IMG/VR virus record: IMGVR_UViG_3300043675_000007
Coordinates: 4,556 to 68,555 of that record
Direction: 5' to 3' (one strand)
Source of the DNA: a virus
DNA length: 64,000 nt
Of this stretch, positions 1 through 64,000 are shown one piece after another (positions within the stretch are counted from its first letter, which is position 1; each line of letters begins with the position of its first letter). The translations under genes and the position numbers were made by a program. The notes under the pieces are model-generated. The model was not told the origin of the DNA. It saw only the letters and a program-made list of their open reading frames with translations, and did not search any database.

Positions 1-1442
1 GTGATCGCGGAGACGACCCCGGTGTAGGCGATGTCCTTCAAGGCATCGGCCAGCGTCGTGTTCTCGTGCACGATGCCGGTGTCGACCGCCTTCTGGATGG
101 CCGCCTGCACCACACCGCCCGCACCGTTCGCCACCATTGCGCCAGCGACGCGGCCGCCCGCGGTCTTGGCGACCGCCGCGCCCACCATGCGATCGAGCAT
201 GGCCTTTCCGACCGGGGACTTGGCGAGCACGGATGAGACCGGGACCGCGCCCACGGCATCGGAGAGTGCGTAGAAGAACCCGGCGGTGTTCGCGATTTTA
301 TCGGAGCTCGCCGCGAGGTCGTGGGCCTGCTGGCGAATGTCGCTCGTGATGGGATTCAATCCGCGCTTACCGCCGACCGGCGCGGCATCATCGAGGGCAT
401 CCGCTTTCTGGAGCAGGCGGTCGACCTGGTCATCAATCTTGTCCTTCACCTGCTCGCGCTGCGCGGGGGCAAAGAGTGCGACCGCGGTAGCGCCGCCGGC
501 GGCCACACCGACGCCAGGACCACCGACCGCTGTTCCACCGATCGTGGCACCGAAGACGGCGGCCATCTCAGGAATGGCGAGTGCGGTGTTGAAAGCGAGT
601 CCTTTCACCGTCCATGGGTCGAGCTTGCCGTTCAATAGGTCCGAAGGCTGCCAGACCTTCTCATCAGCCCACGCGGTGAGGCGCTTATCCTTGCCCTTCA
701 AGACATTGTCCTGCCCATCGAGCATGGTCTGGCGCGCTTCGGCCATGGCATCGCCCTGATTCTCGGCGGACATGCCGGCAATGAGTGTGTACTGGCTCGC
801 GAAGACTCGCGGATCCAATCCCAGGGAAATGGCGGTCTTCTTCACCAAGGGGTCTTTCGCCATCGCATCAAGACCTGCGGCCGGGTTTTGCGGGTCCACG
901 TTCAGGCGTGCAGCAACCTGGGGCAGCACATTCAAGGCGGCGGTCTGCATCTCGGCGCTTTGCACTTCGGAGGCGCCGCGCGTCTCCTGGTAGCCCGCTC
1001 CAATGCGCGAGAGCTGCGCCTTCAATACGTGCGGGTATGCCTTGGCGAGAGTTTCCCAATCGGGGCCCGCGGTCGCAGCGTCGAACTTATCTCCAACAGT
1101 TTCCGCGACGGACGGCACGATGCCGGTCGTGTACTGAGTGTCCGCATCGCCGGTGGAGGGCGCGTGACCGAAGAGCGTATCGCGCGTCGCCTCATAGAGT
1201 GAGCGCTCATGCGGCGGTGTCGGGGCCTTCTTCGGCGCGGCGATCGCATTCGCCGGTTTATCCGGGCCGACCGGCTTCCAGGCATTCGCCTTGAACTGCT
1301 CAATCGGCTGATCCTGCCCGACCGGCTGCCACCCTTCGATCGCATTGCCTTGAGGTGCAGCGGGTGCCGCCGGTGCAGGAGTCGGCTGCGCACCTTCTGC
1401 TGCGGGAGCATCAGGCGCCGCGGCTATCCATCCGCCGCCCAT
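1..1442 (-). CDS. N-terminal part of a giant virion/DNA-ejection protein (partial, runs off the left edge)
   Basis: ATG at 1442 lies immediately after the stop of 1444..2727. The frame reads MGGGWIAAAPDAPAAEG... with no stop to position 1 (translated by hand; absent from the ORF track because it has no stop). Ala/Gly-rich, typical of internal virion proteins. Confidence 0.8.
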   Translation of the reverse strand, partial: MGGGWIAAAPDAPAAEGAQPTPAPAAPAAPQGNAIEGWQPVGQDQPIEQFKANAWKPVGPDKPANAIAAPKKAPTPPHERSLYEATRDTLFGHAPSTGDADTQYTTGIVPSVAETVGDKFDAATAGPDWETLAKAYPHVLKAQLSRIGAGYQETRGASEVQSAEMQTAALNVLPQVAARLNVDPQNPAAGLDAMAKDPLVKKTAISLGLDPRVFASQYTLIAGMSAENQGDAMAEARQTMLDGQDNVLKGKDKRLTAWADEKVWQPSDLLNGKLDPWTVKGLAFNTALAIPEMAAVFGATIGGTAVGGPGVGVAAGGATAVALFAPAQREQVKDKIDDQVDRLLQKADALDDAAPVGGKRGLNPITSDIRQQAHDLAASSDKIANTAGFFYALSDAVGAVPVSSVLAKSPVGKAMLDRMVGAAVAKTAGGRVAGAMVANGAGGVVQAAIQKAVDTGIVHENTTLADALKDIAYTGVVSAI

Positions 1443-1443
1443 G

Positions 1444-2727
1444 CTATTGCAGCGTCGTCGGCGCGCCCGCTACGCGCGTGGGCTTACCGTCTATGCCGAC
1501 CGTCCATTGGCCCTTGGCGCCGAAGTCTCGGACCATGCCGGGCTTCAAGCCTGAGAGCGCGGTGGCCGGCGGGGGCTCGGACACCAGCGGAGCATTCTGC
1601 TTAGGGATGGCGTGCGCACCGTAGTTATCAAGCACGTACTGATCGGCGCCGCGCTTCGCTTTCTCGGGGTCCATGGTGGCCGTGAGCAGGGCCTTGTACA
1701 CGTCCTTGTGATCCCCCGCAGGATTTCCGCTCTTGGCCTTGAAGGCCACGTGCGCCGCGGTGTCCTCATCCACGCCCAGCACTTCGCTTAAGTACTTGTG
1801 GTTCCTGATCTGCGCCGTGTCGCCCTTGTCAATGCCACTCCCGGTGGTGCGCCCGAGCACCTTGCCCTTGTACGGTTTGCCGTCGATGCCCGTCACAGGC
1901 TCGGCGTGCGTCTTGCCGTCCTCATCGCGCACCATCTGCATGACCGTGCCGTCGGGCGCGGTCGAATAGGTGGCAGGCCCCAAGCTCGAGGCCTTGGTCG
2001 TGGTGACATCGTTCGCAGCTTTGAGTGCCTGGGCGTTGTTCCTCGTCTCCGCCGAGTAGTCCAGATTCTGCTTCGATTGCGCGGCCTGCGCCTGCGCCGG
2101 CGTACCGATACCTTTCTGCTCTTCCTGACGCCCGGATTCGATCGCATTCGCCGATTCGTCGTAGTCCTTTTGCTTCTTTGCAATCAGGTCCGCATGTGCC
2201 TTGTTGTTCGCATCGGTCTCATCCGAGAGCGTGCCCAAGGCCACCGCGCCCTGATTGGTCGACGCGCCGGCGGAGTTCTTCATCAGGTGAAGGCCGAAGG
2301 TCACGAGCGCGGCGAGCTTCTCGGTCTTGCTCTGCGGCTCATCGTCGGCCGGACGCGCGCCGATCTGCTTCTTTAGGTTGTCGTACTTATCATCGATGTC
2401 CCCGTGCTGCTTCTCCCACCAGTCCATGTAGTCGGTGCGAGATTTGGGCTTCATCGCGTTCAACAAGTCGAGCGCATTGTTCGCCTTGGCGAGCTTCTTC
2501 GGATCGTACTCGGGCGGCGTTGCAGGCCCAGTCTGAATGGTGCCCTTCTGCCCCGGCGCGCCCTGCTGGATGGCATTGGGCTGCTGTCCAGGCTGCGCAG
2601 GAGCAATCGGTGCGGGTGCCGTGGGGGTCGATCCTGGCGCACTGGGTGCGCCCTGGACGGGACCTAAGCTCGGGGTGGGCTGATCCTCGAAGGCGTCCGT
2701 GGGCGGTGCGATGCTGCCGGCTGCCAT
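1444..2727 (-). CDS. putative DNA ejection/internal virion protein
   Basis: 427 aa, Pro/Gln-rich N-terminus and helical body. Sits between the pilot-like gene and the giant gene. Confidence 0.65.
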   Translation of the reverse strand: MAAGSIAPPTDAFEDQPTPSLGPVQGAPSAPGSTPTAPAPIAPAQPGQQPNAIQQGAPGQKGTIQTGPATPPEYDPKKLAKANNALDLLNAMKPKSRTDYMDWWEKQHGDIDDKYDNLKKQIGARPADDEPQSKTEKLAALVTFGLHLMKNSAGASTNQGAVALGTLSDETDANNKAHADLIAKKQKDYDESANAIESGRQEEQKGIGTPAQAQAAQSKQNLDYSAETRNNAQALKAANDVTTTKASSLGPATYSTAPDGTVMQMVRDEDGKTHAEPVTGIDGKPYKGKVLGRTTGSGIDKGDTAQIRNHKYLSEVLGVDEDTAAHVAFKAKSGNPAGDHKDVYKALLTATMDPEKAKRGADQYVLDNYGAHAIPKQNAPLVSEPPPATALSGLKPGMVRDFGAKGQWTVGIDGKPTRVAGAPTTLQ

Positions 2728-2729
2728 GG

Positions 2730-3764
2730 CTAGCCTCCCAACGTAGAGGAAAGCCCGGAGATGCTGCTGGAATCAAACGATGGAGCGCTTGCACTGGTTG
2801 CTGCATCACTGACTGAGCCGCCGGAAGCGAAAGCGGCATCTGGCGAACTATTGCTGCTACTGGTACTGCCGCCACCGAAGAGGCCAGCGACCGTGGAGCC
2901 CAAGCCCATCAGCTGATTCGCCGTGTTGCTTTGTACGGGGGCGGTCTGCGCGGGGGATCCCTTCGCGGTGCCCACCGCACCGATCAAGCTTTGCAGCTGC
3001 TGCGCGCTCCAGCCCTGCTGGCGCATGAACTGACCGTACTGATTGGTGAGGTCCGTCTGGTTGATCGCCTGCGACACGCCGCCGGTTTTCATGAGATCGG
3101 AAATCTGCGCCGAGTTCATGTTGGTGAGGTCCTGACCTGCCGCCTCGTAGGCGTTCGAGGCATTCAATTTGGTCTGGTTGTCGGCCTGCCAGTTGGAAAA
3201 CGCCGTGTCGTAGGCTTTCGCGTTGCTGTCGGCGGTCAATGTCCCAATGTTCATCGCATTGGTGGAGGCCATGTTCGACTCAGCGATGGCATTGCGGCCC
3301 CCGCCAAAGGCGCTCGAGCCCGCGGCATTCTCTTTCAATCCCGCGAGTGAGGTGAGATAGCTCTTGTTCTGATTGGCGATCGCATTGTCCGTCACCTGCT
3401 GGGTGTACGGATTCATGTAGGTTTGCGCGGTCTGCGCATTCCACGGGTTATTGGCGACTGCATCGATCTGACCGGTGGCCTTGGCGTTATCCGCCTGCGC
3501 CTGGCCGGCGTTCGCGACATTCGAAGCCTGGCTGTAGCCCTGCTGCTCGTTGCCCGACATGGGCGCGGTCAAGGTGCCGGTGTATGGGGTAAACGGCGTA
3601 TTGGCGATCGTCGAGGCGTCATTGAGCATCGTGCCCTGCGCGGCACCGATCTGCGCCGAGGTGGCGTTATTCGCCTTCGCCGTGCCCGCCGCGGCATTGT
3701 TCGACATGATCGACTCGCCCGCGCCGACCACCGCGACCCCCGCCGATACCCATCCTGCTGGCAT
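2730..3764 (-). CDS. putative DNA pilot/ejection protein
   Basis: 344 aa Ala/Gln/Asn/Ser-rich, with YMNPY and AFGGGR motifs typical of podovirus ejection proteins. Gene order fits. Confidence 0.7.
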   Translation of the reverse strand: MPAGWVSAGVAVVGAGESIMSNNAAAGTAKANNATSAQIGAAQGTMLNDASTIANTPFTPYTGTLTAPMSGNEQQGYSQASNVANAGQAQADNAKATGQIDAVANNPWNAQTAQTYMNPYTQQVTDNAIANQNKSYLTSLAGLKENAAGSSAFGGGRNAIAESNMASTNAMNIGTLTADSNAKAYDTAFSNWQADNQTKLNASNAYEAAGQDLTNMNSAQISDLMKTGGVSQAINQTDLTNQYGQFMRQQGWSAQQLQSLIGAVGTAKGSPAQTAPVQSNTANQLMGLGSTVAGLFGGGSTSSSNSSPDAAFASGGSVSDAATSASAPSFDSSSISGLSSTLGG

Positions 3765-4441
3765 TAGTCACCGCTCCATTGGTAGTTCAGACAGACGGTG
3801 CTTTCCAGTTTCAAACAGATGATGAGCGTGATGCGCTCTTCGTCCGTCGGGTTCTCCACCCAGTGGGGTTTGGAATTATCGAAGGCGTATAGGTCCCCGG
3901 CCTTCGTCTCGAGTTTCATCGAGTCGTAGCAGAACTTCTGCCCCTCCGCGGCTTTCAGCTGCACGGCGAACTTCAGGTAGTGCTCGGCATGCCAGCCCTT
4001 ATCCACATGCCGGCCGACTTTGGTGTGCGGCGGGATGCGCGTGATGAGCACCATCCCTAGCCGCGTGGCGTAGAACCAGCGCATGAGGTCGAAGACCAGC
4101 GGTTGGATGGCGGGAAGTTTCTGATACGCACCCCACCAGACCGATTCGTGCTCTTCGTTGAAGTCCTGGCGGCTGCCGTTCCAATTCTTCCAATCGTTGA
4201 AGCGCACGATGATGTCATCGATGCGCTGATGAGGACTGCCGGCGTAGGCCCCGCCGGTGCGGAACACATTCTCATTCCAGAGCTCCGGATGCGCCGCAAG
4301 CTCATCGAGCAACGGCTGCACCAGCACACCTCTGTGCAATAGTCGCACAGGCTCGAGCGGCGGCGGGGCGGCGGGCACCAACTTGAGCGCAGGCTTGCCC
4401 TTGCGCTTCGTCCTGGTCTTTGGTTTGACGACTGCGTTCAC
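3764..4441 (-). CDS. aspartyl/asparaginyl beta-hydroxylase-like 2OG-Fe(II) oxygenase
   Basis: HVD...FDNSKPHWVEN...RITLIICL gives the HxD...H...R set. The GTG start overlaps the upstream stop (GTGA). Confidence 0.8.
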   Translation of the reverse strand: MNAVVKPKTRTKRKGKPALKLVPAAPPPLEPVRLLHRGVLVQPLLDELAAHPELWNENVFRTGGAYAGSPHQRIDDIIVRFNDWKNWNGSRQDFNEEHESVWWGAYQKLPAIQPLVFDLMRWFYATRLGMVLITRIPPHTKVGRHVDKGWHAEHYLKFAVQLKAAEGQKFCYDSMKLETKAGDLYAFDNSKPHWVENPTDEERITLIICLKLESTVCLNYQWSGD

Positions 4442-4953
4442 AAAAAAGCCCTCTGTACTCGCTCGCGGAAGTCTCGAGCGCGGTCTCGTGAGACAGCGAC
4501 CCGGGTAAATTCGGGGTCGATGTGCATGCGGCACAGGTGCGCATGGCGCACGCGATCATGCAGGCGGTGGGTCAGGTGCTCCCAGATGGGGGCGGCCAGC
4601 ACCGTGTTGAAGAGGTGCGGGAAAGGCACGTGCATGCCATGGATCTTCTCGAGCGCGCCATCCCAGAGGCTGGACAATTTGGACAAGCCCACGCCCTCGA
4701 GGGAGCGGTTGATCTGCTCGATGGGGCGATGGACGATGATCTTGCGGGCCGGGTGGGCATTGACGAAATCGGGGAACAGGGCGAGACCTGTGCAGGAGAC
4801 CCCGAGCGTGCGATCAGAATCGATGCAGTCCAAGTCTTCGGGGGCGAACTCGAGGATGGGGTCGTGCAGGCAAAGCGTGTCTGCCGTAGTGAGCCAGTTC
4901 GACATCCACGTGCTGCCCGAGCGCGGCGCAGACAACACCATGAATTCGATCAT
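4438..4953 (-). CDS. sulfotransferase-family (P-loop) protein
   Basis: FMVLSAPRSGSTW resembles the PAPS 5'-phosphosulfate-binding loop. LHDP and IIVHRP..(R)S resemble the 3'-phosphate-binding motif. Confidence 0.7.
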   Translation of the reverse strand: MIEFMVLSAPRSGSTWMSNWLTTADTLCLHDPILEFAPEDLDCIDSDRTLGVSCTGLALFPDFVNAHPARKIIVHRPIEQINRSLEGVGLSKLSSLWDGALEKIHGMHVPFPHLFNTVLAAPIWEHLTHRLHDRVRHAHLCRMHIDPEFTRVAVSRDRARDFRERVQRAFL

Positions 4954-5007
4954 GCACTGACCCCTTTGACATCGCACCGTAAGAACGGCGCGGGAAGGGG
5001 TTCGATA

Positions 5008-5457
5008 CTAGGGCGGGGCGGGCGCGCTTAACATGCCAGGGACTGGCAAGCTATAGGGGTTTTCGTGCGCGTCCAAGTGTGTCCAGGTAATCCCGACGAC
5101 GAGCGGCATCCACATCTTGCCGGCATTCGCCTTCAAAGTGGCGAGATCTTCGGTGCTGAAATTGGCCGAGCCGCCGGCGGGCACTGCGTTGATCTTCATG
5201 GCCAACTGGTAGGCCTTGAATTTGTCTTTCGCTTCCGGGTTGTGCCCCTGTTCGACGAAGAGAGCGGAGCGGATGAGGACGCTTCGAAGCGTAAATCCTT
5301 CCGGGTCCTCTTTGTCGGTGATGGGTTGCCCTTTCAGGTCCACGAACGGCACATCGAGAAGGATTTTCATAGGGGCTGGGACTGTACCCGCGCGCTTGCT
5401 GGGTTTCAAGGCATCGTCGCTTAAGACACGCAGGATGCTGCGCTTAAGGTCCAGCAT
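5008..5457 (-). CDS. putative tail fibre assembly chaperone
   Basis: Small helical protein directly downstream of a tail fibre gene. Start may instead be 5370 (MKILLDVPF). Confidence 0.45.
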   Translation of the reverse strand: MLDLKRSILRVLSDDALKPSKRAGTVPAPMKILLDVPFVDLKGQPITDKEDPEGFTLRSVLIRSALFVEQGHNPEAKDKFKAYQLAMKINAVPAGGSANFSTEDLATLKANAGKMWMPLVVGITWTHLDAHENPYSLPVPGMLSAPAPP

Positions 5458-5459
5458 CG

Positions 5460-7316
5460 TTATACCGCCCATTTGGCGAAGAGGTAATTCTCAACGTTGG
5501 TAATCTCGGTGCCTGAGAGCACGCGCTGGTACATGATGATTTCAGCGATGGAATGCGCTAACAAGATACCGCCGCTGATGGTCTGATCGGCACCAATCCA
5601 GGTGAGCGGCGTGGTGCCGGCGCCGGTCGCTCCCGTGCCGCTGCCGGCGGCCGTGCGGGCTTGGCGGAAGGCGAAATTCCCGGAGGCACCGGCGTATGTC
5701 GCATTTGCTTGAAAGGCGACCCCGTTGGTCCATGTCGCGGTGGATGAGCCGATCACTGCGGTACCAGTTTTGGTGAGCCCTACCTTAGCGACGCTCGCCG
5801 CGCTGTTCATATAGAAGGCAAGGCCGCCATTGCCATTTGACCCAATGATGGCCATGGCCGAGGCGGTCACCGCCGTATTCGGCCGCACTACCACGAAGAA
5901 AGTCACGTTGCCTGCCGTCAGATTGATTGGGTCCTTGATGACCGGAATCGCAGGACTGACAGCTGCAATCTTTATGATGTTGAGGCCATTAAGCGGCGTC
6001 GCATCGATCGTTGACATACCCGTTACGCTTGTCGCATTCGAGGCGAGCACGCCGGTTATCCATGGGGTTGATTGCTGGAAGAGCTGAACGATGGCGCCTG
6101 AGCTGCCCAATATGTTGCTCGAAGTCCACCAGAGCACCAGATCCGCAATGGTGCCCGGGACGGCTGCGCTGGCCCCGGAGATCGTGAGTGTTGCGTTGGG
6201 CGTTGAACCACCGACTACCGCCCCAGTCACCGTCAGCGATGTTGTACCGGCAACAGTGTGAGTGCCATCGGTGACGGTGAGGGAACTACCGGCAGATCCT
6301 GCATTGATCACCAACTGGCCGGCTGGGTTGGTCGTGAAGTTGACCGCGGTTCCGGGCGCGAGACTCGCGGCAGTCAGGACGTTATCGCCATTCCACGTGA
6401 AGGAGTTGGACGACACATTCACCGCATCGGCGATTTCGCCGATCCTGGTTACGCACAGCCAGTTCTCCCCGTCCGCGCCATCATCCGACACGGTGGAGAA
6501 GATCAGCTGCCCGGGTTCGGCGTGCATGCGCCAAGTGCCCTCGTCTGGGGTGTCATCGGTATTGCGGATGCGCCACTCAGGTTCGGCACCCGACTGCTCG
6601 AAGTTGCCGGCAAGCGTGATATCGGCGTTCGAAACGATTCCTGCGGCGAAGGTTTGCAGCAGTGGCCAGGTGTTGGCCGCCGCGAGCATCACGTACTGCG
6701 GATGATCATTCGCAACAATGGCGGGGTTCGCCACCGTGAAATGCAGGCCCTCAAGTTTGCTGTGGTCTAACTGCGTCGCATCGACCGCGATCGCGCCGCC
6801 CGAGAGTTTGATGCCACCACCAGCGGCCGGTATTGCCCAGGCGAAGGCATGGCCCGCCTCATTCCACATGACAAGTGCATTCTGGCCGGGGTCAGATAGT
6901 CCTAAGCCGGCATTCGGGTCCGGCATGGCCGTCCAGAAACCGGTGTGGAACATGATGACATCGCCCTCGACGGGAGCGGCAAAGCTCGCAGGATTGGTCT
7001 GCGCTATCTCGCCAAACTGAAGCTGCCCGAAGGCAGCGTTATTATCCGATACCGCTATGAGCACTTGGCCGGCCAAGAGCCCTGGACCTACCGAGACTTG
7101 CGGGCCTAGCCCACCGGTGGTAGCGATCAGGACCGGCGCGGTGACATTGCCACCTTTGCCGCCGGCCATCTGCAGCTCCGCGATGGCAACATTCGCCTGG
7201 TTGACCGCGCTGATCGTTTGCTGGAGCGATTGGACAAGCTGATTGCCCTTCGCCATTTCCCAGTTCTGTTGGAACTGGATATCGAGGCTTCCAACGCGCG
7301 TGACTTTGGAGGCCAT
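5460..7316 (-). CDS. tail fibre/receptor-binding protein with C-terminal ConA/LamG-like domain
   Basis: 618 aa. The C-terminus IAEIIMYQRVLSGTEITNVENYLFAKW is typical of LamG-like phage fibre tips. Confidence 0.7.
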   Translation of the reverse strand: MASKVTRVGSLDIQFQQNWEMAKGNQLVQSLQQTISAVNQANVAIAELQMAGGKGGNVTAPVLIATTGGLGPQVSVGPGLLAGQVLIAVSDNNAAFGQLQFGEIAQTNPASFAAPVEGDVIMFHTGFWTAMPDPNAGLGLSDPGQNALVMWNEAGHAFAWAIPAAGGGIKLSGGAIAVDATQLDHSKLEGLHFTVANPAIVANDHPQYVMLAAANTWPLLQTFAAGIVSNADITLAGNFEQSGAEPEWRIRNTDDTPDEGTWRMHAEPGQLIFSTVSDDGADGENWLCVTRIGEIADAVNVSSNSFTWNGDNVLTAASLAPGTAVNFTTNPAGQLVINAGSAGSSLTVTDGTHTVAGTTSLTVTGAVVGGSTPNATLTISGASAAVPGTIADLVLWWTSSNILGSSGAIVQLFQQSTPWITGVLASNATSVTGMSTIDATPLNGLNIIKIAAVSPAIPVIKDPINLTAGNVTFFVVVRPNTAVTASAMAIIGSNGNGGLAFYMNSAASVAKVGLTKTGTAVIGSSTATWTNGVAFQANATYAGASGNFAFRQARTAAGSGTGATGAGTTPLTWIGADQTISGGILLAHSIAEIIMYQRVLSGTEITNVENYLFAKWAV

Positions 7317-7319
7317 CGG

Positions 7320-9455
7320 CTATCTCTTCGCGTAGGGCGTCGCCAACCCCTGCCAGATACCCATCCTAAAGCTACACCCGGGCGAGGGCGCGCCGGCATT
7401 GGTGAAGTTATCGAAGCGAATCACGATCTGCGAGCCGTGGGCATCGATGTCGACCTGGCCGGTCGCGAAAGTAAATGGCACGGGGCCCGCGACCACATAG
7501 GAGGCATCCTGCGGGCGGTCTTTCGTTTTCAAGTAGATATTCATCGTGCCGGTGAAGTAAGCCCAGTCGGGCAGCATCGAGAGCACGCGCAGGTGGCTGT
7601 CCGAGCCGCCGATAGCAAAGCGCGCATCCGAGCCGCCCATGGTGTATTCGCTTTTCGCCCCGCCCGTGGTGATGTCCAATGACTCCATGAAGAAGGGGAT
7701 GGCGCTCGTGCCGGCGAGCTCCACCGCATCCTTGCCCACTTCATGCTGATACAGAAACCCCGCATTCACCCCATAGGGCTTCAATCCCATCGCCGGTGCC
7801 ATGCCCTTGGCGCAGGTGCGATTCCACGCGCCGTAGTACCAGACCCCGTCCTCCCAGTTGTAGGAGACGTACCGATCATTGCCGATGAAGGTCGCGGCCG
7901 CGCTGACAGCGCCAACCATGGGGAGTGACCAGGTTGCACTCGTCGCCCCCGCGGTCAATTGCACCGGACGGCTCTCCTGATCGGAGAACTGCAAGTCATA
8001 GAGGCCGGTGGCGCCACCCCACGGCGCATTAAGCGTGGCCGACACCGCTCCTTGCGCAATGCCGGCGGTAAAGGCCACGGTGAAGGCACCGCCGATGGAC
8101 TGGTAGAGCCAGGTGATTTCGGTCTTCGGCTCGAAGGTGTAGCAGACCACACCTTCGGCCTGCGCGCGATTTAAGCTAAAGGGATTGTTTGGATCAAAGA
8201 CCGTCGGCCACACATCGCAGGCGAGTAGGTTCAAGGTACCCGAGTAATTGTAGAAGTTGTCAAACCCCATGCAGTAGGCGACCCCATCGACGTCCTCCGC
8301 CGCATTGGGGCCAACAATCGCCATCTGGCCGGCCGGGACAAAGTCATAGATGTCCGTGCCACCAACGAAGACCATGCGGTACAGCGTGGTGTCGGTCCAA
8401 ATGAGGTTCTGCCCCTTGGTCTTGCACCCCGTAACGATCCTCGAGCCGGCCGTGAGCTGGTAGTCGCCGGCGGTATTCACCGCAGTGGGAAACCAATCGG
8501 TGATGTCATCAAGTGAGCACCAGCGCACGAGCATTGCATCGAAGTTCGAAGTCACATCGGTGCATCCCAATGCGATGACCACGCGCTGCGCGGCATCGAC
8601 GATTACTCGCTGTACCCCCTGCGGCGCATTGATGATGATCTGCGCGCGGGTATTCGGACCTGACACACGCTCCCAGATGTAAATCTCGCCGTCGGACTCC
8701 GAGGCGATCAAATCCTGTCCAAAGTTATCGAGTGACCAATTGCGCATGCGCGCAAAGACCCCGGTGCCGGCCGCGCGTGGCGTGCCATAGGTCCCGGTCC
8801 CATAGGTGCCGGTGCCATAGCCGAGCAATTGCCCGTTCGCGCCCAAGCCTGTGTAAATCTCATAGGCGATGGAGAAGTTGCCCCCGCCGGTGGCTCCGCT
8901 TGTCGCGGCGGACGCGGCGGTGATGTTGTAGGTATTCGGGTCGAGCACCGTCACCTCAAAACTGCCCGACAGCGTCAGGCCGCCGACGGCCGTGGCACCT
9001 GAGAGGTCGACGAAGTCCCCAGTATTTGCTTTGTGCCCCACATCGGTGATGAGCACGATCTTCGAGGCGTTCGTGGTCGTGATCGCATTCGTGACGTTCG
9101 AAGTCGCGCGAATCGGGGTGATGTCGTACAGCACCCCGTTGTTGACCACATAGAGTTTTAAGTGCGTGCCGATCGCTATCCAGAATTGCCCGTCGATCGA
9201 GGCCCAGTCCTTCAATCCTCGAGCGATGCCGGCATAGGTGGCTGCTGCGCCTGCGGCAGGGTCAACGAGGGCCTGGAATTGCCAGCCGCCTTGCATCTCG
9301 GCCAACAGCTTATGCCAGCGGACCCAGGTTGAATCCTTCCAGCGGTCCCAGTTCATATAGTTGAGGCGCGTCTTCGCCCCGCGGCCCGTGGTGTTGGTGA
9401 GCACACCAGGGCCTAAGGGAATGGAGACGTACTGCGCTTTGCGCGGGCCTGCCAT
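7320..9455 (-). CDS. tail tubular/packaged-DNA stabilisation protein (P22 gp10/T7 gp12-like), with inserted beta modules
   Basis: 711 aa beta-rich. Motifs WSLDNFGQDLIA, LVRWCS, LIWTDT and YNWEDGVWYYG resemble podovirus nozzle proteins. Confidence 0.7.
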   Translation of the reverse strand: MAGPRKAQYVSIPLGPGVLTNTTGRGAKTRLNYMNWDRWKDSTWVRWHKLLAEMQGGWQFQALVDPAAGAAATYAGIARGLKDWASIDGQFWIAIGTHLKLYVVNNGVLYDITPIRATSNVTNAITTTNASKIVLITDVGHKANTGDFVDLSGATAVGGLTLSGSFEVTVLDPNTYNITAASAATSGATGGGNFSIAYEIYTGLGANGQLLGYGTGTYGTGTYGTPRAAGTGVFARMRNWSLDNFGQDLIASESDGEIYIWERVSGPNTRAQIIINAPQGVQRVIVDAAQRVVIALGCTDVTSNFDAMLVRWCSLDDITDWFPTAVNTAGDYQLTAGSRIVTGCKTKGQNLIWTDTTLYRMVFVGGTDIYDFVPAGQMAIVGPNAAEDVDGVAYCMGFDNFYNYSGTLNLLACDVWPTVFDPNNPFSLNRAQAEGVVCYTFEPKTEITWLYQSIGGAFTVAFTAGIAQGAVSATLNAPWGGATGLYDLQFSDQESRPVQLTAGATSATWSLPMVGAVSAAATFIGNDRYVSYNWEDGVWYYGAWNRTCAKGMAPAMGLKPYGVNAGFLYQHEVGKDAVELAGTSAIPFFMESLDITTGGAKSEYTMGGSDARFAIGGSDSHLRVLSMLPDWAYFTGTMNIYLKTKDRPQDASYVVAGPVPFTFATGQVDIDAHGSQIVIRFDNFTNAGAPSPGCSFRMGIWQGLATPYAKR

Positions 9456-11113
9456 CAGCTGACGACGCCCTTGACATTGGGTCCGCTCGAACCGGAGACG
9501 AACACTGCGGTGCCGCCGGAGAGCTCGATCGCCTTGCCCGCTGCGCCGCCATTGGAGAAGGCACCGAAGTGTCCTGCGTGCGTCGTCCCAGGATTCGTGC
9601 CGTTCGCACCCACTGCACCAAAGTCGCCGCCAGGTTGCGCCGTGCCGATGCTGCCCGTGCCGTTATTGGTACCGGTGCCAGCGGCGCCGAAGGTGCCATT
9701 GGGGCCCGTCGAGGCATCGCCGCCATCCTGCGCAATGACACTGCCGCCGCCGATGAAGACGCCGCGTCCGCCGCGTCCGCCGCGACCGCCGCCTGCGCCG
9801 CCACCGCCGCCACCGCCGTTGCCAAGACCGTTGCTGCCGCCACCGCCATCGTCCGCGCCGGATGCGCCTCCTCCACCGCCGCCGCCCCAAATGAAGCCAC
9901 CGGCATTGGTGATGTTGAAGGTCGATCCGGACCCAGGGCCCAAGATGGCTTTGCCGCCGGGCTTACCCAGCGAGGCAGAGAGCACCGTGGCGCCGGAACC
10001 GGGAAAGCTCGCCACCGCCCCATCGCCGCCATCACCGCCCTTGCCGATGATGTAGCCCAAGTTGATCAGGTTGATCGTGCAGCCGGAGATAAGACCCGAG
10101 AGGTCGATCGCTGGCGTGAGGGGATTGGAAGCCTCAACGATTACGCCTTGTGCTACCAGAATGTTGATCGTCGCCGGAGCCCCCAACGTTCCAACAATGG
10201 CCTTTAAATTCCAGTCGAGGCAGTTGCTCGCGATGGTGATCGGCAGCGTGGTGCCGGAGCCTGCGTTTAAGTTTCCAGTCTGGCTCACCAGCCACTTATT
10301 GAGCGCGGCGTTGTAGAGCAGGCTGAATTTGTCCACCGCGCCTGGACCTGTGCCGAGCACCGGGTTGACGCCGTTCTGAAACAGGAACACCGCATTCCAC
10401 GTGAGCAGGCGCGAGCCCGTGCCGTCCTGAACCACGAGCAAGTCGATCTTCATGCCATCGTGCACATTCGCGGGCGCACCCATCACGCGATTGCCGGTCA
10501 GGGTGAGGCTCTGGCTGTTGCCCAGGTTGCAGTCGATGATCGTCGTCGGCAGCTCGGTCGCATTCTGAAAGGGGAAGCTCGTCGGGATACTGATCGAGTT
10601 CAAGACGATCGTATTGGCGATGACTTCCGCACCGGTGCGGGACTGGCGCACCCAGTTGGCCGCAGGGATGCCATTCAAGGAAGTGGCGCTCGAGGCGGCC
10701 GCCACCACCGCGAAGCAGTTGGTGCCATCGCACCAGATCAGGCGAATCTCGCCGGTCTGCACCGTCGTGGTCGACGTTGAACCCGAGTAGGTGAACTGCA
10801 GCGGCTGGCCGGTCTGATTGTTGATGAGATACATCTTCCCCGGCACGCTCGAGGGCACGGTCACGACAACAGTCCCCAAGGGCGGCGTGCCGACAAAGAG
10901 CAAGGAGAAAAACCTTGAGGTCGACGCGGCGCCTGGCGATAAAGCGGGCAGGGAGAAAGTCGTCGCACTGCCGATGTTGATCGCGGTCCAGCCGGTGATC
11001 GAGGTATCGAGCAGGTTCAGCGCATCGGAATTGAGCGTCGCTCCCCATGTGTTGTTGTACGCGCCGGTCGCTGGCAGGCGCACTTGCAGGAAAGTCGTGA
11101 ATGAATCAGCCAT
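9455..11113 (-). CDS. tail fibre protein with Gly-rich C-terminal domain
   Basis: N-terminal TWGATLN..LLD fibre-attachment motif, QDGTGSRLLTW segment, and a long Gly-rich C-terminal region. Confidence 0.75.
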   Translation of the reverse strand: MADSFTTFLQVRLPATGAYNNTWGATLNSDALNLLDTSITGWTAINIGSATTFSLPALSPGAASTSRFFSLLFVGTPPLGTVVVTVPSSVPGKMYLINNQTGQPLQFTYSGSTSTTTVQTGEIRLIWCDGTNCFAVVAAASSATSLNGIPAANWVRQSRTGAEVIANTIVLNSISIPTSFPFQNATELPTTIIDCNLGNSQSLTLTGNRVMGAPANVHDGMKIDLLVVQDGTGSRLLTWNAVFLFQNGVNPVLGTGPGAVDKFSLLYNAALNKWLVSQTGNLNAGSGTTLPITIASNCLDWNLKAIVGTLGAPATINILVAQGVIVEASNPLTPAIDLSGLISGCTINLINLGYIIGKGGDGGDGAVASFPGSGATVLSASLGKPGGKAILGPGSGSTFNITNAGGFIWGGGGGGGASGADDGGGGSNGLGNGGGGGGGAGGGRGGRGGRGVFIGGGSVIAQDGGDASTGPNGTFGAAGTGTNNGTGSIGTAQPGGDFGAVGANGTNPGTTHAGHFGAFSNGGAAGKAIELSGGTAVFVSGSSGPNVKGVVS

Positions 11114-11127
11114 GTGTTACCCCAATT

Positions 11128-11997
11128 TCAAGCCGGTGGACCAGCCGGCTGCGGCACGGAGGCCACGGGCTGGAGCGGACTGTAGACACCGGCTCGGGCG
11201 GCAATCGCGATTTCCCCTCGAGCAGAAGGCAGGAGCTCTTGCTGGTACTTGGTCTTCATATCAGCGTACCGATCGTCAGCTTTTAAGAACTGTTCCGACT
11301 CCATCAAGCAGGCGGCAAAGAGCACATCGCCCAAGTTATCCCCAAAATAGGTGTTCTGAGCGACGACGATCGATTGCGGCCTTTGGATGTAGCGGCGCTT
11401 GATAAAGGACGTGTTGGCATCCGCGGCCGGCGCAGTTATCCACTGACTTGTCCCCTGATCTGCGAAGTAGTACGGCTTGCCGGGCGCGGCCGCTTGGTAG
11501 TTCTGAATGAACTCCCAGGAGCGTTTGACCATGAGCTTTGGGACACCGTTATAGATGCTCCAGAGGTTGCGCTCGGCCACGAACAGCGGATTGATGACGG
11601 CATTGGCGGTCGCCCCATTGGCCATCGGTAGCGGCCAGGTCGCTGTCATTTGCGTGTTGGTGAGGGTGACCGCCTGGATCTCATTGTCCGAGAAGGTGAC
11701 GACGTACACCCCGGTCGTGCCGGTGAACGCGGCGCTAAGCGTCGCACTGACGGCCGCCGGCGGTACGGGTGCAGTGAAGCTGATCGGCTGGCTGCCGTTC
11801 GGTTTCGCGATCGTGTTCTGTCCGGGCGTGACGGCCACCTGATCGGTCACATCGAATATCTCCAGGTCCATGTCACGGATCAGGCGCAGCTCTCCCATAA
11901 AGATCATGCGATTGATGTTAGTCAGGTACAGACCGCTCGATTTGAGTGGCCAGTCCTGCATCGCCTGGAATAACTGCTTGTAGCTGAAGCCTTGCAT
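11128..11997 (-). CDS. head-tail adaptor/tail tubular protein A-like
   Basis: ELRLIRD, GKPYYFA and DVLFAACLMES motifs. Position in the neck module. TAATG coupling to the upstream gene. Confidence 0.65.
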   Translation of the reverse strand: MQGFSYKQLFQAMQDWPLKSSGLYLTNINRMIFMGELRLIRDMDLEIFDVTDQVAVTPGQNTIAKPNGSQPISFTAPVPPAAVSATLSAAFTGTTGVYVVTFSDNEIQAVTLTNTQMTATWPLPMANGATANAVINPLFVAERNLWSIYNGVPKLMVKRSWEFIQNYQAAAPGKPYYFADQGTSQWITAPAADANTSFIKRRYIQRPQSIVVAQNTYFGDNLGDVLFAACLMESEQFLKADDRYADMKTKYQQELLPSARGEIAIAARAGVYSPLQPVASVPQPAGPPA

Positions 11998-12914
11998 TAG
12001 ACGGGACCTCGGACCCATGACTGGCGAACGGTGAGGGTGAGGGCGTGCGTGCTGTCCTTTGGAATCGGGTTATTGAGCCCGACCTGAATTTGCCCCATGG
12101 CCCCATTCGTCTGACCGCACGTGCAAAGAAGCGATGAGATGCCGCTGAAGTTGGCCGATGCACCGCCCCAGACCGAGCTTCGATCGATATGCAGGCTCCC
12201 AGGCGTGTAGGCGACGTCCGAGCCAGAGTCCTCGACCGCGGAAGTGCCTGTGGGTGCGCTCGTGAGCGCCCCAATCGCTCCGTGGAAGGCCGTTATCTGA
12301 GCACCGCCTGCGATATCGCCTAATTGCGCTGGCGCCCAGTTACCGGCGCCGGCGTTCGCTGCGCGTACGGTGTAGTTATAGCTCACGCCACCTAATGTCA
12401 CAGAGCCGGTGGTATCGGCAAGCGGCGGATAGATGCGAAATTCGTAGAAAACAGTGAGCGATTCGCCTGCAGTCACTGCCACGGTGGTCGGATTGCCGTT
12501 GCCATCCTTGATGAGGGCGCGGCTAAATAGTGCCGTGGGCGATAAGCCCACCCCCACCTCGGCAAGCACGCCGGTCGCGACCCCTACCGGGTAAAAGTAG
12601 GTGTTGATGCGACTGCCGTAGTAAGGACTCACGCCAAGCACGGATGAGGTGCTCCCGATGATATCGGTGCTCGAGGCGATGAGTGCGGCGAGCTGCGTAT
12701 CAGTATTCGCTGGCGCTGTGTTTCCACTACCGACACTGCACCCAGACAGCCACGTCGCCGTCGTGCCGATCTGATCCAAACCCCCGTTGGTGATGAGGTT
12801 TTCAAACCAATCGGCAAGAACTCGCTCGGTGGTGCCGTCGGCGGCGGTGGCCACGAGCTTGAAGAAACCGGCGACTCGCAGTTTGACGTCTATCTGCATG
12901 GGTGGGGCTCTCAT
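11997..12914 (-). CDS. virion structural (tail-associated) protein
   Basis: WFENLITNGGLD...GVLAEVG...LFSRALIKD resembles a phage tail-protein family. ATGA overlap with the upstream ORF. Confidence 0.6.
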   Translation of the reverse strand: MRAPPMQIDVKLRVAGFFKLVATAADGTTERVLADWFENLITNGGLDQIGTTATWLSGCSVGSGNTAPANTDTQLAALIASSTDIIGSTSSVLGVSPYYGSRINTYFYPVGVATGVLAEVGVGLSPTALFSRALIKDGNGNPTTVAVTAGESLTVFYEFRIYPPLADTTGSVTLGGVSYNYTVRAANAGAGNWAPAQLGDIAGGAQITAFHGAIGALTSAPTGTSAVEDSGSDVAYTPGSLHIDRSSVWGGASANFSGISSLLCTCGQTNGAMGQIQVGLNNPIPKDSTHALTLTVRQSWVRGPV

Positions 12915-13768
12915 GAGTTGGGGAAGGGGCCGATGGGGGTGTAATTGGAGGTGTAACGGGCTTCTTTGCTCACACGCCACTCATCGAACTTGTTACCAAC
13001 CTGGCTGTTGGTAAAGAAGCCCGCGCCAATCTTCAAGAAGCCGCCCGGCCACTTGATCTTGTTGTGATCGACCACACCGGCGAAGGCTTGGCCAACGCCA
13101 TTTAAGAATAAGAAGAACTGGCCGGCCGAACGTACGAGCGCCACTGCCGCCCAAGTGTTATTCGCGATCGGAACTGCGGTGGCGCCCGCTGCAATGGTAT
13201 CGGTCAGCACGATCTGGGCTTGAAGTTCGCCGCCGAGACTCGACGTCGTGTAAAGCATCAGGCCGCCATCGAGGTATCCGCTGCCGGAACCGATCTCAAA
13301 GAGCACCTGACTGGCCAGCGACTGTTGAACATTGATCCAGCCCTCGATGGTGAAATCCGTGTCACTCAAATCAAGCACCCCGCCTGCGTTACAGGGGGTT
13401 TGGACATTATCGGTGTTGGTGCCGATAAGTAGCGCGCCGGTACCAAATTCAGGGGCGGAAGTGGTCACCGCCGCCGTGCCGTGCGCGGTCACGGGCAGGT
13501 TATTCGATGAGGAATCCGGAAACGCGGTCGAGCCGTTCGTGCCGTCCATGTGCAGCAACAGCAGAACGTTGGCAAAGTCCGGGTCGATTGCCGTCAAGGT
13601 GCCACCGAGGAAATCGTTGCCGGTCTGGATGTCCTCGACGCTGTTGCCGGTCGGCGGCGAGAAAGCGCTGGTGTTACCACCCAAAAAGTCAGCACCCGCC
13701 TGCACGCTCGATAGGCCATTCACCTTCGGGAAGGTGATCGAGACGATATTGGAATTGGCGCTACCCAT
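12911..13768 (-). CDS. LamG/ConA-like lectin domain virion protein (possibly the +1 frameshift extension of 13761..14303)
   Basis: DPDFANVLLLLHMDG, DFTIEGWIN and FDEWRVSKEARYTSNYTP are typical LamG-like phage domain motifs. Confidence 0.75.
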   Translation of the reverse strand: MGSANSNIVSITFPKVNGLSSVQAGADFLGGNTSAFSPPTGNSVEDIQTGNDFLGGTLTAIDPDFANVLLLLHMDGTNGSTAFPDSSSNNLPVTAHGTAAVTTSAPEFGTGALLIGTNTDNVQTPCNAGGVLDLSDTDFTIEGWINVQQSLASQVLFEIGSGSGYLDGGLMLYTTSSLGGELQAQIVLTDTIAAGATAVPIANNTWAAVALVRSAGQFFLFLNGVGQAFAGVVDHNKIKWPGGFLKIGAGFFTNSQVGNKFDEWRVSKEARYTSNYTPIGPFPNS

Positions 13769-14303
13769 AGGTGTCGAAGAAGACCGCGTCATAGCCGGTC
13801 ACTTGGTAGAACCAAGGGCCAAAGCCAGGGGGGGTGTCGGTGTACGTTCTCGTCTCAATCGATAGCGCGCCAAATTCATCCGCCGTGTTCGCAAGGTTCG
13901 CCAACTGCGTCCAGACGAGGCCGTCGGGCGAGCGATTGACGAGGTAGCCGGCGGTCACCTGCGCGCCGCCGCTTCGGATTGGCCCATCTACATAGTTGCC
14001 GGTGTAGATATCTCCACTCACATCGCCATTGAAGCCAGACCAGGTGAGGGCAACGCTCACACCGACCACATTGGCCACGAGCACAGGCGGAGATATAAAC
14101 ACCGTGTCGACCGCTGGCTTGAACAGGGCCAGGGGGTCAGAGACCACGGCCAAGCGCTCTTGCGGCTGCGGCGGGTCGTAGCAGCCCTGACATACCCGAA
14201 TGTTCGGATAGTAGCCATCCATCACGAGTTCTTTGAGCAAATACCGCAGGCCGCAGCGCTGGCACAAACCCCAAGCGATAGAACCACGCGCGTACATCGG
14301 CAT
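13761..14303 (-). CDS. neck-module Cys4 (CxxC...CxxC) protein fused to an FN3-like domain
   Basis: CQRCG...VCQGCYD..QPQ at the N-terminus, followed by an FN3-like pattern LTWS...GYLVNRS...W...YTDT...FYQVTGYD. Confidence 0.65.
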   Translation of the reverse strand: MPMYARGSIAWGLCQRCGLRYLLKELVMDGYYPNIRVCQGCYDPPQPQERLAVVSDPLALFKPAVDTVFISPPVLVANVVGVSVALTWSGFNGDVSGDIYTGNYVDGPIRSGGAQVTAGYLVNRSPDGLVWTQLANLANTADEFGALSIETRTYTDTPPGFGPWFYQVTGYDAVFFDTYG

Positions 14304-14364
14304 CAGGATTTCTCCTGACTAGATCGGGCGTGGCCTATCGCTTGTGGCTTCAACGGACATCCTT

Positions 14365-14559
14365 CTACTTCGAACCGATACCTGGGAACTTCGCGTGCAC
14401 CTTGCGCTTGATCACCGCCTGCTCGGCCGGGCTCGCGTAATGCGCCATCGAGAGAGCCGCCCGACCATGATTCTCGTCATTGAGCGGGTAACGACCGCCG
14501 GGCAAGGCAAACTCCTGGCTCGGCAGTTCCTTGCGCCGCTCGGTCGTGAGGCGCGTCAC
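14365..14559 (-). CDS. small basic phage protein
   Basis: RKELPSQEFALPGGRYPLNDENHGRAAL resembles a recurrent small phage protein family. Coupled to the upstream gene. Confidence 0.55.
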   Translation of the reverse strand: MTRLTTERRKELPSQEFALPGGRYPLNDENHGRAALSMAHYASPAEQAVIKRKVHAKFPGIGSK

Positions 14560-14990
14560 GCCGGCACACCTAAGAAGGCCTTCTGCTCCGCGGTGAGTTT
14601 CAGTGCGATCGCCCGGGCCGGGGTCATCTTGATCGCGGCCACGTCCGCCGCGGACAAGCCGTTGGTCAATTGATCGTGGGTCAAGCCCAGCGCAGCCGCT
14701 TGGATGGGGCTGAAATTCAGCGCCTTGATGGCCACTGCGGGGTGCTGGCTGCCATTCGGCAGAGGGGAGCGTGCAGGCGGCGCCGGCGTCAGCGGTGCAT
14801 CTCCGGTGCGGGCGCTCTCGACCGTGGCACCTGACAGGATCAGGTCACGCACCTTGAGCAAGTCCCACACGCCATCGACGGCGGAATAGGTTTCGGTCAA
14901 CGCCACATCCTTGCCGGCGACGTAGTCGTACATCAGCTTCGAGTCTGGATTCCAGCCGAATCGTGGTTTGGGATTGATCAGGTTAGACAT
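14556..14990 (-). CDS. hypothetical protein
   Basis: AAGGAG ribosome-binding site upstream of MSNLINPKP. Short internal repeats near the C-terminus. Confidence 0.5.
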   Translation of the reverse strand: MSNLINPKPRFGWNPDSKLMYDYVAGKDVALTETYSAVDGVWDLLKVRDLILSGATVESARTGDAPLTPAPPARSPLPNGSQHPAVAIKALNFSPIQAAALGLTHDQLTNGLSAADVAAIKMTPARAIALKLTAEQKAFLGVPA

Positions 14991-15044
14991 AAGAAGCTCC
15001 TTCGGAAGTAGATGGGCAAACTCAAGTAGCCAAAGTGCCGCCAT

Positions 15045-15767
15045 TTACCAGCGGCCGCGCCTGCGGCGAAAAATTGAGAAGCGCACATCGCCCCAGTCGC
15101 GGTTCGCATCGAGCGCGAGCGCGAGCTGTCCGCCGGTGTTGCGCGGGTTCGGGTCCGAGCCCCGGTAGTAGTTTTGCAGCACCTCGTATCGGCCCGCGTT
15201 GAACTTCATCGCGAGCTTTGCCGCCATCCCCGCGTGCAAGGCCTCGAGCATCTCGGGGCGGGTCTGCAGCTGCCCCGATAGGTCATCTGAGGGCTGCGAG
15301 GTGTTCATCATCGCCCAGTAGAAAATCTGATCCGTATTGTTCTCAGGGCTGCGCCACATGGTGAGCACGCACTGGTTGTACTGCCGGTCGATCAAATAGC
15401 GATCGGGGCGGCCCAGCTGGCTCTTGTCCGGAATCTCCAAGTACTCATCGCGAGACATCGGATTGATTGGTGTATCGCGCCCGTCGCGCCGCAAGATCGC
15501 ATCCTGCACGGTGAGCACCCCCACGGGCAGCGTGACGGTCGGGCCGGTGATCACATTGGTGGTGAGGCTTTGCTGAAGGAACTGATAGGTGCGGATGCCA
15601 AGACCCAACCACTCGGAGTTGAGCATGAGGAAGAGGCTGCGCAGGAACGATTCGATGTGATCGTTCCCGATCGCCTTCGCAGCCACGCCGGCGCGCTCGA
15701 AGCACTCGCTGGAGATGGTCGCAAGATCCGGCGAGTAGTAAGCGATGTTGCCGGTGATGCCGGGCAT
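15045..15767 (-). CDS. head-tail connector/adaptor protein
   Basis: ECFERAG, RSLFLML.EW, MSRDEYLEIPDK..GRP and EALHAGMAAKLAMK motifs. Position downstream of the capsid genes. Confidence 0.7.
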   Translation of the reverse strand: MPGITGNIAYYSPDLATISSECFERAGVAAKAIGNDHIESFLRSLFLMLNSEWLGLGIRTYQFLQQSLTTNVITGPTVTLPVGVLTVQDAILRRDGRDTPINPMSRDEYLEIPDKSQLGRPDRYLIDRQYNQCVLTMWRSPENNTDQIFYWAMMNTSQPSDDLSGQLQTRPEMLEALHAGMAAKLAMKFNAGRYEVLQNYYRGSDPNPRNTGGQLALALDANRDWGDVRFSIFRRRRGRW

Positions 15768-15771
15768 GGCC

Positions 15772-16335
15772 TTACGCTCGCGCCAGGCCCTGAACTACCT
15801 CGAGCGTGATGCTGCCGGCCGTCAGTGCCGTGACGTGGAGGCGCACCGCCATGCAAGGCGTCGTCAAGGATGCTGATTGGCGGGTCGTCGCTGCGGTCAA
15901 GGCGGCTTGCAGTGGAAAGACGCGAAGCGCGATCGCTTCGGTGTACGGCGTACCGATCAGCGCGCCCGTGTTGCCCACCGCGTAGGTGAGGCTCGTCGGG
16001 GTCGGCGTGGAGACCACCGTCTGATCGCCATCGAGGTTCGGATCTCCACTGTTGAAGACCTTCACCGCATCGTTGGCGAGAAGGCCATGCGGATTGGCAA
16101 AGACGATGGTTGCAACAGCGGCTACGCGGATGAGCGAGAGCAGGTTGTTGCGAGTCGTCTTGCCCTGATTCGGATTATCCGGCGTGTACTCAACAGAGTA
16201 TGTCGCCGCGGCGCTTGCATCCTCGGAGAGTGATGCGAAGAGGCCTAGGTTGAAATTGGTCTGGACATAGTCCACGGGCAACCACGGGGAGACGCCGGGT
16301 GCGCCCGTGATGGTGGCTTTGATGGGTGATCGCAT
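15772..16335 (-). CDS. virion structural protein with an inserted beta-hairpin (FCCH-like) module
   Basis: Core TYSVEYT.D...AVRL.VT..GSITL.VVQ interrupted by ATIVFANPHGL..D.V.V. Confidence 0.55.
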   Translation of the reverse strand: MRSPIKATITGAPGVSPWLPVDYVQTNFNLGLFASLSEDASAAATYSVEYTPDNPNQGKTTRNNLLSLIRVAAVATIVFANPHGLLANDAVKVFNSGDPNLDGDQTVVSTPTPTSLTYAVGNTGALIGTPYTEAIALRVFPLQAALTAATTRQSASLTTPCMAVRLHVTALTAGSITLEVVQGLARA

Positions 16336-16345
16336 CGAATTCTCC

Positions 16346-16663
16346 TTACCGGCGCATCAGCGGCTGCCCTGCCGGCATGCCCGTGGTGGCCATAGCCGGG
16401 GCTTGCGGGGCAGCGGGTGCTGGCATCGGCCCAGCGGTCGGGCGCGGCGCAATCACAGGGGCGGTGACCGGCGTGCCGCCAGACATGATCTGCGGCTGTG
16501 GCCCTGACGGGTTGTAGATGGGCGCGCCTTGCTGGCCCATGGTGGGTTGCGGCCGAGTCGGGACCTGAGGTAACACCGGACTTGTCATCGGCCGCTGCAC
16601 CTGGGGCTGCTGGCGCATGCCAGGGCCCATCTGCATATCGTCTCTGATGCTGCGTGATGCCAT
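16346..16663 (-). CDS. Pro/Gln/Met-rich hypothetical protein
   Basis: Fills the gap between structural genes on the coding strand. Low complexity. Confidence 0.45.
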   Translation of the reverse strand: MASRSIRDDMQMGPGMRQQPQVQRPMTSPVLPQVPTRPQPTMGQQGAPIYNPSGPQPQIMSGGTPVTAPVIAPRPTAGPMPAPAAPQAPAMATTGMPAGQPLMRR

Positions 16664-16668
16664 CGCTT

Positions 16669-17577
16669 TTAAGCCGGTGTCACGCCAAAGAGCGTCACCT
16701 GCGTGGAAGCATCGACCGGCTTGATGAGCGCCGAGTAGAAGCTCGAGCCGTTCAAAGCGGCGGTGGCCGTCACCGTGCCGCGCACATCTCCGGTGGTGGA
16801 GGTAGCCGGGCTCGTGACATCCGCCTTAACAAAAGTCGGCACATCGGCCAAGTCATTGAAGGCACCTGCGAAGAAATCACCCGACTGGGTGCGAAATGGC
16901 AGACCCAACACGTTGCCGGTTCCCACCGTGGCCGCGGTCACCGTGGCATTGAAGCTGAACGAGAGGACGGTCGAGAAGGCCTTCTTACCGGTGAAAGCCA
17001 CCCCTGATGGGCTCGCTTCGGTTTGTGGCTGGCCATATATGTCGAGGCCGACGACCGTCAGGATGGCCGTACCGGTCCAGGCGGCAATGACGTTGCGCGC
17101 CACATCGAGAACACCGCCCACCGCGCCATTGATGAGGCCATTCACGCCGCTGGTGACACCTTGCGAGAGCGCGATCGCATTCGCGGTGCCCAAGACCGGG
17201 GGCTGGCCGCCGACGGTGATGGTTGCCGTGACGCCATTGACCAGGCCCGCGCTGGTGCCATAGCCGCCGCCGGTCTGCGGAAAGCTTGCCGGGAGGAAGG
17301 GACACGTGGTCGCCCCGTTGGTGAAGATGCCATTTAGGACTTCGCCATCGGAGAAGGTGATCGGATAGATGCCGGATGCGCCGGCCCAGTTGGCAGACAG
17401 GGTGCCGGAGACCGCGCCAGCGGCGAGGGTTCCGGTGAAGGCCGCAGCACGATTGCCTACCGGCTTGAATCGGTAAAACTCGTGGACTTCACCACCGGGC
17501 TTGCCGGCCTGGTAATTGCCGAGCGCGGCGCGTCCGAAGAAAAGCTGATTCGCTCGAGACAGTAATTGGCGTGACAT
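16669..17577 (-). CDS. capsid decoration/head fibre protein
   Basis: Immediately after the major capsid gene, with AGGAG RBS. DVARNV, G.DIYGQ..TE and GKKAF motifs. Confidence 0.6.
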   Translation of the reverse strand: MSRQLLSRANQLFFGRAALGNYQAGKPGGEVHEFYRFKPVGNRAAAFTGTLAAGAVSGTLSANWAGASGIYPITFSDGEVLNGIFTNGATTCPFLPASFPQTGGGYGTSAGLVNGVTATITVGGQPPVLGTANAIALSQGVTSGVNGLINGAVGGVLDVARNVIAAWTGTAILTVVGLDIYGQPQTEASPSGVAFTGKKAFSTVLSFSFNATVTAATVGTGNVLGLPFRTQSGDFFAGAFNDLADVPTFVKADVTSPATSTTGDVRGTVTATAALNGSSFYSALIKPVDASTQVTLFGVTPA

Positions 17578-17619
17578 TGAAAGCTCCTAAGCAGCCTGGG
17601 TAGGCATCGGTGTCAACGG

Positions 17620-17647
17620 AGGGGGTTGCCTCTTCGGCTCACCCCCT
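17620..17647 (-). other. stem-loop in the intergenic spacer after the major capsid gene
   Basis: AGGGGGT/ACCCCCT outer stem with a GCC/GGC inner stem. No U-tract, so more likely a stability or processing element than an intrinsic terminator. Confidence 0.5.
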
Positions 17648-17664
17648 GGACAGTGGTCGAGGTA

Positions 17665-18570
17665 TTAATTTCCAGAGGCGGCGGCACCTCGAGGATTCGT
17701 CCAGCCCTGGCTGTAGCGCTCGCTGATCTTGTAGCGCAGGTTGCCCGTCTCGAAGTCTCCCTCGAGGCCCTTCTTCAGGGAGCGGCGGTTAAATGCCCGC
17801 AGGCCATCCGGCACATCCGTGATCAAGAACCACTGCGTGGGGTTGAACAGATACCGATTGACGGAGAAGCCGTCGCGGATCGTGCCCAACTTGAACAGCG
17901 CATTGATGTTGTTATCGCCGGTGTCCGGCTGATACGGCGTCATCAGCAGACGTGCTGCGACGAATTGCAGTTCGGTCGGGATGACGAGCTTCTTGATCAT
18001 CGCGCGCACCGGAATCTGCCGCTCATCCGTCCACTCAGCAATCTGGATGCTGATCTGCTCCAAGGCCGCTTCCGACAATTGCGCGGATGTAGCGAGCATG
18101 TTGGACAGGACCCCTCCGCCGCCAAGTGGGTGCGCGGTGGAGAAAAGTGGGACTTGATCGCCGCCCGGATTGGTGGCCGAGAAACCGAAGTTCAGGATAT
18201 TGGTGCGGTTCAATTCCTTCGAGTACTTCATCGAGCGGCCCATCGCGCGAGCGATCTGGCTGCCCATGGTCAGGTACAAGTTGTCTTCGACCGCTTCCTC
18301 GGTGATGGCGACAGCCTTGACGATCGTGGCGTGCTGGTAGCGCGACACGAAGGTTTCGAACATATCGTCGTACTCGACCGCACTGCCTTCGGGCTTGGTC
18401 TGCCCGGGGCCGGTGCCAGCCATCATCACGTCCTCTTCGTATGCCTTCTCGGAGGGGCTCTCGACGAAGATATCCGGCCAGAGGTCCGGATACTCCGTGT
18501 AGGCCAGGCCGACAACGGCATTCAAACCAAGCTGCAGTTGCTTGCGTTCGTCTGTTCTTAAGATGGTCAT
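17665..18570 (-). CDS. major capsid protein (HK97 fold, Mu gpT-like family)
   Basis: SEKAYEE, KPEGSAV.YD, ITEEAVEDNLY, GGDQVPLFSTAHP and DFETGNLRYKISERYS.GW.NPR motifs. AGGAG RBS. Confidence 0.9.
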   Translation of the reverse strand: MTILRTDERKQLQLGLNAVVGLAYTEYPDLWPDIFVESPSEKAYEEDVMMAGTGPGQTKPEGSAVEYDDMFETFVSRYQHATIVKAVAITEEAVEDNLYLTMGSQIARAMGRSMKYSKELNRTNILNFGFSATNPGGDQVPLFSTAHPLGGGGVLSNMLATSAQLSEAALEQISIQIAEWTDERQIPVRAMIKKLVIPTELQFVAARLLMTPYQPDTGDNNINALFKLGTIRDGFSVNRYLFNPTQWFLITDVPDGLRAFNRRSLKKGLEGDFETGNLRYKISERYSQGWTNPRGAAASGN

Positions 18571-18582
18571 GGTGCTGCGCTC

Positions 18583-19185
18583 CTAGTACACAACGCCGTA
18601 GCCAGCGACCGCATTCTTGTAATGCAGGAAGATCGAGACTATGGCTCGGGCGAACTGCCCGTAATTGTTGTTGGTCAGGAGTCGCAGTGACTGAACCTGC
18701 AACTGTTGATTGACGGCCGAGGCCGACAGGGTGGTCTGGTCGATCATGTCGGCGCTTTGCCCCAAGGGGTTACCGACACCGATCACCACGTTGGCGGTGT
18801 TGCCGATGTTGGTGGCCAGGAGCCCTGAGCCCGACACCTGTGCATCGAACAGCAGTTCCGGGTCATCGAACACGGAGGCTTCCGGTACCGATCCTGTCTG
18901 TACCGTCTGGCCCGACGTCCATTTGGGTAAGAACTGGGTGGTGCCGGTCGAGTCGACGAAGTTCACACCGTGGAAGGTGCCGATCGAGGGGTTCGCGCCG
19001 GCCGCGACCACATCGATGTTGTTGCCCGTGCCAGTGGGCTTGACGAGGGAGCCGCGGAAGATGTTGGAAGCCAACGCTCCCGCGATCGCATAGTCGGCCG
19101 AATTACTCGGCCGCATCACGCCCCCCGCGGAATGCTTCACTGGCGTGAAGCCCGACGGGGCGTTGATGTTTGCAGGGTTTGCCAT
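18583..19185 (-). CDS. capsid cement/minor head protein
   Basis: MAN..APSGFTPV...NIFRG..V...V.DDP motifs. Directly upstream of the major capsid gene. Confidence 0.65.
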   Translation of the reverse strand: MANPANINAPSGFTPVKHSAGGVMRPSNSADYAIAGALASNIFRGSLVKPTGTGNNIDVVAAGANPSIGTFHGVNFVDSTGTTQFLPKWTSGQTVQTGSVPEASVFDDPELLFDAQVSGSGLLATNIGNTANVVIGVGNPLGQSADMIDQTTLSASAVNQQLQVQSLRLLTNNNYGQFARAIVSIFLHYKNAVAGYGVVY

Positions 19186-19214
19186 GTTTTGGTCCTTTCG
19201 GGGGGATTGAAGGT

Positions 19215-19874
19215 TTAATCAGCCTCAGCCGCTTCCGTCCGGGCTGGTTTGCGTGCGCGCATCCGTGCGAAATCAACGCTTACCTCGTTGCGATCCTCGA
19301 CCAACGGCATCTGCGGGGTGGCCTCTGCCAGTCCCGGCTTTCTGCGCGTCACGGCCTTGGTGGCCACGTCGCGATTCTTGTTGTAGTACTGGTCTCGCTG
19401 CGCCTTCATATGCTCGGGCATCTTCATCAGCACAGTGGTCTCATCACCGATCACATCACCGTGCTTCGCCAAGCGGCCAGTGAAGGACTCCGTGGGCAAA
19501 TCTTCCTCGTCGATCTCTTCGGGCTTGACGAACATCCAGCCTTCGCGCAAGGAGGCGAGCAGGTTGGCATCGTCCCCGTGGCGGCGGCGGTGGCGGGCAA
19601 CCCAGCAGAGCACATAACCCGGAGGGTCGGGGAAGGAGGGCAGGGAGTAGGCACGGCGCCAATTGCGCTGGTCATCCCGGTCAACGGCGGTCGCGGCGCT
19701 CGCATCCTGTTTCAAGGAGCGGCCTTGCGTGCGATCGACACCATGGACGTTGTTGGTCTTGGCGCGCTTCTGCGCCCGCTGCTTGGCGATCGCTGGGGCT
19801 TTCGCCGCTCGAGAGATGGCCTGCGCCTTAAGTTCCGTGGCGGACGGGCCGCCGATTTCGATAGTGCTGCTCAT
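19215..19874 (-). CDS. conserved head-module protein
   Basis: PPGYVLCWV...LREGW.FV...VLMKMP...RDQYY pattern. Lies between the scaffold-like gene and the capsid genes. Confidence 0.6.
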   Translation of the reverse strand: MSSTIEIGGPSATELKAQAISRAAKAPAIAKQRAQKRAKTNNVHGVDRTQGRSLKQDASAATAVDRDDQRNWRRAYSLPSFPDPPGYVLCWVARHRRRHGDDANLLASLREGWMFVKPEEIDEEDLPTESFTGRLAKHGDVIGDETTVLMKMPEHMKAQRDQYYNKNRDVATKAVTRRKPGLAEATPQMPLVEDRNEVSVDFARMRARKPARTEAAEAD

Positions 19875-20920
19875 CGGGATGATTGCTCCATGGAGACGGC
19901 TTCGCGAAGGAATTGGATGACGTCCCGATCGTTGTCGGGGCTCATGCCCACACTGCGCATGGTCTTGATTTCTTCCGTGGTCAAGGTGCGCCGATTGCCT
20001 TGGGCGATGCGCCCGTTACCGGCGCCGCGGTCAGTGACGCGCATCGCGGGAGCTCGACCCCGCTCGTTTCGCGTGTCGCGATCGCGCCCCTCGTCATCGT
20101 CATCATCGTCACCCTCGCCAGGGCCATCATCGATCTCGTTGCCGCGCGCCTGCTTGCCCTTGCCCGTCATTACGGGCAGATCAGGGAACTTGGCTTTCAG
20201 TAGCTTCGCCACTTCCTTGAAGGTCTCGTCGGAATTGGCATCGAACCCATCCTCGTTCAGGAGTTTGAGGAAAATGGTCGACGCGGCCGCCTTCTCAATC
20301 TCGTGCTCGGGGTCTTCCCACCAATCCTCATTCGCGAGGATGAAACGGCTTCCGGCAGGGGTCGGGCCCTTCACCGGCGCCGCCTGGCGCGGCTGTTGGG
20401 TGCCGCCGCCTGGCTGATCCCCGCCGGCGTCGCGCCGTACCTGGGTGCCGGTCAATTTCGCGTGATACTCCCCATCCGCCTTGATCATCTTCGCCGTGAT
20501 CTTGGCCACGGCCGCGGAGTCGCCTTTCTCATTGGCTTCGGTGAGTTCCGCCTCGAGCGCGGCCATCGCCTTCTCGTGGGCGTCCTTCAAGGCACTCGCC
20601 CCCCCACGCTCTACATCGACGCCACCTTCGTACTGCTTGCGCAGGTCCGCGATCTCGCGCTGGTGTTGCGCCTGGCTGTCGGCGAGCTTCTGGTCAAACT
20701 GTTTGGTTAAGGAGCGCTGCATGCGCGTCATGCGCTTGAACAGTTCCTCTTCGGTCTTGGAGCGTTTGCCGCCGCGAGCGCGGTCATCATCGTCCCGTAC
20801 CTGAGAAGCAATGTCGGAGCGTGGTGCCCGGCGTGCCACCGCTTTACCGGCGTCCGCCTCGCTTAAGTCGACACTGATTTCCCTCTCAGGAGCTGATCGC
20901 GCCTGGCTTTCGTTGGCCAT
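19871..20920 (-). CDS. putative scaffolding protein
   Basis: 349 aa charged coiled-coil protein with a C-terminal TLT.EE...MG helix. Position upstream of the capsid genes. Confidence 0.6.
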   Translation of the reverse strand: MANESQARSAPEREISVDLSEADAGKAVARRAPRSDIASQVRDDDDRARGGKRSKTEEELFKRMTRMQRSLTKQFDQKLADSQAQHQREIADLRKQYEGGVDVERGGASALKDAHEKAMAALEAELTEANEKGDSAAVAKITAKMIKADGEYHAKLTGTQVRRDAGGDQPGGGTQQPRQAAPVKGPTPAGSRFILANEDWWEDPEHEIEKAAASTIFLKLLNEDGFDANSDETFKEVAKLLKAKFPDLPVMTGKGKQARGNEIDDGPGEGDDDDDDEGRDRDTRNERGRAPAMRVTDRGAGNGRIAQGNRRTLTTEEIKTMRSVGMSPDNDRDVIQFLREAVSMEQSSR

Positions 20921-21007
20921 TGAAGATACCTCGGTGGATTGACCCCCGAGAATCTATGCGTGTTGGAACTGCTTAAACATGCCAGCAACTGGCAAACGAG
21001 GCGGCTT

Positions 21008-21508
21008 TTACGGGGCTACTTGCTCTGTGCCGATGGTGAAGCCGGCGGTGGCCACAATCAAAAGCGCCGCATTGGGCGTGATCTCGTGCGCGGGGATGGG
21101 CAGCGGGAAGGGCACGACCTTGATGTGCTGCAGGGCATTGATGGCGAGCGCCGAGCAGTCGTACGTGCCGCTCTTGTGCATCATCCGATCGATGATCATG
21201 CCGACGATGTCGCGCTCCGCATAGGCATCGCCGATCTTAGCGCGCAGGTTCGCTTCCCAATCTTCGTACTCCCCTTCAGTCACCTCGAGGGTGGCGCGGC
21301 GCTTCTTGATCCAGGCTTCGCTTTCGGGGTGGCGGATGTGGATGCCGCTGGGGACGCCGCAGAGCACATCATCGCGGGCATCGAGGTAGCGCCCGTCCTT
21401 GAGCACGCTCGCGCAGTGGGAGTAGCCCTTTGGCCCCTGGCCGAACCAGGAGATCAGGCTCGAAGAGCGATCCGGTCCCATCAGGAAGTCGATGGCGAGT
21501 TGAGCCAT
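21008..21508 (-). CDS. permuted papain-like NlpC/P60 (YaeF/YiiX-like) protein
   Basis: YSHC near the N-terminus, then KIGDAY and YDCSAL. His-before-Cys order of the permuted fold. Confidence 0.65.
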   Translation of the reverse strand: MAQLAIDFLMGPDRSSSLISWFGQGPKGYSHCASVLKDGRYLDARDDVLCGVPSGIHIRHPESEAWIKKRRATLEVTEGEYEDWEANLRAKIGDAYAERDIVGMIIDRMMHKSGTYDCSALAINALQHIKVVPFPLPIPAHEITPNAALLIVATAGFTIGTEQVAP

Positions 21509-21510
21509 TG

Positions 21511-21815
21511 TCAGCCTCCGTGTCCGATCTGCTTCTCGAGCGCCTCGGTCTTCGCTGCCTGCCCTTTCTGGTAGGGCATCCACTCCGCGTAAACGTAGGT
21601 GGTCGAAAGCGCTGCTGGTGGTTTCTCTGAAACAAAGGCACGTTCTGGAGCGCGAAAGGCTTGCCGGTGTGATCCAAACCTCCGACATTGAGATACCAGT
21701 TGCCGCGGCCCGGATAGGATTCCCAGCACCAGGCCACGGTCGCCGCTTCCGGATGACCCCAGTTCGGGTCGCGGTTGCGGATCCAGACCACTCGCCCGAC
21801 GGTTGGTTCGATCAT
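21511..21815 (-). pseudogene. conserved small phage protein split by a 1-nt frameshift
   Basis: MIEPTVGRVVW...NVPLFQ is in one frame and AEWMPYQKGQAAK is in the -1 frame. The span is 305 nt (3n-1). Confidence 0.55.
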
Positions 21816-22264
21816 ACGTAGAACTTCCAGGCGTTCGGATCGCTCGTCTCGCCGAGCAAGTCCGTGACCTTCATCACGATGATGCGCTGGTTGGTCTTGC
21901 GCAGGTAGAGCGACATACCGGTGTGCAGCTGGTAGAGCACGTGCAGGCCGATCAGCTGCTGCGGGGTCTGGACGCTCGGAAGGAAGTTGCAGAGCTCGAT
22001 GCCACTCGTGGTCCTGCCCTCCATGCACGCAGGTCCCACCTTCAACACGCGCCCGCACGTCACCTGAAAGGCATCCGCTTCTTGGGAGATGGCCGCGAGC
22101 ACGATGCCGCCCTCGGTCTCTTCCTTCGACTCGATGGGCTCAACCACGATGTTCCACAGGCCGGGGTTGAACGGGAAGCCCTCCTTGAGCAGGTCGGGCT
22201 TGACCACCTTGGCCCGCAGCGCTTCGCGCGCCGCCCGGTCGATCATCAACGTATCGGTGGCCAC
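21812..22264 (-). CDS. groES: co-chaperonin GroES-like protein
   Basis: NIVVEPIESKEETEGGIVL...GRVLKVGP.C matches the Cpn10 pattern. Probable GTG start next to the upstream stop. Confidence 0.75.
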   Translation of the reverse strand: MATDTLMIDRAAREALRAKVVKPDLLKEGFPFNPGLWNIVVEPIESKEETEGGIVLAAISQEADAFQVTCGRVLKVGPACMEGRTTSGIELCNFLPSVQTPQQLIGLHVLYQLHTGMSLYLRKTNQRIIVMKVTDLLGETSDPNAWKFYV

Positions 22265-22265
22265 C

Positions 22266-22493
22266 TTACTTGCGTGGCCCTGGCTTCGCGTCTGCTGCAT
22301 CCTCATCTCCACTGTTGATTGACTTGATCTGATCGCTGATCTTCTCGATGGTCCACTCGTAGGCCCTGCACTGGCCGACATAGCGGTGGTACTCGTCGTG
22401 ATCCTTGATGCCCCCGGCAATCTTTTCTTTCAGTTCCTCGCGCTTGAGGTGGAGCATCTGGCGAAGGCTCGATAGGTATTCATAGCCCTCCAT
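22266..22493 (-). CDS. small coiled-coil head-module protein
   Basis: GGIKDHDEYHRYVG motif. This gene type typically precedes the GroES-like gene in this kind of phage. Confidence 0.6.
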   Translation of the reverse strand: MEGYEYLSSLRQMLHLKREELKEKIAGGIKDHDEYHRYVGQCRAYEWTIEKISDQIKSINSGDEDAADAKPGPRK

Positions 22494-23002
22494 CAGCCCA
22501 ACTTCCCGGGGAGCTCGGCCGAGACGTTCTTGACGCTCTCGCTCAACTTCACCCAAAAGGCGGTTGGCAAACTCGGTGAGGTTCCCAAGCGCAAACGGAC
22601 CTTGTGGCGCGGTTTTTTGCCTCCCAGCAGCTTTCTAACCTGCTCCACCGTGAATTCTGGACGTTTGCGCCACCATAGATACCCAATCTCGCAAGTGCCG
22701 TTAAGTTCGGCGTGCACGGCATCGACAATGGTCTGGGCGCGGCTCTGCACGTCCTCGACGCTGTCCCCGATCATGCCGAAGTTGTAATAGACCACCCGTT
22801 GAACTAAGCGCACTGCGCCGGGGGAGTGACCGGGCTCAATCTCGGCGTTGTCGTTCGCAAACCAATCGAGCGGGATCTCGAAGTATGACTGCGGTGGCCC
22901 CTCGAGCTCGTACACGTGCGGCTCGGTGCGCAGATCCACGTTGGGCAGCATGGCGGCGAGGTTCGCCGTGTTGATTTCCAGCGTCTCACCTTTCTCAGAC
23001 AT
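22493..23002 (-). CDS. hypothetical protein
   Basis: Coupled ORF in the late operon, containing YLWWRKRPEF. Confidence 0.5.
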   Translation of the reverse strand: MSEKGETLEINTANLAAMLPNVDLRTEPHVYELEGPPQSYFEIPLDWFANDNAEIEPGHSPGAVRLVQRVVYYNFGMIGDSVEDVQSRAQTIVDAVHAELNGTCEIGYLWWRKRPEFTVEQVRKLLGGKKPRHKVRLRLGTSPSLPTAFWVKLSESVKNVSAELPGKLG

Positions 23003-23516
23003 GTTTGCTGCCGGCCGGTGGTGAGCGCCATGAAGCTGCCTCGAGGCATGCGGCGCGATCGCCGATGGCGTACCGACGGTCAAAGTCCCCCACCTGCCAA
23101 TAGTGATACCAGGCGTAGCTCGCATTGCTCGGCCGATCGAACCGGCCGCAATAGCGCTGGCTGCCATCCTTGCCAGCGTCGTAGCCCAACAGGAATTCGC
23201 GCGAGACGCGGTGCCGGTCAGACTCTTGGCTGCGGAAAGCAGCTTCGAAGGCCTTGAACTGCTTGAGCAGCGAGACGGCCGTCTGGTCGATCACCTTGCC
23301 GCCATCGTCCACCCGCACCAGGTCGTGGATGTCCGGACGCAGGCCTGCGGTGTACGCCTTGTAGTACTCGAGCCAGTTGGCCACCTCTTCCTTGCTCGGC
23401 ACCCAGCGCGGCGGGGGCGGCGCCGGGACGATGTTCGCGTTGATCGCAAGCACGGGGAGCGCAGTCGCCGCGGCCAGGCTCATCGTCATTTGAATGAACT
23501 GACGGCGATTCATCAC
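22995..23516 (-). CDS. hypothetical protein with a twin-arginine (Tat)-like N-terminus
   Basis: NRRQFI followed by a hydrophobic stretch (MTMSLAAATALPVLA). Confidence 0.55.
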   Translation of the reverse strand: MMNRRQFIQMTMSLAAATALPVLAINANIVPAPPPPRWVPSKEEVANWLEYYKAYTAGLRPDIHDLVRVDDGGKVIDQTAVSLLKQFKAFEAAFRSQESDRHRVSREFLLGYDAGKDGSQRYCGRFDRPSNASYAWYHYWQVGDFDRRYAIGDRAACLEAASWRSPPAGSKHV

Positions 23517-23677
23517 GAGGGCTTCACCTTGTCCGGCAGTGTGGAAAGATCACGCTCCTTGTCCGCAGCCGCATAGTCCTCGCCTACTTTCTGCGGGATG
23601 CCGACCTTGGCCGCGAACTCAGGATTGTGTTTGACCGCCTCCATCAAGCGGTGCTGTTTCATGCTACGGCTTGGCAT
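23513..23677 (-). CDS. small conserved phage protein
   Basis: MPSRSMKQHRLMEAVKHNPEFAAKVGIPQKV, 54 aa, translated by hand. Resembles a recurrent small phage family. Confidence 0.6.
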   Translation of the reverse strand: MPSRSMKQHRLMEAVKHNPEFAAKVGIPQKVGEDYAAADKERDLSTLPDKVKPS

Positions 23678-23921
23678 TGGGAATGCCTCCCGCTACATCC
23701 TCACCTTCGCCCGGGCCCTCACCGGTGCGCCGCGTGCCTGGCGCTTGATTACCGATCTCTACGCCGGCGCCGGTGTTCGCACTCGCCTCGTCGTTTGAGA
23801 GCGGGTCGCGGTGGCCGACGGTGGGCCAGCGCCCCTCTTCCTGATCCTGATCGTCGTGACTGATAAGCGGGCCCAGCGTCGATGACTTGATCGGCGGCCG
23901 TTCTTTGTGACTTCGTCCCAT
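23664..23921 (-). CDS. hypothetical acidic low-complexity protein
   Basis: AGGAG upstream. Lies within the late operon. Confidence 0.4.
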   Translation of the reverse strand: MGRSHKERPPIKSSTLGPLISHDDQDQEEGRWPTVGHRDPLSNDEASANTGAGVEIGNQAPGTRRTGEGPGEGEDVAGGIPNAKP

Positions 23922-23978
23922 AAAGGTGCGGCTCCCGGTTGTAGGAGCCGCACTATATGTCAGCGACTGGCAAGCACG

Positions 23979-24467
23979 CTAGATGGTGTGGTGAGCCTTA
24001 GTCTCGCGCTCACCGTGGCCCATCGTGTTCTTGTGTGCCACTTCGCGCTCGCGGCCGATCGCCGCTTTTTCATTCGCTTCGCGCTCCGGCTCCATCGCCT
24101 CCTTACGATTCGCCCCTGCACTTGCGTTATCGGCAAAGCCTTCCGCGCTCGCGGTACTGACACCGCCGCCCTCACCCATCACGTGATCGGCATCGACATG
24201 CACGTGCTTGATGCCGCGGCCGCCGGACACTTCCTCGCGATCGCGCCCCATGTCGCTCTTCTGTTCGGACTGCGCTTTGCCTTCGGCCGCTTTCGCACGC
24301 GAGGGTGAGCGGGCCATCGAGGCGCCTTGCGTGTCCTCACCGCCGATCTTCTCGTCGTGCTCGCGGCTATCGTGCCCGGTCGCATGCTTTTCCTCTTCCT
24401 TGCGGGCGGCCCCTGGCGAGCGTGCGACGCCGGCGCCTGTCATCTTGCGTTCATCGCTGCGGTTCAT
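23979..24467 (-). CDS. hypothetical hydrophilic protein
   Basis: AGGAG RBS and ATGA coupling. Glu/His/Arg-rich. Confidence 0.5.
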   Translation of the reverse strand: MNRSDERKMTGAGVARSPGAARKEEEKHATGHDSREHDEKIGGEDTQGASMARSPSRAKAAEGKAQSEQKSDMGRDREEVSGGRGIKHVHVDADHVMGEGGGVSTASAEGFADNASAGANRKEAMEPEREANEKAAIGREREVAHKNTMGHGERETKAHHTI

Positions 24468-24733
24468 GTGTCATCTCCTGCTTCACCTGCGGATGCGCCC
24501 GGGCCCGCGGAGGGACCTGCGCCTGGGGGTGCCATTGCCATGGCGTTGTCTTGCGGCTGCGGGGGCGCGGCCATCTGCGGGGGTTGCGGTCCGCCGCCTG
24601 CAGCGCTCATCGGCTGGCCTTCAGCACGATTGGGCATGGCGTGCATGCGATTCAATCGGTGATGCGGTGTTCCCGGATCCGCACCGTGCGTCTCGCGGTG
24701 GGCTTTCTTCCCGTGTCTAGTCTTTGCGGTCAT
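24464..24733 (-). CDS. hypothetical protein
   Basis: Coupled ORF in the late operon. Confidence 0.4.
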   Translation of the reverse strand: MTAKTRHGKKAHRETHGADPGTPHHRLNRMHAMPNRAEGQPMSAAGGGPQPPQMAAPPQPQDNAMAMAPPGAGPSAGPGASAGEAGDDT

Positions 24734-25028
24734 GTGTGTTCCCGGCGCGGATGTGCTCGCGCAGTAGTGTCGCCAAAAGGATCAGATTCTCAACCGCCGC
24801 GGTCTCGGACTCTGGCGTTTGGCCGTGGAAATAGAAGTCGGCATCATCGAACCACTTTGAAGCGGATTGCAGGGAGTAGCGCACCTTAATCACATCGAGC
24901 GGGTTGGTGCACAGCATGATGGCACGGCCTTCCCCGTCCTTAGCGTTCGCAACGGCGATCGCAGCCGCCTCGAGCTCCGGGTTGTGCGTGATGTGGGGAA
25001 CTGGTCTTGCTTTCACGGTGCTACTCAT
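24717..25028 (-). CDS. hypothetical protein
   Basis: AGGAG upstream. Overlaps neighbouring genes in the operon. Confidence 0.45.
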   Translation of the reverse strand: MSSTVKARPVPHITHNPELEAAAIAVANAKDGEGRAIMLCTNPLDVIKVRYSLQSASKWFDDADFYFHGQTPESETAAVENLILLATLLREHIRAGNTHDRKD

Positions 25029-25245
25029 TCGCCATCTCCTGCTCGAGGGCCTGTTCTCGGTAGAACGATTGATTCTGGCCGCCAGCATAGAGGCGTGCCA
25101 ACACCGCGGCAACGCCGGAGAAGCCCATACCAAGTTCATCGGATGCGGCCGCGAAGTGCCGCGGGGAGATATCAGACGTGCCGGCCTTGAGCTTGGAGCG
25201 AAGAAACCCGCGCGCTGCGCGCACCTGCGGCGCCGGCATGCTCAT
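25021..25245 (-). CDS. hypothetical protein
   Basis: ATGA overlap with the portal stop codon. Confidence 0.45.
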   Translation of the reverse strand: MSMPAPQVRAARGFLRSKLKAGTSDISPRHFAAASDELGMGFSGVAAVLARLYAGGQNQSFYREQALEQEMANE

Positions 25246-28007
25246 TTGACCGAGCCTCCCATATGAGAATCGGCGTGCGCTTCCTCGATCGCAGCGAGCT
25301 TGTCCGCCTGGTCCATGGACTGCTGGTGCGTCTGATCCGACTGCTCCATCCCCGCGGCGTGGCTCTCGGCACCCTGTTCAAGGGAAGCGCCGTGCGCTTC
25401 GCTTCCCTGTTCGAGCGACTGGTCATGGGCTTCCTCGCCCTGCTCCAGCTGCTGGCCGTGCGCCTCGTCCCCGTGCTCGATCTGTTGCTCGTGGGTATCG
25501 TCCTTGTGCGCGAGCTCGAGTTGGTGCGCCTCGTGATCCTGCCGCAGGCCGTGCTCGTGCTCCTGCTCGCCTTGGACCAAGTCGGCAACATGGCTTCGCT
25601 CCCCGTGCTTGAGCTTCTGCTCCGCCGCGGCCGCATCGCGCATGTTCTTCGCAGCGCCGGTGTTGTTGAGGCGCGCCTCTTGGAAGTCGAGTGCCTGGTC
25701 TTTGCGCTTCTCTTCATTATCGAACGCTTCCTGCAGCCTGCGCTCCTTCGCCTGGAATTCCTGTTCGGTGGCATCGAGACGCGCATGCGCCTCGGCCTGG
25801 ATCATTTGGATCTTCGCATCGGACTCAGCCTTCTTCGCAGCCGCTGCGGCATCCGGGGTGCCGGGCTTCGGGGCTGGGTGGGGCAGCTGCGCGATGATGC
25901 CGGCGACGCGCGCGGTGATGGTCTGCTCGGTGTGCGGGTCCAATCCCACCGGCTCTCCATCCTGGTCAAACTTCGGTTGGATGCCCGCCGCGGCCATGAT
26001 CTGCTTCAAATAGCTCTTGGCCATGTGATCGCGGATGTGGGCCATCATCGCCGGCTGGATGACGTTGCTGAACACCTGGGGCGGGAATAACGCCTGTGCC
26101 CGACCGATCGCATCTTGGTGGATGGCCATGTGTGCCGCATCGTCCTGGTATGGGTACACGCGCACCGGCAGGCCCGCGAAGATGTTGGAATTCTCCGAGA
26201 CCGCGTCCAAGTACTGCGGGGTCTTGGCTTTCGGTCCAATCGCATCGACGTTCGGCACCTTCAAGGCCACCAACATGCGCCGGTGGGCTTCCGCCCGATG
26301 CTCCGGCGGATACAGGTCCGGGGCTTTCTCCTGGAGCTCGAGCACGGCCTGGGCGCGCATTACGCGCTGGGTATCGCTCGCCACCCCGGGATCGGTGACA
26401 CAGATGACATCGACGCCCGGGGCGAAGTCGGACTTGAGTAGGAATTGCTCTTCGTCGCCGATCTTGTAGTCGTAGCGCTCCGGCATGAAGTCTTCGATGA
26501 GCTCGCAGAGCATGGCGAGCTCTTGAGACATCGAGACGTGCAACCGTTTGTGAATCGCGCTGATCGGCTTTTGCGCCTGCTCGATCAGGGCGATAGTCGT
26601 GCCGACGGGGCCTGTGTTGTTCCCATCCCCTACCGCGCTGTCGGTGGTGCCGGCAAAGCGCTGGCCGCTCGTGACCAAGATATTGAGCAGCTGGAAGAGC
26701 GCGGGGCTCGGTTCCTTGAACGGCGGCGTGTAGAAGCTCTTGGCAAGGTCCTCCCCGGTGCTGTCGCATTGCTTCCATACGCCATGCTCGAGGCGAAATT
26801 CGCCCGCGATCTTCGCTTCCTTGCTGACAAAGCCGCCTTGAAAGTTCGCGGCAAGCGCCGAATCCAAGAGCGCATTGACCGCGCCAGAGGCGGCAAGACC
26901 GAGTGAGCCGATGACGTGGGGGTATCCCCATCCGTAGAAGCCCAGCCCGGGGAGGAACTGATGGTGCGCGAACCAGATGCGCTTTTTGCGCTCTTTATTG
27001 TCCGACTTGCGCCAGTTGCGCCGGACCATGAGCACCTGCTCGTTCGCCGCATCGATGATGACGATGTAGGGGCGCAGGCCCGTGTCGCCATCCTTGAGCT
27101 CGGCGCCGGCACCCTTCGCGTCCGCATCAATTTCCAAGTCGATGTGGTACTCGAGCATCGGGTAGAGGCGGTCTTTCTCGTGGTACGTCGGCTGGCGCAG
27201 GTCCGATTGATCGGAGGCCGGCGCGTGCATCGCGAGGCCTTGCGCAGGCTGCGGCAGGTAGATATCGAGGAACATGCCAATCAGCATGGCCCGGTCGATA
27301 TCCTCGCCCGTCATGGTGAACTTCCAGGCGTAGCGCGGCATGCTCTTGAGATCCGTGCCGGCATACGGGGCGATGAAGTTGGTCGCCTGCACGTAGCGCA
27401 GCACCGGCAGGCCGGTGGTGAAGTCCTGGCTTGCGCGCCGAAAGGCACTGCCGCCCATCGGCAGGTACATGCACATCTTGTCGGTGTCGTTGAAATAGCC
27501 GTCATCGACATCGGTCAGGTAGTGGTTCAAGAAGGTGCGTACGCGCTTGGCGCGCGCCATCTTTGATTGTGTCTGGGTGCCCAAGACCTTGGTCTCGGCC
27601 GGCCCTTGCGGCGGGAAGAGCTCCACGATCGCATTGGCTTGGAAGCGCACCGTCGCCTCCATGAGCATCGGGTGGGTCACATCGTGCCCGTCCTCCTGCT
27701 CATCATCACCGCCGGGCGGCGTGTCCTTGAGCCCCAGCATGGCCATCGCACACTTTTCCCGGTCCTCCCAGTCCTTGCGGCTGGTGATATCGACTTCGGA
27801 GAACTCCTTCAAGCGCATGGCGAGCAGTTTTCGATCGCTGCTGTTCATGTCCTCGGCTAGGTTTTCATCGAAGTCCCCGCTCTTTGGGATGCGGGCCGTG
27901 ACGATGCCCGGGCCCTCGACCGAGACGCTCCCGTCCTGGCCGCGGATGACTTTGCTATCGCCGAAGGCACTCACCCCTGGTTTGCTATCCGGGGTGGTGG
28001 TCGCCAT
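25242..28007 (-). CDS. portal protein with an extended coiled-coil C-terminus
   Basis: HPMLMEATVRFQA...ELFP..GP, FLPGLGFYGWG, PFKEPS..LFQLL and PVGTTIALIEQ...SAIHKRLH portal motifs. Confidence 0.88.
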   Translation of the reverse strand: MATTTPDSKPGVSAFGDSKVIRGQDGSVSVEGPGIVTARIPKSGDFDENLAEDMNSSDRKLLAMRLKEFSEVDITSRKDWEDREKCAMAMLGLKDTPPGGDDEQEDGHDVTHPMLMEATVRFQANAIVELFPPQGPAETKVLGTQTQSKMARAKRVRTFLNHYLTDVDDGYFNDTDKMCMYLPMGGSAFRRASQDFTTGLPVLRYVQATNFIAPYAGTDLKSMPRYAWKFTMTGEDIDRAMLIGMFLDIYLPQPAQGLAMHAPASDQSDLRQPTYHEKDRLYPMLEYHIDLEIDADAKGAGAELKDGDTGLRPYIVIIDAANEQVLMVRRNWRKSDNKERKKRIWFAHHQFLPGLGFYGWGYPHVIGSLGLAASGAVNALLDSALAANFQGGFVSKEAKIAGEFRLEHGVWKQCDSTGEDLAKSFYTPPFKEPSPALFQLLNILVTSGQRFAGTTDSAVGDGNNTGPVGTTIALIEQAQKPISAIHKRLHVSMSQELAMLCELIEDFMPERYDYKIGDEEQFLLKSDFAPGVDVICVTDPGVASDTQRVMRAQAVLELQEKAPDLYPPEHRAEAHRRMLVALKVPNVDAIGPKAKTPQYLDAVSENSNIFAGLPVRVYPYQDDAAHMAIHQDAIGRAQALFPPQVFSNVIQPAMMAHIRDHMAKSYLKQIMAAAGIQPKFDQDGEPVGLDPHTEQTITARVAGIIAQLPHPAPKPGTPDAAAAAKKAESDAKIQMIQAEAHARLDATEQEFQAKERRLQEAFDNEEKRKDQALDFQEARLNNTGAAKNMRDAAAAEQKLKHGERSHVADLVQGEQEHEHGLRQDHEAHQLELAHKDDTHEQQIEHGDEAHGQQLEQGEEAHDQSLEQGSEAHGASLEQGAESHAAGMEQSDQTHQQSMDQADKLAAIEEAHADSHMGGSVK
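25296..25592 (-). repeat. nine tandem 11-aa (33-nt) His-initiated repeats in the portal C-terminus
   Basis: HVADLVQGEQE HEHGLRQDHEA HQLELAHKDDT HEQQIEHGDEA HGQQLEQGEEA HDQSLEQGSEA HGASLEQGAES HAAGMEQSDQT HQQSMDQADKL. Confidence 0.8.
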
Positions 28008-28117
28008 TGATTCGTAGGCCAGGGGGGCGCGCTCCGTGAGGAATAGGGCGCCAAGGAGCGTACAGCGGCAGGAATTGGGCTTACATGCCAGCGGCTGGCA
28101 AGTGCCCTATATGTCGT

Positions 28118-28576
28118 TCAATTGCCGGGCATATGCCGTCCAGTTAGCGTTTGCGTGCTGGGAGCGGCCTGCCGTGGTGCTGGGTCGTCCATGATGATCG
28201 CGGTCCCGCGGTAGCCGGAAAGCCCGGTGCGGGCAGCATAGTGTGGCCACGACTCGGCGTACACGTTGCTGCACCACTGCCCATGACGGCGTTGGTAGCG
28301 AGCGCGGCGGATGCGCTTGCCTTCCATGCGCGCCTCGAAGCGGGCTCGGGCAAGTTTGCGCAGCTGCGGCGCCGGCATGTCGCAATCGTAGTCGAGCAGG
28401 TCAATCTCGGGGCAGTACTGACCGGTGGATCTGTGCGTGGTGCGCACCGTCAGAAGATTGCCGATGCTCGCGTTGTCGACGAGCTCGTTGTAGTGCGCAA
28501 GTAAATCGCGCCCGGCGCGGCTGGCGGCGGCCTGCGCCAGAATCTTGCGCGCCGTTATCACGCGGCCAGGCGCCAC
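28118..28576 (-). CDS. hypothetical protein
   Basis: ORF on the operon strand overlapping the upstream stop. The C-terminal GLSGYRGTAIIMDDP is terminase-motif-like. Confidence 0.45.
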   Translation of the reverse strand: MAPGRVITARKILAQAAASRAGRDLLAHYNELVDNASIGNLLTVRTTHRSTGQYCPEIDLLDYDCDMPAPQLRKLARARFEARMEGKRIRRARYQRRHGQWCSNVYAESWPHYAARTGLSGYRGTAIIMDDPAPRQAAPSTQTLTGRHMPGN

Positions 28577-29334
28577 TGCCGATCATCGGCGGCAGGGGTC
28601 TTAAAAAGCGCCGAGGTCGAGAAGTGGATGTCCTTGATGTAGTAGTAGTTGCCGAGCGCGTTCTGTGGCATTGAGCCCCACGTCATGTTGTCCTGCAGGT
28701 TGAATTTCAACGCCTGCGTGCCCACGGGGAGGTTATAGCCACCGACACCGAGCGGTACCTTATAGGTCGCCCAGACATTCGGCTGCGGCGCGGGGCCGAA
28801 TGATTCCACCGACTTGGTCAGGCCGCCGCCGGCAATGGTCGTATCGCCAGAGCCCTCAAAGCCGCTTACCCAAGTCTGCCCGGCCCGCGTCGGCATGAGC
28901 ACAAAGACCAAGTACTTGAACCCCGTGGTGTTGAACACCAGCAGGCTGTTGGGCGGATTCTGGCAGAACGGCTGAAACCCTCCGCCGCCGGCATGGCCAT
29001 CGGTCCCCATCGGGGTCGTGGCCAAGATCTTCATTGCTAAGGCACCATCCGGGGCGGTCTGGCTATCGATTTCCTGCGACCCGCCATAGTTGAAGTTGCC
29101 GGTCCAGGTGCTCTTGCCGCTCAAGACCACCTGTGAGTTGCACGAAGACCCCAACGTGGGCGGCGGTATGACAGGCGGGGCGACGACGGGTACCGGCACC
29201 ACTGTGCTCTGGCCAGCGACGGCGATCGTCACCTGGGTGGGTGTGACGGTAACGGTAAGCGGGATATTGACGGTGGTAGCTGTGACGGCCGCCGCGGCCA
29301 TCAGACCGGCGATCAAGAGTGCGATGCGTTTCAT
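28558..29334 (-). CDS. secreted protein with a putative carbohydrate-binding (galactose-binding-like) domain
   Basis: Sec-type signal MKRIALLIAGLMAAAA, a Pro/Val linker, then a beta-rich domain (FNTTGFKYLVF...W.TYKVPL...YYIKDIHF). Confidence 0.6.
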   Translation of the reverse strand: MKRIALLIAGLMAAAAVTATTVNIPLTVTVTPTQVTIAVAGQSTVVPVPVVAPPVIPPPTLGSSCNSQVVLSGKSTWTGNFNYGGSQEIDSQTAPDGALAMKILATTPMGTDGHAGGGGFQPFCQNPPNSLLVFNTTGFKYLVFVLMPTRAGQTWVSGFEGSGDTTIAGGGLTKSVESFGPAPQPNVWATYKVPLGVGGYNLPVGTQALKFNLQDNMTWGSMPQNALGNYYYIKDIHFSTSALFKTPAADDRQWRLAA

Positions 29335-29381
29335 GGATGTAAGCCTTCTAAAGGTGAATAGGGGGAAGTGTCGGGTCAGTC

Positions 29382-29528
29382 TTATCTGCCGACAAAGAAA
29401 ATGATGAGCAGGATGAGCAGCAGCAGGCCGCCGCCGCCATAGCCGTAATGGCCCCACCCGCCCCAGTAGCCGCCGCCGAAAGCACCAAATGCCAAGAGCA
29501 CCAACAGGATCAGCAGGATCGGGTTCAT
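29382..29528 (-). CDS. small Gly-rich membrane protein (DUF3309-like)
   Basis: MNPILLILLVLLAFGAFGGGYWGGWGHYGYGGGGLLLLILLIIFFVGR, translated by hand. GGAG RBS. Confidence 0.65.
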   Translation of the reverse strand: MNPILLILLVLLAFGAFGGGYWGGWGHYGYGGGGLLLLILLIIFFVGR

Positions 29529-29540
29529 GGACTTTCTCCG

Positions 29541-29927
29541 TTAGTCAACTGGGAACAGTCTCCACATGAACCGCTCGAAGAGCGTCGGTTTGTGCGTGAG
29601 CACGTACTGCGCCGTGTGGGCGAGGCGCGGGGGAATGATCAATTTGGTTGGCCGCACGGTGAACGCTTCATTGTCGCGCAGCTGGTTGAGCATGTCCTCG
29701 AGGGACTTCTCGTTGAGCGGCGCATCCGTGCCCGCGGTGTTGCGGTAGAAGCGCTTGAGGCCGTCCGGCTGATCGGTCTTGATGTACCAGGCAGTGTCGC
29801 TGACGAAGTAGTCTGCCACCTCGACTTCGATGTCCTCACGACGCGGCAGCCGCAGGGTAGATCCCGCCAGCGCGGTGATCGCTGGCAGGGCGGCGAGCAT
29901 CCCAAGAAACTTGCGCCGGCTGACCAT
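29541..29927 (-). CDS. Tat-signal protein containing circularly permuted major-capsid-like segments
   Basis: SRRKFL plus a hydrophobic stretch. The two segments align by eye to the major capsid protein in reversed order. Confidence 0.7.
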   Translation of the reverse strand: MVSRRKFLGMLAALPAITALAGSTLRLPRREDIEVEVADYFVSDTAWYIKTDQPDGLKRFYRNTAGTDAPLNEKSLEDMLNQLRDNEAFTVRPTKLIIPPRLAHTAQYVLTHKPTLFERFMWRLFPVD

Positions 29928-29945
29928 GGGCGCGGATCTTACCCC

Positions 29946-31304
29946 TTAATTGCTGTGCGAGCCGCTCCAGTAGGTAAGGTCCGTCACTTTCGCGGGTGAA
30001 CCGCCCGGTCCGTAGATTTGCACTGGGCCCTTGAACTCGAACACATCGGAGCCGTCGCGCTGAACCTTAAATTGCGGAAAGCCCGGCGCCATTGGCGCCA
30101 CGAATGAGGTGATGCCAGCCGGCGCGCCCGTAGCGTTCCCGTTGATCATGAGCGTTGCCGGCGCGGTCAAAAACGCAAGAAGCTCGATGTTGGCGGTCTC
30201 GATGCCCGGGGGCACGATCTTGAAGGGCAGCAGTTGGTTCGCATGCGCGGCGGTCGAGAGCATCGGCTTGTAGCACCAGTACGCGACGTCCTGGGTGATG
30301 CGCGGCTGCACGCCGGTGACAAACCAGGTGATGTAATAACCGAGCAGGTCATAGAAGCCGGTGCCGATATTGGGGTTAAGCGTCGCATCGGTGCACGGCG
30401 AGACTTGACCGGACTCGGAGTAATCGTTCCACGTGACCAGTTGGATCATCTGGCACATGGGCGCATTGATCGCCGCAAGGAAGCCGGCGCGCAAAGACCC
30501 CGTGTTGCCCGCCTCCCAGAAGCATTGAGCGTCGGGGCGAAACTGCTGCGGCAGCACGGGCATCATAAAGGAGGGCGGGCACGATTTGGCCGCGTCGGGC
30601 GTTGCCGTCCCCCACCCACCTACGCCGTGAGCGATGGCCGCGTAGGGGTCTGAGGCCGGTTCGCCCAACAGCACTGGGACAAAGGCGACATCGATATCCT
30701 GGGCATTGAGGCCGGCAATGACCTGCTGCCACCAGGTGAGCGGCATGCGAGTCGCATTGAACGCCGTAAAGAGCATGCGCCCATCGGGGAGGCGCGCGAC
30801 GTTCGGTTGGGTCGAGCACGCCGCGAGCACCGAGACCGCCTGCGCGACGGTGAGGCCTGCGCCCAAAGAACTCATATCGAGCATCGGCACGACCCAGAAG
30901 CGCAGGTCCGCAGCTAGGGCGGCCTTGAACAGCCACGCGAGATGCCCGTTAGGATTTAGCTGCCCGGTCGGTAAGATCGCATCGGCCAAGGAGAGGACAT
31001 CGAACTCGAATCCCGTAACACCTCGAGCAATCGCCCTGGTGACTTCCAGCTGCAGGTTCGCGATTTCGTAACCCGGGGTCGCCGCGCCGATGGCCACGGG
31101 CGGCGGCCGCTGGCGTAGGAACCCGCCGTAGGGTGCGTGCTTGCCGCTCTCCCCGCCCACGGTGAGGAACTGCGTCTCGTAGTAGTCGGTCAAGGACGGC
31201 GCATTGTCGATCGAGAGCGGGAAGGGGCAGAAGTAATGCGCGACGACGCGCTTCGGCGAGTTGAAGAACACGTCCGCAGGGGGCATGACGAAGGGTAATT
31301 TCAT
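29946..31304 (-). CDS. glycoside hydrolase family 71 (alpha-1,3-glucanase-like)
   Basis: VVAHY, A.A.GVTGF..D, and IQLVTWNDYSES motifs typical of GH71/GH99-like TIM barrels. Confidence 0.75.
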   Translation of the reverse strand: MKLPFVMPPADVFFNSPKRVVAHYFCPFPLSIDNAPSLTDYYETQFLTVGGESGKHAPYGGFLRQRPPPVAIGAATPGYEIANLQLEVTRAIARGVTGFEFDVLSLADAILPTGQLNPNGHLAWLFKAALAADLRFWVVPMLDMSSLGAGLTVAQAVSVLAACSTQPNVARLPDGRMLFTAFNATRMPLTWWQQVIAGLNAQDIDVAFVPVLLGEPASDPYAAIAHGVGGWGTATPDAAKSCPPSFMMPVLPQQFRPDAQCFWEAGNTGSLRAGFLAAINAPMCQMIQLVTWNDYSESGQVSPCTDATLNPNIGTGFYDLLGYYITWFVTGVQPRITQDVAYWCYKPMLSTAAHANQLLPFKIVPPGIETANIELLAFLTAPATLMINGNATGAPAGITSFVAPMAPGFPQFKVQRDGSDVFEFKGPVQIYGPGGSPAKVTDLTYWSGSHSN

Positions 31305-31561
31305 TTAGTTTCCTTGGGTGATGGGCGCAGCCCGAAACGGAGCGTCACGACGAGGGAGGTGGGCCCATTGGTCGTACCGAGCAGAACCACCCCGGGGAAG
31401 CGCGTTGTGATCTTCTCGGTATAGCGCGTCTGTTTCTGCTTGTCTTTGCGCTCGAGCATCACGCCGACCCGGTTGCCGGCTTTGGCGGCATTCCCGATCG
31501 CATCGATGCGCTTGTCTTCCTCGAGCCTGTGCAGGTCGAAGATGGCTTTGGGTACGCTCAC
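31301..31561 (-). CDS. hypothetical protein
   Basis: Coupled to the GH71 start (ATGA). Contains the AAGGA RBS of that gene. Confidence 0.45.
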   Translation of the reverse strand: MSVPKAIFDLHRLEEDKRIDAIGNAAKAGNRVGVMLERKDKQKQTRYTEKITTRFPGVVLLGTTNGPTSLVVTLRFGLRPSPKETK

Positions 31562-31703
31562 AAAATGGGGGCCGGGTACGTAGAGTCTCTCCCGTCAGGG
31601 ATCACGAAGTCCGAGCGTTGCTTTCCAGGTGAAGACCAATCTGCGCGGCTCGAATGAATCGCTCCCGTTCCGATGGACGGTACCCAAACTACGGAGGGCC
31701 CCC

Positions 31704-31967
31704 TCACGTTGTAATTCCTGTCATTGACTTCGAGCTTATGCGATTGCGCGAGTACCAGTAAAGAGGATGCACGCGCGCACCCTGCGGAATCTGCGTCGCC
31801 GGCCAGCGCAGGCAGCCTAAGTGCTTGCGATACGGTCGGTTCCTGTTCTGACGAATCGTCTGCACCAGGTACGCGGATCCTGCCGGCGTTTGAAGGTAAT
31901 CGCCTGATTGCAGGTCGCGGCAGCCGTCGTAGTAGAGCTTGCACGGTGTATAGGGCTGGCGCTTCAC
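31704..31967 (-). CDS. hypothetical protein
   Basis: GTGA-coupled ORF. Confidence 0.4.
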   Translation of the reverse strand: MKRQPYTPCKLYYDGCRDLQSGDYLQTPAGSAYLVQTIRQNRNRPYRKHLGCLRWPATQIPQGARVHPLYWYSRNRISSKSMTGITT

Positions 31968-32278
31968 GCCTTCCAGCAATCAGGGGCGAGCGGCGCGCCA
32001 TCCGCGTGTGCAATGTATACGCCCGCGGTCAGGTTGAAATGGATGCCGCAGGGCACGTGGCGCTTGAGTGAGGGGGTGATGGTCGGGGCCTGCAAGTTGC
32101 CGTCCCAGGTCCAGAATACTTCCCGATTCGTGCGCCGATTCTCGCCCACCTTCTCCAAGCACACGATGTCCGGATACTGGCAGCCGCACGGGCAGTTGCA
32201 CTGGAAGTACCACCCGGAATTAACGGGGCCTTCGAATATCTTCCAAAACCCAGGCTGTGTGCTCGGTAGCTGCTGCAT
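31964..32278 (-). CDS. small Cys/His metal-binding protein (DUF6527-like)
   Basis: CPCGC...WTWDGN..APTITPSL...CGIHF. Confidence 0.6.
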   Translation of the reverse strand: MQQLPSTQPGFWKIFEGPVNSGWYFQCNCPCGCQYPDIVCLEKVGENRRTNREVFWTWDGNLQAPTITPSLKRHVPCGIHFNLTAGVYIAHADGAPLAPDCWKA

Positions 32279-32279
32279 T

Positions 32280-34121
32280 TTAGAAAAGATCCTCACTGGC
32301 GATGATGGCCGAGCCCGGGCCGACTATAAGCCCCAGGGCGCGCAGGCGTCCAAGGGTGTTGTCGACGTGGCGGCTGGTGGGGTCGTAGCCGGTTGCCACA
32401 GCAAGATCATCGCGCGTGACCGGGTTCGGCCACTTGTGTATCAGGAAGGTCAAGAATCCGGCCTCCGCCTTGCCAGATTTTGCCAGCCACGCCTCGCGCA
32501 ATCCTGCACCGGTGGGCATGAGTGTCCGCGTGCCCAGTGCAACCAGGCCTGGCCCCGTAATCTGGATGTTGGTCCCAGGTCCCTCGACGTAGCCGGCGCC
32601 GCGCAGGCGTCCCAGGGTGTTATCCACGTGGCGGCTCGTCGTTGAGTACAGCGAGAAGCGGGCCAATTGATCGCGGGTCGTCACCCTGTTCTGCCGTTGC
32701 GCGAGCACATTCAAGAACGTGCGCTCCGCGGCTCCGAGCACATTTATCTCCACCTTCTCGAGCGAGTCCTTCGATAGGCGCGTCTTGCGCACCGGCTTGC
32801 CTGCGGGGTGCGCCGCGCTGTTGAGCGCTACCCCATCCCCGACCTGCGGGTTCATCAGCACCTCCGTGCCGAGCAACTTCATCGAGATTTCCCTCTGCGC
32901 CTCAATCGATGGATAGAGAAGGGACACGGCCAGCGCGCTCTTGACGTGGGCACGTGACCTATCCACCTGGGCGTCCATCGTCATCTCAAATGCCCCGATG
33001 GTCTCATCGAGCAATGCTCGTTCCCGGTCGACCGCTATGGCTTCGCACGCCTTCCAGCCTTCCTGGTGCCCGCGTTTGTACGAACCATAGGCCATCGCGT
33101 TGTGATCAACGGGGCACTGGTGCACAACCGTGGGCATCGGCTGGGGGCCAAGCCGATGCTGTTGCTCTATCCTGGTAATTGAACCCTCGAGCTCCGAAAT
33201 CCTCTTGCGCAGCAGGGCCGGGTCATTGGCTTCCGCCTCGGCGACCGCCTCCCCGATGATGCTGCGCAAGGCCTCGACGTCCACCGGCGCGGTCTTGACC
33301 ACTTGGGCGAGGTCATCGTCTTTATCCGGCGTCTTTGAATTATCGAAGGTCTTCGCCTTCGGGAATTCCATCAGCGTGAAGAGGTTCGCCTCGCCCGAAC
33401 ACACCCAGCCGGTGCCGGTTTTGAGTTTCGGCATGGAATCGGTGATCTGCTCGCGCAGCGCCTTATCCTTGACGTTGGCCTTCATCCATTTGACGACCGG
33501 CTCCTGATCAGCGGGCTGCGTCATACGGTGCACGATGACCGTCTCGCAGCTACCGAGTACCGCATTGTGCAGCGCCTGGACGCGCTGATCGAGCACGATG
33601 AGCCTGATCCCCTTCGACCGGCCGCCGGTCGCCACCGCCTTGGCGTAGTGGATGCTCATGTTCTCCTTGCCGAAGCCGGCGCGCTCTTTGGGGGCAAATT
33701 CGTGCGCTTCCTCGATGACGAGGTAGAGCACGCCGCGGATCTTCATCATCAGGCGCGGGATGAAGTCCACAAAGAAATGCTGCGCCCCACCCGGGGGGAA
33801 TTGGGCCATATCGAGTATGGAGAGGCGCAGCGAACCGTTGGCGACCACGTCCGCAATGGCTTTGCCGGACGTGTGATGTAGGGGTACATGTCCATGCGGC
33901 CCCCCCAGAATCGTGAAAGGCAGGCCGGCGCGCTTACCGTCCGCGCTCGAGGTCAAGCCCCACCAGTCAGACTTCACCGGATCGATGATGCAGACGCGGT
34001 ATTCCTCCGCGACCACCTGCTCAACGCACACCTTCCCGGTCGTGGTCTTGCCGGATCCGGTCTTTCCTAAGATGCCGATGTGTTGGGCAAGGATGGCATC
34101 GGGAACGTGGAACTGGCTCAC
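32280..34121 (-). CDS. HerA/FtsK-like (DUF87) ATPase with two C-terminal winged-helix repeats
   Basis: Walker A GKTGSGKT, IIDP, Walker B LVIEEAHEFAP, GRSKGI..., and QR motif. Duplicated SRHVDNTLGRLR. Confidence 0.8.
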   Translation of the reverse strand: MSQFHVPDAILAQHIGILGKTGSGKTTTGKVCVEQVVAEEYRVCIIDPVKSDWWGLTSSADGKRAGLPFTILGGPHGHVPLHHTSGKAIADVVANGSLRLSILDMAQFPPGGAQHFFVDFIPRLMMKIRGVLYLVIEEAHEFAPKERAGFGKENMSIHYAKAVATGGRSKGIRLIVLDQRVQALHNAVLGSCETVIVHRMTQPADQEPVVKWMKANVKDKALREQITDSMPKLKTGTGWVCSGEANLFTLMEFPKAKTFDNSKTPDKDDDLAQVVKTAPVDVEALRSIIGEAVAEAEANDPALLRKRISELEGSITRIEQQHRLGPQPMPTVVHQCPVDHNAMAYGSYKRGHQEGWKACEAIAVDRERALLDETIGAFEMTMDAQVDRSRAHVKSALAVSLLYPSIEAQREISMKLLGTEVLMNPQVGDGVALNSAAHPAGKPVRKTRLSKDSLEKVEINVLGAAERTFLNVLAQRQNRVTTRDQLARFSLYSTTSRHVDNTLGRLRGAGYVEGPGTNIQITGPGLVALGTRTLMPTGAGLREAWLAKSGKAEAGFLTFLIHKWPNPVTRDDLAVATGYDPTSRHVDNTLGRLRALGLIVGPGSAIIASEDLF

Positions 34122-34513
34122 GTGCGAACGCCCCCGCAGTTGCAGGTCGGTGGCACACCGGCCGCCAAGCCAAGATTATTGTTTTCGTCGCATTCGCGCG
34201 TATGCGTCCAGGACGGCCGCTTGCCGCGGCACACGGTGCAAAAATCGTGACCGCCGCGCGCTTCCCACCACGCTTTGATCTCCGCCTCATTCCTTGCATA
34301 GGTGAGGTTATGCACAAGGCGATCCCCGGCCTCGACCAAGGCTTCGAAGCGCAGACTCGGCACCGGGTCATCCTCGGCCAGCAGATTGCCCTCGAAGTCC
34401 CAGTACTGCGTGACAACGCGGATGGGGTCATTGTCGGCCGATTTTCCGGTCCCGCGGCGCGATAGGTCGGTGCGGATGACCTGGACCACGCGGGCCGTAT
34501 CTAAAGTGTTCAT
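34118..34513 (-). CDS. hypothetical protein
   Basis: RRGTG...DPIRVVTQYWDFEGNLLAEDDP resembles a recurrent phage motif. GGAG RBS. Confidence 0.5.
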   Translation of the reverse strand: MNTLDTARVVQVIRTDLSRRGTGKSADNDPIRVVTQYWDFEGNLLAEDDPVPSLRFEALVEAGDRLVHNLTYARNEAEIKAWWEARGGHDFCTVCRGKRPSWTHTRECDENNNLGLAAGVPPTCNCGGVRT

Positions 34514-34947
34514 CGCAGTTTCTCCACCAGATCCTTCGTCTTCTGCACCGCTGCCAGGCATTCATCGACCAAGTCCGCGGCGGGCCGAAGCCCCGGATCT
34601 CTGTCCTCGAGGGTGGCGGCCAGTCGCTCCACCAATTCGCCGCGCGGCTCCTTATGGCGCAGGTCCGCATCGTTCATCTTCCCATCGAGATTGAAATGAT
34701 AGATTTGCAGCAGCACCGCTAAGTGGCGCGGGATCGGTGCCAATGGGGTATTCAGCCGGGTGCGCAGCAGGCAGCGGATGATGAGGCGCATGTCGAGCTC
34801 GAGGATCGTCATGCGCGCAGCGTCATAGCTCGGAAAACAGGTGCGAAAGTTCACTTCGTAGCAGGTGGGGCAGGGCACCCCGCTCATGGTGCAGTCGGCG
34901 CACTTCATCCCCTGCGATGCACTTGCGTGGCAGGCTAGCTGGCTCAT
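34510..34947 (-). CDS. hypothetical Cys-rich protein
   Basis: Coupled ORF with CxxC...CxxC. Confidence 0.45.
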   Translation of the reverse strand: MSQLACHASASQGMKCADCTMSGVPCPTCYEVNFRTCFPSYDAARMTILELDMRLIIRCLLRTRLNTPLAPIPRHLAVLLQIYHFNLDGKMNDADLRHKEPRGELVERLAATLEDRDPGLRPAADLVDECLAAVQKTKDLVEKLR

Positions 34948-35327
34948 TCGAGGTTCACCGAGCGCATGCCGGGCTTCTCCCGCGCGATCGCCGCCGTGAG
35001 CTCGTCCCGATCGGCATCCGTCTCGAAGTAGAGCACCAGCGCGCGCTTGCCGATCAGTTCCGGGGTGGCTTCCAAGGCCTCGACGTCCAGGCGCGCACCC
35101 GGTGGCGCACTCACCACCGCCCCGATGCGGCTGATCGCGGTGACGAAACGTTCCTTGACCGCTGAGGTGCAGTTGGGATCCGCGAGCGCGGCCGCTTGCA
35201 GCGTGAGCAAGTCGCGCTGGGTGTGCTGGAGCGTCGCGATGCAGTCCTCCATCCGGTGTTTGAAGTGACCCATGTAGCCGCGCAGGCGCGCGACCTGGGC
35301 TTGGAGTTCTTCGGGCGTGCGGGTCAT
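34944..35327 (-). CDS. hypothetical protein
   Basis: GAGG RBS and coupled ORF. C-terminal LVLYFETDADRDE motif. Confidence 0.5.
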   Translation of the reverse strand: MTRTPEELQAQVARLRGYMGHFKHRMEDCIATLQHTQRDLLTLQAAALADPNCTSAVKERFVTAISRIGAVVSAPPGARLDVEALEATPELIGKRALVLYFETDADRDELTAAIAREKPGMRSVNLE

Positions 35328-35337
35328 ATCGGCATCC

Positions 35338-35565
35338 TCATTGGGTTAAGCGGCGGTGAATCCAAGCGTTGAACCAGCGGCGAAGTGCGTAGCTGCGTGC
35401 AATGGAAACGGCGGTGTAGTAAACCCCTATAAGCAGATTCTGGCGCAGCGAAATGTGCCAGCCAAATAGGGGGAAGATCAGAGAATTGGCCGCGAGGGAG
35501 ATGCAATAGCCAATCATCACGTTGGTCAAGGCCTCGATGAAGCTGCTCACCCGCGTTTGTCTCAT
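35338..35565 (-). CDS. small two-TM membrane protein
   Basis: QTR..SFIEALTNV.IG...SIARSYALRRWFN resembles a family commonly found next to phage methyltransferases. Confidence 0.6.
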   Translation of the reverse strand: MRQTRVSSFIEALTNVMIGYCISLAANSLIFPLFGWHISLRQNLLIGVYYTAVSIARSYALRRWFNAWIHRRLTQ

Positions 35566-36686
35566 ATCGGCATTCCTGTGGTCGTGCGGCGCTCACGGCC
35601 GAGATTCACGTAATCGGGATTAAGCTCGCAGCCGATGAAGGAGCGGCCCAAGTCCGTTGCGACCTTGGCCACCGTTCCCGCCCCCATAAAGGGGTCAAAG
35701 ATCACCGCCCCTTTCCTGGAGCCCGCGAGGATGCAGCGGGCGACGAGTTCTTCCGGGAAGGTCGCGAAGTGCGCCCCCTCGAACGGCTGGGTGGGCACGC
35801 GCCACACGGTGCGCGCGTTGCGCTCATCGACGAGTTCGGTCACCGCGGCGGAGAAACTCTCGTTCTGCTTCACCTGCGGGAACTTGCGGCCGTGCTTGCC
35901 CTTGGCCATCGCGTGCTCGAGCGGTTTATGACTTCCTGGCCCATCCTGCCAGCCGGCAACGCGCTTGATCGCCTTTGGGTTCACCCCTTGAGCGGCCCAT
36001 CCTTCGTGCGGCTTCTGGCCGGGAGGCGCATAGCCAGAATGGGCGCGGCGCGCGCGTGCGTGGGAGTCTGGGCTCGATCGCTCTTTGATCGCCTGGGCGT
36101 CGTAGTGGTAAATCTCGCTCTTCGCGAGTAGAAACACGTACTCGTGCGCCTTGGTCGGACGGTCCAGCACGGATTCCGGCATGGGATTGGGTTTGTGCCA
36201 GATGATGTCGGAACGCAGATACCAGCCGTCTTCTTGAAGCGCGAAGGCAATGCGCCATGGCATGCCGACCATGTCTTTGGGCTTGAAGAGAATCTGCCGC
36301 CGGCGGTTCGGCCCGCCGCTCGTCGGCATGGTCTTTTTCATCCTCGAGGCGCGGCGAAATTCTTCTTGGTTGCGCTTGCCGTTGATCGTGAAGTTATACT
36401 CCACTGATCCATTAGGCCGCGGAGTGTAATAGCTGTCCCCGTAGTTAAGCCACAGCACCCCATCGTCGGTGAGCAGTTCGCGCACCAGCCGGAAGACATG
36501 CCGCATTCTTGCGACGTGGCGCACCCAGGTTCGCTCCAGGCCGAAAGCCCCTGCCACCCCATAGTCTCGCAAGCCCCAGTACGGCGGGCTCGTCACAACG
36601 CAATCTACCTTGACCCCATCGGCGATCATCCGGCGCATGAGGATGCGGCAATCCCCCTCGTGGGTGCGGTTGAGCCAGTCAACCAC
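35562..36686 (-). CDS. DNA N4-C/N6-A methyltransferase (beta class)
   Basis: Catalytic TSPPY motif precedes the SAM-binding DPFMGAGT. Also IIWHKPNPMPES and HFATFPEEL. Probable GTG start at 36686. Confidence 0.9.
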   Translation of the reverse strand: MVDWLNRTHEGDCRILMRRMIADGVKVDCVVTSPPYWGLRDYGVAGAFGLERTWVRHVARMRHVFRLVRELLTDDGVLWLNYGDSYYTPRPNGSVEYNFTINGKRNQEEFRRASRMKKTMPTSGGPNRRRQILFKPKDMVGMPWRIAFALQEDGWYLRSDIIWHKPNPMPESVLDRPTKAHEYVFLLAKSEIYHYDAQAIKERSSPDSHARARRAHSGYAPPGQKPHEGWAAQGVNPKAIKRVAGWQDGPGSHKPLEHAMAKGKHGRKFPQVKQNESFSAAVTELVDERNARTVWRVPTQPFEGAHFATFPEELVARCILAGSRKGAVIFDPFMGAGTVAKVATDLGRSFIGCELNPDYVNLGRERRTTTGMPI

Positions 36687-37245
36687 GGGCTTCAACAGTA
36701 AAGCTGACGACCCAGACCCAGGGATTCGATTTCCACGGCGCACGCTTGCCATTGATGCGGTCCCATAGTTCGGCGTACCAGGAAACCGCGTTGATGTGCT
36801 TGGCATCTGCGCCTGCCCACCCTTCTGCGGCCGCGTCGGCGTGCGTGATTTCACAAAGCTGCTCGCAGCGAATCTCGGTAACGGCGAGCGTGATGCGGGA
36901 GGCGCTGCGGGGCATGTGAATCGACGGCTTCCAGCGCGTTGCGCGCCATACGTACCGATCCTGGTCAGCCCTATAACTGATCTGACCGTCAACTTGCGCC
37001 CATGTCTCGCGCACCCAAAGCCGATCGCCTGGCACGCCATATGGGCAGCGGATTTCATCATCATCGGTGTCTGGGTAATCGGGGCCGTTCTCAATCGCGA
37101 TACCGCCCCTCGTAGTCGCGAAATAGCTATAACCCGTCCAGCCTGGGTGCTTGAGAGGTCGGCCAATCACGCGCCGCGTCTGCGTCTTACGCGGCTCGAG
37201 GATGGCGCGGACCATCGGTGTGGAAAACAGAATTGGCCTATCCAT
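36679..37245 (-). CDS. ASCH/PUA-like phage protein
   Basis: RPILFS.PMVRAIL..RKTQTRR, CPYG..GDRLWVRETW, WKPSIHMPR and NPWVWVV motifs. Confidence 0.75.
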   Translation of the reverse strand: MDRPILFSTPMVRAILEPRKTQTRRVIGRPLKHPGWTGYSYFATTRGGIAIENGPDYPDTDDDEIRCPYGVPGDRLWVRETWAQVDGQISYRADQDRYVWRATRWKPSIHMPRSASRITLAVTEIRCEQLCEITHADAAAEGWAGADAKHINAVSWYAELWDRINGKRAPWKSNPWVWVVSFTVEARG

Positions 37246-40200
37246 GTTCGGTTCCGGCATCAGATTGAGAGCGGCAGTTGCAGTCCTTCCCGATGCGGTA
37301 GGCGCACCAATGGGTATGCACGGAAAGTGAGCGCTCTGGATATGCCAGCCTCTCAAGCTCGGCAGCGGCCAAGTTCAAATGCAAAATTGTCTCCGGGCGA
37401 TATAGCGGCTGCTCTTTAGCAACGCGGCGCACTGTCGCGATTAACTCGCGCGTTTCAATGGTGCGAGCGATATCGGGGTCGCGTTCGGCCTCTTGCGGTG
37501 GCCACTCGCAGCCAGGGCGTCCGCAAAAGGGCGTCCTGATAGCGGGGGTGCATCTACACATTGCGCTCACCTGATCCGCTGTTAGGTGGCGTCTTGATCG
37601 GGGCGCTGACTTCGCGCAATTTGAAGCCGTCATGGAACGAGTACCAGCCTTTCGCTGTAGCAAGCGCTTCTGCCTCGCTGAATCCGTGCGCGACGGCTCC
37701 CTCAGCCATCAGTCGGCCATCCCGGTATCGATCAAAGTGATAGCGGCGGTATTCACTCATGTTCAGCACGTCCATCGGATTGAGATCCAAGCAGAATTGA
37801 GTCTGCATCGCCTACGTGACGATTCAGACATTCCCAGTTCGTATTGCCAATGGCCTCACGAATGGCGCGCTCGAAATGGACGAGTCCTTTTACTTCGTTG
37901 CTGAATCGGCGCAGGACTCGCTCCAATACGCCGATGCGGTTCACTAGGCGTTCAATCTTCATCCAATCCTGTGCGCACTCCGCCCCCATTTCTTCCAAAA
38001 ACCGATTGCGCGCCTCGAGTTCCGCGACACGGGCTATGGCGTATTCCAGTTGGCCGGCGTTCATTTGGCTACCTCTGTTTCAGACTGTGATGGCGGCGGG
38101 ATTCGAATGGGCCTACCGCAATATGGGCAGAATCTCCATTCCCTCATGTCGTCACGAAAGAAGATCGATTTCAGACCAGGGGCAGGGCATGCCGGCGCCG
38201 CTGAAAAATAGTCGTTCTTTAGGCGCTCGTCCTCGACCCGCCGCCAGACGCAATGCTTCATGGCTTAACCTCTCCATCGGCAGGTGTCACGTTAGTAGCT
38301 CCGGTGCTTTTGGAGCACCAGTTCTATGAAATCAGCGAGCGGCTTTTCGCCATAGCCGCAACCGGCCCGCTCCGGGTTTCTCCCGTGCATGAACTGGATG
38401 CGAGTAACCTTTTCACCATCCAAGCGAGCCCCGCCAATCTCAAATAGCTCTCGTGCAATGATTGCGGCTAGTTCCTTGTCATTGACCATGCTCGGCTCCT
38501 GTTTCATTCGCTGACCAGACCTGGCAGGTCGATCCCTGGTAGTCGCCGGTGTTCTCCCCTGGATAGAAGATAGGTACCCAGAAGGGCTGGGCTGGAACCG
38601 GCGGAAGCGGAAAGCGGCATCTCCCCCAATGTGGATTCTTCGGATACGCCGATTTATCCCAGTGCTTGCAGGTCCCGCAGGCTTTCATTGCAGGGCCTCC
38701 GCGATGAAGTGGACTAAAACCAAGACGCTCCACACAAGTAGTCCAGTGATCACCCCGCCGCGCCAGCCGGAACGCGGGTCCCACCAATGGGTCCAGGGAA
38801 TGGGGGTCGTGAGCCAGCGCGAGATCCGGTTCATTGGAGCGTGGCTTCGTTGACCAGGCCGGCCTTCACGAAGTCGGTGCGGCACTTGCGCGTTATCTCT
38901 CCAAATCTTTCCTGGCATATCTTGATCGCCGATTCGCATTCCCCCGCCGGCGCGGTGGAGGCCACGTACTCGGACACGAGCTCGACGAGCTCGTTCGTGA
39001 TGTCGGTGCATTCCTTTTTGGGGAACATTGTGATCAGCATCTTTAAGGTGGTGCTGAACATGCAGTGAAAACAGGGGCTATTCTCGTCGGCGCTCATGCG
39101 GGTTGCCTTTTGAAGGCCTTCGCCTGATCGAGGGTGGCGAACACGCGCACCGTGTCAGTCCGCTGCGTCCCGTTGGGCCCGTTCTTCTGGCACACACCGG
39201 CGGCGCCGGCATCGACGGTACGGCGGTAGCAGTCGGCGCCAACTTCGACGGTGCGGTGATCATCATCCTCGAGGAAGACGACGCGGCGCTGCGCGGCGAC
39301 AACCATGTTGAGACCGCAGATAAAACACGGGTACTTCCTCACACGTGCTCCTTGAATGCCGCCCTTAACTGGCGGGCCAGGGAGGGGTGCACGACGATGA
39401 TCCTCTCATTCGCGCCAAAAAGGCCGTTGCGCATCTCGAAAATGCACGCCACCTGCGTGTAGCCGTAGCGCTTGATCCATTTCTTGCGCATCCGCTTCAA
39501 GTGCGCCGGCGTGCGCGCCTTGTGTTTTGGGTACACCTTGACCGGGTCGCCCCGCTGCACCGCCGCGTCGCTCTCGAATATCTTCACGTGTGGCACGGGC
39601 GGGAGGGCCTTCAGCCGATCGCGCATGGACAGCAGGGCTTCGACGGTGAGATTCATATGTTGACGTCGTTGTCGTGCAGATACTTGTGGATGGCGGCCGA
39701 CAGGAGGGCAGTCAGGTCCTTCGCCTCCAAGCGAATTTTATGCTCCGGGTGCACCCCCTTGCGCGTGTAGATGGTGTTGCACATCTCGAAGGCGGCCTGG
39801 CGGATTTTCATGGTGTCCGCAACGATATGCAGGACGGTGGGGCGGCTCACCGGCTGGGGACCGAGTTCGCCGTCAACAGTCGTTTTCTTGAAGGCCGCGT
39901 CATTCAAACGGTTGAACCTGCTCTGGTGCCACTCGGCAAGGGCCGCATCCCGTTCCGGACTGGTTAGCTTCACCTGGTTGAGGCGCGCAGCGTGCTGCAA
40001 GTCCGACTCGCCCGGCTGTCGCTCAAATTCGCTCATCCTGCGTGCTCCGCGCCCAGGTCTAATTCCCGGCAAATTTCCTGAATGAGCGCGACCACGCTTG
40101 GGCGTATGGGGTGGCGCTCGAAATCGCAGACCGGGAAGCTGTGCCCATTTTTATTGACCAGGCGCACGATCTTACCCGTGAGCACATCCTTCAGTGCATC

Positions 40201-40777
40201 CCTGTAGGCGTGGGTGAGCTGCAGGAGGTTCGCGCGGTCCCAGTCAATCTCGATACGCAGCATGGTGATGTCGGTCGCCGCGCCCTTGGCGAGCTCCAAC
40301 GCGATATCGATGTGTTCGGCATGCTGCTCATTCAAGTCGAGAACTTTGCCTCGAAAAACGCCAGTACCTTGGTTCGCATCGCACTGTAGGCTCCCGGTTG
40401 CCACTTTCTCTCCAGCCATGTTGTGTTCATCTCCGCGTTCATTTGAAAGCCCATGATCCCCCGGTGCTGGCTGCACGCCCAGTAGTGGACGATCGCCCAT
40501 TTCCCGCAACGAGGTACTCCGCAGCGGTGCAGCCTCGGGGTCCTCGCCATCAGACCGTGAAGTAGACACGGATGTCCTGATACTCGAGGCGCTCATCGCC
40601 GCGTGCAACGACGCCGGCGGCGGTCAGGAAGCACTCGACCGGCTTGCAGCCATCGGATAGGTGCACGAAGAGCGGCATGGCGCCCTTGTCGAATTTGCAG
40701 GCGCCCTTTTTGTAAGTCTCACGGTACATCTGCTTTTCCCGCGGCGGTTTCGGCGGATTACGCACAAGAGCGCCCAT
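37238..40777 (-). CDS. run of about 14 short, translationally coupled hypothetical early genes, several Cys-rich (e.g. 37238-37561, 37554-37760, 37753-38064, 38061-38261, 38292-38489, 38479-38688, 38685-38834, 38831-39097, 39094-39342, 39339-39656, 39653-40036, 40033-40419, 40332-40550, 40550-40777)
   Basis: Head-to-tail ORFs with ATGA/GTGA overlaps on one strand. Zinc-ribbon-like motifs (FCPYCG, CGTCKHW, CFIC). No functional family recognised. Confidence 0.5.
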
Positions 40778-41547
40778 TAGAAGGGGATGTCATCATCGAA
40801 GTCCGCATTCGGATCCCGCTGGCGTTGCGGGGGCAGCGGACCCCAATCATCAGTCGGCGCGTGGGGACCTGCGGCCATGCGCTCGGACATGGTGGGCGGC
40901 GGCACGTGCTTGGGCGGCGCTGCTGCCGCGGGTGGGGCAACCTCGCCCGTGGCGATGTCTACGGTCTCCCATTGGCCGGTCGCCTCGTTGAACACCGGCG
41001 GCGGTGGCCTGCGCGGCACCGGAGCAGGGGTTTCCCACTGTTGGGTGACCTCATTGAACACAGGTGGAGGCGGGCGCCTGGCTGCGGCTTGAGGCGGCGG
41101 CGGCGGGGTGATCCAGGCCTGGCGCTTATCATCCCAAACAGGCTGGGGCGGCTGGCGCTGTGCGGAACCCGCGGGCGCATCTCCCCATGAACCTGAATTT
41201 GGGTCTGCACCTTGCCAGACAACCCCGGGCGACGTTTTGATGCCCACTCCGCCCACCAGGCGCCCACCAAACTCAACATTCGGATCAAAGTAGATCTTGA
41301 TCCGCTTGCCCGTCCAAAAATCTGAGTCCGGCCCGTAGGCTGCCTCCAAGATATTCACGCGCGTCTTGTTCAACTGGAGCCCTTTGGGCGTCTCGTTGAA
41401 CCAGAGGAAGCACTTCACATCCTTCTGGCCACCGCCGCGCCCCATGATTTCCTCGGTGACATCGGCAATGGTGAGCACCTGCGGGGGCTGTCCCTCAACA
41501 TCGCGGGCCCGGAAGTATTTCGACTTGACCATATCCGCGGTGCGCAT
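40777..41547 (-). CDS. putative single-stranded DNA-binding protein with an SSB-type acidic tail
   Basis: N-terminal domain (SKYFRA.D...LNKT...YG.DS..WTGK.I..Y.D..V.FGG), a Pro-rich repeats linker, and the C-terminus DFDDDIPF. Confidence 0.7.
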   Translation of the reverse strand: MRTADMVKSKYFRARDVEGQPPQVLTIADVTEEIMGRGGGQKDVKCFLWFNETPKGLQLNKTRVNILEAAYGPDSDFWTGKRIKIYFDPNVEFGGRLVGGVGIKTSPGVVWQGADPNSGSWGDAPAGSAQRQPPQPVWDDKRQAWITPPPPPQAAARRPPPPVFNEVTQQWETPAPVPRRPPPPVFNEATGQWETVDIATGEVAPPAAAAPPKHVPPPTMSERMAAGPHAPTDDWGPLPPQRQRDPNADFDDDIPF

Positions 41548-41936
41548 TACCAGCGCTCCCCGGATTCAGCCATGCGCAGCCAGCGCTCAGAAGCCTCGTC
41601 GCGCGCATCATCCGCCTCCTGCTTGTCCTTGAGTTTGAGTAGGGCGCGCAATTTGGGATTGCGGTTGCAGGCGGGGCGGTCGATCTGCGCGATGACGTTC
41701 TTGCCCTTGCAGGTGCGGCACTGGACGTCGTAGACCCCGGACATGTAATCCTCGCGGAAATCCTCACCGAGCTCGTCCATCTCGGAGGCTGTGATGCCGT
41801 TGCCGTCAATCGAGGGGTTGACCGTCTTACCCGTGCCATTGCAGGTGTAGCAGACTTCGTTTTTGGCGGGGAAGAGGACGGTTTCTTCTTCACCGTCCTC
41901 GGTATATCGGACCCAAGAAATGGTCACGTTGCTCAT
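41547..41936 (-). CDS. DnaJ-type CxxCxGxG zinc-finger protein
   Basis: CYTCNGTG and CRTCKGKN. AAGGAG RBS. Confidence 0.6.
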   Translation of the reverse strand: MSNVTISWVRYTEDGEEETVLFPAKNEVCYTCNGTGKTVNPSIDGNGITASEMDELGEDFREDYMSGVYDVQCRTCKGKNVIAQIDRPACNRNPKLRALLKLKDKQEADDARDEASERWLRMAESGERW

Positions 41937-42280
41937 CGGTACTCCTTGTTTGGGTTGCTCCACGATAAAATCAGATTCACAAAAACTTGCGGGACGCGGC
42001 GCGGCTGTGGGCGGCCGTGCATCCAGTCAAGCGCCTGCGCACGCTTCTGCATGAGCAGCCGATCGTAGTACCAGCGGGAGGGCTTGGACCAGGCATCGGG
42101 GAAGAAGGGCCGCAGCTTGTCCTCAACCTCGAGCGGGTCTTTGCAGGCGCGCACGAGTGAGCCGTACAACAGCCACTTTAAGCTCCACGCCTTGCGGTAT
42201 TCGGCATTCGCGATCTGGAAGTAGCGAACGCGACCTTGGACCTTCAAGTCCTCCCAGGTCGGCTCCGGCGATGTGGGCAC
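41933..42280 (-). CDS. hypothetical protein
   Basis: Coupled ORF in the leftward early operon. Confidence 0.4.
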   Translation of the reverse strand: MPTSPEPTWEDLKVQGRVRYFQIANAEYRKAWSLKWLLYGSLVRACKDPLEVEDKLRPFFPDAWSKPSRWYYDRLLMQKRAQALDWMHGRPQPRRVPQVFVNLILSWSNPNKEYR

Positions 42281-42281
42281 C

Positions 42282-42470
42282 TTACTGCTCCGGCGTGGCG
42301 GGAGCAGCCGGCGCGGCTTCGACCGGGTGGTTCTCCATCTCCCCTAACAACGGCACCAGCGCTTTGGCGGCTGCCTTGGAGATGCTCGATTTGGGCGCAT
42401 TGGTGCGCTGAATCAGTTGAAGACAGCGGATCGCCCGCAGTAATCGCTCGGCATTTTTTTGTTCTGTCAC
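42282..42470 (-). CDS. hypothetical protein, first gene of the leftward early operon
   Basis: GTG start downstream of the promoter at 42558-42587. Confidence 0.4.
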   Translation of the reverse strand: MTEQKNAERLLRAIRCLQLIQRTNAPKSSISKAAAKALVPLLGEMENHPVEAAPAAPATPEQ

Positions 42471-42557
42471 GGTCTCACGTCTCAGGTGGATAGTCTTGGA
42501 GGGGGCGGCTGCATCCCGTTGAACCACACAAGCGTGAGGGGTTCAACAGTCGCGGCG

Positions 42558-42587
42558 AGTATGTGGCCACTCACGTTTACCTGTCAA
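42558..42587 (-). promoter_or_regulatory. sigma70-type leftward promoter
   Basis: TTGACA-N18-CATACT on the minus strand. The leader forms a GTTGAACC/GGTTCAAC hairpin. Confidence 0.65.
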
Positions 42588-42592
42588 TGCGA

Positions 42593-42913
42593 CTAGAAGC
42601 TCAGTTGGCGCGGAATCGCAAGCTCTTCCTCAAGAGCCTGCGAGCGCTCGCGGTGGTACTTTCCCGCGAGCACCATCCCGGGGGTGAAGCGATCGCCTTG
42701 CGGTGAGACCAGTTCTCCATGGCGCAGATGCCAACCCGCCCATACCTCGCTAATCCCGCCAAGCTCGTGTTCCCAGAGTGAACGAATGAGCGCCAGCGCT
42801 CCCGCGGGTGCACTTCCTTGTCGTTTCCAGCGACGTGCCGTGTCTGGGTGTACTTGGCACACCCTGGCGATCACATCGACCGGAACGCCATACAGCGGCG
42901 ATTCCGTGAGCAT
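42593..42913 (-). CDS. DUF3653-like phage regulatory protein
   Basis: HTH-like IARVCQVHPDTARRWK followed by WAGWHL..GELVSPQG.RFTP. Confidence 0.65.
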   Translation of the reverse strand: MLTESPLYGVPVDVIARVCQVHPDTARRWKRQGSAPAGALALIRSLWEHELGGISEVWAGWHLRHGELVSPQGDRFTPGMVLAGKYHRERSQALEEELAIPRQLSF

Positions 42914-42923
42914 GGCGTCACTA

Positions 42924-43478
42924 TCAAGTGTTCACATCGAAAGTGCACGCGGACTCAACGGATCTGTGCGGCCCGTGGTATTGCAGTGCAAAGACGGGTT
43001 TCCGGTGCCTGCAAATCATCAACCGCCGTCTGGTGCCGCGTCTGAATTTACGGCGTAATAGACGTCGTCTTCGCGACTTACCATAATATACATTCTCACG
43101 AACTTGAGAGTACTCGTCGGCGTGAGCGGGAGGTGCGTCGAATGCCGCTAATCCTAGGGCCGCGACGAGAAAGACGACCGCCGCCCGATCCCGAAAGGCG
43201 TCGGCAATTTGTCGCCACACACGACCCGTATCTCCAAAGCGATCGGCATCCTTCAAACGCTCCGCGTTGACACAGGCAATCACATAGGCGCGGGGCATTT
43301 TCAAAAGGTCCGCGACCTTAATGGCCCAGTTATCGCTCATGACCGTGCCGTTTCGCCACTGGGAAGTTAGCTGCTGCTTCGCACCCAGGAGCTTCGCGAC
43401 GCGGTAGTCGGACGCGCCGTCGTGTCGGGCGCTGAGCAGGTTCAAAAGCTCAAGAGTTGTCATTGTCTTGGTGGACAT
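42924..43478 (-). CDS. XRE-type HTH repressor (DUF3693-like)
   Basis: SDYRVAKLLG....TSQWRNG...A.KVADLL...AER...W..IA. Divergent from the rightward promoter. Confidence 0.7.
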   Translation of the reverse strand: MSTKTMTTLELLNLLSARHDGASDYRVAKLLGAKQQLTSQWRNGTVMSDNWAIKVADLLKMPRAYVIACVNAERLKDADRFGDTGRVWRQIADAFRDRAAVVFLVAALGLAAFDAPPAHADEYSQVRENVYYGKSRRRRLLRRKFRRGTRRRLMICRHRKPVFALQYHGPHRSVESACTFDVNT

Positions 43479-43579
43479 AGTCCTAACCTCTGCAAAGGTG
43501 TTGGGGCTTCACCCTACACCCAGGATTAGCGACGATCAAGCCACACGGGTCGATTGTGCAACACCACTCGTGTGATGAG

Positions 43580-43608
43580 TTGACACACAACAGATGCCTG
43601 TGTAGTTT
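43580..43608 (+). promoter_or_regulatory. strong sigma70-type rightward promoter
   Basis: TTGACA (43580-43585), 17-nt spacer, and TAGTTT preceded by TG. Confidence 0.75.
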
Positions 43609-43614
43609 CGCCCC

Positions 43615-44225
43615 GTGGTCGCAGCAACCCTCGCTCCGCATCTGACTAGTCCTCAGGCGCTTGGGTTAAAGGCTGCAACCATGGGTTGCTGCGACCGATT
43701 TTGCGGCGTTTGCAGACGCTAGGACTCAAACCATGGATGACCGAGGAATTGTGACTTCGCGCCGGAATGACAGAGGCGCGGAGTGAGGTAGATGGGAAGA
43801 AAAACAAATGCCCGCACGAGGCGGGCATCGGTTGCGAAGTTACTAGCTTCGACTACCAAGACTGTGTTCGCGCACGGCTTCGGCACCCTGCATTCTACAG
43901 GTTGCCCACCGCTTGCTCCACTCAGTTTTGACATAGTCAAGCCCTTCTCAACCTTGGGGTGCGTGGACGGGATTTCTACGTCAGCGCGCACCCCGAGACC
44001 GACTACTGGGGGCCCTATCCAGTCGGCGCGCAGCGTAATGCACGGGAGCGCGAAAGTAGGCCAGGTAAGGAGGTATGCCTGGAATGAAGCGTGCAGCGGG
44101 CGGCGCCGTCATGGCCGATTCCGACGAGCCTCAGTGCTTTTTGCATTGGGCTCGTCCGTGCAAGCCCACCATCTGACCGACAGGGAAAACCAGACCGCAA
44201 TCCGACCCCCGAATGGGGTCAGAAG
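43615..44225 (+). ncRNA. candidate large structured RNA / RNA-dependent replication control region
   Basis: At least 10 helices, including a perfect 14-bp stem (43617-43630/43683-43696) and a 13-bp stem (43953-43965/43985-43997). G:U pairs favour the + strand. Starts right after the promoter. Confidence 0.55.
43797..43828 (-). terminator. intrinsic terminator for an antisense transcript
   Basis: ATGCCCGC/GCGGGCAT 8-bp stem followed on the minus strand by TTGTTTTTCTT. Confidence 0.65.
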
Positions 44226-44245
44226 CTCAAAAGGAAAACAAGAAC

Positions 44246-45148
44246 ATGGCACGGAACACCGCAATCGAATGGGCAGATCACACTTTCAATCCCTGGTGGG
44301 GATGCACGAAGGTTTCCCCTGGCTGTGATCATTGCTATGCGGAAAAACATTCCAAACGATTCGCTCCCGGTCTTTGGGGCGATGATGCAAAGCGGCGCGT
44401 GTTCAATGAGGCGCATTGGGAGGAACTGCTGGTCTTGGACCGCAAAGCCGCAAAGGACGGTACCAGGCCACGGGTCTTCTGCGCCTCCATGGCCGATGTC
44501 TTCGACAATCACCCGGGCGTCACCGGCTACCGCAACCATCTGTGGCAGTACATCGAGAACACCCCGAATCTTGACTGGCTGCTGCTGACCAAGCGCATCG
44601 GCAACGTCAGGAAGATGTACCCGCCCTCGTGGCTCAAAGCACCGCCACGCAATGTGTGGCTCGGGATCTCCGTCGTGAATCAGGTCGAAGCGGATCGGGA
44701 TATCCCGAAGCTGCTCGAGACGCCCGCGCACATCCGCTTCCTATCCTGCGAGCCGCTGCTGGGCGAGATTGATCTGCGTCCCTTCAAACGTGGGCTGTGT
44801 CCGACCTGCGCCGGCGATGGGCAAATCCTCGCTCAAGACTGGAATCCGCCGCGCATGACCCCGAGCCCTCATCCCTCGCCCGACCCTGAAATGGAGGAGT
44901 GCAACGAGTGCCGCGGCACGGGCGAGTGGCCCGATAATCCGGGCCTGGACTGGGTGATCTGCGGCGGGGAGTCAGGAAGCCACGCGCGCTACATGGACTA
45001 TGACTGGGCCTTTCGCATTGCATCCGCCTGTCAGGAGATGGGCGTTGCCTTTTTCATGAAGCAGGGGTCCGCGAAGAATTGGCCGCACTTCAAGCGCTTC
45101 GAGTCTTTCCCTGTGATGTTGCAGATCCGCGAGTGGCCCACCAAATGA
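44246..45148 (+). CDS. phage Gp37/Gp68 (DUF5131) family protein with an inserted CxxCxGxG zinc finger
   Basis: IEWADHTFNPWWGCTKVSPGCDHCYA, RVFCASMADVF, LLTKR, RFLSCEPLL, WVICGGESG and FFMKQ motifs. Confidence 0.85.
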   Translation: MARNTAIEWADHTFNPWWGCTKVSPGCDHCYAEKHSKRFAPGLWGDDAKRRVFNEAHWEELLVLDRKAAKDGTRPRVFCASMADVFDNHPGVTGYRNHLWQYIENTPNLDWLLLTKRIGNVRKMYPPSWLKAPPRNVWLGISVVNQVEADRDIPKLLETPAHIRFLSCEPLLGEIDLRPFKRGLCPTCAGDGQILAQDWNPPRMTPSPHPSPDPEMEECNECRGTGEWPDNPGLDWVICGGESGSHARYMDYDWAFRIASACQEMGVAFFMKQGSAKNWPHFKRFESFPVMLQIREWPTK

Positions 45149-45349
45149 AAAAAGGCACTTTAACCTTCCCAGTGGCCGCGTCTGACCTGTATCAGGTCGG
45201 GGACTACTTAAACGTCTGTCTCACCAATCGCGGCTGGAAAGTCGTGCAGATCACGCTGTGCGAGGGCTGCCGCATCGAGTTCGTAGTGGTGCCCTGGTAT
45301 GCACGCCTGTGGCGCTGGATTGTTTCATTTTTCAACCAAGGAGATGGCC

Positions 45350-45529
45350 ATGTTGATACTGACCCGCCGAGTAGGCGAGATGATAAAGATCGGACTGAAC
45401 GTCGAAGTGACGGTGATGGCCGTCAATGGCAACCAGGTGCGCATCGGGGTGAAGGCGCCAAAGACGACCATTGTTGACCGCGAAGAGATTGCCGTGCGCC
45501 GGCGCGAGAATCCGGTCTTCGTTCGATGA
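45350..45529 (+). CDS. csrA: carbon storage regulator CsrA/RsmA homologue
   Basis: [34 protein letters not shown]...VDREEI. AAGGAG RBS. Confidence 0.9.
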
Positions 45530-46675
45530 GCACATTTGACGGGAAGGATACCTGGGCGGTGGTGCGCGAGCTCCTGGCCCAGCGTGACATGCTCAATACC
45601 GCCATGCGCGCGATCCTGGCGGATGACCAGAGCTACATGCAAATCTTCGCGCAGGACTACGGGATGCAAACCGATTTGGACCCCATCCGCAAGACCGACA
45701 TCATCAAGCACGCGGTCGCACGAATCGACCAATGGAGATAGCAGCGTGAACAGATACTCGAAGCAGGACGACGATACGGCGGAGATCAAGCTGGCCAAGA
45801 TCAGGGAGCGGATCCGCAAAACAAACTTCCCCGACCCGTACGCACCGCTCCAGTGGCGAAAAGACTCCGACACCCGCCTCGTAAGCCACTGCGGAAGGTT
45901 CGCGATCGAAAAACACGGCGAAGGTGACGCGGTTCGCTACACCGCGAAATTGCAGCCGCATTCGGTCTTGGGTGTCCGCCTGTTCACAGCGGAGAGCGCG
46001 AAGGAGGTGTGCAATCGGCACGCCTCCCCGCTCCCCCTCGAGCCGCCGAAGGAGCCTCGGCAACAGGAGTTGGTCACCGATCGGGACCCCGGGAGTGATG
46101 ACGAATGACGCTACACGAGCGTTTGGAACAGATAGCGAAAGACTTACGTGGGCTGGCTAGCGAGATGATCGCCGGCGGGGAGTCCGACAGCGCCATCGCC
46201 CTGCTCCAGGCCGAGCGCGCCGTTGCTCACGCCAACGATGTGATGGCAGACAATTTTGACACGCAGGTCACTGTCCTGCTCGACGACTCATGAACGAGGA
46301 TCAAATGCTGCGCTGGGTTGTGCGTCATCGGCTACGCACCCTGCGCAGCTGCATGCGGATCATCACCGCGAAAGCCGCATTTCGCCGCTTCGCGCTTCGC
46401 TATCTGGAGCGCTCATGCCGTTCGTGAGACTCCCCGGCGGCCAGGTCGCCCACGTGCGCATGAGTAAGCCGCGCCGGCGCCGCTGCAAGGTGTGCGGCCA
46501 TGCGACCGATGAGCGCTTCTTGAGGGAGTGCGATTTCACCCTGCCGAATGGCAAGACCTGTGATCTTCTGATGTGCGACAAGTGCGCATTCCAGGTCAAA
46601 CCTAATTTCGACCTATGTCCGGAGCACAGCCCGGAGAGGGTCTTCCAAGCCCAACCACCCAAGGAGTCAGCATGA
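45526..46675 (+). CDS. short hypothetical genes (45526-45741, 45746-46108, 46105-46293, 46415-46675; the last is a Cys/His zinc finger)
   Basis: Coupled ORFs on the + strand. CKVC..CD...TCD..MC..C...DLCPEH pattern in the last one. Confidence 0.5.
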
Positions 46676-47286
46676 AACTCATCGTCTATGACTGCGAGAT
46701 TTTAAACGCCATCCCCGACAGCATCACCAAGCTCGCGCCGCTGCCCGGCATCAATTATTGCAAGGGCTGGGGGGATCATGCCGGCATGGGTATCGCCGTG
46801 ATCTGTGCCTATGTCTGGGGCGAGGGCTATCGGGTGTTCCTCGGGGACAACATGGCGGAGTTCCACCAGCTCGCGCTCTCCAAGTCATCCATCATGGTTG
46901 GCTTCAATAACCGCGCTTTCGATGACAAGTTGCTCAGGGCCAATCTCCCGGTTGATCTTCCAGAGGATCGCTCCTGGGATCTGTTGCGCGAGGTGCGCCG
47001 CGCGAAGGGCCGGAATCCAGATGCACCCGGGAGCAGCACTGGGGGGCTGGATGGATTGGCGCGCGCTAACTTCCTCGAGGGGAAGAAAAGCACCGCCAAT
47101 GCACCGATCGATTGGCAGCAGGGAGCCCGCGGCAAGGTGATCGATCAGTGCCTCACCGATGTAATACTCACCAAGAAGCTCGTGGAGCTCGCGCTCGATT
47201 ATCGGCTGCGCGATACCGAGACGGGGCGCAAGCTCAACGTGAACATTGACCTGCTCAAGGCCGGTGTCGACCTGGTAGAAGCATGA
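46672..47286 (+). CDS. RNase H-like/DEDD 3'-5' exonuclease
   Basis: IVYDCEI, VGFNNRAFD, SWDLL, GLDGLA..N and CLTDV motifs. AAGGAG RBS. Confidence 0.75.
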   Translation: MKLIVYDCEILNAIPDSITKLAPLPGINYCKGWGDHAGMGIAVICAYVWGEGYRVFLGDNMAEFHQLALSKSSIMVGFNNRAFDDKLLRANLPVDLPEDRSWDLLREVRRAKGRNPDAPGSSTGGLDGLARANFLEGKKSTANAPIDWQQGARGKVIDQCLTDVILTKKLVELALDYRLRDTETGRKLNVNIDLLKAGVDLVEA

Positions 47287-47705
47287 GCTCGGTGGTTCGC
47301 TTCTATCTCGGCGCCATGCCATTTGCTGAGTACGTGACGGATGGCTTGCCGCTGCGCGGAGAATACGTGAGGTTCGCGCCAGATGGGCCCGCATACCTGA
47401 TCGAAGCCATCGTGTGCCATTACGACAAACGCGGCTCTATACCCCGCGCCGATGTCGCCCTGTCGGAACAGAATCCGGGCGGCATCCAGCCTTTCCCACA
47501 AATCACCAGGGCGCCGAAGCAATTCGTGCCCATCGAATCGATCGAGCCACCACCAGAGGAAATTCAACATGCAGAAGCTGTCAATAACAAAAAGGGCCGG
47601 CAACATCGGGGGGTCGATCGTCAATCGAACCCAGATGCACGGGAAGAAGGAAAAGGTGCCGGCGATATCGCTCCCGGTGCTGGGGATCATCCTCACCGAG
47701 GATGA
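47283..47705 (+). CDS. hypothetical protein
   Basis: ATGA coupling. The C-terminal part overlaps the next gene. Confidence 0.35.
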   Translation: MSSVVRFYLGAMPFAEYVTDGLPLRGEYVRFAPDGPAYLIEAIVCHYDKRGSIPRADVALSEQNPGGIQPFPQITRAPKQFVPIESIEPPPEEIQHAEAVNNKKGRQHRGVDRQSNPDAREEGKGAGDIAPGAGDHPHRG

Positions 47706-48240
47706 GTTCTGCGCGATCATGCAGGACCCGAGCGCCTACAGCTGCTACTTCACGAACGAGCGCTCAAGGGTGTGGGAGCCGCGCTTCCCAGGGATCGAGC
47801 CCATCACGCTCTCGGACAAGTTCGAAGGGGCGCGCGCAACCATCAAAATTGAGGACTCGGTTGAGCCCTTGGTTCTGAAACCGGCGACGATCGGCGGTAT
47901 CGTGATCGTGTGCATGGGCGCACAGCCGATCATGAAGTGCATGGTATCGGGCGTGCCGGACGTGCATTTGCAGACCCTCACCTTTCTTAACAAGCGTTGC
48001 ACGGTCTCAATCCTGAATGGCGCGCTGGATCGCAGCGAGAATCAGAACGACTTGGTGCTCGAGGGCGGCGGCCCGACGATCCATCCCCCTGAAAATGACG
48101 ACGATGACGGGGATGGTCCTACCGGGGCGCAAGTTGACCAGGACGAGGCGGAGGCGACCGCATCAGCCATGGGCCGGCAGATTGGCAACAGCGATCTTAA
48201 AGCCGCTGCGAAGAAGAAACGCGCTGCGAAGGCGCGGTAG
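47569..48240 (+). CDS. hypothetical protein
   Basis: GAGG RBS. Last gene before the terminator. Acidic then basic C-terminus. Confidence 0.55.
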   Translation: MQKLSITKRAGNIGGSIVNRTQMHGKKEKVPAISLPVLGIILTEDEFCAIMQDPSAYSCYFTNERSRVWEPRFPGIEPITLSDKFEGARATIKIEDSVEPLVLKPATIGGIVIVCMGAQPIMKCMVSGVPDVHLQTLTFLNKRCTVSILNGALDRSENQNDLVLEGGGPTIHPPENDDDDGDGPTGAQVDQDEAEATASAMGRQIGNSDLKAAAKKKRAAKAR

Positions 48241-48244
48241 TCCC

Positions 48245-48286
48245 AAAAGAAAAAGGCCCGGGGAGTTCAAAGTCCCGGGCCTTTCT
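48245..48286. terminator. bidirectional intrinsic terminator between convergent operons
   Basis: AAAGGCCCGGG (48252-48262) pairs with CCCGGGCCTTT (48274-48284). A-tract on the left and T-tract on the right. Confidence 0.8.
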
Positions 48287-48349
48287 CAAATCATCCTTGA
48301 TGGCATCGTCGAACAACGTCTGGCGTGAGGCCAGACTACCGGCTTTGCC

Positions 48350-48862
48350 TTACTGCGTAAAGGTTCCGACCAAGGTACCGGCAGAAGGCGCGGCGAGCGG
48401 TGGCGGGGGAGCCGCAGCGGCCACGACGTCGTTGGACGGTGCACCGGCAGTACCGGCCGTGTCCGTGACGAAGAAGGTGTAATCATCGCCCACCGCCGCG
48501 TTCGTATCCGCGAACAGCAGGTCGGAGGGCTGCAGGCCGGCGCCCGGGGAAGCGGCATTGTTGACTTGGAGGACCTGGAGCGCAGATCCGCCGGCCGGGA
48601 CCTTCTGGAAGGTGATCGAGGCGATGGCGGCGGCCACCAAGGCCGAGCCGTCGACGCGGGTGGTTGGCGGGGTCGCCGAAAGAGCCATTTGTGACATGTT
48701 GGAGTCTCCTGAAAGGGTGAATATGCCGGTCAGCGTGCCGGCCGCTGGTGCTGCTTCGTGGTGGTGGTGGGGGTGCAGGAGCTTCTTAATCTCATGCACC
48801 ACGTTGCGCTCGAGGCGCTCGAAGAGTCTCTCCAACACACGGATAAATTCGCGTTCATTCAT
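48350..48862 (-). CDS. FN3-like small protein with a His tract; possible internal start at 48697
   Basis: PPTTRVDGSAL...YTFFVTDTAG..GAPSNDV is FN3-like. AGGAG lies before the internal ATG. Confidence 0.55.
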   Translation of the reverse strand: MNEREFIRVLERLFERLERNVVHEIKKLLHPHHHHEAAPAAGTLTGIFTLSGDSNMSQMALSATPPTTRVDGSALVAAAIASITFQKVPAGGSALQVLQVNNAASPGAGLQPSDLLFADTNAAVGDDYTFFVTDTAGTAGAPSNDVVAAAAPPPPLAAPSAGTLVGTFTQ

Positions 48863-49143
48863 GCCGGGCAAACTGTACTTTGTTCCGCGAGGCTGCGCAC
48901 CTATTTCCTATCAACTAGTCGGTTGCTGGTAGGTCTTAGTCTGATGCCAGTGATTGGCAAGTTGCAGTACTATCCCGCCCCATGAGCCGCCTCACCGACT
49001 ATCGCTTCGAGCTGCAGCACAATGGCTATGTGCTCGGGCATGTGTGCGCGGGGGGCACGGAGATTTCCGAGGCCTGCAACGATGAGGCGATCTACTGGTT
49101 CGGGCTGCGCGCCCTCACCCGCGTGACCGCGCGAGCGCGGGCC

Positions 49144-50814
49144 TTAAGCGTACCGTTTGCGGGGAGCGCGCTTCCACGCCCACGGGGAAATTTCGTCCCG
49201 CTCATCGTCCGGTAGCTGCAAGTCGTGGTAGCGGCGCATGTACATCCAGGCCATGACCAAGGTTGAGACGTAATCGTCATGATCACCATTTGGGAACTTC
49301 GAGGCTTCTTCGATGACCTTGTACGCGAAGGGGCGCGGCGGGTAGAAGATGCACCCCTTCTCGAGCATAAGGCTGGCGGGGTGGGCTCGCGCGATGAGAT
49401 CGCCCTGCTTGCCCGGCTTGCCACTGGAGCCTGCGAGGGTGACCGCTTTGATGGGCAATCGCTTGCGGCGCAGCTCCTGAATGAGAGAGTGACCCGAGGA
49501 TTTCTTTTCCACCAAGATCCAGTCCGGTGCGAACTCGTTATTGGCCTCGATGGCAGCGGTCCGCAGGTCCGGATACGCCAGGCGCTCCTGCATCGCATCG
49601 AGCAGCATGGCGCACACGCGCCGCTGGCCGGCCACGGGACGCTTTAGCTCCTTATCCCAGTGCATCTCCTGGTGATCGAATAGGCCCCAGGTCGTGCGCG
49701 CCGAGTAGTCGTCCTCTTCCTCTTCCTCAAAGGCGGTATCCCAGACCTGAATGATTTCGGAAAACCGGGGCATGGGACGTTCGGTATTGGGCGACATGCG
49801 CCATTCCGGCTGTATCCACGGGCGCCACCACTTGCGCTTCAAGATCAATCCGCCCTCACCCGTGGGCGCCTGGTTTTGCTGTGCCTGCCAGCCGCGCTCG
49901 GACATGTTGGCCTTCTCGTGGTTGACCGTCTTGGCGCTCATGCGCTTTGGGTCAAGTACCTCGAGCTCCAACTTTCGCGGGTCGGTGAAGATTGGGCCGT
50001 CATCCAACAACGGGCCGTCCCCCTTATTCTTGAAGGTGATGCAGCGGGATCCGGGGTTGAACTCCTGCGGGATGATCAAGTGGCACCAGCGCTTGCCCTC
50101 GCGCTCGAGCACGTGGCCGAAGATGTCCATGTCGTGCGTGCGCTGCCCGACGTAGACTTTCTTCGCCGTGTCCGGATTATTGACGCGCGAGCGCCAGGCG
50201 TTGTCGTGCCAGGCAAGGGCGGAGTGGCGTACCGCGTCCGATTCGATCTTCTTCGCATCGTGCGGGTCATCGAGGATCTGCGTCGTGCCGCCGACGCCGG
50301 TAATGCGCCCCTGCAAAGAGGCGGTCATGCGGTAGCCGCCCTTGCGGTTGCGGTACATGCCGACCTGGTTCTCATCATCAAAAAGCTCAATCTCGCCGGG
50401 CCACTGGCGCTGATACCACTCGGAGGTGATCAAGCGGCGCGAGAGAATCGCGGCATCATTGGCGAGCACCTGGTCAACGCCGGCGGTTAGGAACTGCTCG
50501 CCCGGGATGTGCAGCCAATGCCACGCGGGCCACAGCACCGAGACGATCATCGTCTTTGACATGCGCGGCGGGATGTTCACCATCAGGAAGCGAATCTCGC
50601 CCAAGGACACGTAGGCCAAGTGGTCGCAAAAGGCGTCCATGTGCCAGTTCCAAATCGGCGCCTCGGGTAGTAACTGCGTCCAGGCGCGTTTGCAGAAGGT
50701 GGCGAGTGAGCGGCGTGCGGAGGCGGCCGCGAGCTCGGTGAACGAGGTGCGCAGCGCTTGGGGCGTAAGCTTGGGTGCGGGCTTTAGCTGATCGCCCGTC
50801 AAGAGGTTGTACAT
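49144..50814 (-). CDS. terL: terminase large subunit
   Basis: NIPPRMSKT (Walker A), ITG.GG...ILDDPH (Walker B), VGQRTH, WDTAF...DYSA, VEKKSSG and FPNGDHDDYV motifs. Confidence 0.92.
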   Translation of the reverse strand: MYNLLTGDQLKPAPKLTPQALRTSFTELAAASARRSLATFCKRAWTQLLPEAPIWNWHMDAFCDHLAYVSLGEIRFLMVNIPPRMSKTMIVSVLWPAWHWLHIPGEQFLTAGVDQVLANDAAILSRRLITSEWYQRQWPGEIELFDDENQVGMYRNRKGGYRMTASLQGRITGVGGTTQILDDPHDAKKIESDAVRHSALAWHDNAWRSRVNNPDTAKKVYVGQRTHDMDIFGHVLEREGKRWCHLIIPQEFNPGSRCITFKNKGDGPLLDDGPIFTDPRKLELEVLDPKRMSAKTVNHEKANMSERGWQAQQNQAPTGEGGLILKRKWWRPWIQPEWRMSPNTERPMPRFSEIIQVWDTAFEEEEEDDYSARTTWGLFDHQEMHWDKELKRPVAGQRRVCAMLLDAMQERLAYPDLRTAAIEANNEFAPDWILVEKKSSGHSLIQELRRKRLPIKAVTLAGSSGKPGKQGDLIARAHPASLMLEKGCIFYPPRPFAYKVIEEASKFPNGDHDDYVSTLVMAWMYMRRYHDLQLPDDERDEISPWAWKRAPRKRYA

Positions 50815-50844
50815 CTCAGGCCTTCCCGCCTGGCGGTTTTTTAT

Positions 50845-51078
50845 TTAGGCCACGTGGATGCGGATCCGCACACCGGCGTCTTTCGCCAAACGAAAGAGCC
50901 ACCCAATGGAGAATTGATCGTGCCTGGCACTGCGCAACCTAGAAAGCCTGGTAAAGCCGACATTGGCGTGGTCGGCCGCTTCCTCGAGCGTGCGAAAGCG
51001 TGCGCGGAGGTCCTGATCGATTACCTGCATGATGGCGAGCTTGAATTTCGCCTCATCCGATAATTCGGCTTCTTCCAA
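50845..51078 (-). CDS. XRE-family HTH protein
   Basis: TLEEAADHANVGFTRLSRLR...FSIGWLFRLA. Confidence 0.6.
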   Translation of the reverse strand: MEEAELSDEAKFKLAIMQVIDQDLRARFRTLEEAADHANVGFTRLSRLRSARHDQFSIGWLFRLAKDAGVRIRIHVA

Positions 51079-51083
51079 CGCGG

Positions 51084-51416
51084 CTACTCGTTATCGCCGC
51101 TGCCGGCCGCCTTATCGACCGTGTCCATGATTTGCTGCTCGCGCATCCGTCCGCCGATGCCGGAAACACTGGTCGATTGCGAGGGGGCGGCTTTGGCGGC
51201 GGCCGCCGGCGCCGGATCAGAGGCGGAAGCGGGCCCGAAGGCCGATTGGGTGGGAGGGGAGACGGTGCGGCGTGGGCCCTGGCGATTGCCGTCCGAGTCG
51301 CGCGCATCTCCTTCGGAGGGCACCGCGTGCTGCGGTCCGCGGTTCACGACGTTCTGCATGCCGGGCTTGTGCGCCGGCGTCGACATCTCTTTGGCGTAAT
51401 CCGTTGTGTCTGACAT
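51084..51416 (-). CDS. hypothetical protein
   Basis: GGAG RBS. Lies between terS and terL. Confidence 0.45.
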   Translation of the reverse strand: MSDTTDYAKEMSTPAHKPGMQNVVNRGPQHAVPSEGDARDSDGNRQGPRRTVSPPTQSAFGPASASDPAPAAAAKAAPSQSTSVSGIGGRMREQQIMDTVDKAAGSGDNE

Positions 51417-51476
51417 AGCGACTCCCTGGCTTGTAAGGGCTGCAAATATGTCACATGCGCGCGTGTAGTCAATGTC

Positions 51477-52298
51477 CTACTTGCCAGTCTCCGGCATCAA
51501 GACCCCGCCGGGTACCTTGGTGGCTTCCTCGTATTCCTCTTTCGTGAAGCCCAACTGCTGCGCAAACTCAGGTCCGACGAGTGGCATCAGGTCTTGCGTG
51601 AGGGCGAGAATCTTGGAGGTGGGGACATCATCTAAGTGCAAATGCGCATGCAGGTGGCGGTGCTGGTGGTTCTCCCAGATGATCTTTTCCAAGAACATGC
51701 CGAGTTGCCGGCCCATGCTGGAAAGATACTGATGCTGCTCGCGCGGATCCGGTAGACGGTATTGCAGCACCCCGCCGACGGAACCGGTGACATGCACGGT
51801 GGCCAGCTGCTCGCGGGTGAGCTCGTGGATGGGTTTCCAGCGCGTGGCGTGCACCGGCTTGCCTTCCCAGGTGAGCACTTCCTCGCTCTCCACTTCCGCG
51901 CCGCTCTTCGCATCCTTCTTTCGCACCGTGCGGGTCATCGGCGTCTCTGAGCGCTCGATAAAGTCCTGCGGGTTGAAGAGCGCCTTGCGTGCCATCGTTT
52001 GCAGCACATCGGCCTGTTCGACATCGAGGCTCTTGGCCACTTCCCGGCTCTTAGCCTCCCGCAAGGGGCGTAGGTACTCCGCAAAGCGCTCGAGCTTGGC
52101 TAGGGCCCGGGTGCCGGCTTTGCGCCCGCCCTTGAAGCCTGCCTCCTTGTACGCGCGCGGGGTATCGAAGTGTTCGAGCCAGCGGGCGCAGAAGACCTTG
52201 TCCGATTCTCTGATCGGGAAGTGGTGGGAGGATAGGGGGCGCTTGACGGCTTTCTTTTTTACCGGGGCGCTGTTTTTCGCTCGGCCTTTTCCCGCCAC
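51477..52298 (-). CDS. terS: terminase small subunit (putative)
   Basis: FCARWL..FD..RAY.EAG HTH, then VLQTMARKA.FNP.DF and LSSMGRQLGMF. Located upstream of terL. Confidence 0.65.
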   Translation of the reverse strand: MAGKGRAKNSAPVKKKAVKRPLSSHHFPIRESDKVFCARWLEHFDTPRAYKEAGFKGGRKAGTRALAKLERFAEYLRPLREAKSREVAKSLDVEQADVLQTMARKALFNPQDFIERSETPMTRTVRKKDAKSGAEVESEEVLTWEGKPVHATRWKPIHELTREQLATVHVTGSVGGVLQYRLPDPREQHQYLSSMGRQLGMFLEKIIWENHQHRHLHAHLHLDDVPTSKILALTQDLMPLVGPEFAQQLGFTKEEYEEATKVPGGVLMPETGK

Positions 52299-52507
52299 GC
52301 TTTACTCCTCGCTTGCACCGTGTAGCCGTGGGCGGTGGGCACGAACACCACCGTGCCGTAGTCCACCAGTTCGATCCCCTTGATCTCGAGGGCCATGCGC
52401 AACGAATCCTCCACACTGTACGCGGTCGCCATGCAGCGCCGGCCCTGTGCCGCGTTCAACTTGACGTCGAGTTCCTCGAGAAAGAGTAGGTCCATCACCA
52501 GTCTCAC
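52259..52507 (-). CDS. hypothetical protein
   Basis: ORF in the late operon upstream of terS. Confidence 0.35.
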   Translation of the reverse strand: MRLVMDLLFLEELDVKLNAAQGRRCMATAYSVEDSLRMALEIKGIELVDYGTVVFVPTAHGYTVQARSKAWREKAERKTAPR

Positions 52508-52616
52508 TTGCTACATGCCCATGGTTTGATTGCCATCCAGACAGAACTGACTGCGCTCATCGTAATCACGAAGAAGGTCAACAGCAGCGCGAGGATCAGG
52601 GCGTCGCGTATGACTT

Positions 52617-53369
52617 TCATGAGCGCAGCTTTTTGACTTTCTTCACGAGCTGGATCTTGATGCCGTACAGGTGCTCGGCCATCTTGATCTTATTTTTCGA
52701 CTCCCGGGTGTGGAAGCCCTTGGTGTCGATGTAGCGAACCACCCATAGCCGCTCACCAGTCAGGCGCTCGACGTCCAAGCCGAATTCGGTATAGGTCACG
52801 AAGTCCACCCGCAGGATGACCCCGCCCGGCAGATGTATCGGCACCTGGCGCAGGTAGTAGCTTATTTCGTTGGCCTTGCGCAGGAATTCAAGCTGGCTGT
52901 AGTAGTCCGCCTCGAGGATGGAGTCGAACCGGATGCCATCGCGCACGCGCTTGGTGTTCTTGTACTTGCCGTTGCGCGCCGCGGCCGCGCTGGCATCCAG
53001 GTTCTTCAGGAACTTGTTGTCGATCGACCGAACGTGCGCCGGCGTGGTGAGCGGGTTATTCGGCCGCTGCGGGTTAGCGATCGCCCTCACCTTCCTGCTC
53101 GAAGGCGCGGCGCGAATGTGGGCCTCCGTCGCGCTCATCACGCGCTTGGCCTTGCGCTTCTTCGCCGGCTCCATGCGCCGCTTGGTTTCCTTGACCGCGG
53201 AACGCGCGGCGAGCTCCGCCGGCGTCGCCGGGACAGGGTCCCCGTTCATGTCGACTGCGTTGCCGGTGCTGTTGGCGATGACCTGTAGCGTCGCCTTGGG
53301 CAATCCTCGGCCGCTGTTCTTCTTGAAGTTGGTGAGGTCCTCTTCGGACCAGCGCAGACCTGCGGTCAT
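52617..53369 (-). CDS. DUF1064-like PD-(D/E)xK endonuclease
   Basis: KYKN....DGIRFDS.LEA.YY, RQVP, VDFV and IDTKG motifs. Confidence 0.75.
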   Translation of the reverse strand: MTAGLRWSEEDLTNFKKNSGRGLPKATLQVIANSTGNAVDMNGDPVPATPAELAARSAVKETKRRMEPAKKRKAKRVMSATEAHIRAAPSSRKVRAIANPQRPNNPLTTPAHVRSIDNKFLKNLDASAAAARNGKYKNTKRVRDGIRFDSILEADYYSQLEFLRKANEISYYLRQVPIHLPGGVILRVDFVTYTEFGLDVERLTGERLWVVRYIDTKGFHTRESKNKIKMAEHLYGIKIQLVKKVKKLRS

Positions 53370-54017
53370 GAATCTACCCTCCTGAGCTCTTTGGGGATTT
53401 TGTGGCCGTAGCGATCCTGGAGGATGCGCCGCGTGGTCATGGTCAAGTCGCGCCGGCAGTAGTCGTCCGCGACTTTAAGCCACTCGGTGATCAAATGGGG
53501 GTCAAGAGGCTTTGCACAGCGGGCCCGATCGGCCGCGATCAGACGGAGGGCGAGCTTGTCCCCTTCTTGGGCGAGCCTGACGATGTGGCGCGCATTCACG
53601 CGCTGCCATTCGTGTGTCTGCGTGAAGTTCACGCAGATGGCCGCGGCGGCTCGATTCCCCTGAGTTTGCGGATCACATCCGCTATGACCTTGTCGCGGTC
53701 TCTCAGGTTGTGGCCTGGGTTGATGACGAGATTACCGAGCGGGTGCAGGGTGTTCTGATTGCTGCACGCGGCCTGGTGAAACCCACCCTCGGCCACGTGA
53801 CAGCACTGACACTTGTACATCCGCCGACTCTTTACCCGCCGGCGGCGGCGATGTCGGCATCCAACTGAGAATGCGCGATACCGTATTGGGCGAGCACCGC
53901 CTGGATGTCCGATTGCGAGACGGCGCCGCCGCTCGAGGCCTTCTGAAACAGGGCCATCACTTCGGGGGCGGCCTGGAGTAAGCCGGAGAGCAAGGCGAGA
54001 ATCATGGCGGGGGTCAT
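53366..54017 (-). CDS. three short hypothetical genes (53366-53632, 53629-53820, 53832-54017)
   Basis: Coupled ORFs downstream of the lysis genes. Confidence 0.4.
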
Positions 54018-54436
54018 GTTTGCACCGTGGGGGGAGAGAGTTTAGCCGTGCACGCGGCAAATGTCGTTGGGGTCAAGGGCTTCGCGGTAAGACACGCCGA
54101 TATTACTGCGACACTCCCCAGTGCGCTTGCGAGGTTCGCATTGGCGGTGGCCGTGTTGCCCAGCTGCGCGGCAGAATTCGCGGCATCGAGCACGATCTTG
54201 ATGCTATCGGCTACCCCTTCCACCTTTCTGGCTTGAGCGGCGTTGATCGCGCCCGCCTTTAGCGCCGTATCGGTTGCCGTCAGGACCAACGTATCCGCGG
54301 TAACCGCGCCGGTGTAGAGCGCTTCGAAGCTTTGCAGGGCGGTAGGCGGCGTCCCCGTCGTCGGTGTTGACTGGCATCCGCTAAGTCCCCCGAGTATCGC
54401 TGCCGACAGGGTTAATAGCAGCAGCAGGATCAGCAT
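54014..54436 (-). CDS. lipoprotein, possibly spanin-like
   Basis: Hydrophobic signal with an LSGC lipobox. Lies in the lysis cassette and overlaps the upstream membrane gene. Confidence 0.6.
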   Translation of the reverse strand: MLILLLLLTLSAAILGGLSGCQSTPTTGTPPTALQSFEALYTGAVTADTLVLTATDTALKAGAINAAQARKVEGVADSIKIVLDAANSAAQLGNTATANANLASALGSVAVISACLTAKPLTPTTFAACTAKLSPPTVQT

Positions 54437-54827
54437 TGGGTGCAGGCGCGGGCTTAAGAGTGGCGATAGGTGCATTGGCATCTCCAGTGGGTGAAGTGGG
54501 CCGAGCGATGGACGGCACGGTGCCGGCCGGTGCATTGACTGGTGAGGTAACGGTGGTCTTCGAACCATCGGGCGCGGTGTGGGACTGCGTCACCATGTTG
54601 GATGAGTCCGGGATGCCGTTCGTGCGCTGGCGCTGAAACCAGAAGTAAATGATGATGAGGCACGCGCCGGTCAGCCAGTTCATCGTGCTCGAGAAGTCTT
54701 TGGTTTGATCGGCGCTGAACTTGGCATAGCCGAGCTCGTAGCCGCCGATGATGAGGAAGGTGCCGAGGATAAAGAGCACCGAGAGCCCGATCTGCGCCCA
54801 CGCCATCATTTTGTCGGTCGGGTTCAT
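54381..54827 (-). CDS. holin-like two-TM protein
   Basis: Two hydrophobic helices ending IIIYFWF. Adjacent to the endolysin. Confidence 0.55.
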   Translation of the reverse strand: MNPTDKMMAWAQIGLSVLFILGTFLIIGGYELGYAKFSADQTKDFSSTMNWLTGACLIIIYFWFQRQRTNGIPDSSNMVTQSHTAPDGSKTTVTSPVNAPAGTVPSIARPTSPTGDANAPIATLKPAPAPNADPAAAINPVGSDTRGT

Positions 54828-55315
54828 GTCGCCATCCCTATGTCAGTTGGCCATTGGCCTGTGAGGATTTCTTGCTCGATCCGGTTCGCACGCACCGCAT
54901 GGACTTCTGAGAGCCATACGGTGTTGCTCTTGATTTCTGACATAGCGGCAGGATAGTCCTTTGCTCCCATGTAGGACAGGAATTTGGGCCAGCCTAGGAG
55001 GCCGTTAACTCCTAAATTGAAGGTGAGGTCCGCGAGTGCGACCTGGCGCACTTCATCCTGCGTGCTGTACCAAGGGTAGGCTGCGAGCGCGGCGCGCGCC
55101 TTGTTGATGCGGTTCGTCTCGAGAAAATCGAGTTCCACCTTGTCGAACGGCACCATGAGATTGATCCCGATGCCGACGGAGATGTTGCCCTTGAGGCTCA
55201 TTCCTTTCAGGAACGGCTTACCCGTCGCATCATCGTAAATCACGGCGCTGTTGCCTTCTTCGACGGCAAGTTCCGCCTCGAGGTGAACGTCTAAGTCATC
55301 CGGCGGTGTCGACAT
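54824..55315 (-). CDS. endolysin (T4-type/GH24-like lysozyme)
   Basis: EEG....Y.D.TG...ISVGIG.NL, RQVALADL.FNLG and W..EV..RA.R motifs. Confidence 0.8.
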   Translation of the reverse strand: MSTPPDDLDVHLEAELAVEEGNSAVIYDDATGKPFLKGMSLKGNISVGIGINLMVPFDKVELDFLETNRINKARAALAAYPWYSTQDEVRQVALADLTFNLGVNGLLGWPKFLSYMGAKDYPAAMSEIKSNTVWLSEVHAVRANRIEQEILTGQWPTDIGMAT

Positions 55316-55924
55316 CTTTTGCCCTCCCTTCTTCTAGCCCGCGGGCGTGCCCCTCGGCATCGCCCTGGGCAAGTTTCGCGCTACTCAGTTCTTTGACCAG
55401 GCCGTTGGTGGCTTTATGGATCTCTTCGACCTTGACCACAGTGGCGTCGACCTTTCTGCCATTGCGCAGGGAGACGAGTACCCCTGCGATACTGCCGATC
55501 GCGGCGAGCAGCGCGGCGAGGGAGGTAATGATCGAGGCTACTTCCGGCGTGGTCATCGGTCGGTGCTCCGGGTGCGGTCTTGGGGTGAGCGATAGGGGAA
55601 AGCATCGATGCGGTCATGGATGCGCTCCAGGCCATTGGCCATACCATCTTCGATGCGTTCGAGTCCTTTTTGCGTGTTGTCCTCGATGCGATCGAGCCGG
55701 CGCGTGTTCTCCACGTGCTGGGCCACCTGCGCTTGCGCAATCGTGCGCCGTTCTTCGGCAATTTTCTCCATCTGCTTTTCAAGGTCATCGTGTGTCACGT
55801 AATTCACGCGCTCCTTCTCAAGCGCGGCCACCTTGCCCCACCACACGGCGCCAATCGCGGTCAGCAGGGCGCCGAAGGCCGTTATGAGGTAATTGAATAA
55901 AGTCTGGGACGGTGGGCTATCCAT
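55296..55924 (-). CDS. two single-TM coiled-coil proteins (55296-55556, 55553-55924), holin/lysis-associated
   Basis: Each has an N-terminal TM helix followed by a coiled coil. Directly upstream of the endolysin. Confidence 0.5.
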
Positions 55925-55925
55925 G

Positions 55926-58900
55926 TCAGGCAAATGCCTCCAATGATTCTGAAACGCGGGGGCGCGGCCGCTCGGGCATCGACTCCCACAGTTGGGCGAA
56001 AGCCGGATACCCTGCGGCCCTCAAAGCCGCGACCGCGTCAGGCTTACTCTTCCCCTGCACCAAGCCGCTGATCTTGTCGGCCGCCTCCGCAGCCTTGGCC
56101 TTGTCGGTCTTGATCTCTCCCTGCGTCTCCTTCAAGTGCGTCTTCGCCTTGATGATTTCCTCGCGCAGCTTCTCGGCGCCCTTGACATCGTTGCCCTGCA
56201 TCGCCTGTTTGTAACGGCGGTTGAGGCCCCGCAGGTAGCTTTGCTCTTCCTCGCGGTGCTGATACCGCTCCATCTGTTCGGGCGACGTCACACGCGCCGG
56301 CGCCGGGGTCAACCCGAAATAGGGGGCCGCGGCGAGCGCCTTGCCGCGCGCATCCATCGCACCGGCGCCTACGAACTGCTTGGTGCCTTGAATTGAGAAG
56401 GGCACCACCTCGCGCCCAGCGTATGCCGCGCTTTCCTTGAGCTGCGTCCAGAAGTCCTGATCAGAGGTGCGGATGGCATTGCCGTAGAAGTCCTCGTTCG
56501 CATAGATCGCGTGGATGATCCCGAAGACCGGATTCGCCTTGTTGATCAGCGTGGTCATCGGCTGGGTGCCGTACTCGTACAGATCCTTGGTATAGGCAGG
56601 CAGCGACATGCGCTCCGGCGTGCCGTACTTGGTTTGGCGCCCGGTCGGCGGAAAGAAGTAGTCCTTGGTGTCCTTCGGATTCTTGCCGGTGAAGAGGCGC
56701 GTGAGCATGGCGCCGATGATCATGGTCACGGCGAGCAAGCCGATGGTGTAGGGGATCTTGTGCCCGACCTTATCGGCAATGCGGTTGAGCAGGCCCTTCG
56801 CACGTATGTACTCGAGGCGCTCCGGCGCATCGTTCACCAGGCCCGCTTCCGGCAGCTCGGGCGGGGCGCCGCGGGCGAGGTAGTCCAGGAGCTTCACCAC
56901 ATCGACGGGCGCACCGCCCAACTCGCGCACGGTGCCTAAGTTCCAACCCACCGCGCGCACCGCCATGTGGTTCACTTCCTTGAACGTGCGATTCCAGAAA
57001 AGATTGTCGTACACCATCTCGCCCAAGCGATTGTCGACCGAGTCCCAAATCTTCTGCATCGCATTGGCGAAGTCGATCGGGTTCTCATCCGGATTGCGCC
57101 GGATGTGATCGCGGGCAAGGTCCGAGAACACGCCCAGTTTCTGCAAGGGGACGATGTGCTCCATGATGATCGAGGTCGATGCGCGCACGGTGCGCCCGGC
57201 TACCTCGAGGGGGACCTGCAGCGCGGGAATTGAGGACTCATGCCACATCTGTTCAAGATCGCGCCACAGCCGCGTCGCGTACTCGCGCGGAAAACTCGCC
57301 AAGGCCTTGCCGGTGTCGGCGACCTTGCTCTGAGACTGGGTCATGATCTGGCGGATCTCGGAGGCGAGTCCTGCAAACCCCACGCCTTTGAACGGGGATT
57401 GGCCCTGGCCGGCCATGTAGTAGGTGTCCATTTTTACCCGGCCGCCGGCGGCGGTGAGGCCCTCGATGATCTTCTGCATCAAAGGATCGGCCGCCCCAAC
57501 GTTGGTATAGGCCTTGCGCAGTGCCATGCCGCGCTTCAAGTTCATGCCGGCGCCGCCGAGGAAGGTTGAGGCCTCGAGCCACGCGCGCACCGCTCCGATC
57601 GGCTCCCCGTGCAACAGCCGCTCAACGCCCAAGGCCGCCTTGGAGACGACCGCATCTAAGGTGGTGAAGCCTAAATGGAAAGCCGAGAAACCCAACTGGA
57701 GCGGGGTAACCACGTTGGTGAGCGATCGGAACAGCTGCGCGGGAATAAAGTTGCGCAGGGCTGATTCGCCCAGGTGGTTATTAATGATTCTCCCAGCATC
57801 GGCCGGCATGATGTAGTAGCCGCGGATGACGAAACCCTGCTCGTGCTCACTCCACTGGAGCACACGCCCCACCGCATCCTTGATCTTTACCCACCCCTCC
57901 GGCATGCGCTTCTGCGCGGGGAGGAACTTCGCGAGGCCTTCCTCCTTCAATCGCTGCACGAGCTTGGTGCCGGTGATGAAGCGCTCCATTTCCCGCACCT
58001 TGGCAAATGCCAGGACGAGGGGGTTGGTGCTCACGGGGATCAAGCCCTTTTCGATGCCTTCTTCGGTCGTCGGGATCGTGCGCTGCTTTAGGAAACTCGC
58101 GGGGCCTTTGAGCGGCCGGCTGCCGAAGATCGATGCGAATATCTTTTTCGCGCCGTTCGGATCCTTCCAGATGTGCGGGAAGTAGTTCTCGATGAAGCTC
58201 TCGAGCGCCCCCACGCCAAGATCCTGCACGCGGGTGCGGGTGTCATCGAGCAGATTGCGAATCGCGGTAGCCGCGCTGTCGTGCTCGGGCAGGGGCTGCG
58301 GATCGCCGGCCTCCATCGCATAGATGAAGTTTAGGCGGTCATCGTGCTTGAGCAGGTCGAAGGCCTTGGCGTACTTCTCAAGGTTCGAGAGCGCCTCTTC
58401 GGACTTGTGCGCGAGCTGGCCCAACTCATCGCGGGTGAGATTGGCCGTGGCCTTGGCGAGGTCCGAGACTCCGGAGGGGTCCAGGATGCGCCGGAATGAC
58501 ATCGTGATTTCATTGCCCGGGATGGCCTGCACCGCTTTGCGTCCAAGATCATAGGCGGCGGGGATCACGCCGCGCCTTGGGCCCGGTGCCGCGCTCTTCG
58601 GCCGGCGCTTCAAGAACATCGGTTGCCCAAGCATCAGGGAGTCGCGCATCGCCTGCGTGATCTTCACCATATGTACGGGCAGCGTTTCAGCGCCATTCAC
58701 CGCCTCGAGGGCAGCCTTGGCGGTTGCGAAATCCCGCTTGGTGTCGTCGGGCATGTAAGCCCACCACTTGCCATTCTCGAGCAACACGCCGTAGCCACCG
58801 TCGGACGGCCGCACGGTGAAATTCATCCCGGGATTCTGGGCGGCATGGTCCCTGGCCACGGATTCGACTCTATCCATGGACACGTTGTGTGATTGCGGGA

Positions 58901-61900
58901 AGCTATCGGCGCTGTGCGCGAGGACATCAAACGCTTGACTGCCGACGCCACCGACTCCGCCGGGCTCAACGCTCGAGCCGAAGCGCTTGACGATCGCCTG
59001 CACCTTCTTCGGCAGGATGTCATCGTAGAAGCCGCGCATGCCGTGGCCGCCGACTTTGAGATCTTTGCCAACCAGCGGGACCAGATCGCCTTCCTCGCCC
59101 TTGGAGATTGCCTTCTGCGCCGCGTCCTTACCGATCCACGTGGCTAGCTTCTCATCGGTGAGGCCGTATTCCTCGCGGATGGTCTTGCCGTCTTTCTTCG
59201 CGACGAAATCATACGTACCGTTTTTGAGGTTCTTGCGCACGTTGATGAGGTCCGCCACGTGCGACATGTTGTAGCGCTCGGCGTTGGTGTCGCCGGTGTC
59301 CCAGGAAAGGGCGTCATACCCATGTTCCGCGGCGTAGCGCAGCATCCGCTTCATCGCGAGCTCCGGCCAACTCGTCTTGAAGGGGGCATTGGGCACGCCT
59401 TCCGACTGCCGTGCATAGAGTTCGGCGTACTCAGAGCGGAAGGTGGCCGCCTGCATCTCATCGCCAGCTTCTTTGGCCGTCGCAATGTCGTGCAGGAAAG
59501 CCTTGGCTTTGGCCTTGTACTCCAGCCGCGGAATCCGGTAGCCCACGCGCCGGCCAGCTTGGTGCCAGTCGGATTGCACCTCGTGGACGTGAAGAATCTT
59601 TTCCCCGTTCGGGCCCGTGCGATCGTCAAAGCGCACGTGCGCCAGGACGTTCTTCTCGGTCCAGTGGCTCGATCGGTACAGCATGTCCGGCTCGAACTTG
59701 GCGCCGAGCTCGAGGCGCCGCGCCTCGGCTTCCTCGCGAGTCGCGTGCAGGCTTGATTGCAGACCAGGGGCGTCCACCCGGAACTTGCCATTGGGCAGTT
59801 CGGTGATATTGCCGTGTGGGGTGATGTCTGGTTCCTGATCGGGCAGCGTCATCAGGAGCTCGCGGTAGTTAGTACCGCCAGGCGTCGCATGCCCCTCGTA
59901 CTTCACCGGCGCCATATCGCCTTGGCGCAGGCTGTCGAGCAGATCGCGCGCGGCCGAAGAGACATCACCGTCAGCCACTTCGCTTGCTACGCCGTTATCG
60001 TCCACCTGCATGAGATACGGCTCGCCGGTGACATCGTCCTCGTGCACCTGAAAGCCGAGTGCTGAGAGCTGGTTGATCACTTGCTCGCTCGATGGGGGCG
60101 TCGTGTAGTCCTTGACGTTCAGCCCCATGCGGTGCAACTGTTCGAGCATATCAGCGGCGTCGGGGCCGCCGTGGAGCAGGACTTCCACCTGGTCACCGTC
60201 AATGTCGCCGTAGCCGTGCTCGGCCATCTGATCATTGATTTCGGTGATTTCTTCGGGATCAATTTTCCGCTGGGCGCCTCCACCGTGCATTACTTCGCCC
60301 AACTGCACGCGGTGGGCATTCACATACTTAGCCACTTCAGCCTTGGACACCTTGCCGCGGCCCTCGAGGAATTCCTTAAGGCCGGTCCACTCGATTTCCG
60401 CCTGCTTGACCCCCGGTGTGTTGCGTAGCGTCGCCTCCCACTCCGCCCCGGTCCCCTTCTCGCGCTTGGCCGAGTCCACCGCCCGGGAAAGCGCCGAGTA
60501 GAAGGTGTCGTGCGGCATGGCGTTGACCGCCGGTCCGCGTTCTTGTGGCATTTCAATGTGATTCTTATTACGTAAAAATGCCTCGAGGTCCCCCAGGGTG
60601 CGCTTAATGAAGGCCTCATCGAACTTCGGCGCCAGTCCCAGCACATTGCGGATCCAATCTCGCAGCATTCCAATCAGACGGTCGATGAAGCGGCGCATGC
60701 GCCCCGGAATCGACTGATCCTTCGAGTACTGCTCACCGTAGTAGGCCAGGGTCTCTTCTGCGGCGATGTACTTGTGGGCTGGGTCGTTGGCGTCGTAGCC
60801 CTTGCCGAATTCGGCCTCCCCGCGTTGCTGCACGTCCGCCGGCATGGCCTTGGCCACGCCATCGAGAATCGCCTGATACGCCGGCTGCGCCCGGTCTCCC
60901 AGCGCGGCGCGCAGGCCGTAGTGGGTGACGTACTCATGGGCCACGATGCCGGCCAACTGGTCTGGTGAGTGCACGCGGCTCGCCACCACGTAAATCTTCC
61001 CAGACTTCGGGTCCAGGAACGCTATCGCCTCGGGGTGAACTCGCCCGGCGAGCTCCTGCATGCCGCGAAGCTGGCCAATGTTGTCCACCACCACGACGGG
61101 TGGGGAAATCGCGAACTTGCGCATAATCGCAAGTACCTGGCTGCGAACGTCTTCCGCGCGCATGCCACTTCCTGTTTTGGCACCGATTCTGTGGGCCACC
61201 TTCGAGGTCCCCATCGCCTTGCCGCCGGCGGCCATCGCCTCGACGCGGTGGGAGGTCGTCTCGAACTTCTGCTCGAGGTCCTCCTGGATGTAATTGACCG
61301 CGCGCTCGAAAGCGGCTCGATCGACGATCGCCCGCATGGTATCGCCGCTCGAAACGAAGTCCCCGGCGATATCGCGCAGGCCCTTGTCGAGAAAGTACTT
61401 GCCGCCTTCCGCTTTGGATTTCGCCGTCAGGAGCGCGTATTGGCCGTTGCCCCACTTCTGCACGCGCAGCGACCCGTCGCCGGTCGTGAGCACTCCCTGG
61501 CTCGTATTGCCCAGGAATTTTGATACCCCCTCGGCCGGCACCGTAATCGGCGCGGAATCGACGAAGTCTTTCAGCTTGAAGGTGCGCGGCATCAAGATGC
61601 CCTGGCGTACCTCGCCATCATTGCCCTCGAAGTGGATCACCTGCCCGCCGCGCGCCGCGGAGAAGGCGGCGAGTAAGTTGCCGGTCATGATGGTGCGCCG
61701 TTCGCGCGAGACGGTCTGCCCGTCATCGAAGGCCTGTTCGATCGGCTGGCCGGTTAATTGATTGCGCGGCCGCGCCTCCACCACGATCTTGCCCTGCTCA
61801 CCGCCGCGAAGGGACATCTGGCTGAACGGCACCCACATTTGTTTCGAACCGTCGGCGAGGGCAAAGTGCACGGCCCAGGAGCCCAATGCGGTGGGCATCT

Positions 61901-64000
61901 GCACCTGCTTGCGCGCTATGTCAGTGACGATGCCGTAGAGGGTCTGTTCCCCTAAGTTGATTTCGTAACTGCCGCCCAGGTGCACGTGCTCGGCAATCGC
62001 CTGCCACTTATCCTTGACCCCATCGAGCGCGGTGAGCCGGCCCTCGCGCGCGGCCTCTTCCGTGTCTCCTTTCAGCATCTTCGCTTCCTGAGCGTTGCGG
62101 TACTCCTGGTATTCGCCCATCACCTTAGCGATGGTCTTGGTGGCGCGCGCGCGGCCGAGCTCGGCCAGGCGCGGCAGCGCGGAGTCGGGCGGCGCGCTTA
62201 AGTTGCCGGCGACCATCTCGCGCACCTGCTTGCTCGAATACGGCTTGCCGATGCGCTTCACATCCATAGTCTCGGCATGAGAGGGGCCGGCAAACGGGGA
62301 TGCGCCGCTCGCCCCTTCGGTGAGCACTACTTTCTCGAGCGGCTTGGCATCCAGCGGTAAGGTCTTCGCCTCAATAGCGTTCTCACCCATCGCATCGGCT
62401 TGCGCCAGGCGGTTGCGATACCCCTGCTCGATCAGCTCGTAGATGCGCTCCTGCTCGGCCACGGGCAGCATCGGCATGCGCCCGGTGACGCGGCGCGCGG
62501 CATCCTCGCGCGTGTAGCCGGACTCTTCGTCGCTTGAGAGCGGTTCGCCTAAGCGTTCGTGCACTTCGGGCATGTCGGCCATCAACTGCGCCACGACTTC
62601 ATCACCGTATTGGTTAATGAAATCGACCGTCTCACGGCTTGAGAACTGGCTCGAGCGGGCGCCGGTGGTATTGGCGCTCAAGCTCGCCATCTTCTTCGCC
62701 AGTACCGCGGCCGGGCGCTTCTCCGAAGGGATATCGGCCGTCAGTTGATCGTAGGCAGGCTCAATCACCTGGCCGGTGCGGTGCACACGCCCGAGCATCT
62801 GCATGTGCGTGTCGATGTTCCCTTCCGCCTGCGCGATGACCATGCGCCGGCGGCGCTGATCCTTGAATTTCTCGGAGGCGTGCAGCGAAAGACCCGTCGC
62901 GCCCGCCTGGTTGAGCACCAGCGCGTCCAAGCCTCCTTCATTGAAGCCGGTGATGGCCTTGCGTCGCGCGGCAATCGAGGTTTGCGCGCCGGAGCGCGGC
63001 CGATAGATGGGCTCGCCCGATTTCTGATACTCGATGGTGTGCTGACGTCCGGTGATTTCCCCCGACGTGTAACCCTCCATCTTCAAGCGGTGGTGTATCC
63101 AGTCGATCGGGGAGAGCGGCACCTTGTCGATATCGGGCGCTGACTCGATGATCTTCTTGGCGCGGTTGTACGCGGACATCCCCATGCCGCCCAAGTGCGA
63201 GTCCTCGAGGCGCAGGCGCGTCTTGTTGCCGTCTTGGTCTTTGATCGTGACCATGCGGGACTTCTCGAGGTAATTGCGCATCAGGTCGCGGAAACCGATG
63301 CCGATGCGATCGCCGCCTTTCAAGTCCGCGCCATCCACGTAATCGCCGATGAAGCTGCCCATGGTATTGGCGAGCGTGATGACCGGCTTTTCGCCGCGCT
63401 TCAAGGCTGCGATCGCGTAGTCGGCGGCCGCATCCGCCTTGAGCGCCAGCAGCATCTGGCTGATCAGGTTGTGCATGACGGAAGTGAAGTTGGTCGATTC
63501 GGCGCCGGCCGCGCCAACAGAACCATCCTCACTCACCGATTTCGCGTCGCGCTTGGCCTCCTGCTTCATCGCCTGCACCGCCGCGGCCTTGGTATCGTCG
63601 AATTCCTTGATGGCCAACATCATGCTCGAGATGGCTTCCGCGGCTTGGCGCGAGACGGGCACCACGGGGGTGTTGTATTCAACGCCCGCGAAGGACCGTT
63701 CGCGGCGGATGTACTGACCGGACTTCGCCAGCATCGAGGCGACCACCTGTTGCAGCGGCACGCCGCCGGCGGCGATCGCGGCGGGCAGCTTCTCCACATT
63801 GCCCTTCACCGCCAGGCGCATGTCCGTCTTGCCGTACAGGTCCATCACGCTCGGGCGCTTCGCGTACGTGGCACTCGAGTAAAAGGTACCCGCGGCCTGG
63901 CCGGACAAGCCACGGGCGAAAGCGGCGCGGCCGGTTTTGGCGCTGCCACCATCCATCTCTTCCTCTTTCTTGTTGCGTCGGCTCGCATCGGAGCCGCCGG
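55926..64000 (-). CDS. C-terminal >2,690 aa of a giant polyvalent virion protein: SF2 Strawberry-notch-type helicase, zincin-like domain and further domains (partial, enters from the right edge)
   Basis: The frame is open from the edge (GGSDASRR...). Helicase motifs SSAT (III), NQAGATGLSLHA and QMLGRVHRTGQ (VI). AHEYVTHYGL at about 60910-60945. A further domain with GGTNYRELL...HEVQSDWHQ. Confidence 0.85.
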   Translation of the reverse strand, partial: GGSDASRRNKKEEEMDGGSAKTGRAAFARGLSGQAAGTFYSSATYAKRPSVMDLYGKTDMRLAVKGNVEKLPAAIAAGGVPLQQVVASMLAKSGQYIRRERSFAGVEYNTPVVPVSRQAAEAISSMMLAIKEFDDTKAAAVQAMKQEAKRDAKSVSEDGSVGAAGAESTNFTSVMHNLISQMLLALKADAAADYAIAALKRGEKPVITLANTMGSFIGDYVDGADLKGGDRIGIGFRDLMRNYLEKSRMVTIKDQDGNKTRLRLEDSHLGGMGMSAYNRAKKIIESAPDIDKVPLSPIDWIHHRLKMEGYTSGEITGRQHTIEYQKSGEPIYRPRSGAQTSIAARRKAITGFNEGGLDALVLNQAGATGLSLHASEKFKDQRRRRMVIAQAEGNIDTHMQMLGRVHRTGQVIEPAYDQLTADIPSEKRPAAVLAKKMASLSANTTGARSSQFSSRETVDFINQYGDEVVAQLMADMPEVHERLGEPLSSDEESGYTREDAARRVTGRMPMLPVAEQERIYELIEQGYRNRLAQADAMGENAIEAKTLPLDAKPLEKVVLTEGASGASPFAGPSHAETMDVKRIGKPYSSKQVREMVAGNLSAPPDSALPRLAELGRARATKTIAKVMGEYQEYRNAQEAKMLKGDTEEAAREGRLTALDGVKDKWQAIAEHVHLGGSYEINLGEQTLYGIVTDIARKQVQMPTALGSWAVHFALADGSKQMWVPFSQMSLRGGEQGKIVVEARPRNQLTGQPIEQAFDDGQTVSRERRTIMTGNLLAAFSAARGGQVIHFEGNDGEVRQGILMPRTFKLKDFVDSAPITVPAEGVSKFLGNTSQGVLTTGDGSLRVQKWGNGQYALLTAKSKAEGGKYFLDKGLRDIAGDFVSSGDTMRAIVDRAAFERAVNYIQEDLEQKFETTSHRVEAMAAGGKAMGTSKVAHRIGAKTGSGMRAEDVRSQVLAIMRKFAISPPVVVVDNIGQLRGMQELAGRVHPEAIAFLDPKSGKIYVVASRVHSPDQLAGIVAHEYVTHYGLRAALGDRAQPAYQAILDGVAKAMPADVQQRGEAEFGKGYDANDPAHKYIAAEETLAYYGEQYSKDQSIPGRMRRFIDRLIGMLRDWIRNVLGLAPKFDEAFIKRTLGDLEAFLRNKNHIEMPQERGPAVNAMPHDTFYSALSRAVDSAKREKGTGAEWEATLRNTPGVKQAEIEWTGLKEFLEGRGKVSKAEVAKYVNAHRVQLGEVMHGGGAQRKIDPEEITEINDQMAEHGYGDIDGDQVEVLLHGGPDAADMLEQLHRMGLNVKDYTTPPSSEQVINQLSALGFQVHEDDVTGEPYLMQVDDNGVASEVADGDVSSAARDLLDSLRQGDMAPVKYEGHATPGGTNYRELLMTLPDQEPDITPHGNITELPNGKFRVDAPGLQSSLHATREEAEARRLELGAKFEPDMLYRSSHWTEKNVLAHVRFDDRTGPNGEKILHVHEVQSDWHQAGRRVGYRIPRLEYKAKAKAFLHDIATAKEAGDEMQAATFRSEYAELYARQSEGVPNAPFKTSWPELAMKRMLRYAAEHGYDALSWDTGDTNAERYNMSHVADLINVRKNLKNGTYDFVAKKDGKTIREEYGLTDEKLATWIGKDAAQKAISKGEEGDLVPLVGKDLKVGGHGMRGFYDDILPKKVQAIVKRFGSSVEPGGVGGVGSQAFDVLAHSADSFPQSHNVSMDRVESVARDHAAQNPGMNFTVRPSDGGYGVLLENGKWWAYMPDDTKRDFATAKAALEAVNGAETLPVHMVKITQAMRDSLMLGQPMFLKRRPKSAAPGPRRGVIPAAYDLGRKAVQAIPGNEITMSFRRILDPSGVSDLAKATANLTRDELGQLAHKSEEALSNLEKYAKAFDLLKHDDRLNFIYAMEAGDPQPLPEHDSAATAIRNLLDDTRTRVQDLGVGALESFIENYFPHIWKDPNGAKKIFASIFGSRPLKGPASFLKQRTIPTTEEGIEKGLIPVSTNPLVLAFAKVREMERFITGTKLVQRLKEEGLAKFLPAQKRMPEGWVKIKDAVGRVLQWSEHEQGFVIRGYYIMPADAGRIINNHLGESALRNFIPAQLFRSLTNVVTPLQLGFSAFHLGFTTLDAVVSKAALGVERLLHGEPIGAVRAWLEASTFLGGAGMNLKRGMALRKAYTNVGAADPLMQKIIEGLTAAGGRVKMDTYYMAGQGQSPFKGVGFAGLASEIRQIMTQSQSKVADTGKALASFPREYATRLWRDLEQMWHESSIPALQVPLEVAGRTVRASTSIIMEHIVPLQKLGVFSDLARDHIRRNPDENPIDFANAMQKIWDSVDNRLGEMVYDNLFWNRTFKEVNHMAVRAVGWNLGTVRELGGAPVDVVKLLDYLARGAPPELPEAGLVNDAPERLEYIRAKGLLNRIADKVGHKIPYTIGLLAVTMIIGAMLTRLFTGKNPKDTKDYFFPPTGRQTKYGTPERMSLPAYTKDLYEYGTQPMTTLINKANPVFGIIHAIYANEDFYGNAIRTSDQDFWTQLKESAAYAGREVVPFSIQGTKQFVGAGAMDARGKALAAAPYFGLTPAPARVTSPEQMERYQHREEEQSYLRGLNRRYKQAMQGNDVKGAEKLREEIIKAKTHLKETQGEIKTDKAKAAEAADKISGLVQGKSKPDAVAALRAAGYPAFAQLWESMPERPRPRVSESLEAFA

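Follow-up and report, generated by a model that had tools for sequence, protein, structure and literature searches.

In the viral DNA analysed here (the window, 64,000 nucleotides), the gene at 29541–29927, P0002, encodes a small protein in which a twin-arginine (Tat)-type signal precedes two pieces of an HK97-fold major capsid protein in swapped order. The gene belongs to a clade of uncultured soil podophages, and its product consists of the signal, a decaying β piece from the capsid C-terminus, a helix-strand-helix unit of the capsid A-domain, and a short novel tail. HK97-fold capsid proteins build the shells of phages, herpesviruses, encapsulins, and gene transfer agents. In P0002, pieces of one such protein have become a small gene product of their own, which is under selection and apparently exported; reuse of a structural gene in this way is unusual. 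With about even confidence, we regard P0002 as an accessory protein, exported or anchored through Tat, that was derived from the junction of a tandem capsid duplication and a signal module shared within the clade. The relevant features are as follows.

17665–18570, minus strand: P0001, resident HK97-fold major capsid protein (301 aa), homologue of both capsid-derived segments
22995–23513, minus strand: P0242 (172 aa), whose N-terminus carries a module like that of P0002; likely a relative or the source of the signal module
29541–29927, minus strand: P0002 gene, Tat-signal/capsid-fragment protein (128 aa; stop codon included in the coordinates)
29544–29594, minus strand: P0002 residues 112–128, conserved tail KPTLFERFMWRLFPVD, with a predicted helix at 116–124
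29595–29741, minus strand: P0002 residues 63–111 (segment A), homologous to capsid residues 157–210, the A-domain helix-strand-helix
29739–29822, minus strand: P0002 residues 36–63 (segment B), homologous to capsid residues 236–263, the β strands after the A-domain
29865–29927, minus strand: P0002 residues 1–21, twin-arginine-type signal (SRRKFL, h-region, ALA↓G)
29946–31304, minus strand: GH71-like glycoside hydrolase (PF03659, 6.4e-20), the upstream neighbour and only a candidate partner

P0002 contains two capsid segments in rotated order

The resident capsid protein P0001 matches the major head protein family phrog_371 (1.2e-11) and PF10124 (Mu-like gpT, 1e-4). Its AlphaFold model (pLDDT 77.5) retrieves HK97-fold shells in Foldseek, with E values from 2e-10 to 1e-7. 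Within the P0001 gene, the counterparts of segments A and B occupy nt 17941–18102 and nt 17782–17865, respectively. BLASTP aligns P0002 residues 37–64 with capsid residues 237–264 at 12 of 28 identical positions (E 1e-5), the same count as in the initial annotation, and a capsid profile matches P0002 residues 36–63 with capsid positions 236–263. In the profile comparison, hhalign aligns positions 66–120 of the P0002 family with positions 155–211 of the capsid (probability 95.4%, E 1.8e-8), which bears out the proposed capsid match; the end of segment A in P0002 is placed at about residue 111–113. Furthermore, the family profile matches 46 proteins of 297–314 aa among 1.84 billion representatives, each over two stretches, with E values of 4e-7 to 1e-3 calculated for the whole library. 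P0002 alone reaches an E value of 0.13 for PF10124 (12 bits, cut-off 20.1) and 0.012 for phrog_371, and PF10124 matches 12 of 52 family members (best E 8.6e-9). These comparisons indicate that both stretches of P0002 are homologous to parts of the capsid protein.

Segment B precedes segment A in P0002. This swap of the capsid order, already claimed in the initial annotation, is seen in both search directions. Relative to the parent, the capsid pieces of P0002 are thus rotated, so that their arrangement is circularly permuted. In the P0001 model, segment A comprises helix 167–178, strand 192–197, and helix 199–209, in agreement with the suggested origin in the C-terminal half, or A-domain, of the capsid protein. 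No capsid counterpart was detected for the tail (residues 112–128).

A complete HK97 fold in native order comprises about 300 aa; P0002, with 128 aa, contains only the equivalents of residues 157–210 and 236–263, and the capsid-model elements H5–20, E48–88, and H101–127 are missing. Compared with the Mu gpT-like HK97 capsids (PF10124 Mu-like_gpT; PF25209 Phage_capsid_4), to which its two segments are homologous, P0002 covers no more than about 75 of the 301 positions, lacks the N-arm, E-loop, and spine helix, has a permuted segment order and an added export signal, and is not predicted to adopt a shell-forming fold. The resident capsid protein is not the closest one. For segment B, P0001 ranks 72nd of 164 HSPs in the bin (165 capsid-size proteins searched), which speaks against the idea that P0002 still mimics the phage's own capsid or evolves together with it; for segment A, it is absent among the best matches listed. 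The same two observations led us to reject continuing gene conversion between P0002 and the resident capsid gene.

The twin-arginine motif is the only invariant feature of the family

The P0002 gene starts with ATG. The N-terminus of the protein reads S3-R-R-K-F-L8; next come 17 uncharged residues, GMLAALPAITALAGSTL (mean Kyte-Doolittle value 1.53), and then RLPRRED. ALA↓G is found after the uncharged stretch. The protein thus contains an S/T-R-R-x-F-L-K-type motif, an uncharged h-region, and a c-region. The scores of the two Tat models are 15.4 bits for TIGR01409 (TAT_signal_seq; curated cut-off 16.7) and 14.8 bits for PF10518 (curated cut-off 22.7), and it is a caveat that both fall just short. 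Of all columns, just R4, R5, and F7 are invariant among the 52 members with complete N-termini. RRxF[LIVM] is present in 51 of them, while an uncharged stretch of at least 12 residues after the motif and a basic residue following that stretch are each found in 47. At E ≤ 0.1, TIGR01409 matches 37 of the 52 and PF10518 matches 33. The Tat-like signal described in the initial annotation is upheld by the motif, the uncharged stretch, ALA↓G, and the presence of RRxF in 52 of 52 members, with the HMM scores just below their cut-offs. Only 34 of the 52 have AxA close to where the hydrophobic stretch ends, so the signal may be cleaved or may act as an anchor. P0002 is a predicted Tat substrate.

The same kind of module is found in front of other proteins. 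Residues 1–48 of P0242 align with distant family members in hhalign (95.3%, E 2.3e-8), P0243 in locus L001 provides a third type of passenger, and a 90-aa Tat ORF adjoins the related ORF of the complete genome G004. If this sharing is true, one phage clade places a single Tat-type signal module on several passengers.

Selection maintains the signal and the C-terminal part

We found 57 small relatives of P0002 (65–158 aa), all on uncultured metagenome or viral contigs; 27 relatives are at 43–80% identity to P0002, and the 98 matches of the family profile among 1.84e9 representatives include 42 small proteins. The 57 members fall into the architectures B-A (23), A only (14), C-A (7, P0154 and P0155 among them), B (4), C (3), B-C-A (2), C-A-B (2), C-B (1), and B-x (1). 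A C-terminal capsid piece (B and/or C) stands ahead of A in 34 of the 57, and the native A-B-C order occurs in none. In P0176, the capsid pieces are ordered [271-300][159-273]. The capsid profile does not detect segment B in 27 of the 57 relatives. Segment C, where kept, is 62–68% identical to capsids over 24–31 aa, including capsid-invariant residues, while the A segments of the same members are only 29–62% identical (top HSPs 29–47% over 45–107 aa, and one of 62% over 37 aa). P0002 lacks segment C. In segment A, the capsid-conserved columns are retained.

Ten pairs from five sequences were used for pN/pS comparisons. In the signal, pN is 0.00–0.15 against a pS of 0.14–0.58 (10 pairs), and in the C-terminal part, pN is 0.15–0.27 against a pS of 0.19–0.67 (six full-length pairs). 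The middle region with segment B has a pN of 0.36–0.59 against a pS of 0.36–0.75 and contains indels. This pattern points to purifying selection for the signal and for the C-terminal part, with relaxed constraint on the middle. The 57 relatives, the invariant RRxF, and the purifying selection speak against a unique decayed fragment, an outcome under which the initial annotation would have fallen, and indicate that P0002 is a real, conserved gene.

Structure models do not support a folded capsid domain

The AlphaFold2 model of P0002 has a mean pLDDT of 58.6, with residues 30–68 below 50. It contains helices at 73–85 and 100–111, located where the capsid protein has helices, and the best pLDDT is found at the predicted helix 116–124; the sheet is absent. 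The ESM Atlas model has a pLDDT of 0.45. The best hit of the weak model against 48,161 PDB representatives has a Z score of 2.4 and covers mostly the signal helix, so it is uninformative. With these low model scores, the proposal of a "mini capsid protein" or folded capsid-domain mimic is not supported. The conserved core of the family is only the signal and a helix-strand(-helix) unit.

The gene lies in a variable cassette near the head genes

The P0002 gene is located upstream of the portal gene, in a head-gene neighbourhood and among genes for exported or membrane proteins, and starts 18 nt past the stop of the GH71-like gene. The contexts of members were compared at six loci: the window, L001, L002, L003, L004, and G004. 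The upstream gene encodes a GH71-like protein in three of them (the window, L001, and L002, with gaps of 16–18 nt), is a divergent secreted-protein gene in two (L003 and L004), and is a small Tat ORF in one. No GH71-size gene is near the related ORF of G004. Neither the GH71-like protein encoded in the window nor that of L001 carries a signal peptide. Among the near-complete genomes of the capsid clade, two of seven (G000 and G004) carry a member or a related ORF. The related ORF of G004 is composed of a Tat signal, capsid residues 253–293, and capsid residues 1–41, and the same genome contains a second, signal-less capsid-fragment ORF (ORF-b). Elsewhere in the window, a decoration protein is encoded at 16669–17577 and a secreted 299-aa protein at 28558–29457, and an endolysin-like ORF is located at 54824–55315 and a giant virion or ejection-type ORF at 55926–63998. 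A lysis cassette of GH71, the small protein, and DUF3309 was rejected as a main reading because of this endolysin-like ORF and because GH71 is not known as a peptidoglycan hydrolase family. A promoter and terminator scan of 28000–32400 returned counts at the level of shuffled sequence.

Proposed origin and possible roles of P0002

The gene may have originated by tandem duplication of the capsid gene, in which the stretch across the copy-to-copy junction survived with internal deletions and was probably fused behind the signal module that the clade also places before unrelated small proteins. Circular permutation through duplication and subsequent truncation is known, for example, from swaposins. 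In line with such a model, rotation of the capsid order A-B-C accounts for each of B-A, C-A, B-C-A, and C-A-B, and the G004 ORF retains a junction from the capsid C-terminus to its N-terminus, as expected of a tandem copy. P0002 differs from this model in being a trimmed, signal-fused fragment, not a full permuted domain with the function of its parent. The extant capsids listed include none with a tandem copy or an internal duplication. If the scheme is correct, tandem duplication followed by junction trimming and signal capture offers a route from a structural to an accessory gene.

P0002 would fold or bind a partner in the cytoplasm, and its RR signal would then lead it to the host Tat translocase and into the periplasm; members without the AxA cleavage site may instead be tethered to the inner membrane by an uncleaved signal. 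There, the conserved helix-strand unit could work as a compact binding element. A single strand requires a sheet to join, suggesting that it pairs with a second copy of itself or with a different protein. Proteins exported by Tat are normally folded, and the poorly folded models count against this scheme, since an unfolded passenger would be odd for Tat unless it folds on a partner. P0002 would neither build nor mimic a whole capsid subunit. The role that we favour is a putative accessory one directed at the envelope, with superinfection exclusion as one candidate and support of the neighbouring exported glycan-active proteins as another. Small exported phage accessory proteins include T4 Spackle and Imm and the products of prophage "morons". 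P0002 resembles them in being phage-encoded, small, signal-bearing, patchily distributed, and part of an accessory cassette; it has no sequence or profile similarity to them and differs in its Tat-type route and structural-gene origin. If the protein is exported as predicted, it is a candidate periplasmic protein that retains a capsid surface.

Several other roles were considered. A functional capsid mimic, exported to the periplasm or tethered at the Tat translocase, would trap virion components of incoming related phages, excluding superinfection through a mimicked capsid surface, or would dock capsid subunits at the membrane; we consider this rather unlikely. If either version were true, the HK97 fold would have gained a function other than shell building, and gene birth at a tandem-duplication junction would have a living example. 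It is also unlikely that P0002 is, along the lines of the initial annotation, a capsid-interacting factor; such a factor would bind capsid subunits or capsid sensors and act as a decoy for capsid-triggered defence, as a poison of competitor head assembly, or as a membrane tether of assembly through a TatBC-engaged signal. The real homology to the capsid A-domain and C-terminal strands, the higher capsid identity of segment C than of the A segments, and the location near the head genes are consistent with such a factor. However, the sole invariant feature of the family is an export motif, with which a cytoplasmic decoy for sensors of the CapRel/Lit type is hard to reconcile; P0002 itself lacks segment C and has a relaxed segment B, 14 of the 57 members retain only segment A, P0001 is not the closest capsid for segment B, and the models are largely disordered. 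By analogy with T4 Spackle, which acts on gp5, the module may bind a capsid-contacting component of an incoming related phage in the periplasm, such as an ejected internal protein, and block genome entry. The export motif, the patchy and accessory distribution, the fast-evolving middle region, and the giant virion or ejection-type ORF of the same phage agree with exclusion by mimicry of this kind; homology to recognised exclusion proteins was not found by sequence or profile searches, and we judge this reading improbable.

Small Tat signal-bearing subunits such as HybO, those of PaoA, and that of the periplasmic [Fe] hydrogenase escort their signal-less partners through Tat. P0002 could similarly carry a signal-less phage protein as a "hitchhiker", the candidate being the GH71-like hydrolase. 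It shares with Tat substrates and escort subunits the S-R-R-x-F-L motif, a mildly hydrophobic h-region, and a basic c-region, and its gene adjoins that of a signal-less enzyme in an order kept at three loci, within a cassette whose remaining genes code for exported or membrane proteins. The periplasmic [Fe] hydrogenase small subunit is also among the Atlas feature neighbours of P0002 (0.87), which is a lead only. Unlike escort subunits, P0002 has no cofactor-binding domain, its passenger is capsid-derived, and its Tat HMM scores are under the cut-offs. The replacement of GH71 upstream at L003 and L004, its absence near the G004 ORF, and a family diversity far beyond this one cassette make the escort unlikely, and the hydrolase could be released at lysis, for which a separate endolysin-like gene exists. 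Complex prediction for the GH71-like protein (alignment A5) with P0002 residues 23–128 (alignment A1) gave 0.00 against a mark of 0.32 and counts neither way. Functionless debris of a degraded second capsid copy, kept open by GC-rich DNA, is already disfavoured and very unlikely. The decaying, indel-rich middle, the signal-less ORF-b of G004, and the poor predicted structure would fit debris, but both the signal and the C-terminal part, at a pS of about 0.5, show a much lower pN, there are 57 intact relatives with RRxF invariant in the 52 whose N-termini are complete, and segment A keeps the capsid-conserved columns. If P0002 were a neutral passenger only, it would still be an annotated caution against "capsid" labels for such ORFs in metagenomes.

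Occurrence in other sequence collections

In cultured phages, tblastn gave no match to P0002 at E ≤ 0.01, and exact peptide patterns, by which only close relatives are detectable, revealed no relative in bacterial genomes. Against PDB sequences, the family profile obtained a best E value of 0.11 with an unrelated GntR regulator, and the capsid profile retrieved nothing at E ≤ 0.01. None of 712 candidates for longer or fused forms matched at E ≤ 1, which is weak evidence against fusions. The Atlas look-up of P0176 returned no usable match, and the expression look-up for P0002 listed one DNA run, which may be the source sample itself, and no RNA dataset. The titles and opening lines of abstracts on twin-arginine phage or capsid proteins describe none like P0002, and the same holds for those on capsid circular permutation, where the term is used of genomes. 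The capsid protein P0001 has relatives at 45–48% identity in Roseobacter, Pelagibacter, and Planktothrix podophages. Scans of viral contigs with P0021, P0025, P0006, P0176, and P0164 recovered no more than two loci, L008 and, under the name L007, L001 once more. In L008, the tail of P0164 matches the C-terminus of an actinophage portal ORF over 19 aa, a match too short to interpret.

Capsid-derived segments in swapped order

The 128-aa protein P0002 is related by sequence to HK97-fold capsid proteins. Its residues 37–64 align with residues 237–264 of the resident 301-aa capsid protein (12/28 identical, E = 1e-5 in BLASTP), which exactly reproduces the identity quoted in the initial annotation. 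Comparison by hhalign of a 25-member alignment of the family, comprising P0002 and its small relatives with an RRxF N-terminus, with a 27-member capsid alignment placed family positions 66–120 on capsid positions 155–211 (probability 95.4%, E = 1.8e-8). In the reverse search, the capsid profile run on the P0002 ORF finds capsid 236–263 (segment B) first and 157–210 (segment A) second. Since the swapped order is seen in both search directions, it is established far beyond chance, and the proposal that P0002 holds permuted capsid-derived stretches is confirmed by significant profile matches. Searching 1.84 billion representative proteins with the family HMM gave 98 matches at E ≤ 1e-3: 42 small proteins (65–158 aa), 46 proteins of 297–314 aa with two matched stretches in every one, nine of 159–257 aa with two stretches each, which are probably partial capsids, and one unrelated 3463-aa protein.

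The AlphaFold2 model of the capsid (pLDDT 77.5) matches encapsulins and the SU10, HK97, T5 and T1 capsids (Foldseek E 2e-10 to 1e-7). Segment A forms a helix-strand-helix unit in it (H167–178/E192–197/H199–209), followed by the strands E235–270 (segment B) and E279–298 (segment C, the C-terminal end). From HK97 topology, we take segment A to be the capsid 'A-domain'. The AlphaFold2 model of P0002 is weak (pLDDT 58.6, pTM 0.26, 25-row alignment), as is the ESM Atlas model (pLDDT 0.45); this counts in part against the capsid-mimic idea, and the earlier label of a mini capsid or decoy is not upheld. The AlphaFold2 model contains a helical region corresponding to the signal (4–22), counterparts of segment A's two helices (73–85 and 100–111) and an additional helix (116–124), while residues 30–68 have pLDDT below 50.

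Architectures and origin

Architectures of the 57 family members, from capsid-profile scoring
B-A (the window's type): 23/57
A only: 14/57
C-A: 7/57
B only: 4/57
C only: 3/57
B-C-A: 2/57
C-A-B: 2/57
C-B: 1/57
B-x: 1/57

Segments B and/or C stand ahead of A in 34 of the 57 members, the native order A-B-C was found in none of them by this scoring, and all observed orders are rotations of A-B-C. In members with segment C, the capsid C-terminal end (…GWTDPRG…) joins the start of segment A directly; the relative P0176 consists of capsid 271–300 followed by 159–273. The complete genome G004 encodes a 109-aa related ORF in which an RR signal precedes capsid 253–293 and capsid 1–41, a junction of capsid C-terminus to N-terminus. 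A neighbouring ORF lacks the signal and brings together part of the capsid N-arm, a C-terminal piece and a tail rich in Cys/His. Both of these capsid-fragment ORFs lie upstream of the G004 portal gene:

L113 1501–1830, plus strand: capsid-fragment ORF
L113 2159–2563, plus strand: capsid-fragment ORF

The simplest common origin that we infer is a tandem capsid-gene duplication, whose junction survived with different internal deletions. P0002 resembles textbook 'permutation by duplication', yet it is a trimmed fragment; no extant tandem copy was seen among the capsids listed. The best capsid matches are P0101–P0103 for segment B (82% over 17 aa) and P0196 for segment A (42% over 55 aa), and among the 164 HSPs in the segment B bin, from 165 capsid-size proteins searched, the resident capsid takes 72nd place. 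The event that gave rise to the fragment is old, or stems from another lineage.

A twin-arginine signal shared by several passengers

P0002 begins with M-V-S-R-R-K-F-L, followed by 17 uncharged residues up to A-L-A-G and then RLPRRED. When the 52 N-complete members are aligned, R4, R5 and F7 alone are invariant columns, and P93 is nearly so. RRxF[LIVM] is present in 51 of these members, the motif is followed by 12 or more uncharged residues in 47, a basic residue comes immediately past this stretch in 47, and AxA stands near its end in only 34. Two family members match the Rieske/PetC anchor model. The annotated fusion to a Tat signal holds, and both Tat HMMs match P0002 itself, with scores slightly under the curated cut-offs (TIGR01409, 15.4 bits against 16.7; PF10518, 14.8 against 22.7). 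Similar N-termini precede other small proteins:

22995–23513, minus strand: P0242, 172 aa, twin-arginine-type N-terminus (MNRRQF…), between the portal and head-maturation genes
L001 5372–5734, plus strand: P0243, 120 aa, a third type of passenger preceded by a similar RR signal
L113 1232–1504: RR-signal ORF of G004, 90 aa, directly upstream of a capsid-fragment ORF

The first 48 residues of P0242 match the N-termini of distant family members (hhalign 95.3%, E = 2.3e-8). Its passenger has no family match, its TIGR01409 score (13.4 bits) lies under the cut-off, and G001 and G022, the two closest records, are the only ones with orthologues. The record containing L001 holds a family member and three small RR-signal ORFs in total; the 90-aa ORF of G004 exceeds the TIGR01409 cut-off (18.4 bits). 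Therefore, one signal type stands ahead of several unrelated small passengers. Judged from these sequences, export would be the common denominator in the phage clade, with the capsid piece as one passenger of several.

Conservation and selection

The first protein search gave 27 relatives (43–80% identity, 72–146 aa), all from metagenomes, and an exhaustive search added more distant ones. Nei-Gojobori counts over the window and four loci (10 pairs) gave pN 0.00–0.15 against pS 0.14–0.58 in the signal, 0.15–0.27 against 0.19–0.67 in the C-terminal part (six full-length pairs) and 0.36–0.59 against 0.36–0.75 in the middle region. The gene is therefore translated and selected. Selection thus retains the signal along with the helix-strand(-helix)-tail; the first capsid-like stretch, segment B, is drifting and has the most frequent indels. 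A reading of P0002 as debris is disfavoured, as these data count against it, and intact homologues show that it is no unique decayed fragment.

Genomic context and distribution

The 68,555-bp IMG/VR record, of which the window covers 64 kb, is 100% complete by CheckV and looks like a podophage-type genome:

17665–18570, minus strand: HK97-fold capsid gene
25242–28007, minus strand: portal gene
28558–29457, minus strand: Sec-signal protein, up to 299 aa
After the P0002 gene: DUF3309 membrane peptide, 48 aa
29541–29927, minus strand: P0002 gene, beginning 18 nt past the GH71 stop
29946–31304, minus strand: GH71-like hydrolase without signal peptide (PF03659, 6.4e-20)
49144–50814: TerL
51477–52298: TerS
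54824–55315: endolysin-like ORF
55926–63998: giant ORF

The accessory cassette with P0002 is co-oriented, runs from the GH71-like hydrolase through P0002 and the DUF3309 peptide to the Sec-signal protein, and has a DUF87/HerA-like ATPase gene on one side and the portal gene on the other.

In 22 IMG/VR records with this capsid type, the family profile matched segment A in all 22 capsids and, in eight of them, segment B as well, with the order swapped. Only G022, which is the record of L001, and G004 contained small members or an ORF related to them; with the window's genome counted, two of the seven records at least 87% complete have one. The distribution is that of an accessory gene. No member was found in the cultured phages searched or in bacterial genomes, where the search could reach only close relatives.

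Likely role

We rate an envelope-directed accessory role as the most likely one for P0002. The protein would be taken to the Tat translocase, and either enter the periplasm, as predicted for the window's subfamily with A-L-A|G, or be anchored by an uncleaved signal. On its own, the helix-strand unit retained in the 14 A-only members cannot build a sheet, and so it probably pairs with itself or a partner. We consider it an even call that the whole is an exported capsid-derived accessory protein and not a shell component.

Three more specific roles each appear unlikely, to a similar degree. P0002 might escort the neighbouring signal-less GH71 as a hitchhiker; GH71 lies directly upstream, with a 16–18 nt gap, in the window, L001 and L002 out of six contexts, the upstream neighbour in L003 and L004 is a divergently transcribed secreted-protein gene, and in G004, where small ORFs precede the portal gene, no gene of GH71 size is present. 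Mimicry might also serve periplasmic exclusion, or P0002 might bind capsids, either at the membrane or acting as a decoy. P0002 is no functional member of the capsid family: its segment order is permuted, and N-arm, E-loop and spine helix are missing.

On the preferred accessory reading, P0002 would act like a Tat substrate, and it unites two phenomena already known: accessory proteins that phages export, and exaptation through gene duplication followed by fusion. As it demonstrates no new mechanism, we do not regard it as categorically new. In the titles and opening abstract lines of the papers retrieved, no small protein that joins a signal to capsid-derived sequence is described.

Other features

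The Sec-signal protein has a conserved start (…TFTIPVQVKVTPTG…) that recurs in the upstream ORFs of L003 and L004; in the window its gene follows the family member in the same orientation, whereas in those two loci it precedes the family member and is transcribed divergently. L001 and L002 carry an IPT/TIG-domain secreted protein in its place downstream of the family member. The tail of the relative P0164 (…HPSWTPEQVAERL…) matches L008 10001–10057 (19 aa, 58% identity), at the C-terminal end of a portal-like ORF of 752 aa on an actinophage-like viral contig; the match could be due to chance or reflect a further fragment of a structural gene. At 921 aa, the window's portal ORF is unusually long, and the last ~150 residues form a repetitive His/Glu/Gln-rich tail (…HGDEAHGQQLEQGEEAHDQSLEQG…). 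The DUF87/HerA-type ATPase (32280–34121, minus strand, 613 aa), whose gene end is overlapped by a DUF6527 gene (31964–32296), has two winged-helix-like repeats at its C-terminus and weakly matches phrog_2666 (2.3e-18), a PHROG labelled terminase large subunit; the canonical TerL is the 49144–50814 gene.

Follow-up and report, generated by a model that had tools for sequence, protein, structure and literature searches.

The 64,000-nt window analysed here, i.e., the whole stretch of DNA from positions 4,556 to 68,555 of the IMG/VR virus record IMGVR_UViG_3300043675_000007 (68,555 bp, rated 100% complete), carries on its + strand at positions 43800-44225 a predicted non-coding RNA of ~425 nt. Quite possibly, it heads the rightward early operon as a 5′ leader that would act in cis. 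The RNA carries at least ten helices and is built of two modules: a 5′ module with hairpins H1-H4, and a core with helices P1-P6 and a candidate pseudoknot. The gap in which it lies (43479-44245) is intergenic and has an HTH repressor-like gene (− strand) on one side and a DUF5131 gene (+ strand) on the other. The structured RNA leads directly into the H7 hairpin, a Shine-Dalgarno-like AAAGGAA and the DUF5131 start codon (ATG at 44246); the early operon beyond the RNA consists of DUF5131, CsrA, small genes and a DnaQ-like exonuclease. The features are collected in Table 1.

Table 1. Genes, signals and helices in and around the structured RNA (positions are those of the window)
Feature	Position	Strand	Basis
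HTH repressor-like gene, divergent	42924-43478	−	phrog_4441, E 1.5e-17; phrog_638, E 1.8e-15
Promoter-like TTGACA (43580-85)-N17-TAGTTT (43603-08), candidate rightward early promoter	43580-43608	+	read from sequence
Perfect 14-bp inverted repeat 43617-30/43683-96 with 52-nt loop, then GAUUUUG	43617-43703	+	100% complementary (I2); MFE fold
Candidate cis-antisense small RNA, ~90 nt	43797-43897	−	−10 TAGAAT (43897-43892), weak −35, terminator H1 + UUUGUUUUUCUU
Conserved structured RNA (5′ module, core and RBS-adjoining hairpin)	43800-44225	+	fold, nhmmer, covariation, G-U bias
H1 hairpin AUGCCCGC/GCGGGCAU, first hairpin of sense RNA	43808-43828	+	8/8 single-sequence folds; stem sequences differ
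H2 hairpin CGAAG/CUUCG	43835-43851	+	second hairpin, after H1, in 7/8 single-sequence folds
H3 hairpin, conserved loop CAUUCUA	43882-43906	+	MFE folds
H4 small hairpin UUGAC-AUA-GUCAA	43928-43940	+	MFE folds
P1, 12-bp stem and inner stem, conserved loop GG.CGGG...ACGUCAGC	43954-43996	+	Rfam alignment; 5/12 pairs changed both sides
P2 CCGACU/AGUCGG, loop ACUG(G/A)GGGCC, second hairpin of module	43999-44026	+	Rfam alignment; covariation
P3 CGCGC/GCGCG, enclosing loop with invariant CGGGA	44027-44052	+	pair 85/103 CG in 3 sequences, GC in 3
Helix GCACG (44040-44)/CGUGC (44090-94), candidate pseudoknot or alternative pairing	44040-44094	+	crosses P3, encloses P4
P4 CCAGG/CCUGG, loop UAAGGAGGUAUG	44061-44082	+	stem kept by compensatory changes
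P6 long hairpin GACGAGCC.CAGUGC/GCAUUGGGCUCGUC	44123-44156	+	MFE folds in window, L083, L086, L162; by eye in L163, L169
H7 hairpin GACCCC/GGGGUC, then AGAAGC, directly 5′ of DUF5131 RBS	44204-44220	+	covarying stems
DUF5131 (Gp37/Gp68 family), first gene of rightward operon	44246-45148	+	PF07505, E 8.8e-69
Phage CsrA homologue, operon gene 2	45347-45529	+	PF02599, E 1e-17; phrog_9500

Extent, strand and distribution of the RNA

An earlier note on this DNA described a highly structured transcript of ~620 nt behind a near-consensus promoter. The 43800-44225 sequence has an MFE of −183.3 kcal/mol on the + strand, compared with −157.0 ± 6.5 for 100 shuffled sequences, none of which folds as well (z −4.07). 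By contrast, positions 43607-43800 give a z of −1.72 with 14 of 200 shuffles equally good, i.e., they are not significantly structured, and no homologue of this part was found among the fetched loci; the 43754-63/43775-84 helix is present in its MFE fold. Thus the description holds for 43800-44225, which is both significantly structured and conserved, but not for the sequence upstream, which is neither, and the conserved structured unit measures ~425 nt and not ~620 nt.

The promoter-like site at 43580 matches the consensus fully in its −35 hexamer (6/6 positions) but not in its −10 hexamer (just 3/6), and a consensus scan listed 0 promoter-like sites. The site is not kept in relatives, where a Cro-type gene occupies that place. 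Directly 5′ of H1, a TTGnnn-N17/18-TATAAA sequence (CATAAA in L163) is seen by eye in six of eight relatives (L082, L322, L294, L086, L162 and L163), and thus the RNA would begin at or near H1 in those six. The window copy of this site is degenerate, with AAGAAA in place of the TATAAA of the relatives, and the window RNA may be transcribed from the 43580 site instead. The perfect 14-bp repeat that follows the 43580 site is a possible attenuator or terminator specific to the window phage.

The minus strand of 43800-44225 folds equally well (z −4.10), thus folding energy alone cannot assign the strand. The wobble pairs do favour one strand: as the earlier note had stated, G-U pairs fall on the + strand, with 16 G-U compared with 4 A-C cells, and the Rfam Betaproteobacteria-1 match described below is also oriented +. 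The helices originally listed for the region are present as well. The 43617-30/43683-96 pairing is perfect, those at 43803-15/43821-33 and 43953-63/43987-97 were found by an inverted-repeat search, and those at 43835-51, 43882-906, 43999-44004/44021-26, 44061-65/44078-82, 44123-56 and 44204-20 are found in MFE folds or in the sequence itself.

Five further contigs, from phages or metagenomes, carry homologues of the RNA (L083, L086, L162, L163 and L169). The L083 RNA is 88.6% identical to that of the window over 175 nt, and the adjoining DUF5131 proteins are just 58% identical. The other four match the window RNA in nhmmer with E values of 1e-11 to 2e-13 and score 150.8-155.9 bits with R1, a model of the phage RNA. 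The RNA family thus defined is small, with 6 DNA sequences plus 3 homologues that are represented as translations alone (P0121-P0123); two more of the closest relatives, P0002 and P0006, likewise entered the analysis as translations. The 5′ module H1-H4 extends further, to L082, L322 and L294; in these close relatives, which have neighbouring genes in common, the core is absent or substituted. L082 and L322 carry a different structured insert that displays its own compensatory change (CUCCAG...CUGGAG vs CUCCGG...CCGGAG).

The position of the RNA is constant, i.e., after the Cro-type gene in relatives and ahead of variable early genes. A P22_Cro/YdaS gene is found immediately upstream on the same strand in L086 and L163 (PF14549, E 1e-8 and 4.6e-13, respectively), and, as to the gene 3′ of the RNA, the window, L083 and L086 have DUF5131, and L162, L163 and L169 have other genes.

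Wider searches added no member. A blastn search with the gap sequence gave no match in the phage collection, and none of 80 IMG/VR loci of DUF5131 relatives has the RNA. In a pattern scan of genome contigs that yielded at least 120 stretches, nhmmer found no true homologue among the matches listed (the best, L265, has an E of 0.12). Two further IMG/VR patterns gave chance matches only: L170 and L171 fall within coding sequence, and 15 loci are without an R1 match. A search with R1 across 99 + 75 sources showed no additional member at E<0.25. In a tblastn search with the terminase, the cultured phages matched were all distant (<=37% identity), and ARAGORN detected 0 tRNA or tmRNA genes in the window.

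Helices and covariation

The H1 hairpin, together with the A-rich tract at 43797-43807, would form an intrinsic terminator on the minus strand, and a minus-strand terminator at H1 is listed in four of the six loci scanned (the window, L086, L082 and L169; not L163 and L162). The H2 stems change to CGGGG/CCCCG in L162, CGGAGG/CCUCCG in L163 and GGAAGG/CCUUUU in L169, with an invariant GAC 3′ of the hairpin; the MFE structure of L086 folds this stretch otherwise, and an AACC/GGUU stem is seen there by eye. The window, L082 and L322 have CAUUCUA as the H3 loop, L162 and L163 have CAUUGUA, and L086 has CAUCUUA; the loop is carried on a stem that covaries (CCCUG/CAGGG, GGGCU/AGCCC and GCGGG/CCCGC). 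On the minus strand this loop reads as a −10 hexamer (TAGAAT, TACAAT or TAAGAT), which is TAGAAT in the window. The small H4 stem is by eye UUCCG/CGGAA in L163 and UUCC/GGAA in L162.

These minus-strand signals outline a candidate short antisense transcription unit, predicted to overlap the 5′ module of the RNA. In the window its −10 TAGAAT was read by eye and is absent from the promoter-scan listing, and the terminator there is listed; in L082 the scan lists a matching antisense promoter, TGGATA-N17-TAGAAT.

In the core, P1 is the first hairpin of the Betaproteobacteria-1-like module. P2 has one double-sided change, A-U in the window vs G-C in four others. A G5 tract pointed out in the earlier note at 44008-44012 is present in the window, but it reads GAGGG in L083, L086, L162, L163 and L169. 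The GCACG/CGUGC helix is 93% paired, and its pair 97/147 is UA in four sequences and AU in two, a single compensatory event common to the window and L083. In P4, L083 has a CGACG/CGUCG stem, and L086, L162, L163 and L169 have AGGGC/GCCCU closed by a loop of GCAA or UUGG; the apparent Shine-Dalgarno sequence and ATG of the window P4 loop are not conserved. P6 sequences differ among homologues, and between the window and L083 the arms and loop hold 1-nt and 2-nt indels. The H7 stems are UGCCGC/GCGGCA in L083, UGACGC/GCGGCA in L086 and L163, and UGACGC/GCGUCA in L082.

Covariation, the check proposed for the RNA at the outset, is borne out by the alignment of the six sequences, in which 93.9% of the cells are paired. 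Ten of the 42 pairs have changed on both sides, compared with 4.6 ± 1.4 in shuffles, and none of 500 shuffles reaches 10. When the partners are slid by 1-3 columns as a control, 27-41% of the cells pair and 0-4 pairs change. It should be noted that the window and L083 are close, and thus several of the compensatory changes count as single events.

Comparison with known RNAs

At gathering thresholds, Rfam gives 0 matches in the entire window. Below its gathering score of 49.4, model RF02932 (Betaproteobacteria-1), an orphan candidate sRNA motif, matches the window with 32.9 bits (1.1 kb searched, E 3.3e-4), and a second, independent weak match is found at the homologous place in L086 (25.4 bits). 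The motif reportedly stems from the survey of Weinberg et al. in NAR in 2017. P1 and P2 of the window align to all 120 positions of the model, and both helices are formed; the loop letters GG.CGGG...ACG.CAGC (P1) and CUG.GGG (P2) are in common, and both helices covary in the phage family. The one full-scoring member examined (G219, 84.4 bits) lies inside a rightward prophage operon, flanked by a Toprim_3 gene on one side and by DUF1064 and NinB genes on the other. The phage RNA differs from the motif in being 3-4 times longer, and H1-H4, P3-P6 and the candidate pseudoknot are outside of the Rfam model. R1 gives at most 6 bits on the RF02932-matching loci L311-L315, which include the G219 member. 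RF02932 was not found in 5 named-locus genomes or in 151 genomes sampled from one class; among 151 genomes of one family, a single one holds a match over the cut-off. Because a similar hairpin pair is found inside phage early operons, the present locus provides a first context for this orphan motif.

To our knowledge, RNAs of >400 nt that are supported by covariation are rare in bacteria and phages. Known RNAs of this kind are ribozymes, ribonucleoprotein scaffolds or self-assembling RNA-only complexes, and two of them, GOLLD and ROOL, are prophage-associated. The phage RNA resembles GOLLD, ROOL, HEARO, OLE and raiA in having more than 400 nt and many covarying helices and in being phage-borne, but there is no Rfam match to these, the phage RNA is smaller, and it is so far found in few contigs. 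Control by counter-transcripts or leader-derived RNAs is known from P1/P7 c4, the P4 CI RNA, P22 sar and pT181-type attenuation. As in these systems, a regulatory RNA would head the early operon and has a candidate cis-antisense partner; however, there is no Rfam C4 match and no sense-strand attenuation terminator, and the phage RNA is far larger with more helices.

The putL and putR RNAs of HK022 act in cis and confer protein-independent antitermination and anti-pausing. The put RNAs are described in PMC9378689 as ~70 nt long with two stem-loops, located downstream of early promoters (putR is ~270 nt past the PR start). The likeness is in layout only: P1 and P2 span ~73 nt (43954-44026), form two stem-loops and, in L086 and L163, are preceded by a Cro-type gene. 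The phage RNA is much larger, and there is no similarity in sequence or structure. In the 24000-32000 region of HK022, R1 with filters off gives at most 5.4 bits (E 0.63), and RF02932 gives no match at E<=10. Downstream of the phage RNA, four intrinsic terminators were found vs 4.0 expected, i.e., there is no excess for an antiterminator to override, which counts against the leader reading. With no similarity and no terminator excess, a put-like identity was rejected, and put is retained only as one possible cis mechanism.

Function and alternative readings

As a 5′ leader, the RNA would affect early-operon expression in cis, possibly at the level of transcript elongation, by anti-pausing or antitermination, through transcript stability, or through translation of the first gene by way of the RBS-adjoining H7 hairpin. 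The ~90-nt antisense RNA, read from the opposite strand of H3-H1, would modulate the leader. The RNA sits at a decision point of the phage, after Cro and heading the early operon, and it combines a candidate antisense partner with a modular architecture and interchangeable cores. If it does act on RNA polymerase as put does, RNA-only antitermination would reach past HK022-like coliphages.

A free-standing RNA that acts in trans and is at the operon head by chance, e.g., a ribozyme, a protein-binding scaffold, or an RNA that counters defence or targets the host, made from its own promoter and possibly processed from the transcript, is possible but rather doubtful. The promoter-like sequence that abuts H1 in six of eight relatives argues for it, as do the size, the number of helices, the candidate pseudoknot and the invariant loop nucleotides, which are typical of tertiary folds. 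The downstream genes vary, the core can be swapped, as in the L082 and L322 insert, and the Betaproteobacteria-1 full-scorer examined also sits between genes within a prophage operon. However, no intrinsic terminator is found on the + strand after the RNA, H7 is bound up with the RBS of the next gene, the lack of GGA enrichment speaks against a CsrA sponge, and no target or partner was found. It should also be noted, against the leader reading, that a promoter of its own fits a free-standing trans-acting RNA equally well.

The locus was originally proposed to be either a new class of large non-coding RNA in a tailed phage or an RNA-primed replicon. The first of these is supported, the RNA being conserved and covarying with its reading frame lost, but the second finds no positive support. 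ColE1 plasmids replicate from a structured RNA II primer of ~550 nt that is controlled by the antisense RNA I, with no Rep protein. By analogy, the ~425-nt RNA would prime or license DNA synthesis in a 68-kb phage without an initiator, the ~90-nt antisense RNA would control copy number, and the swappable cores would be determinants of incompatibility or specificity; we consider this very unlikely. If tied to replication, the RNA would account for the lack of recognisable replication genes in a phage of 68 kb. The earlier note had recognised no polymerase, primase, DnaB, initiator or integrase, and a six-frame search of the whole 68,555-bp record, in which the controls matched, detected none of DnaB_C, Toprim_3, Prim-Pol, DNA_pol_A, Phage_rep_O and Phage_integrase (each 0/1), in a record rated as complete. 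Most early proteins are without any family match, the 5′ part of the long structured RNA has its complement in the candidate antisense unit, which is the layout of RNA I and RNA II, and the G219 member of Betaproteobacteria-1 directly follows a Toprim_3 primase-like gene.

Other observations weigh against a replicon. Rfam shows no RNAI or other plasmid-primer family, whether at gathering thresholds or with the limit relaxed to E<=10; the GC skew has no inflection at 43-45 kb; a repeat search found no iterons at the locus; and there is no AT-rich unwinding stretch, the lowest 40-nt GC around the gap being 0.40 and located inside the repressor gene. Origin-like DNA features were thus not detected, and the G5 tract is not conserved. 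The core is lost or swapped in L082, L322 and L294 despite their common neighbouring genes, and the 3′ end of the RNA consists of an RBS and gene start, with a translated gene directly after it, as in a 5′ leader and unlike a non-coding origin with its RNase H site and G-rich/C-rich hybrid anchor. Many of the proteins without a family could serve replication, including the product of 32280-34121, a HerA/FtsK-type ATPase with a winged-helix tail (Protein Atlas); a 262-aa protein encoded at 47452-48240 has no Protein Atlas match. Two flanking genes had been named in the earlier note. The "SSB-like" gene at 40777-41547 matches only PHROGs of unknown function and 0 Pfam families, and the "RNase H-like nuclease" at 46615-47286 has no Pfam family and only a weak PHROG match, to a DNA polymerase exonuclease (E 8.8e-4), which leaves the two names unconfirmed or weakened.

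An element that functions at the DNA level, i.e., operators of the genetic switch, or a DNA-folded site for packaging or single-strand initiation, is highly improbable. The location in a divergent control region fits such an element, and H4 (TTGACATAGTCAA) and the 14-bp repeat are palindromic; hairpins can also form in single-stranded DNA. However, the stems covary without retention of sequence, unlike protein-binding sites, the wobble pairs are biased to one strand, and in relatives the conserved part comes after the Cro-type gene, beyond the usual operator region.

A protein-coding reading, with translation of either the 178-aa ORF at 43792-44328 or a 33-aa ORF at 44075-44176, is hardly tenable, and the earlier statement that the stretch has no convincing protein gene stands. 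The 178-aa frame is open, and its alignments with three database proteins of 188-189 aa (P0121-P0123) show 55-57% identity. These agree with it at both ends, but their middle third (...KCAAGGAVMA..DEL...) corresponds to the other frame of the window, 44075-44176 (MPGMKRAAGGAVMADSDE), and the RNA homologues differ by 1-nt indels (alignment A7); the frame is not kept among homologues. Its product has no Pfam or PHROG match, it overlaps the DUF5131 start out of frame, and at 62% G+C long open frames are frequent. The 33-aa ORF has an AAGGAGG ahead of its ATG at 44075, but it was rejected: in four homologues AAGGAGG and ATG are replaced by the GCAA or UUGG loop, while the P4 stem is compensated. 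Thus the helix is kept and the reading frame is lost, which argues that 43800-44225 is non-coding.

A CsrA sponge of the CsrB/RsmZ type was rejected, as GGA occurs 5-10 times per RNA vs 6.6-8.0 expected, and in all five RNAs a fraction of 0.21-0.83 of the shuffles reaches the observed count. CsrA genes are present in the window, L086, L162, L163, L130 and L292, and their occurrence follows the phage lineage, loci without the core RNA included.

Structure, conservation and coding capacity of the RNA

Folding, covariation and loss of reading frame all argue that a phage early operon opens with a genuine, conserved RNA of ~425 nt (positions 43800-44225) that folds into many helices and does not code for protein. 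A large non-coding RNA, one of the two readings in the earlier note, is thus supported. The locus is a gap within a divergent control region of a 68,555 bp IMG/VR virus record (completeness 100% per CheckV), of which the window represents bases 4556-68555; the G+C content is 61.6%. Small plus-strand genes with no family assigned are also present to the right of the gap.

Features of the RNA locus, the rest of the record and related loci (window coordinates unless stated)
Feature	Position	Strand	Remarks
HerA/FtsK-type ATPase	32280-34121	-	613 aa, DUF87
HTH repressor-like gene	42924-43478	-	left of gap; phrog_4441 E 1.5e-17, phrog_638 E 1.8e-15
DUF3653 HTH gene	left of gap	-	family match
Gap with RNA locus	43479-44245		767 bp
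Inverted repeat	43617-43703		perfect 14 bp, 52-nt loop, then GAUUUUG
DUF5131 gene	44246-45148	+	right of gap; E 8.8e-69
CsrA homologue	45347-45529	+	right of gap; PF02599 E 1e-17
Large terminase	49144-50814		standard type
Giant open frame	55926-63998	-	2,690 aa, runs off record end
Giant open frame	L295 1-5997 (record bases 1-5997)	-	1,999 aa, runs off record end
CsrA copy	L086 1126-1278	-	tblastn
CsrA copy	L163 5014-5166	+	tblastn
CsrA copy	L162 2682-2834	-	tblastn
CsrA copy	L130 1327-1479	+	tblastn
CsrA copy	L292 8815-8994	+	tblastn
Full-scoring Betaproteobacteria-1 RNA	L311 1501-1624 (G219:C360:3569-3692)		84.4 bits

The helices described previously are present in the sequence, in MFE folds and in an inverted-repeat search. 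However the structured stretch, put at ~620 nt, is shorter: 43800-44225 folds better than its dinucleotide shuffles (z -4.07, 0/100 as good), whereas 43607-43800, including the perfect 14-bp repeat, is not significant (z -1.72, 14/200 as good) and has no homologue among all fetched loci. The repeat is specific to the window phage; as it follows the promoter-like site and precedes the conserved RNA, it could serve there as a terminator or attenuator. The reverse strand of 43800-44225 shows comparable folding (z -4.10), thus folding energy cannot assign the strand. Wobble cells, 16 G-U versus 4 A-C, favor the plus strand.

The nearest cultured phages have terminase identities of 37% or less, and the cultured-phage collection holds no close DNA relatives. 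Homologues were obtained through DUF5131 protein relatives, an alignment-driven metagenome-contig scan and DNA patterns from conserved stretches. The same RNA is found in five further contigs: L083 (5′-truncated by the contig end), L086, L162, L163 and L169 (the same contig as L293). The L083 and window RNAs are 88.6% identical over 175 nt, but the adjoining DUF5131 proteins only 58%. R1, a covariance model from the 5′ half of the core, gives 128-156 bits on known members and no additional member among 99 + 75 + 15 + 5 sources. A scan of bacterial genomes for the RNA gave only chance matches among the matches listed.

Compensatory changes among homologues are present. When a hand-written structure was scored on the six-sequence alignment, 93.9% of 230 cells were paired and both bases had changed in 10 of 42 pairs, versus 4.6 ± 1.4 in shuffles (a count reached by 0/500); as the sequences are few, the window and L083 are close and several events are single, these statistics are strong indications, not proof. 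In a control with partners slid 1-3 columns, pairing drops to 27-41% of cells, and only 0-4 pairs show such changes. RNAalifold with five sequences recovers P1, P2, P3 and P4; of its 60 predicted pairs, 14 show compensation. P1 displays five covarying pairs, and P2 and P3 one pair each in which both bases differ. The helix 44040-44/44090-94, which crosses P3, shows one A-U to U-A switch and represents a pseudoknot or else an alternative pairing. The stem of P4 reads CCAGG/CCUGG in the window and CGACG/CGUCG in L083; L086, L162, L163 and L169 all have AGGGC/GCCCU around a GCAA or UUGG loop. P6 forms a long hairpin of differing sequence, seen in MFE folds for the window, L083, L086 and L162 but read only by eye in L163 and L169. 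In the 5′ module, single-sequence folds form H1 in 8/8 sequences and H2 in 7/8, with differing stems, H3 has covarying stems under a constant CAUU(C/G)UA loop, and the small hairpin H4 covaries as well. H7, directly 5′ of the ribosome-binding site, covaries too.

A 178-aa open reading frame spans 43792-44328, and in three relatives gene callers place proteins of 188-189 aa there. The three database proteins P0121-P0123, known here as translations of the RNA region in still closer relatives, match the ends of the window frame near letter for letter, but ~35 middle residues are unrelated. Their middle part (KCAAGGAVMA..DEL) matches a 33-aa frame at 44075-44176 (MPGMKRAAGGAVMADSDE), which is another window frame. 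Therefore the conservation lies in the nucleotide sequence and persists through two frame shifts that cancel out, a pattern expected of an RNA rather than of a protein. The single-base indels seen between other homologues point the same way. A protein gene, the alternative that the earlier note itself had raised, is thus very improbable, the frame not being kept among homologues. The AAGGAGG and ATG at 44067-44077 form the P4 loop and are not conserved.

Modules, promoter-like sites and a putative antisense RNA

The 5′ module (H1-H4) is more widely spread than the core. In L082, L322 and L294 (the same contig as L319) it is found with other sequence in place of P1-P6. L082 (335-500) and L322 (~1650-1850) share a different conserved insert after H4, with a compensatory change of CUCCAG...CUGGAG versus CUCCGG...CCGGAG, which suggests a second, interchangeable RNA core.

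The promoter previously termed near-consensus has a perfect -35 (43580-85), however its -10, TAGTTT (43603-08), agrees at 3/6 positions and the promoter scan does not list it. Directly 5′ of H1, TTGnnn-N17/18-TATAAA (CATAAA in L163) is seen by eye in 6/8 sequences; the scan requires T at -10 position 6 and therefore cannot list these sites. Genes downstream of the RNA vary between contigs. Just upstream, on the RNA strand, L086 and L163 have a P22_Cro/YdaS-type regulator gene. Since this gene is absent from the window and the window's copy of the pre-H1 site is degenerate (AAGAAA), the RNA there may start from the promoter-like site at 43580.

On the opposite strand, the A-rich tract and H1 read as an intrinsic terminator, listed in 4/6 loci scanned, and the H3 loop reads as a -10 (TAGAAT, TACAAT or TAAGAT); a full antisense promoter is listed in L082. 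The putative terminator and -10 make a cis-antisense RNA of ~90 nt plausible, and the case is clearest for the clade of the window. It is quite possible, though tentative, that the ~425-nt RNA is a leader that acts in cis and is joined by an antisense RNA. The main rival, a free-standing RNA that acts in trans, is rather unlikely.

Known RNAs and the replicon proposal

Rfam yields a single signal, in which P1-P2 match the orphan motif RF02932 (Betaproteobacteria-1) below threshold at 32.9 bits (E 3.3e-4 for 1.1 kb searched); like another weak match at the corresponding position in L086 (25.4 bits), it falls short of the membership cut-off of 49.4. The helices and conserved loop letters align, and on this basis the two-hairpin module is probably related to Betaproteobacteria-1. 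The ~425-nt RNA is a new, much larger variant around such a hairpin pair. A full-scoring member occurs in 1/151 sampled genomes of one family. It is situated in a prophage-like region, flanked by a Toprim_3 primase-like gene on one side and by DUF1064 and NinB genes on the other, a gene order that places it inside a lambdoid-type early operon; from this single case, the motif may be phage-borne in general. HK022 put RNAs, as described in a published account (PMC9378689), are ~70 nt with two stem-loops downstream of early promoters, and resemble P1-P2 in size, layout and place. Searches of the HK022 immunity region with R1 and RF02932 detected no similarity between put and the phage RNA, and no excess of downstream terminators was seen.

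That the RNA is instead a ColE1-like primer or origin of an initiator-free phage, as the earlier note proposed, is very improbable: although the sense/antisense arrangement recalls RNA II and RNA I, early proteins are mostly without family, and the reported lack of a recognized polymerase, primase, DnaB, initiator or integrase holds in six-frame searches of the whole 68.5-kb record (DnaB_C, Toprim_3, Prim-Pol, DNA_pol_A, Phage_rep_O and Phage_integrase absent, controls positive), there is no RNA family match, no iterons, GC-skew turn or AT-rich stretch were found, the G5 tract is not conserved, the core is missing or replaced in relatives, and a ribosome-binding site and gene start lie at the very end of the RNA.

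Other proteins of the phage

Among the proteins without an assigned role are some that could act on DNA, in replication for instance. One of these, the HerA/FtsK-type ATPase, which is additional to the large terminase and has weak winged-helix matches at its C-end, could function in replication, packaging or DNA translocation. Another is a polyvalent protein of giant size that carries a Strawberry-notch helicase. The 1,999-aa frame has GGDEF, InPase and the N-half of the Strawberry-notch ATPase, and the 2,690-aa frame has its remainder and Helicase_C_4. The two frames probably belong to a single protein of >4,600 aa, the genome being permuted or circular; however, the record ends show no in-frame join and no exact terminal repeat.

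A homologue of CsrA (carbon storage regulator) is present in the window phage (L001) and five related contigs, the only ones among the loci searched by tblastn. Its gene lies in the rightward early operon in some and in the leftward in others. In alignment A1, DUF5131 proteins of the window clade, but not P0036 and P0042, display a zinc-ribbon-like insert at residues ~180-235 with paired Cys motifs (C..C ... C..C).
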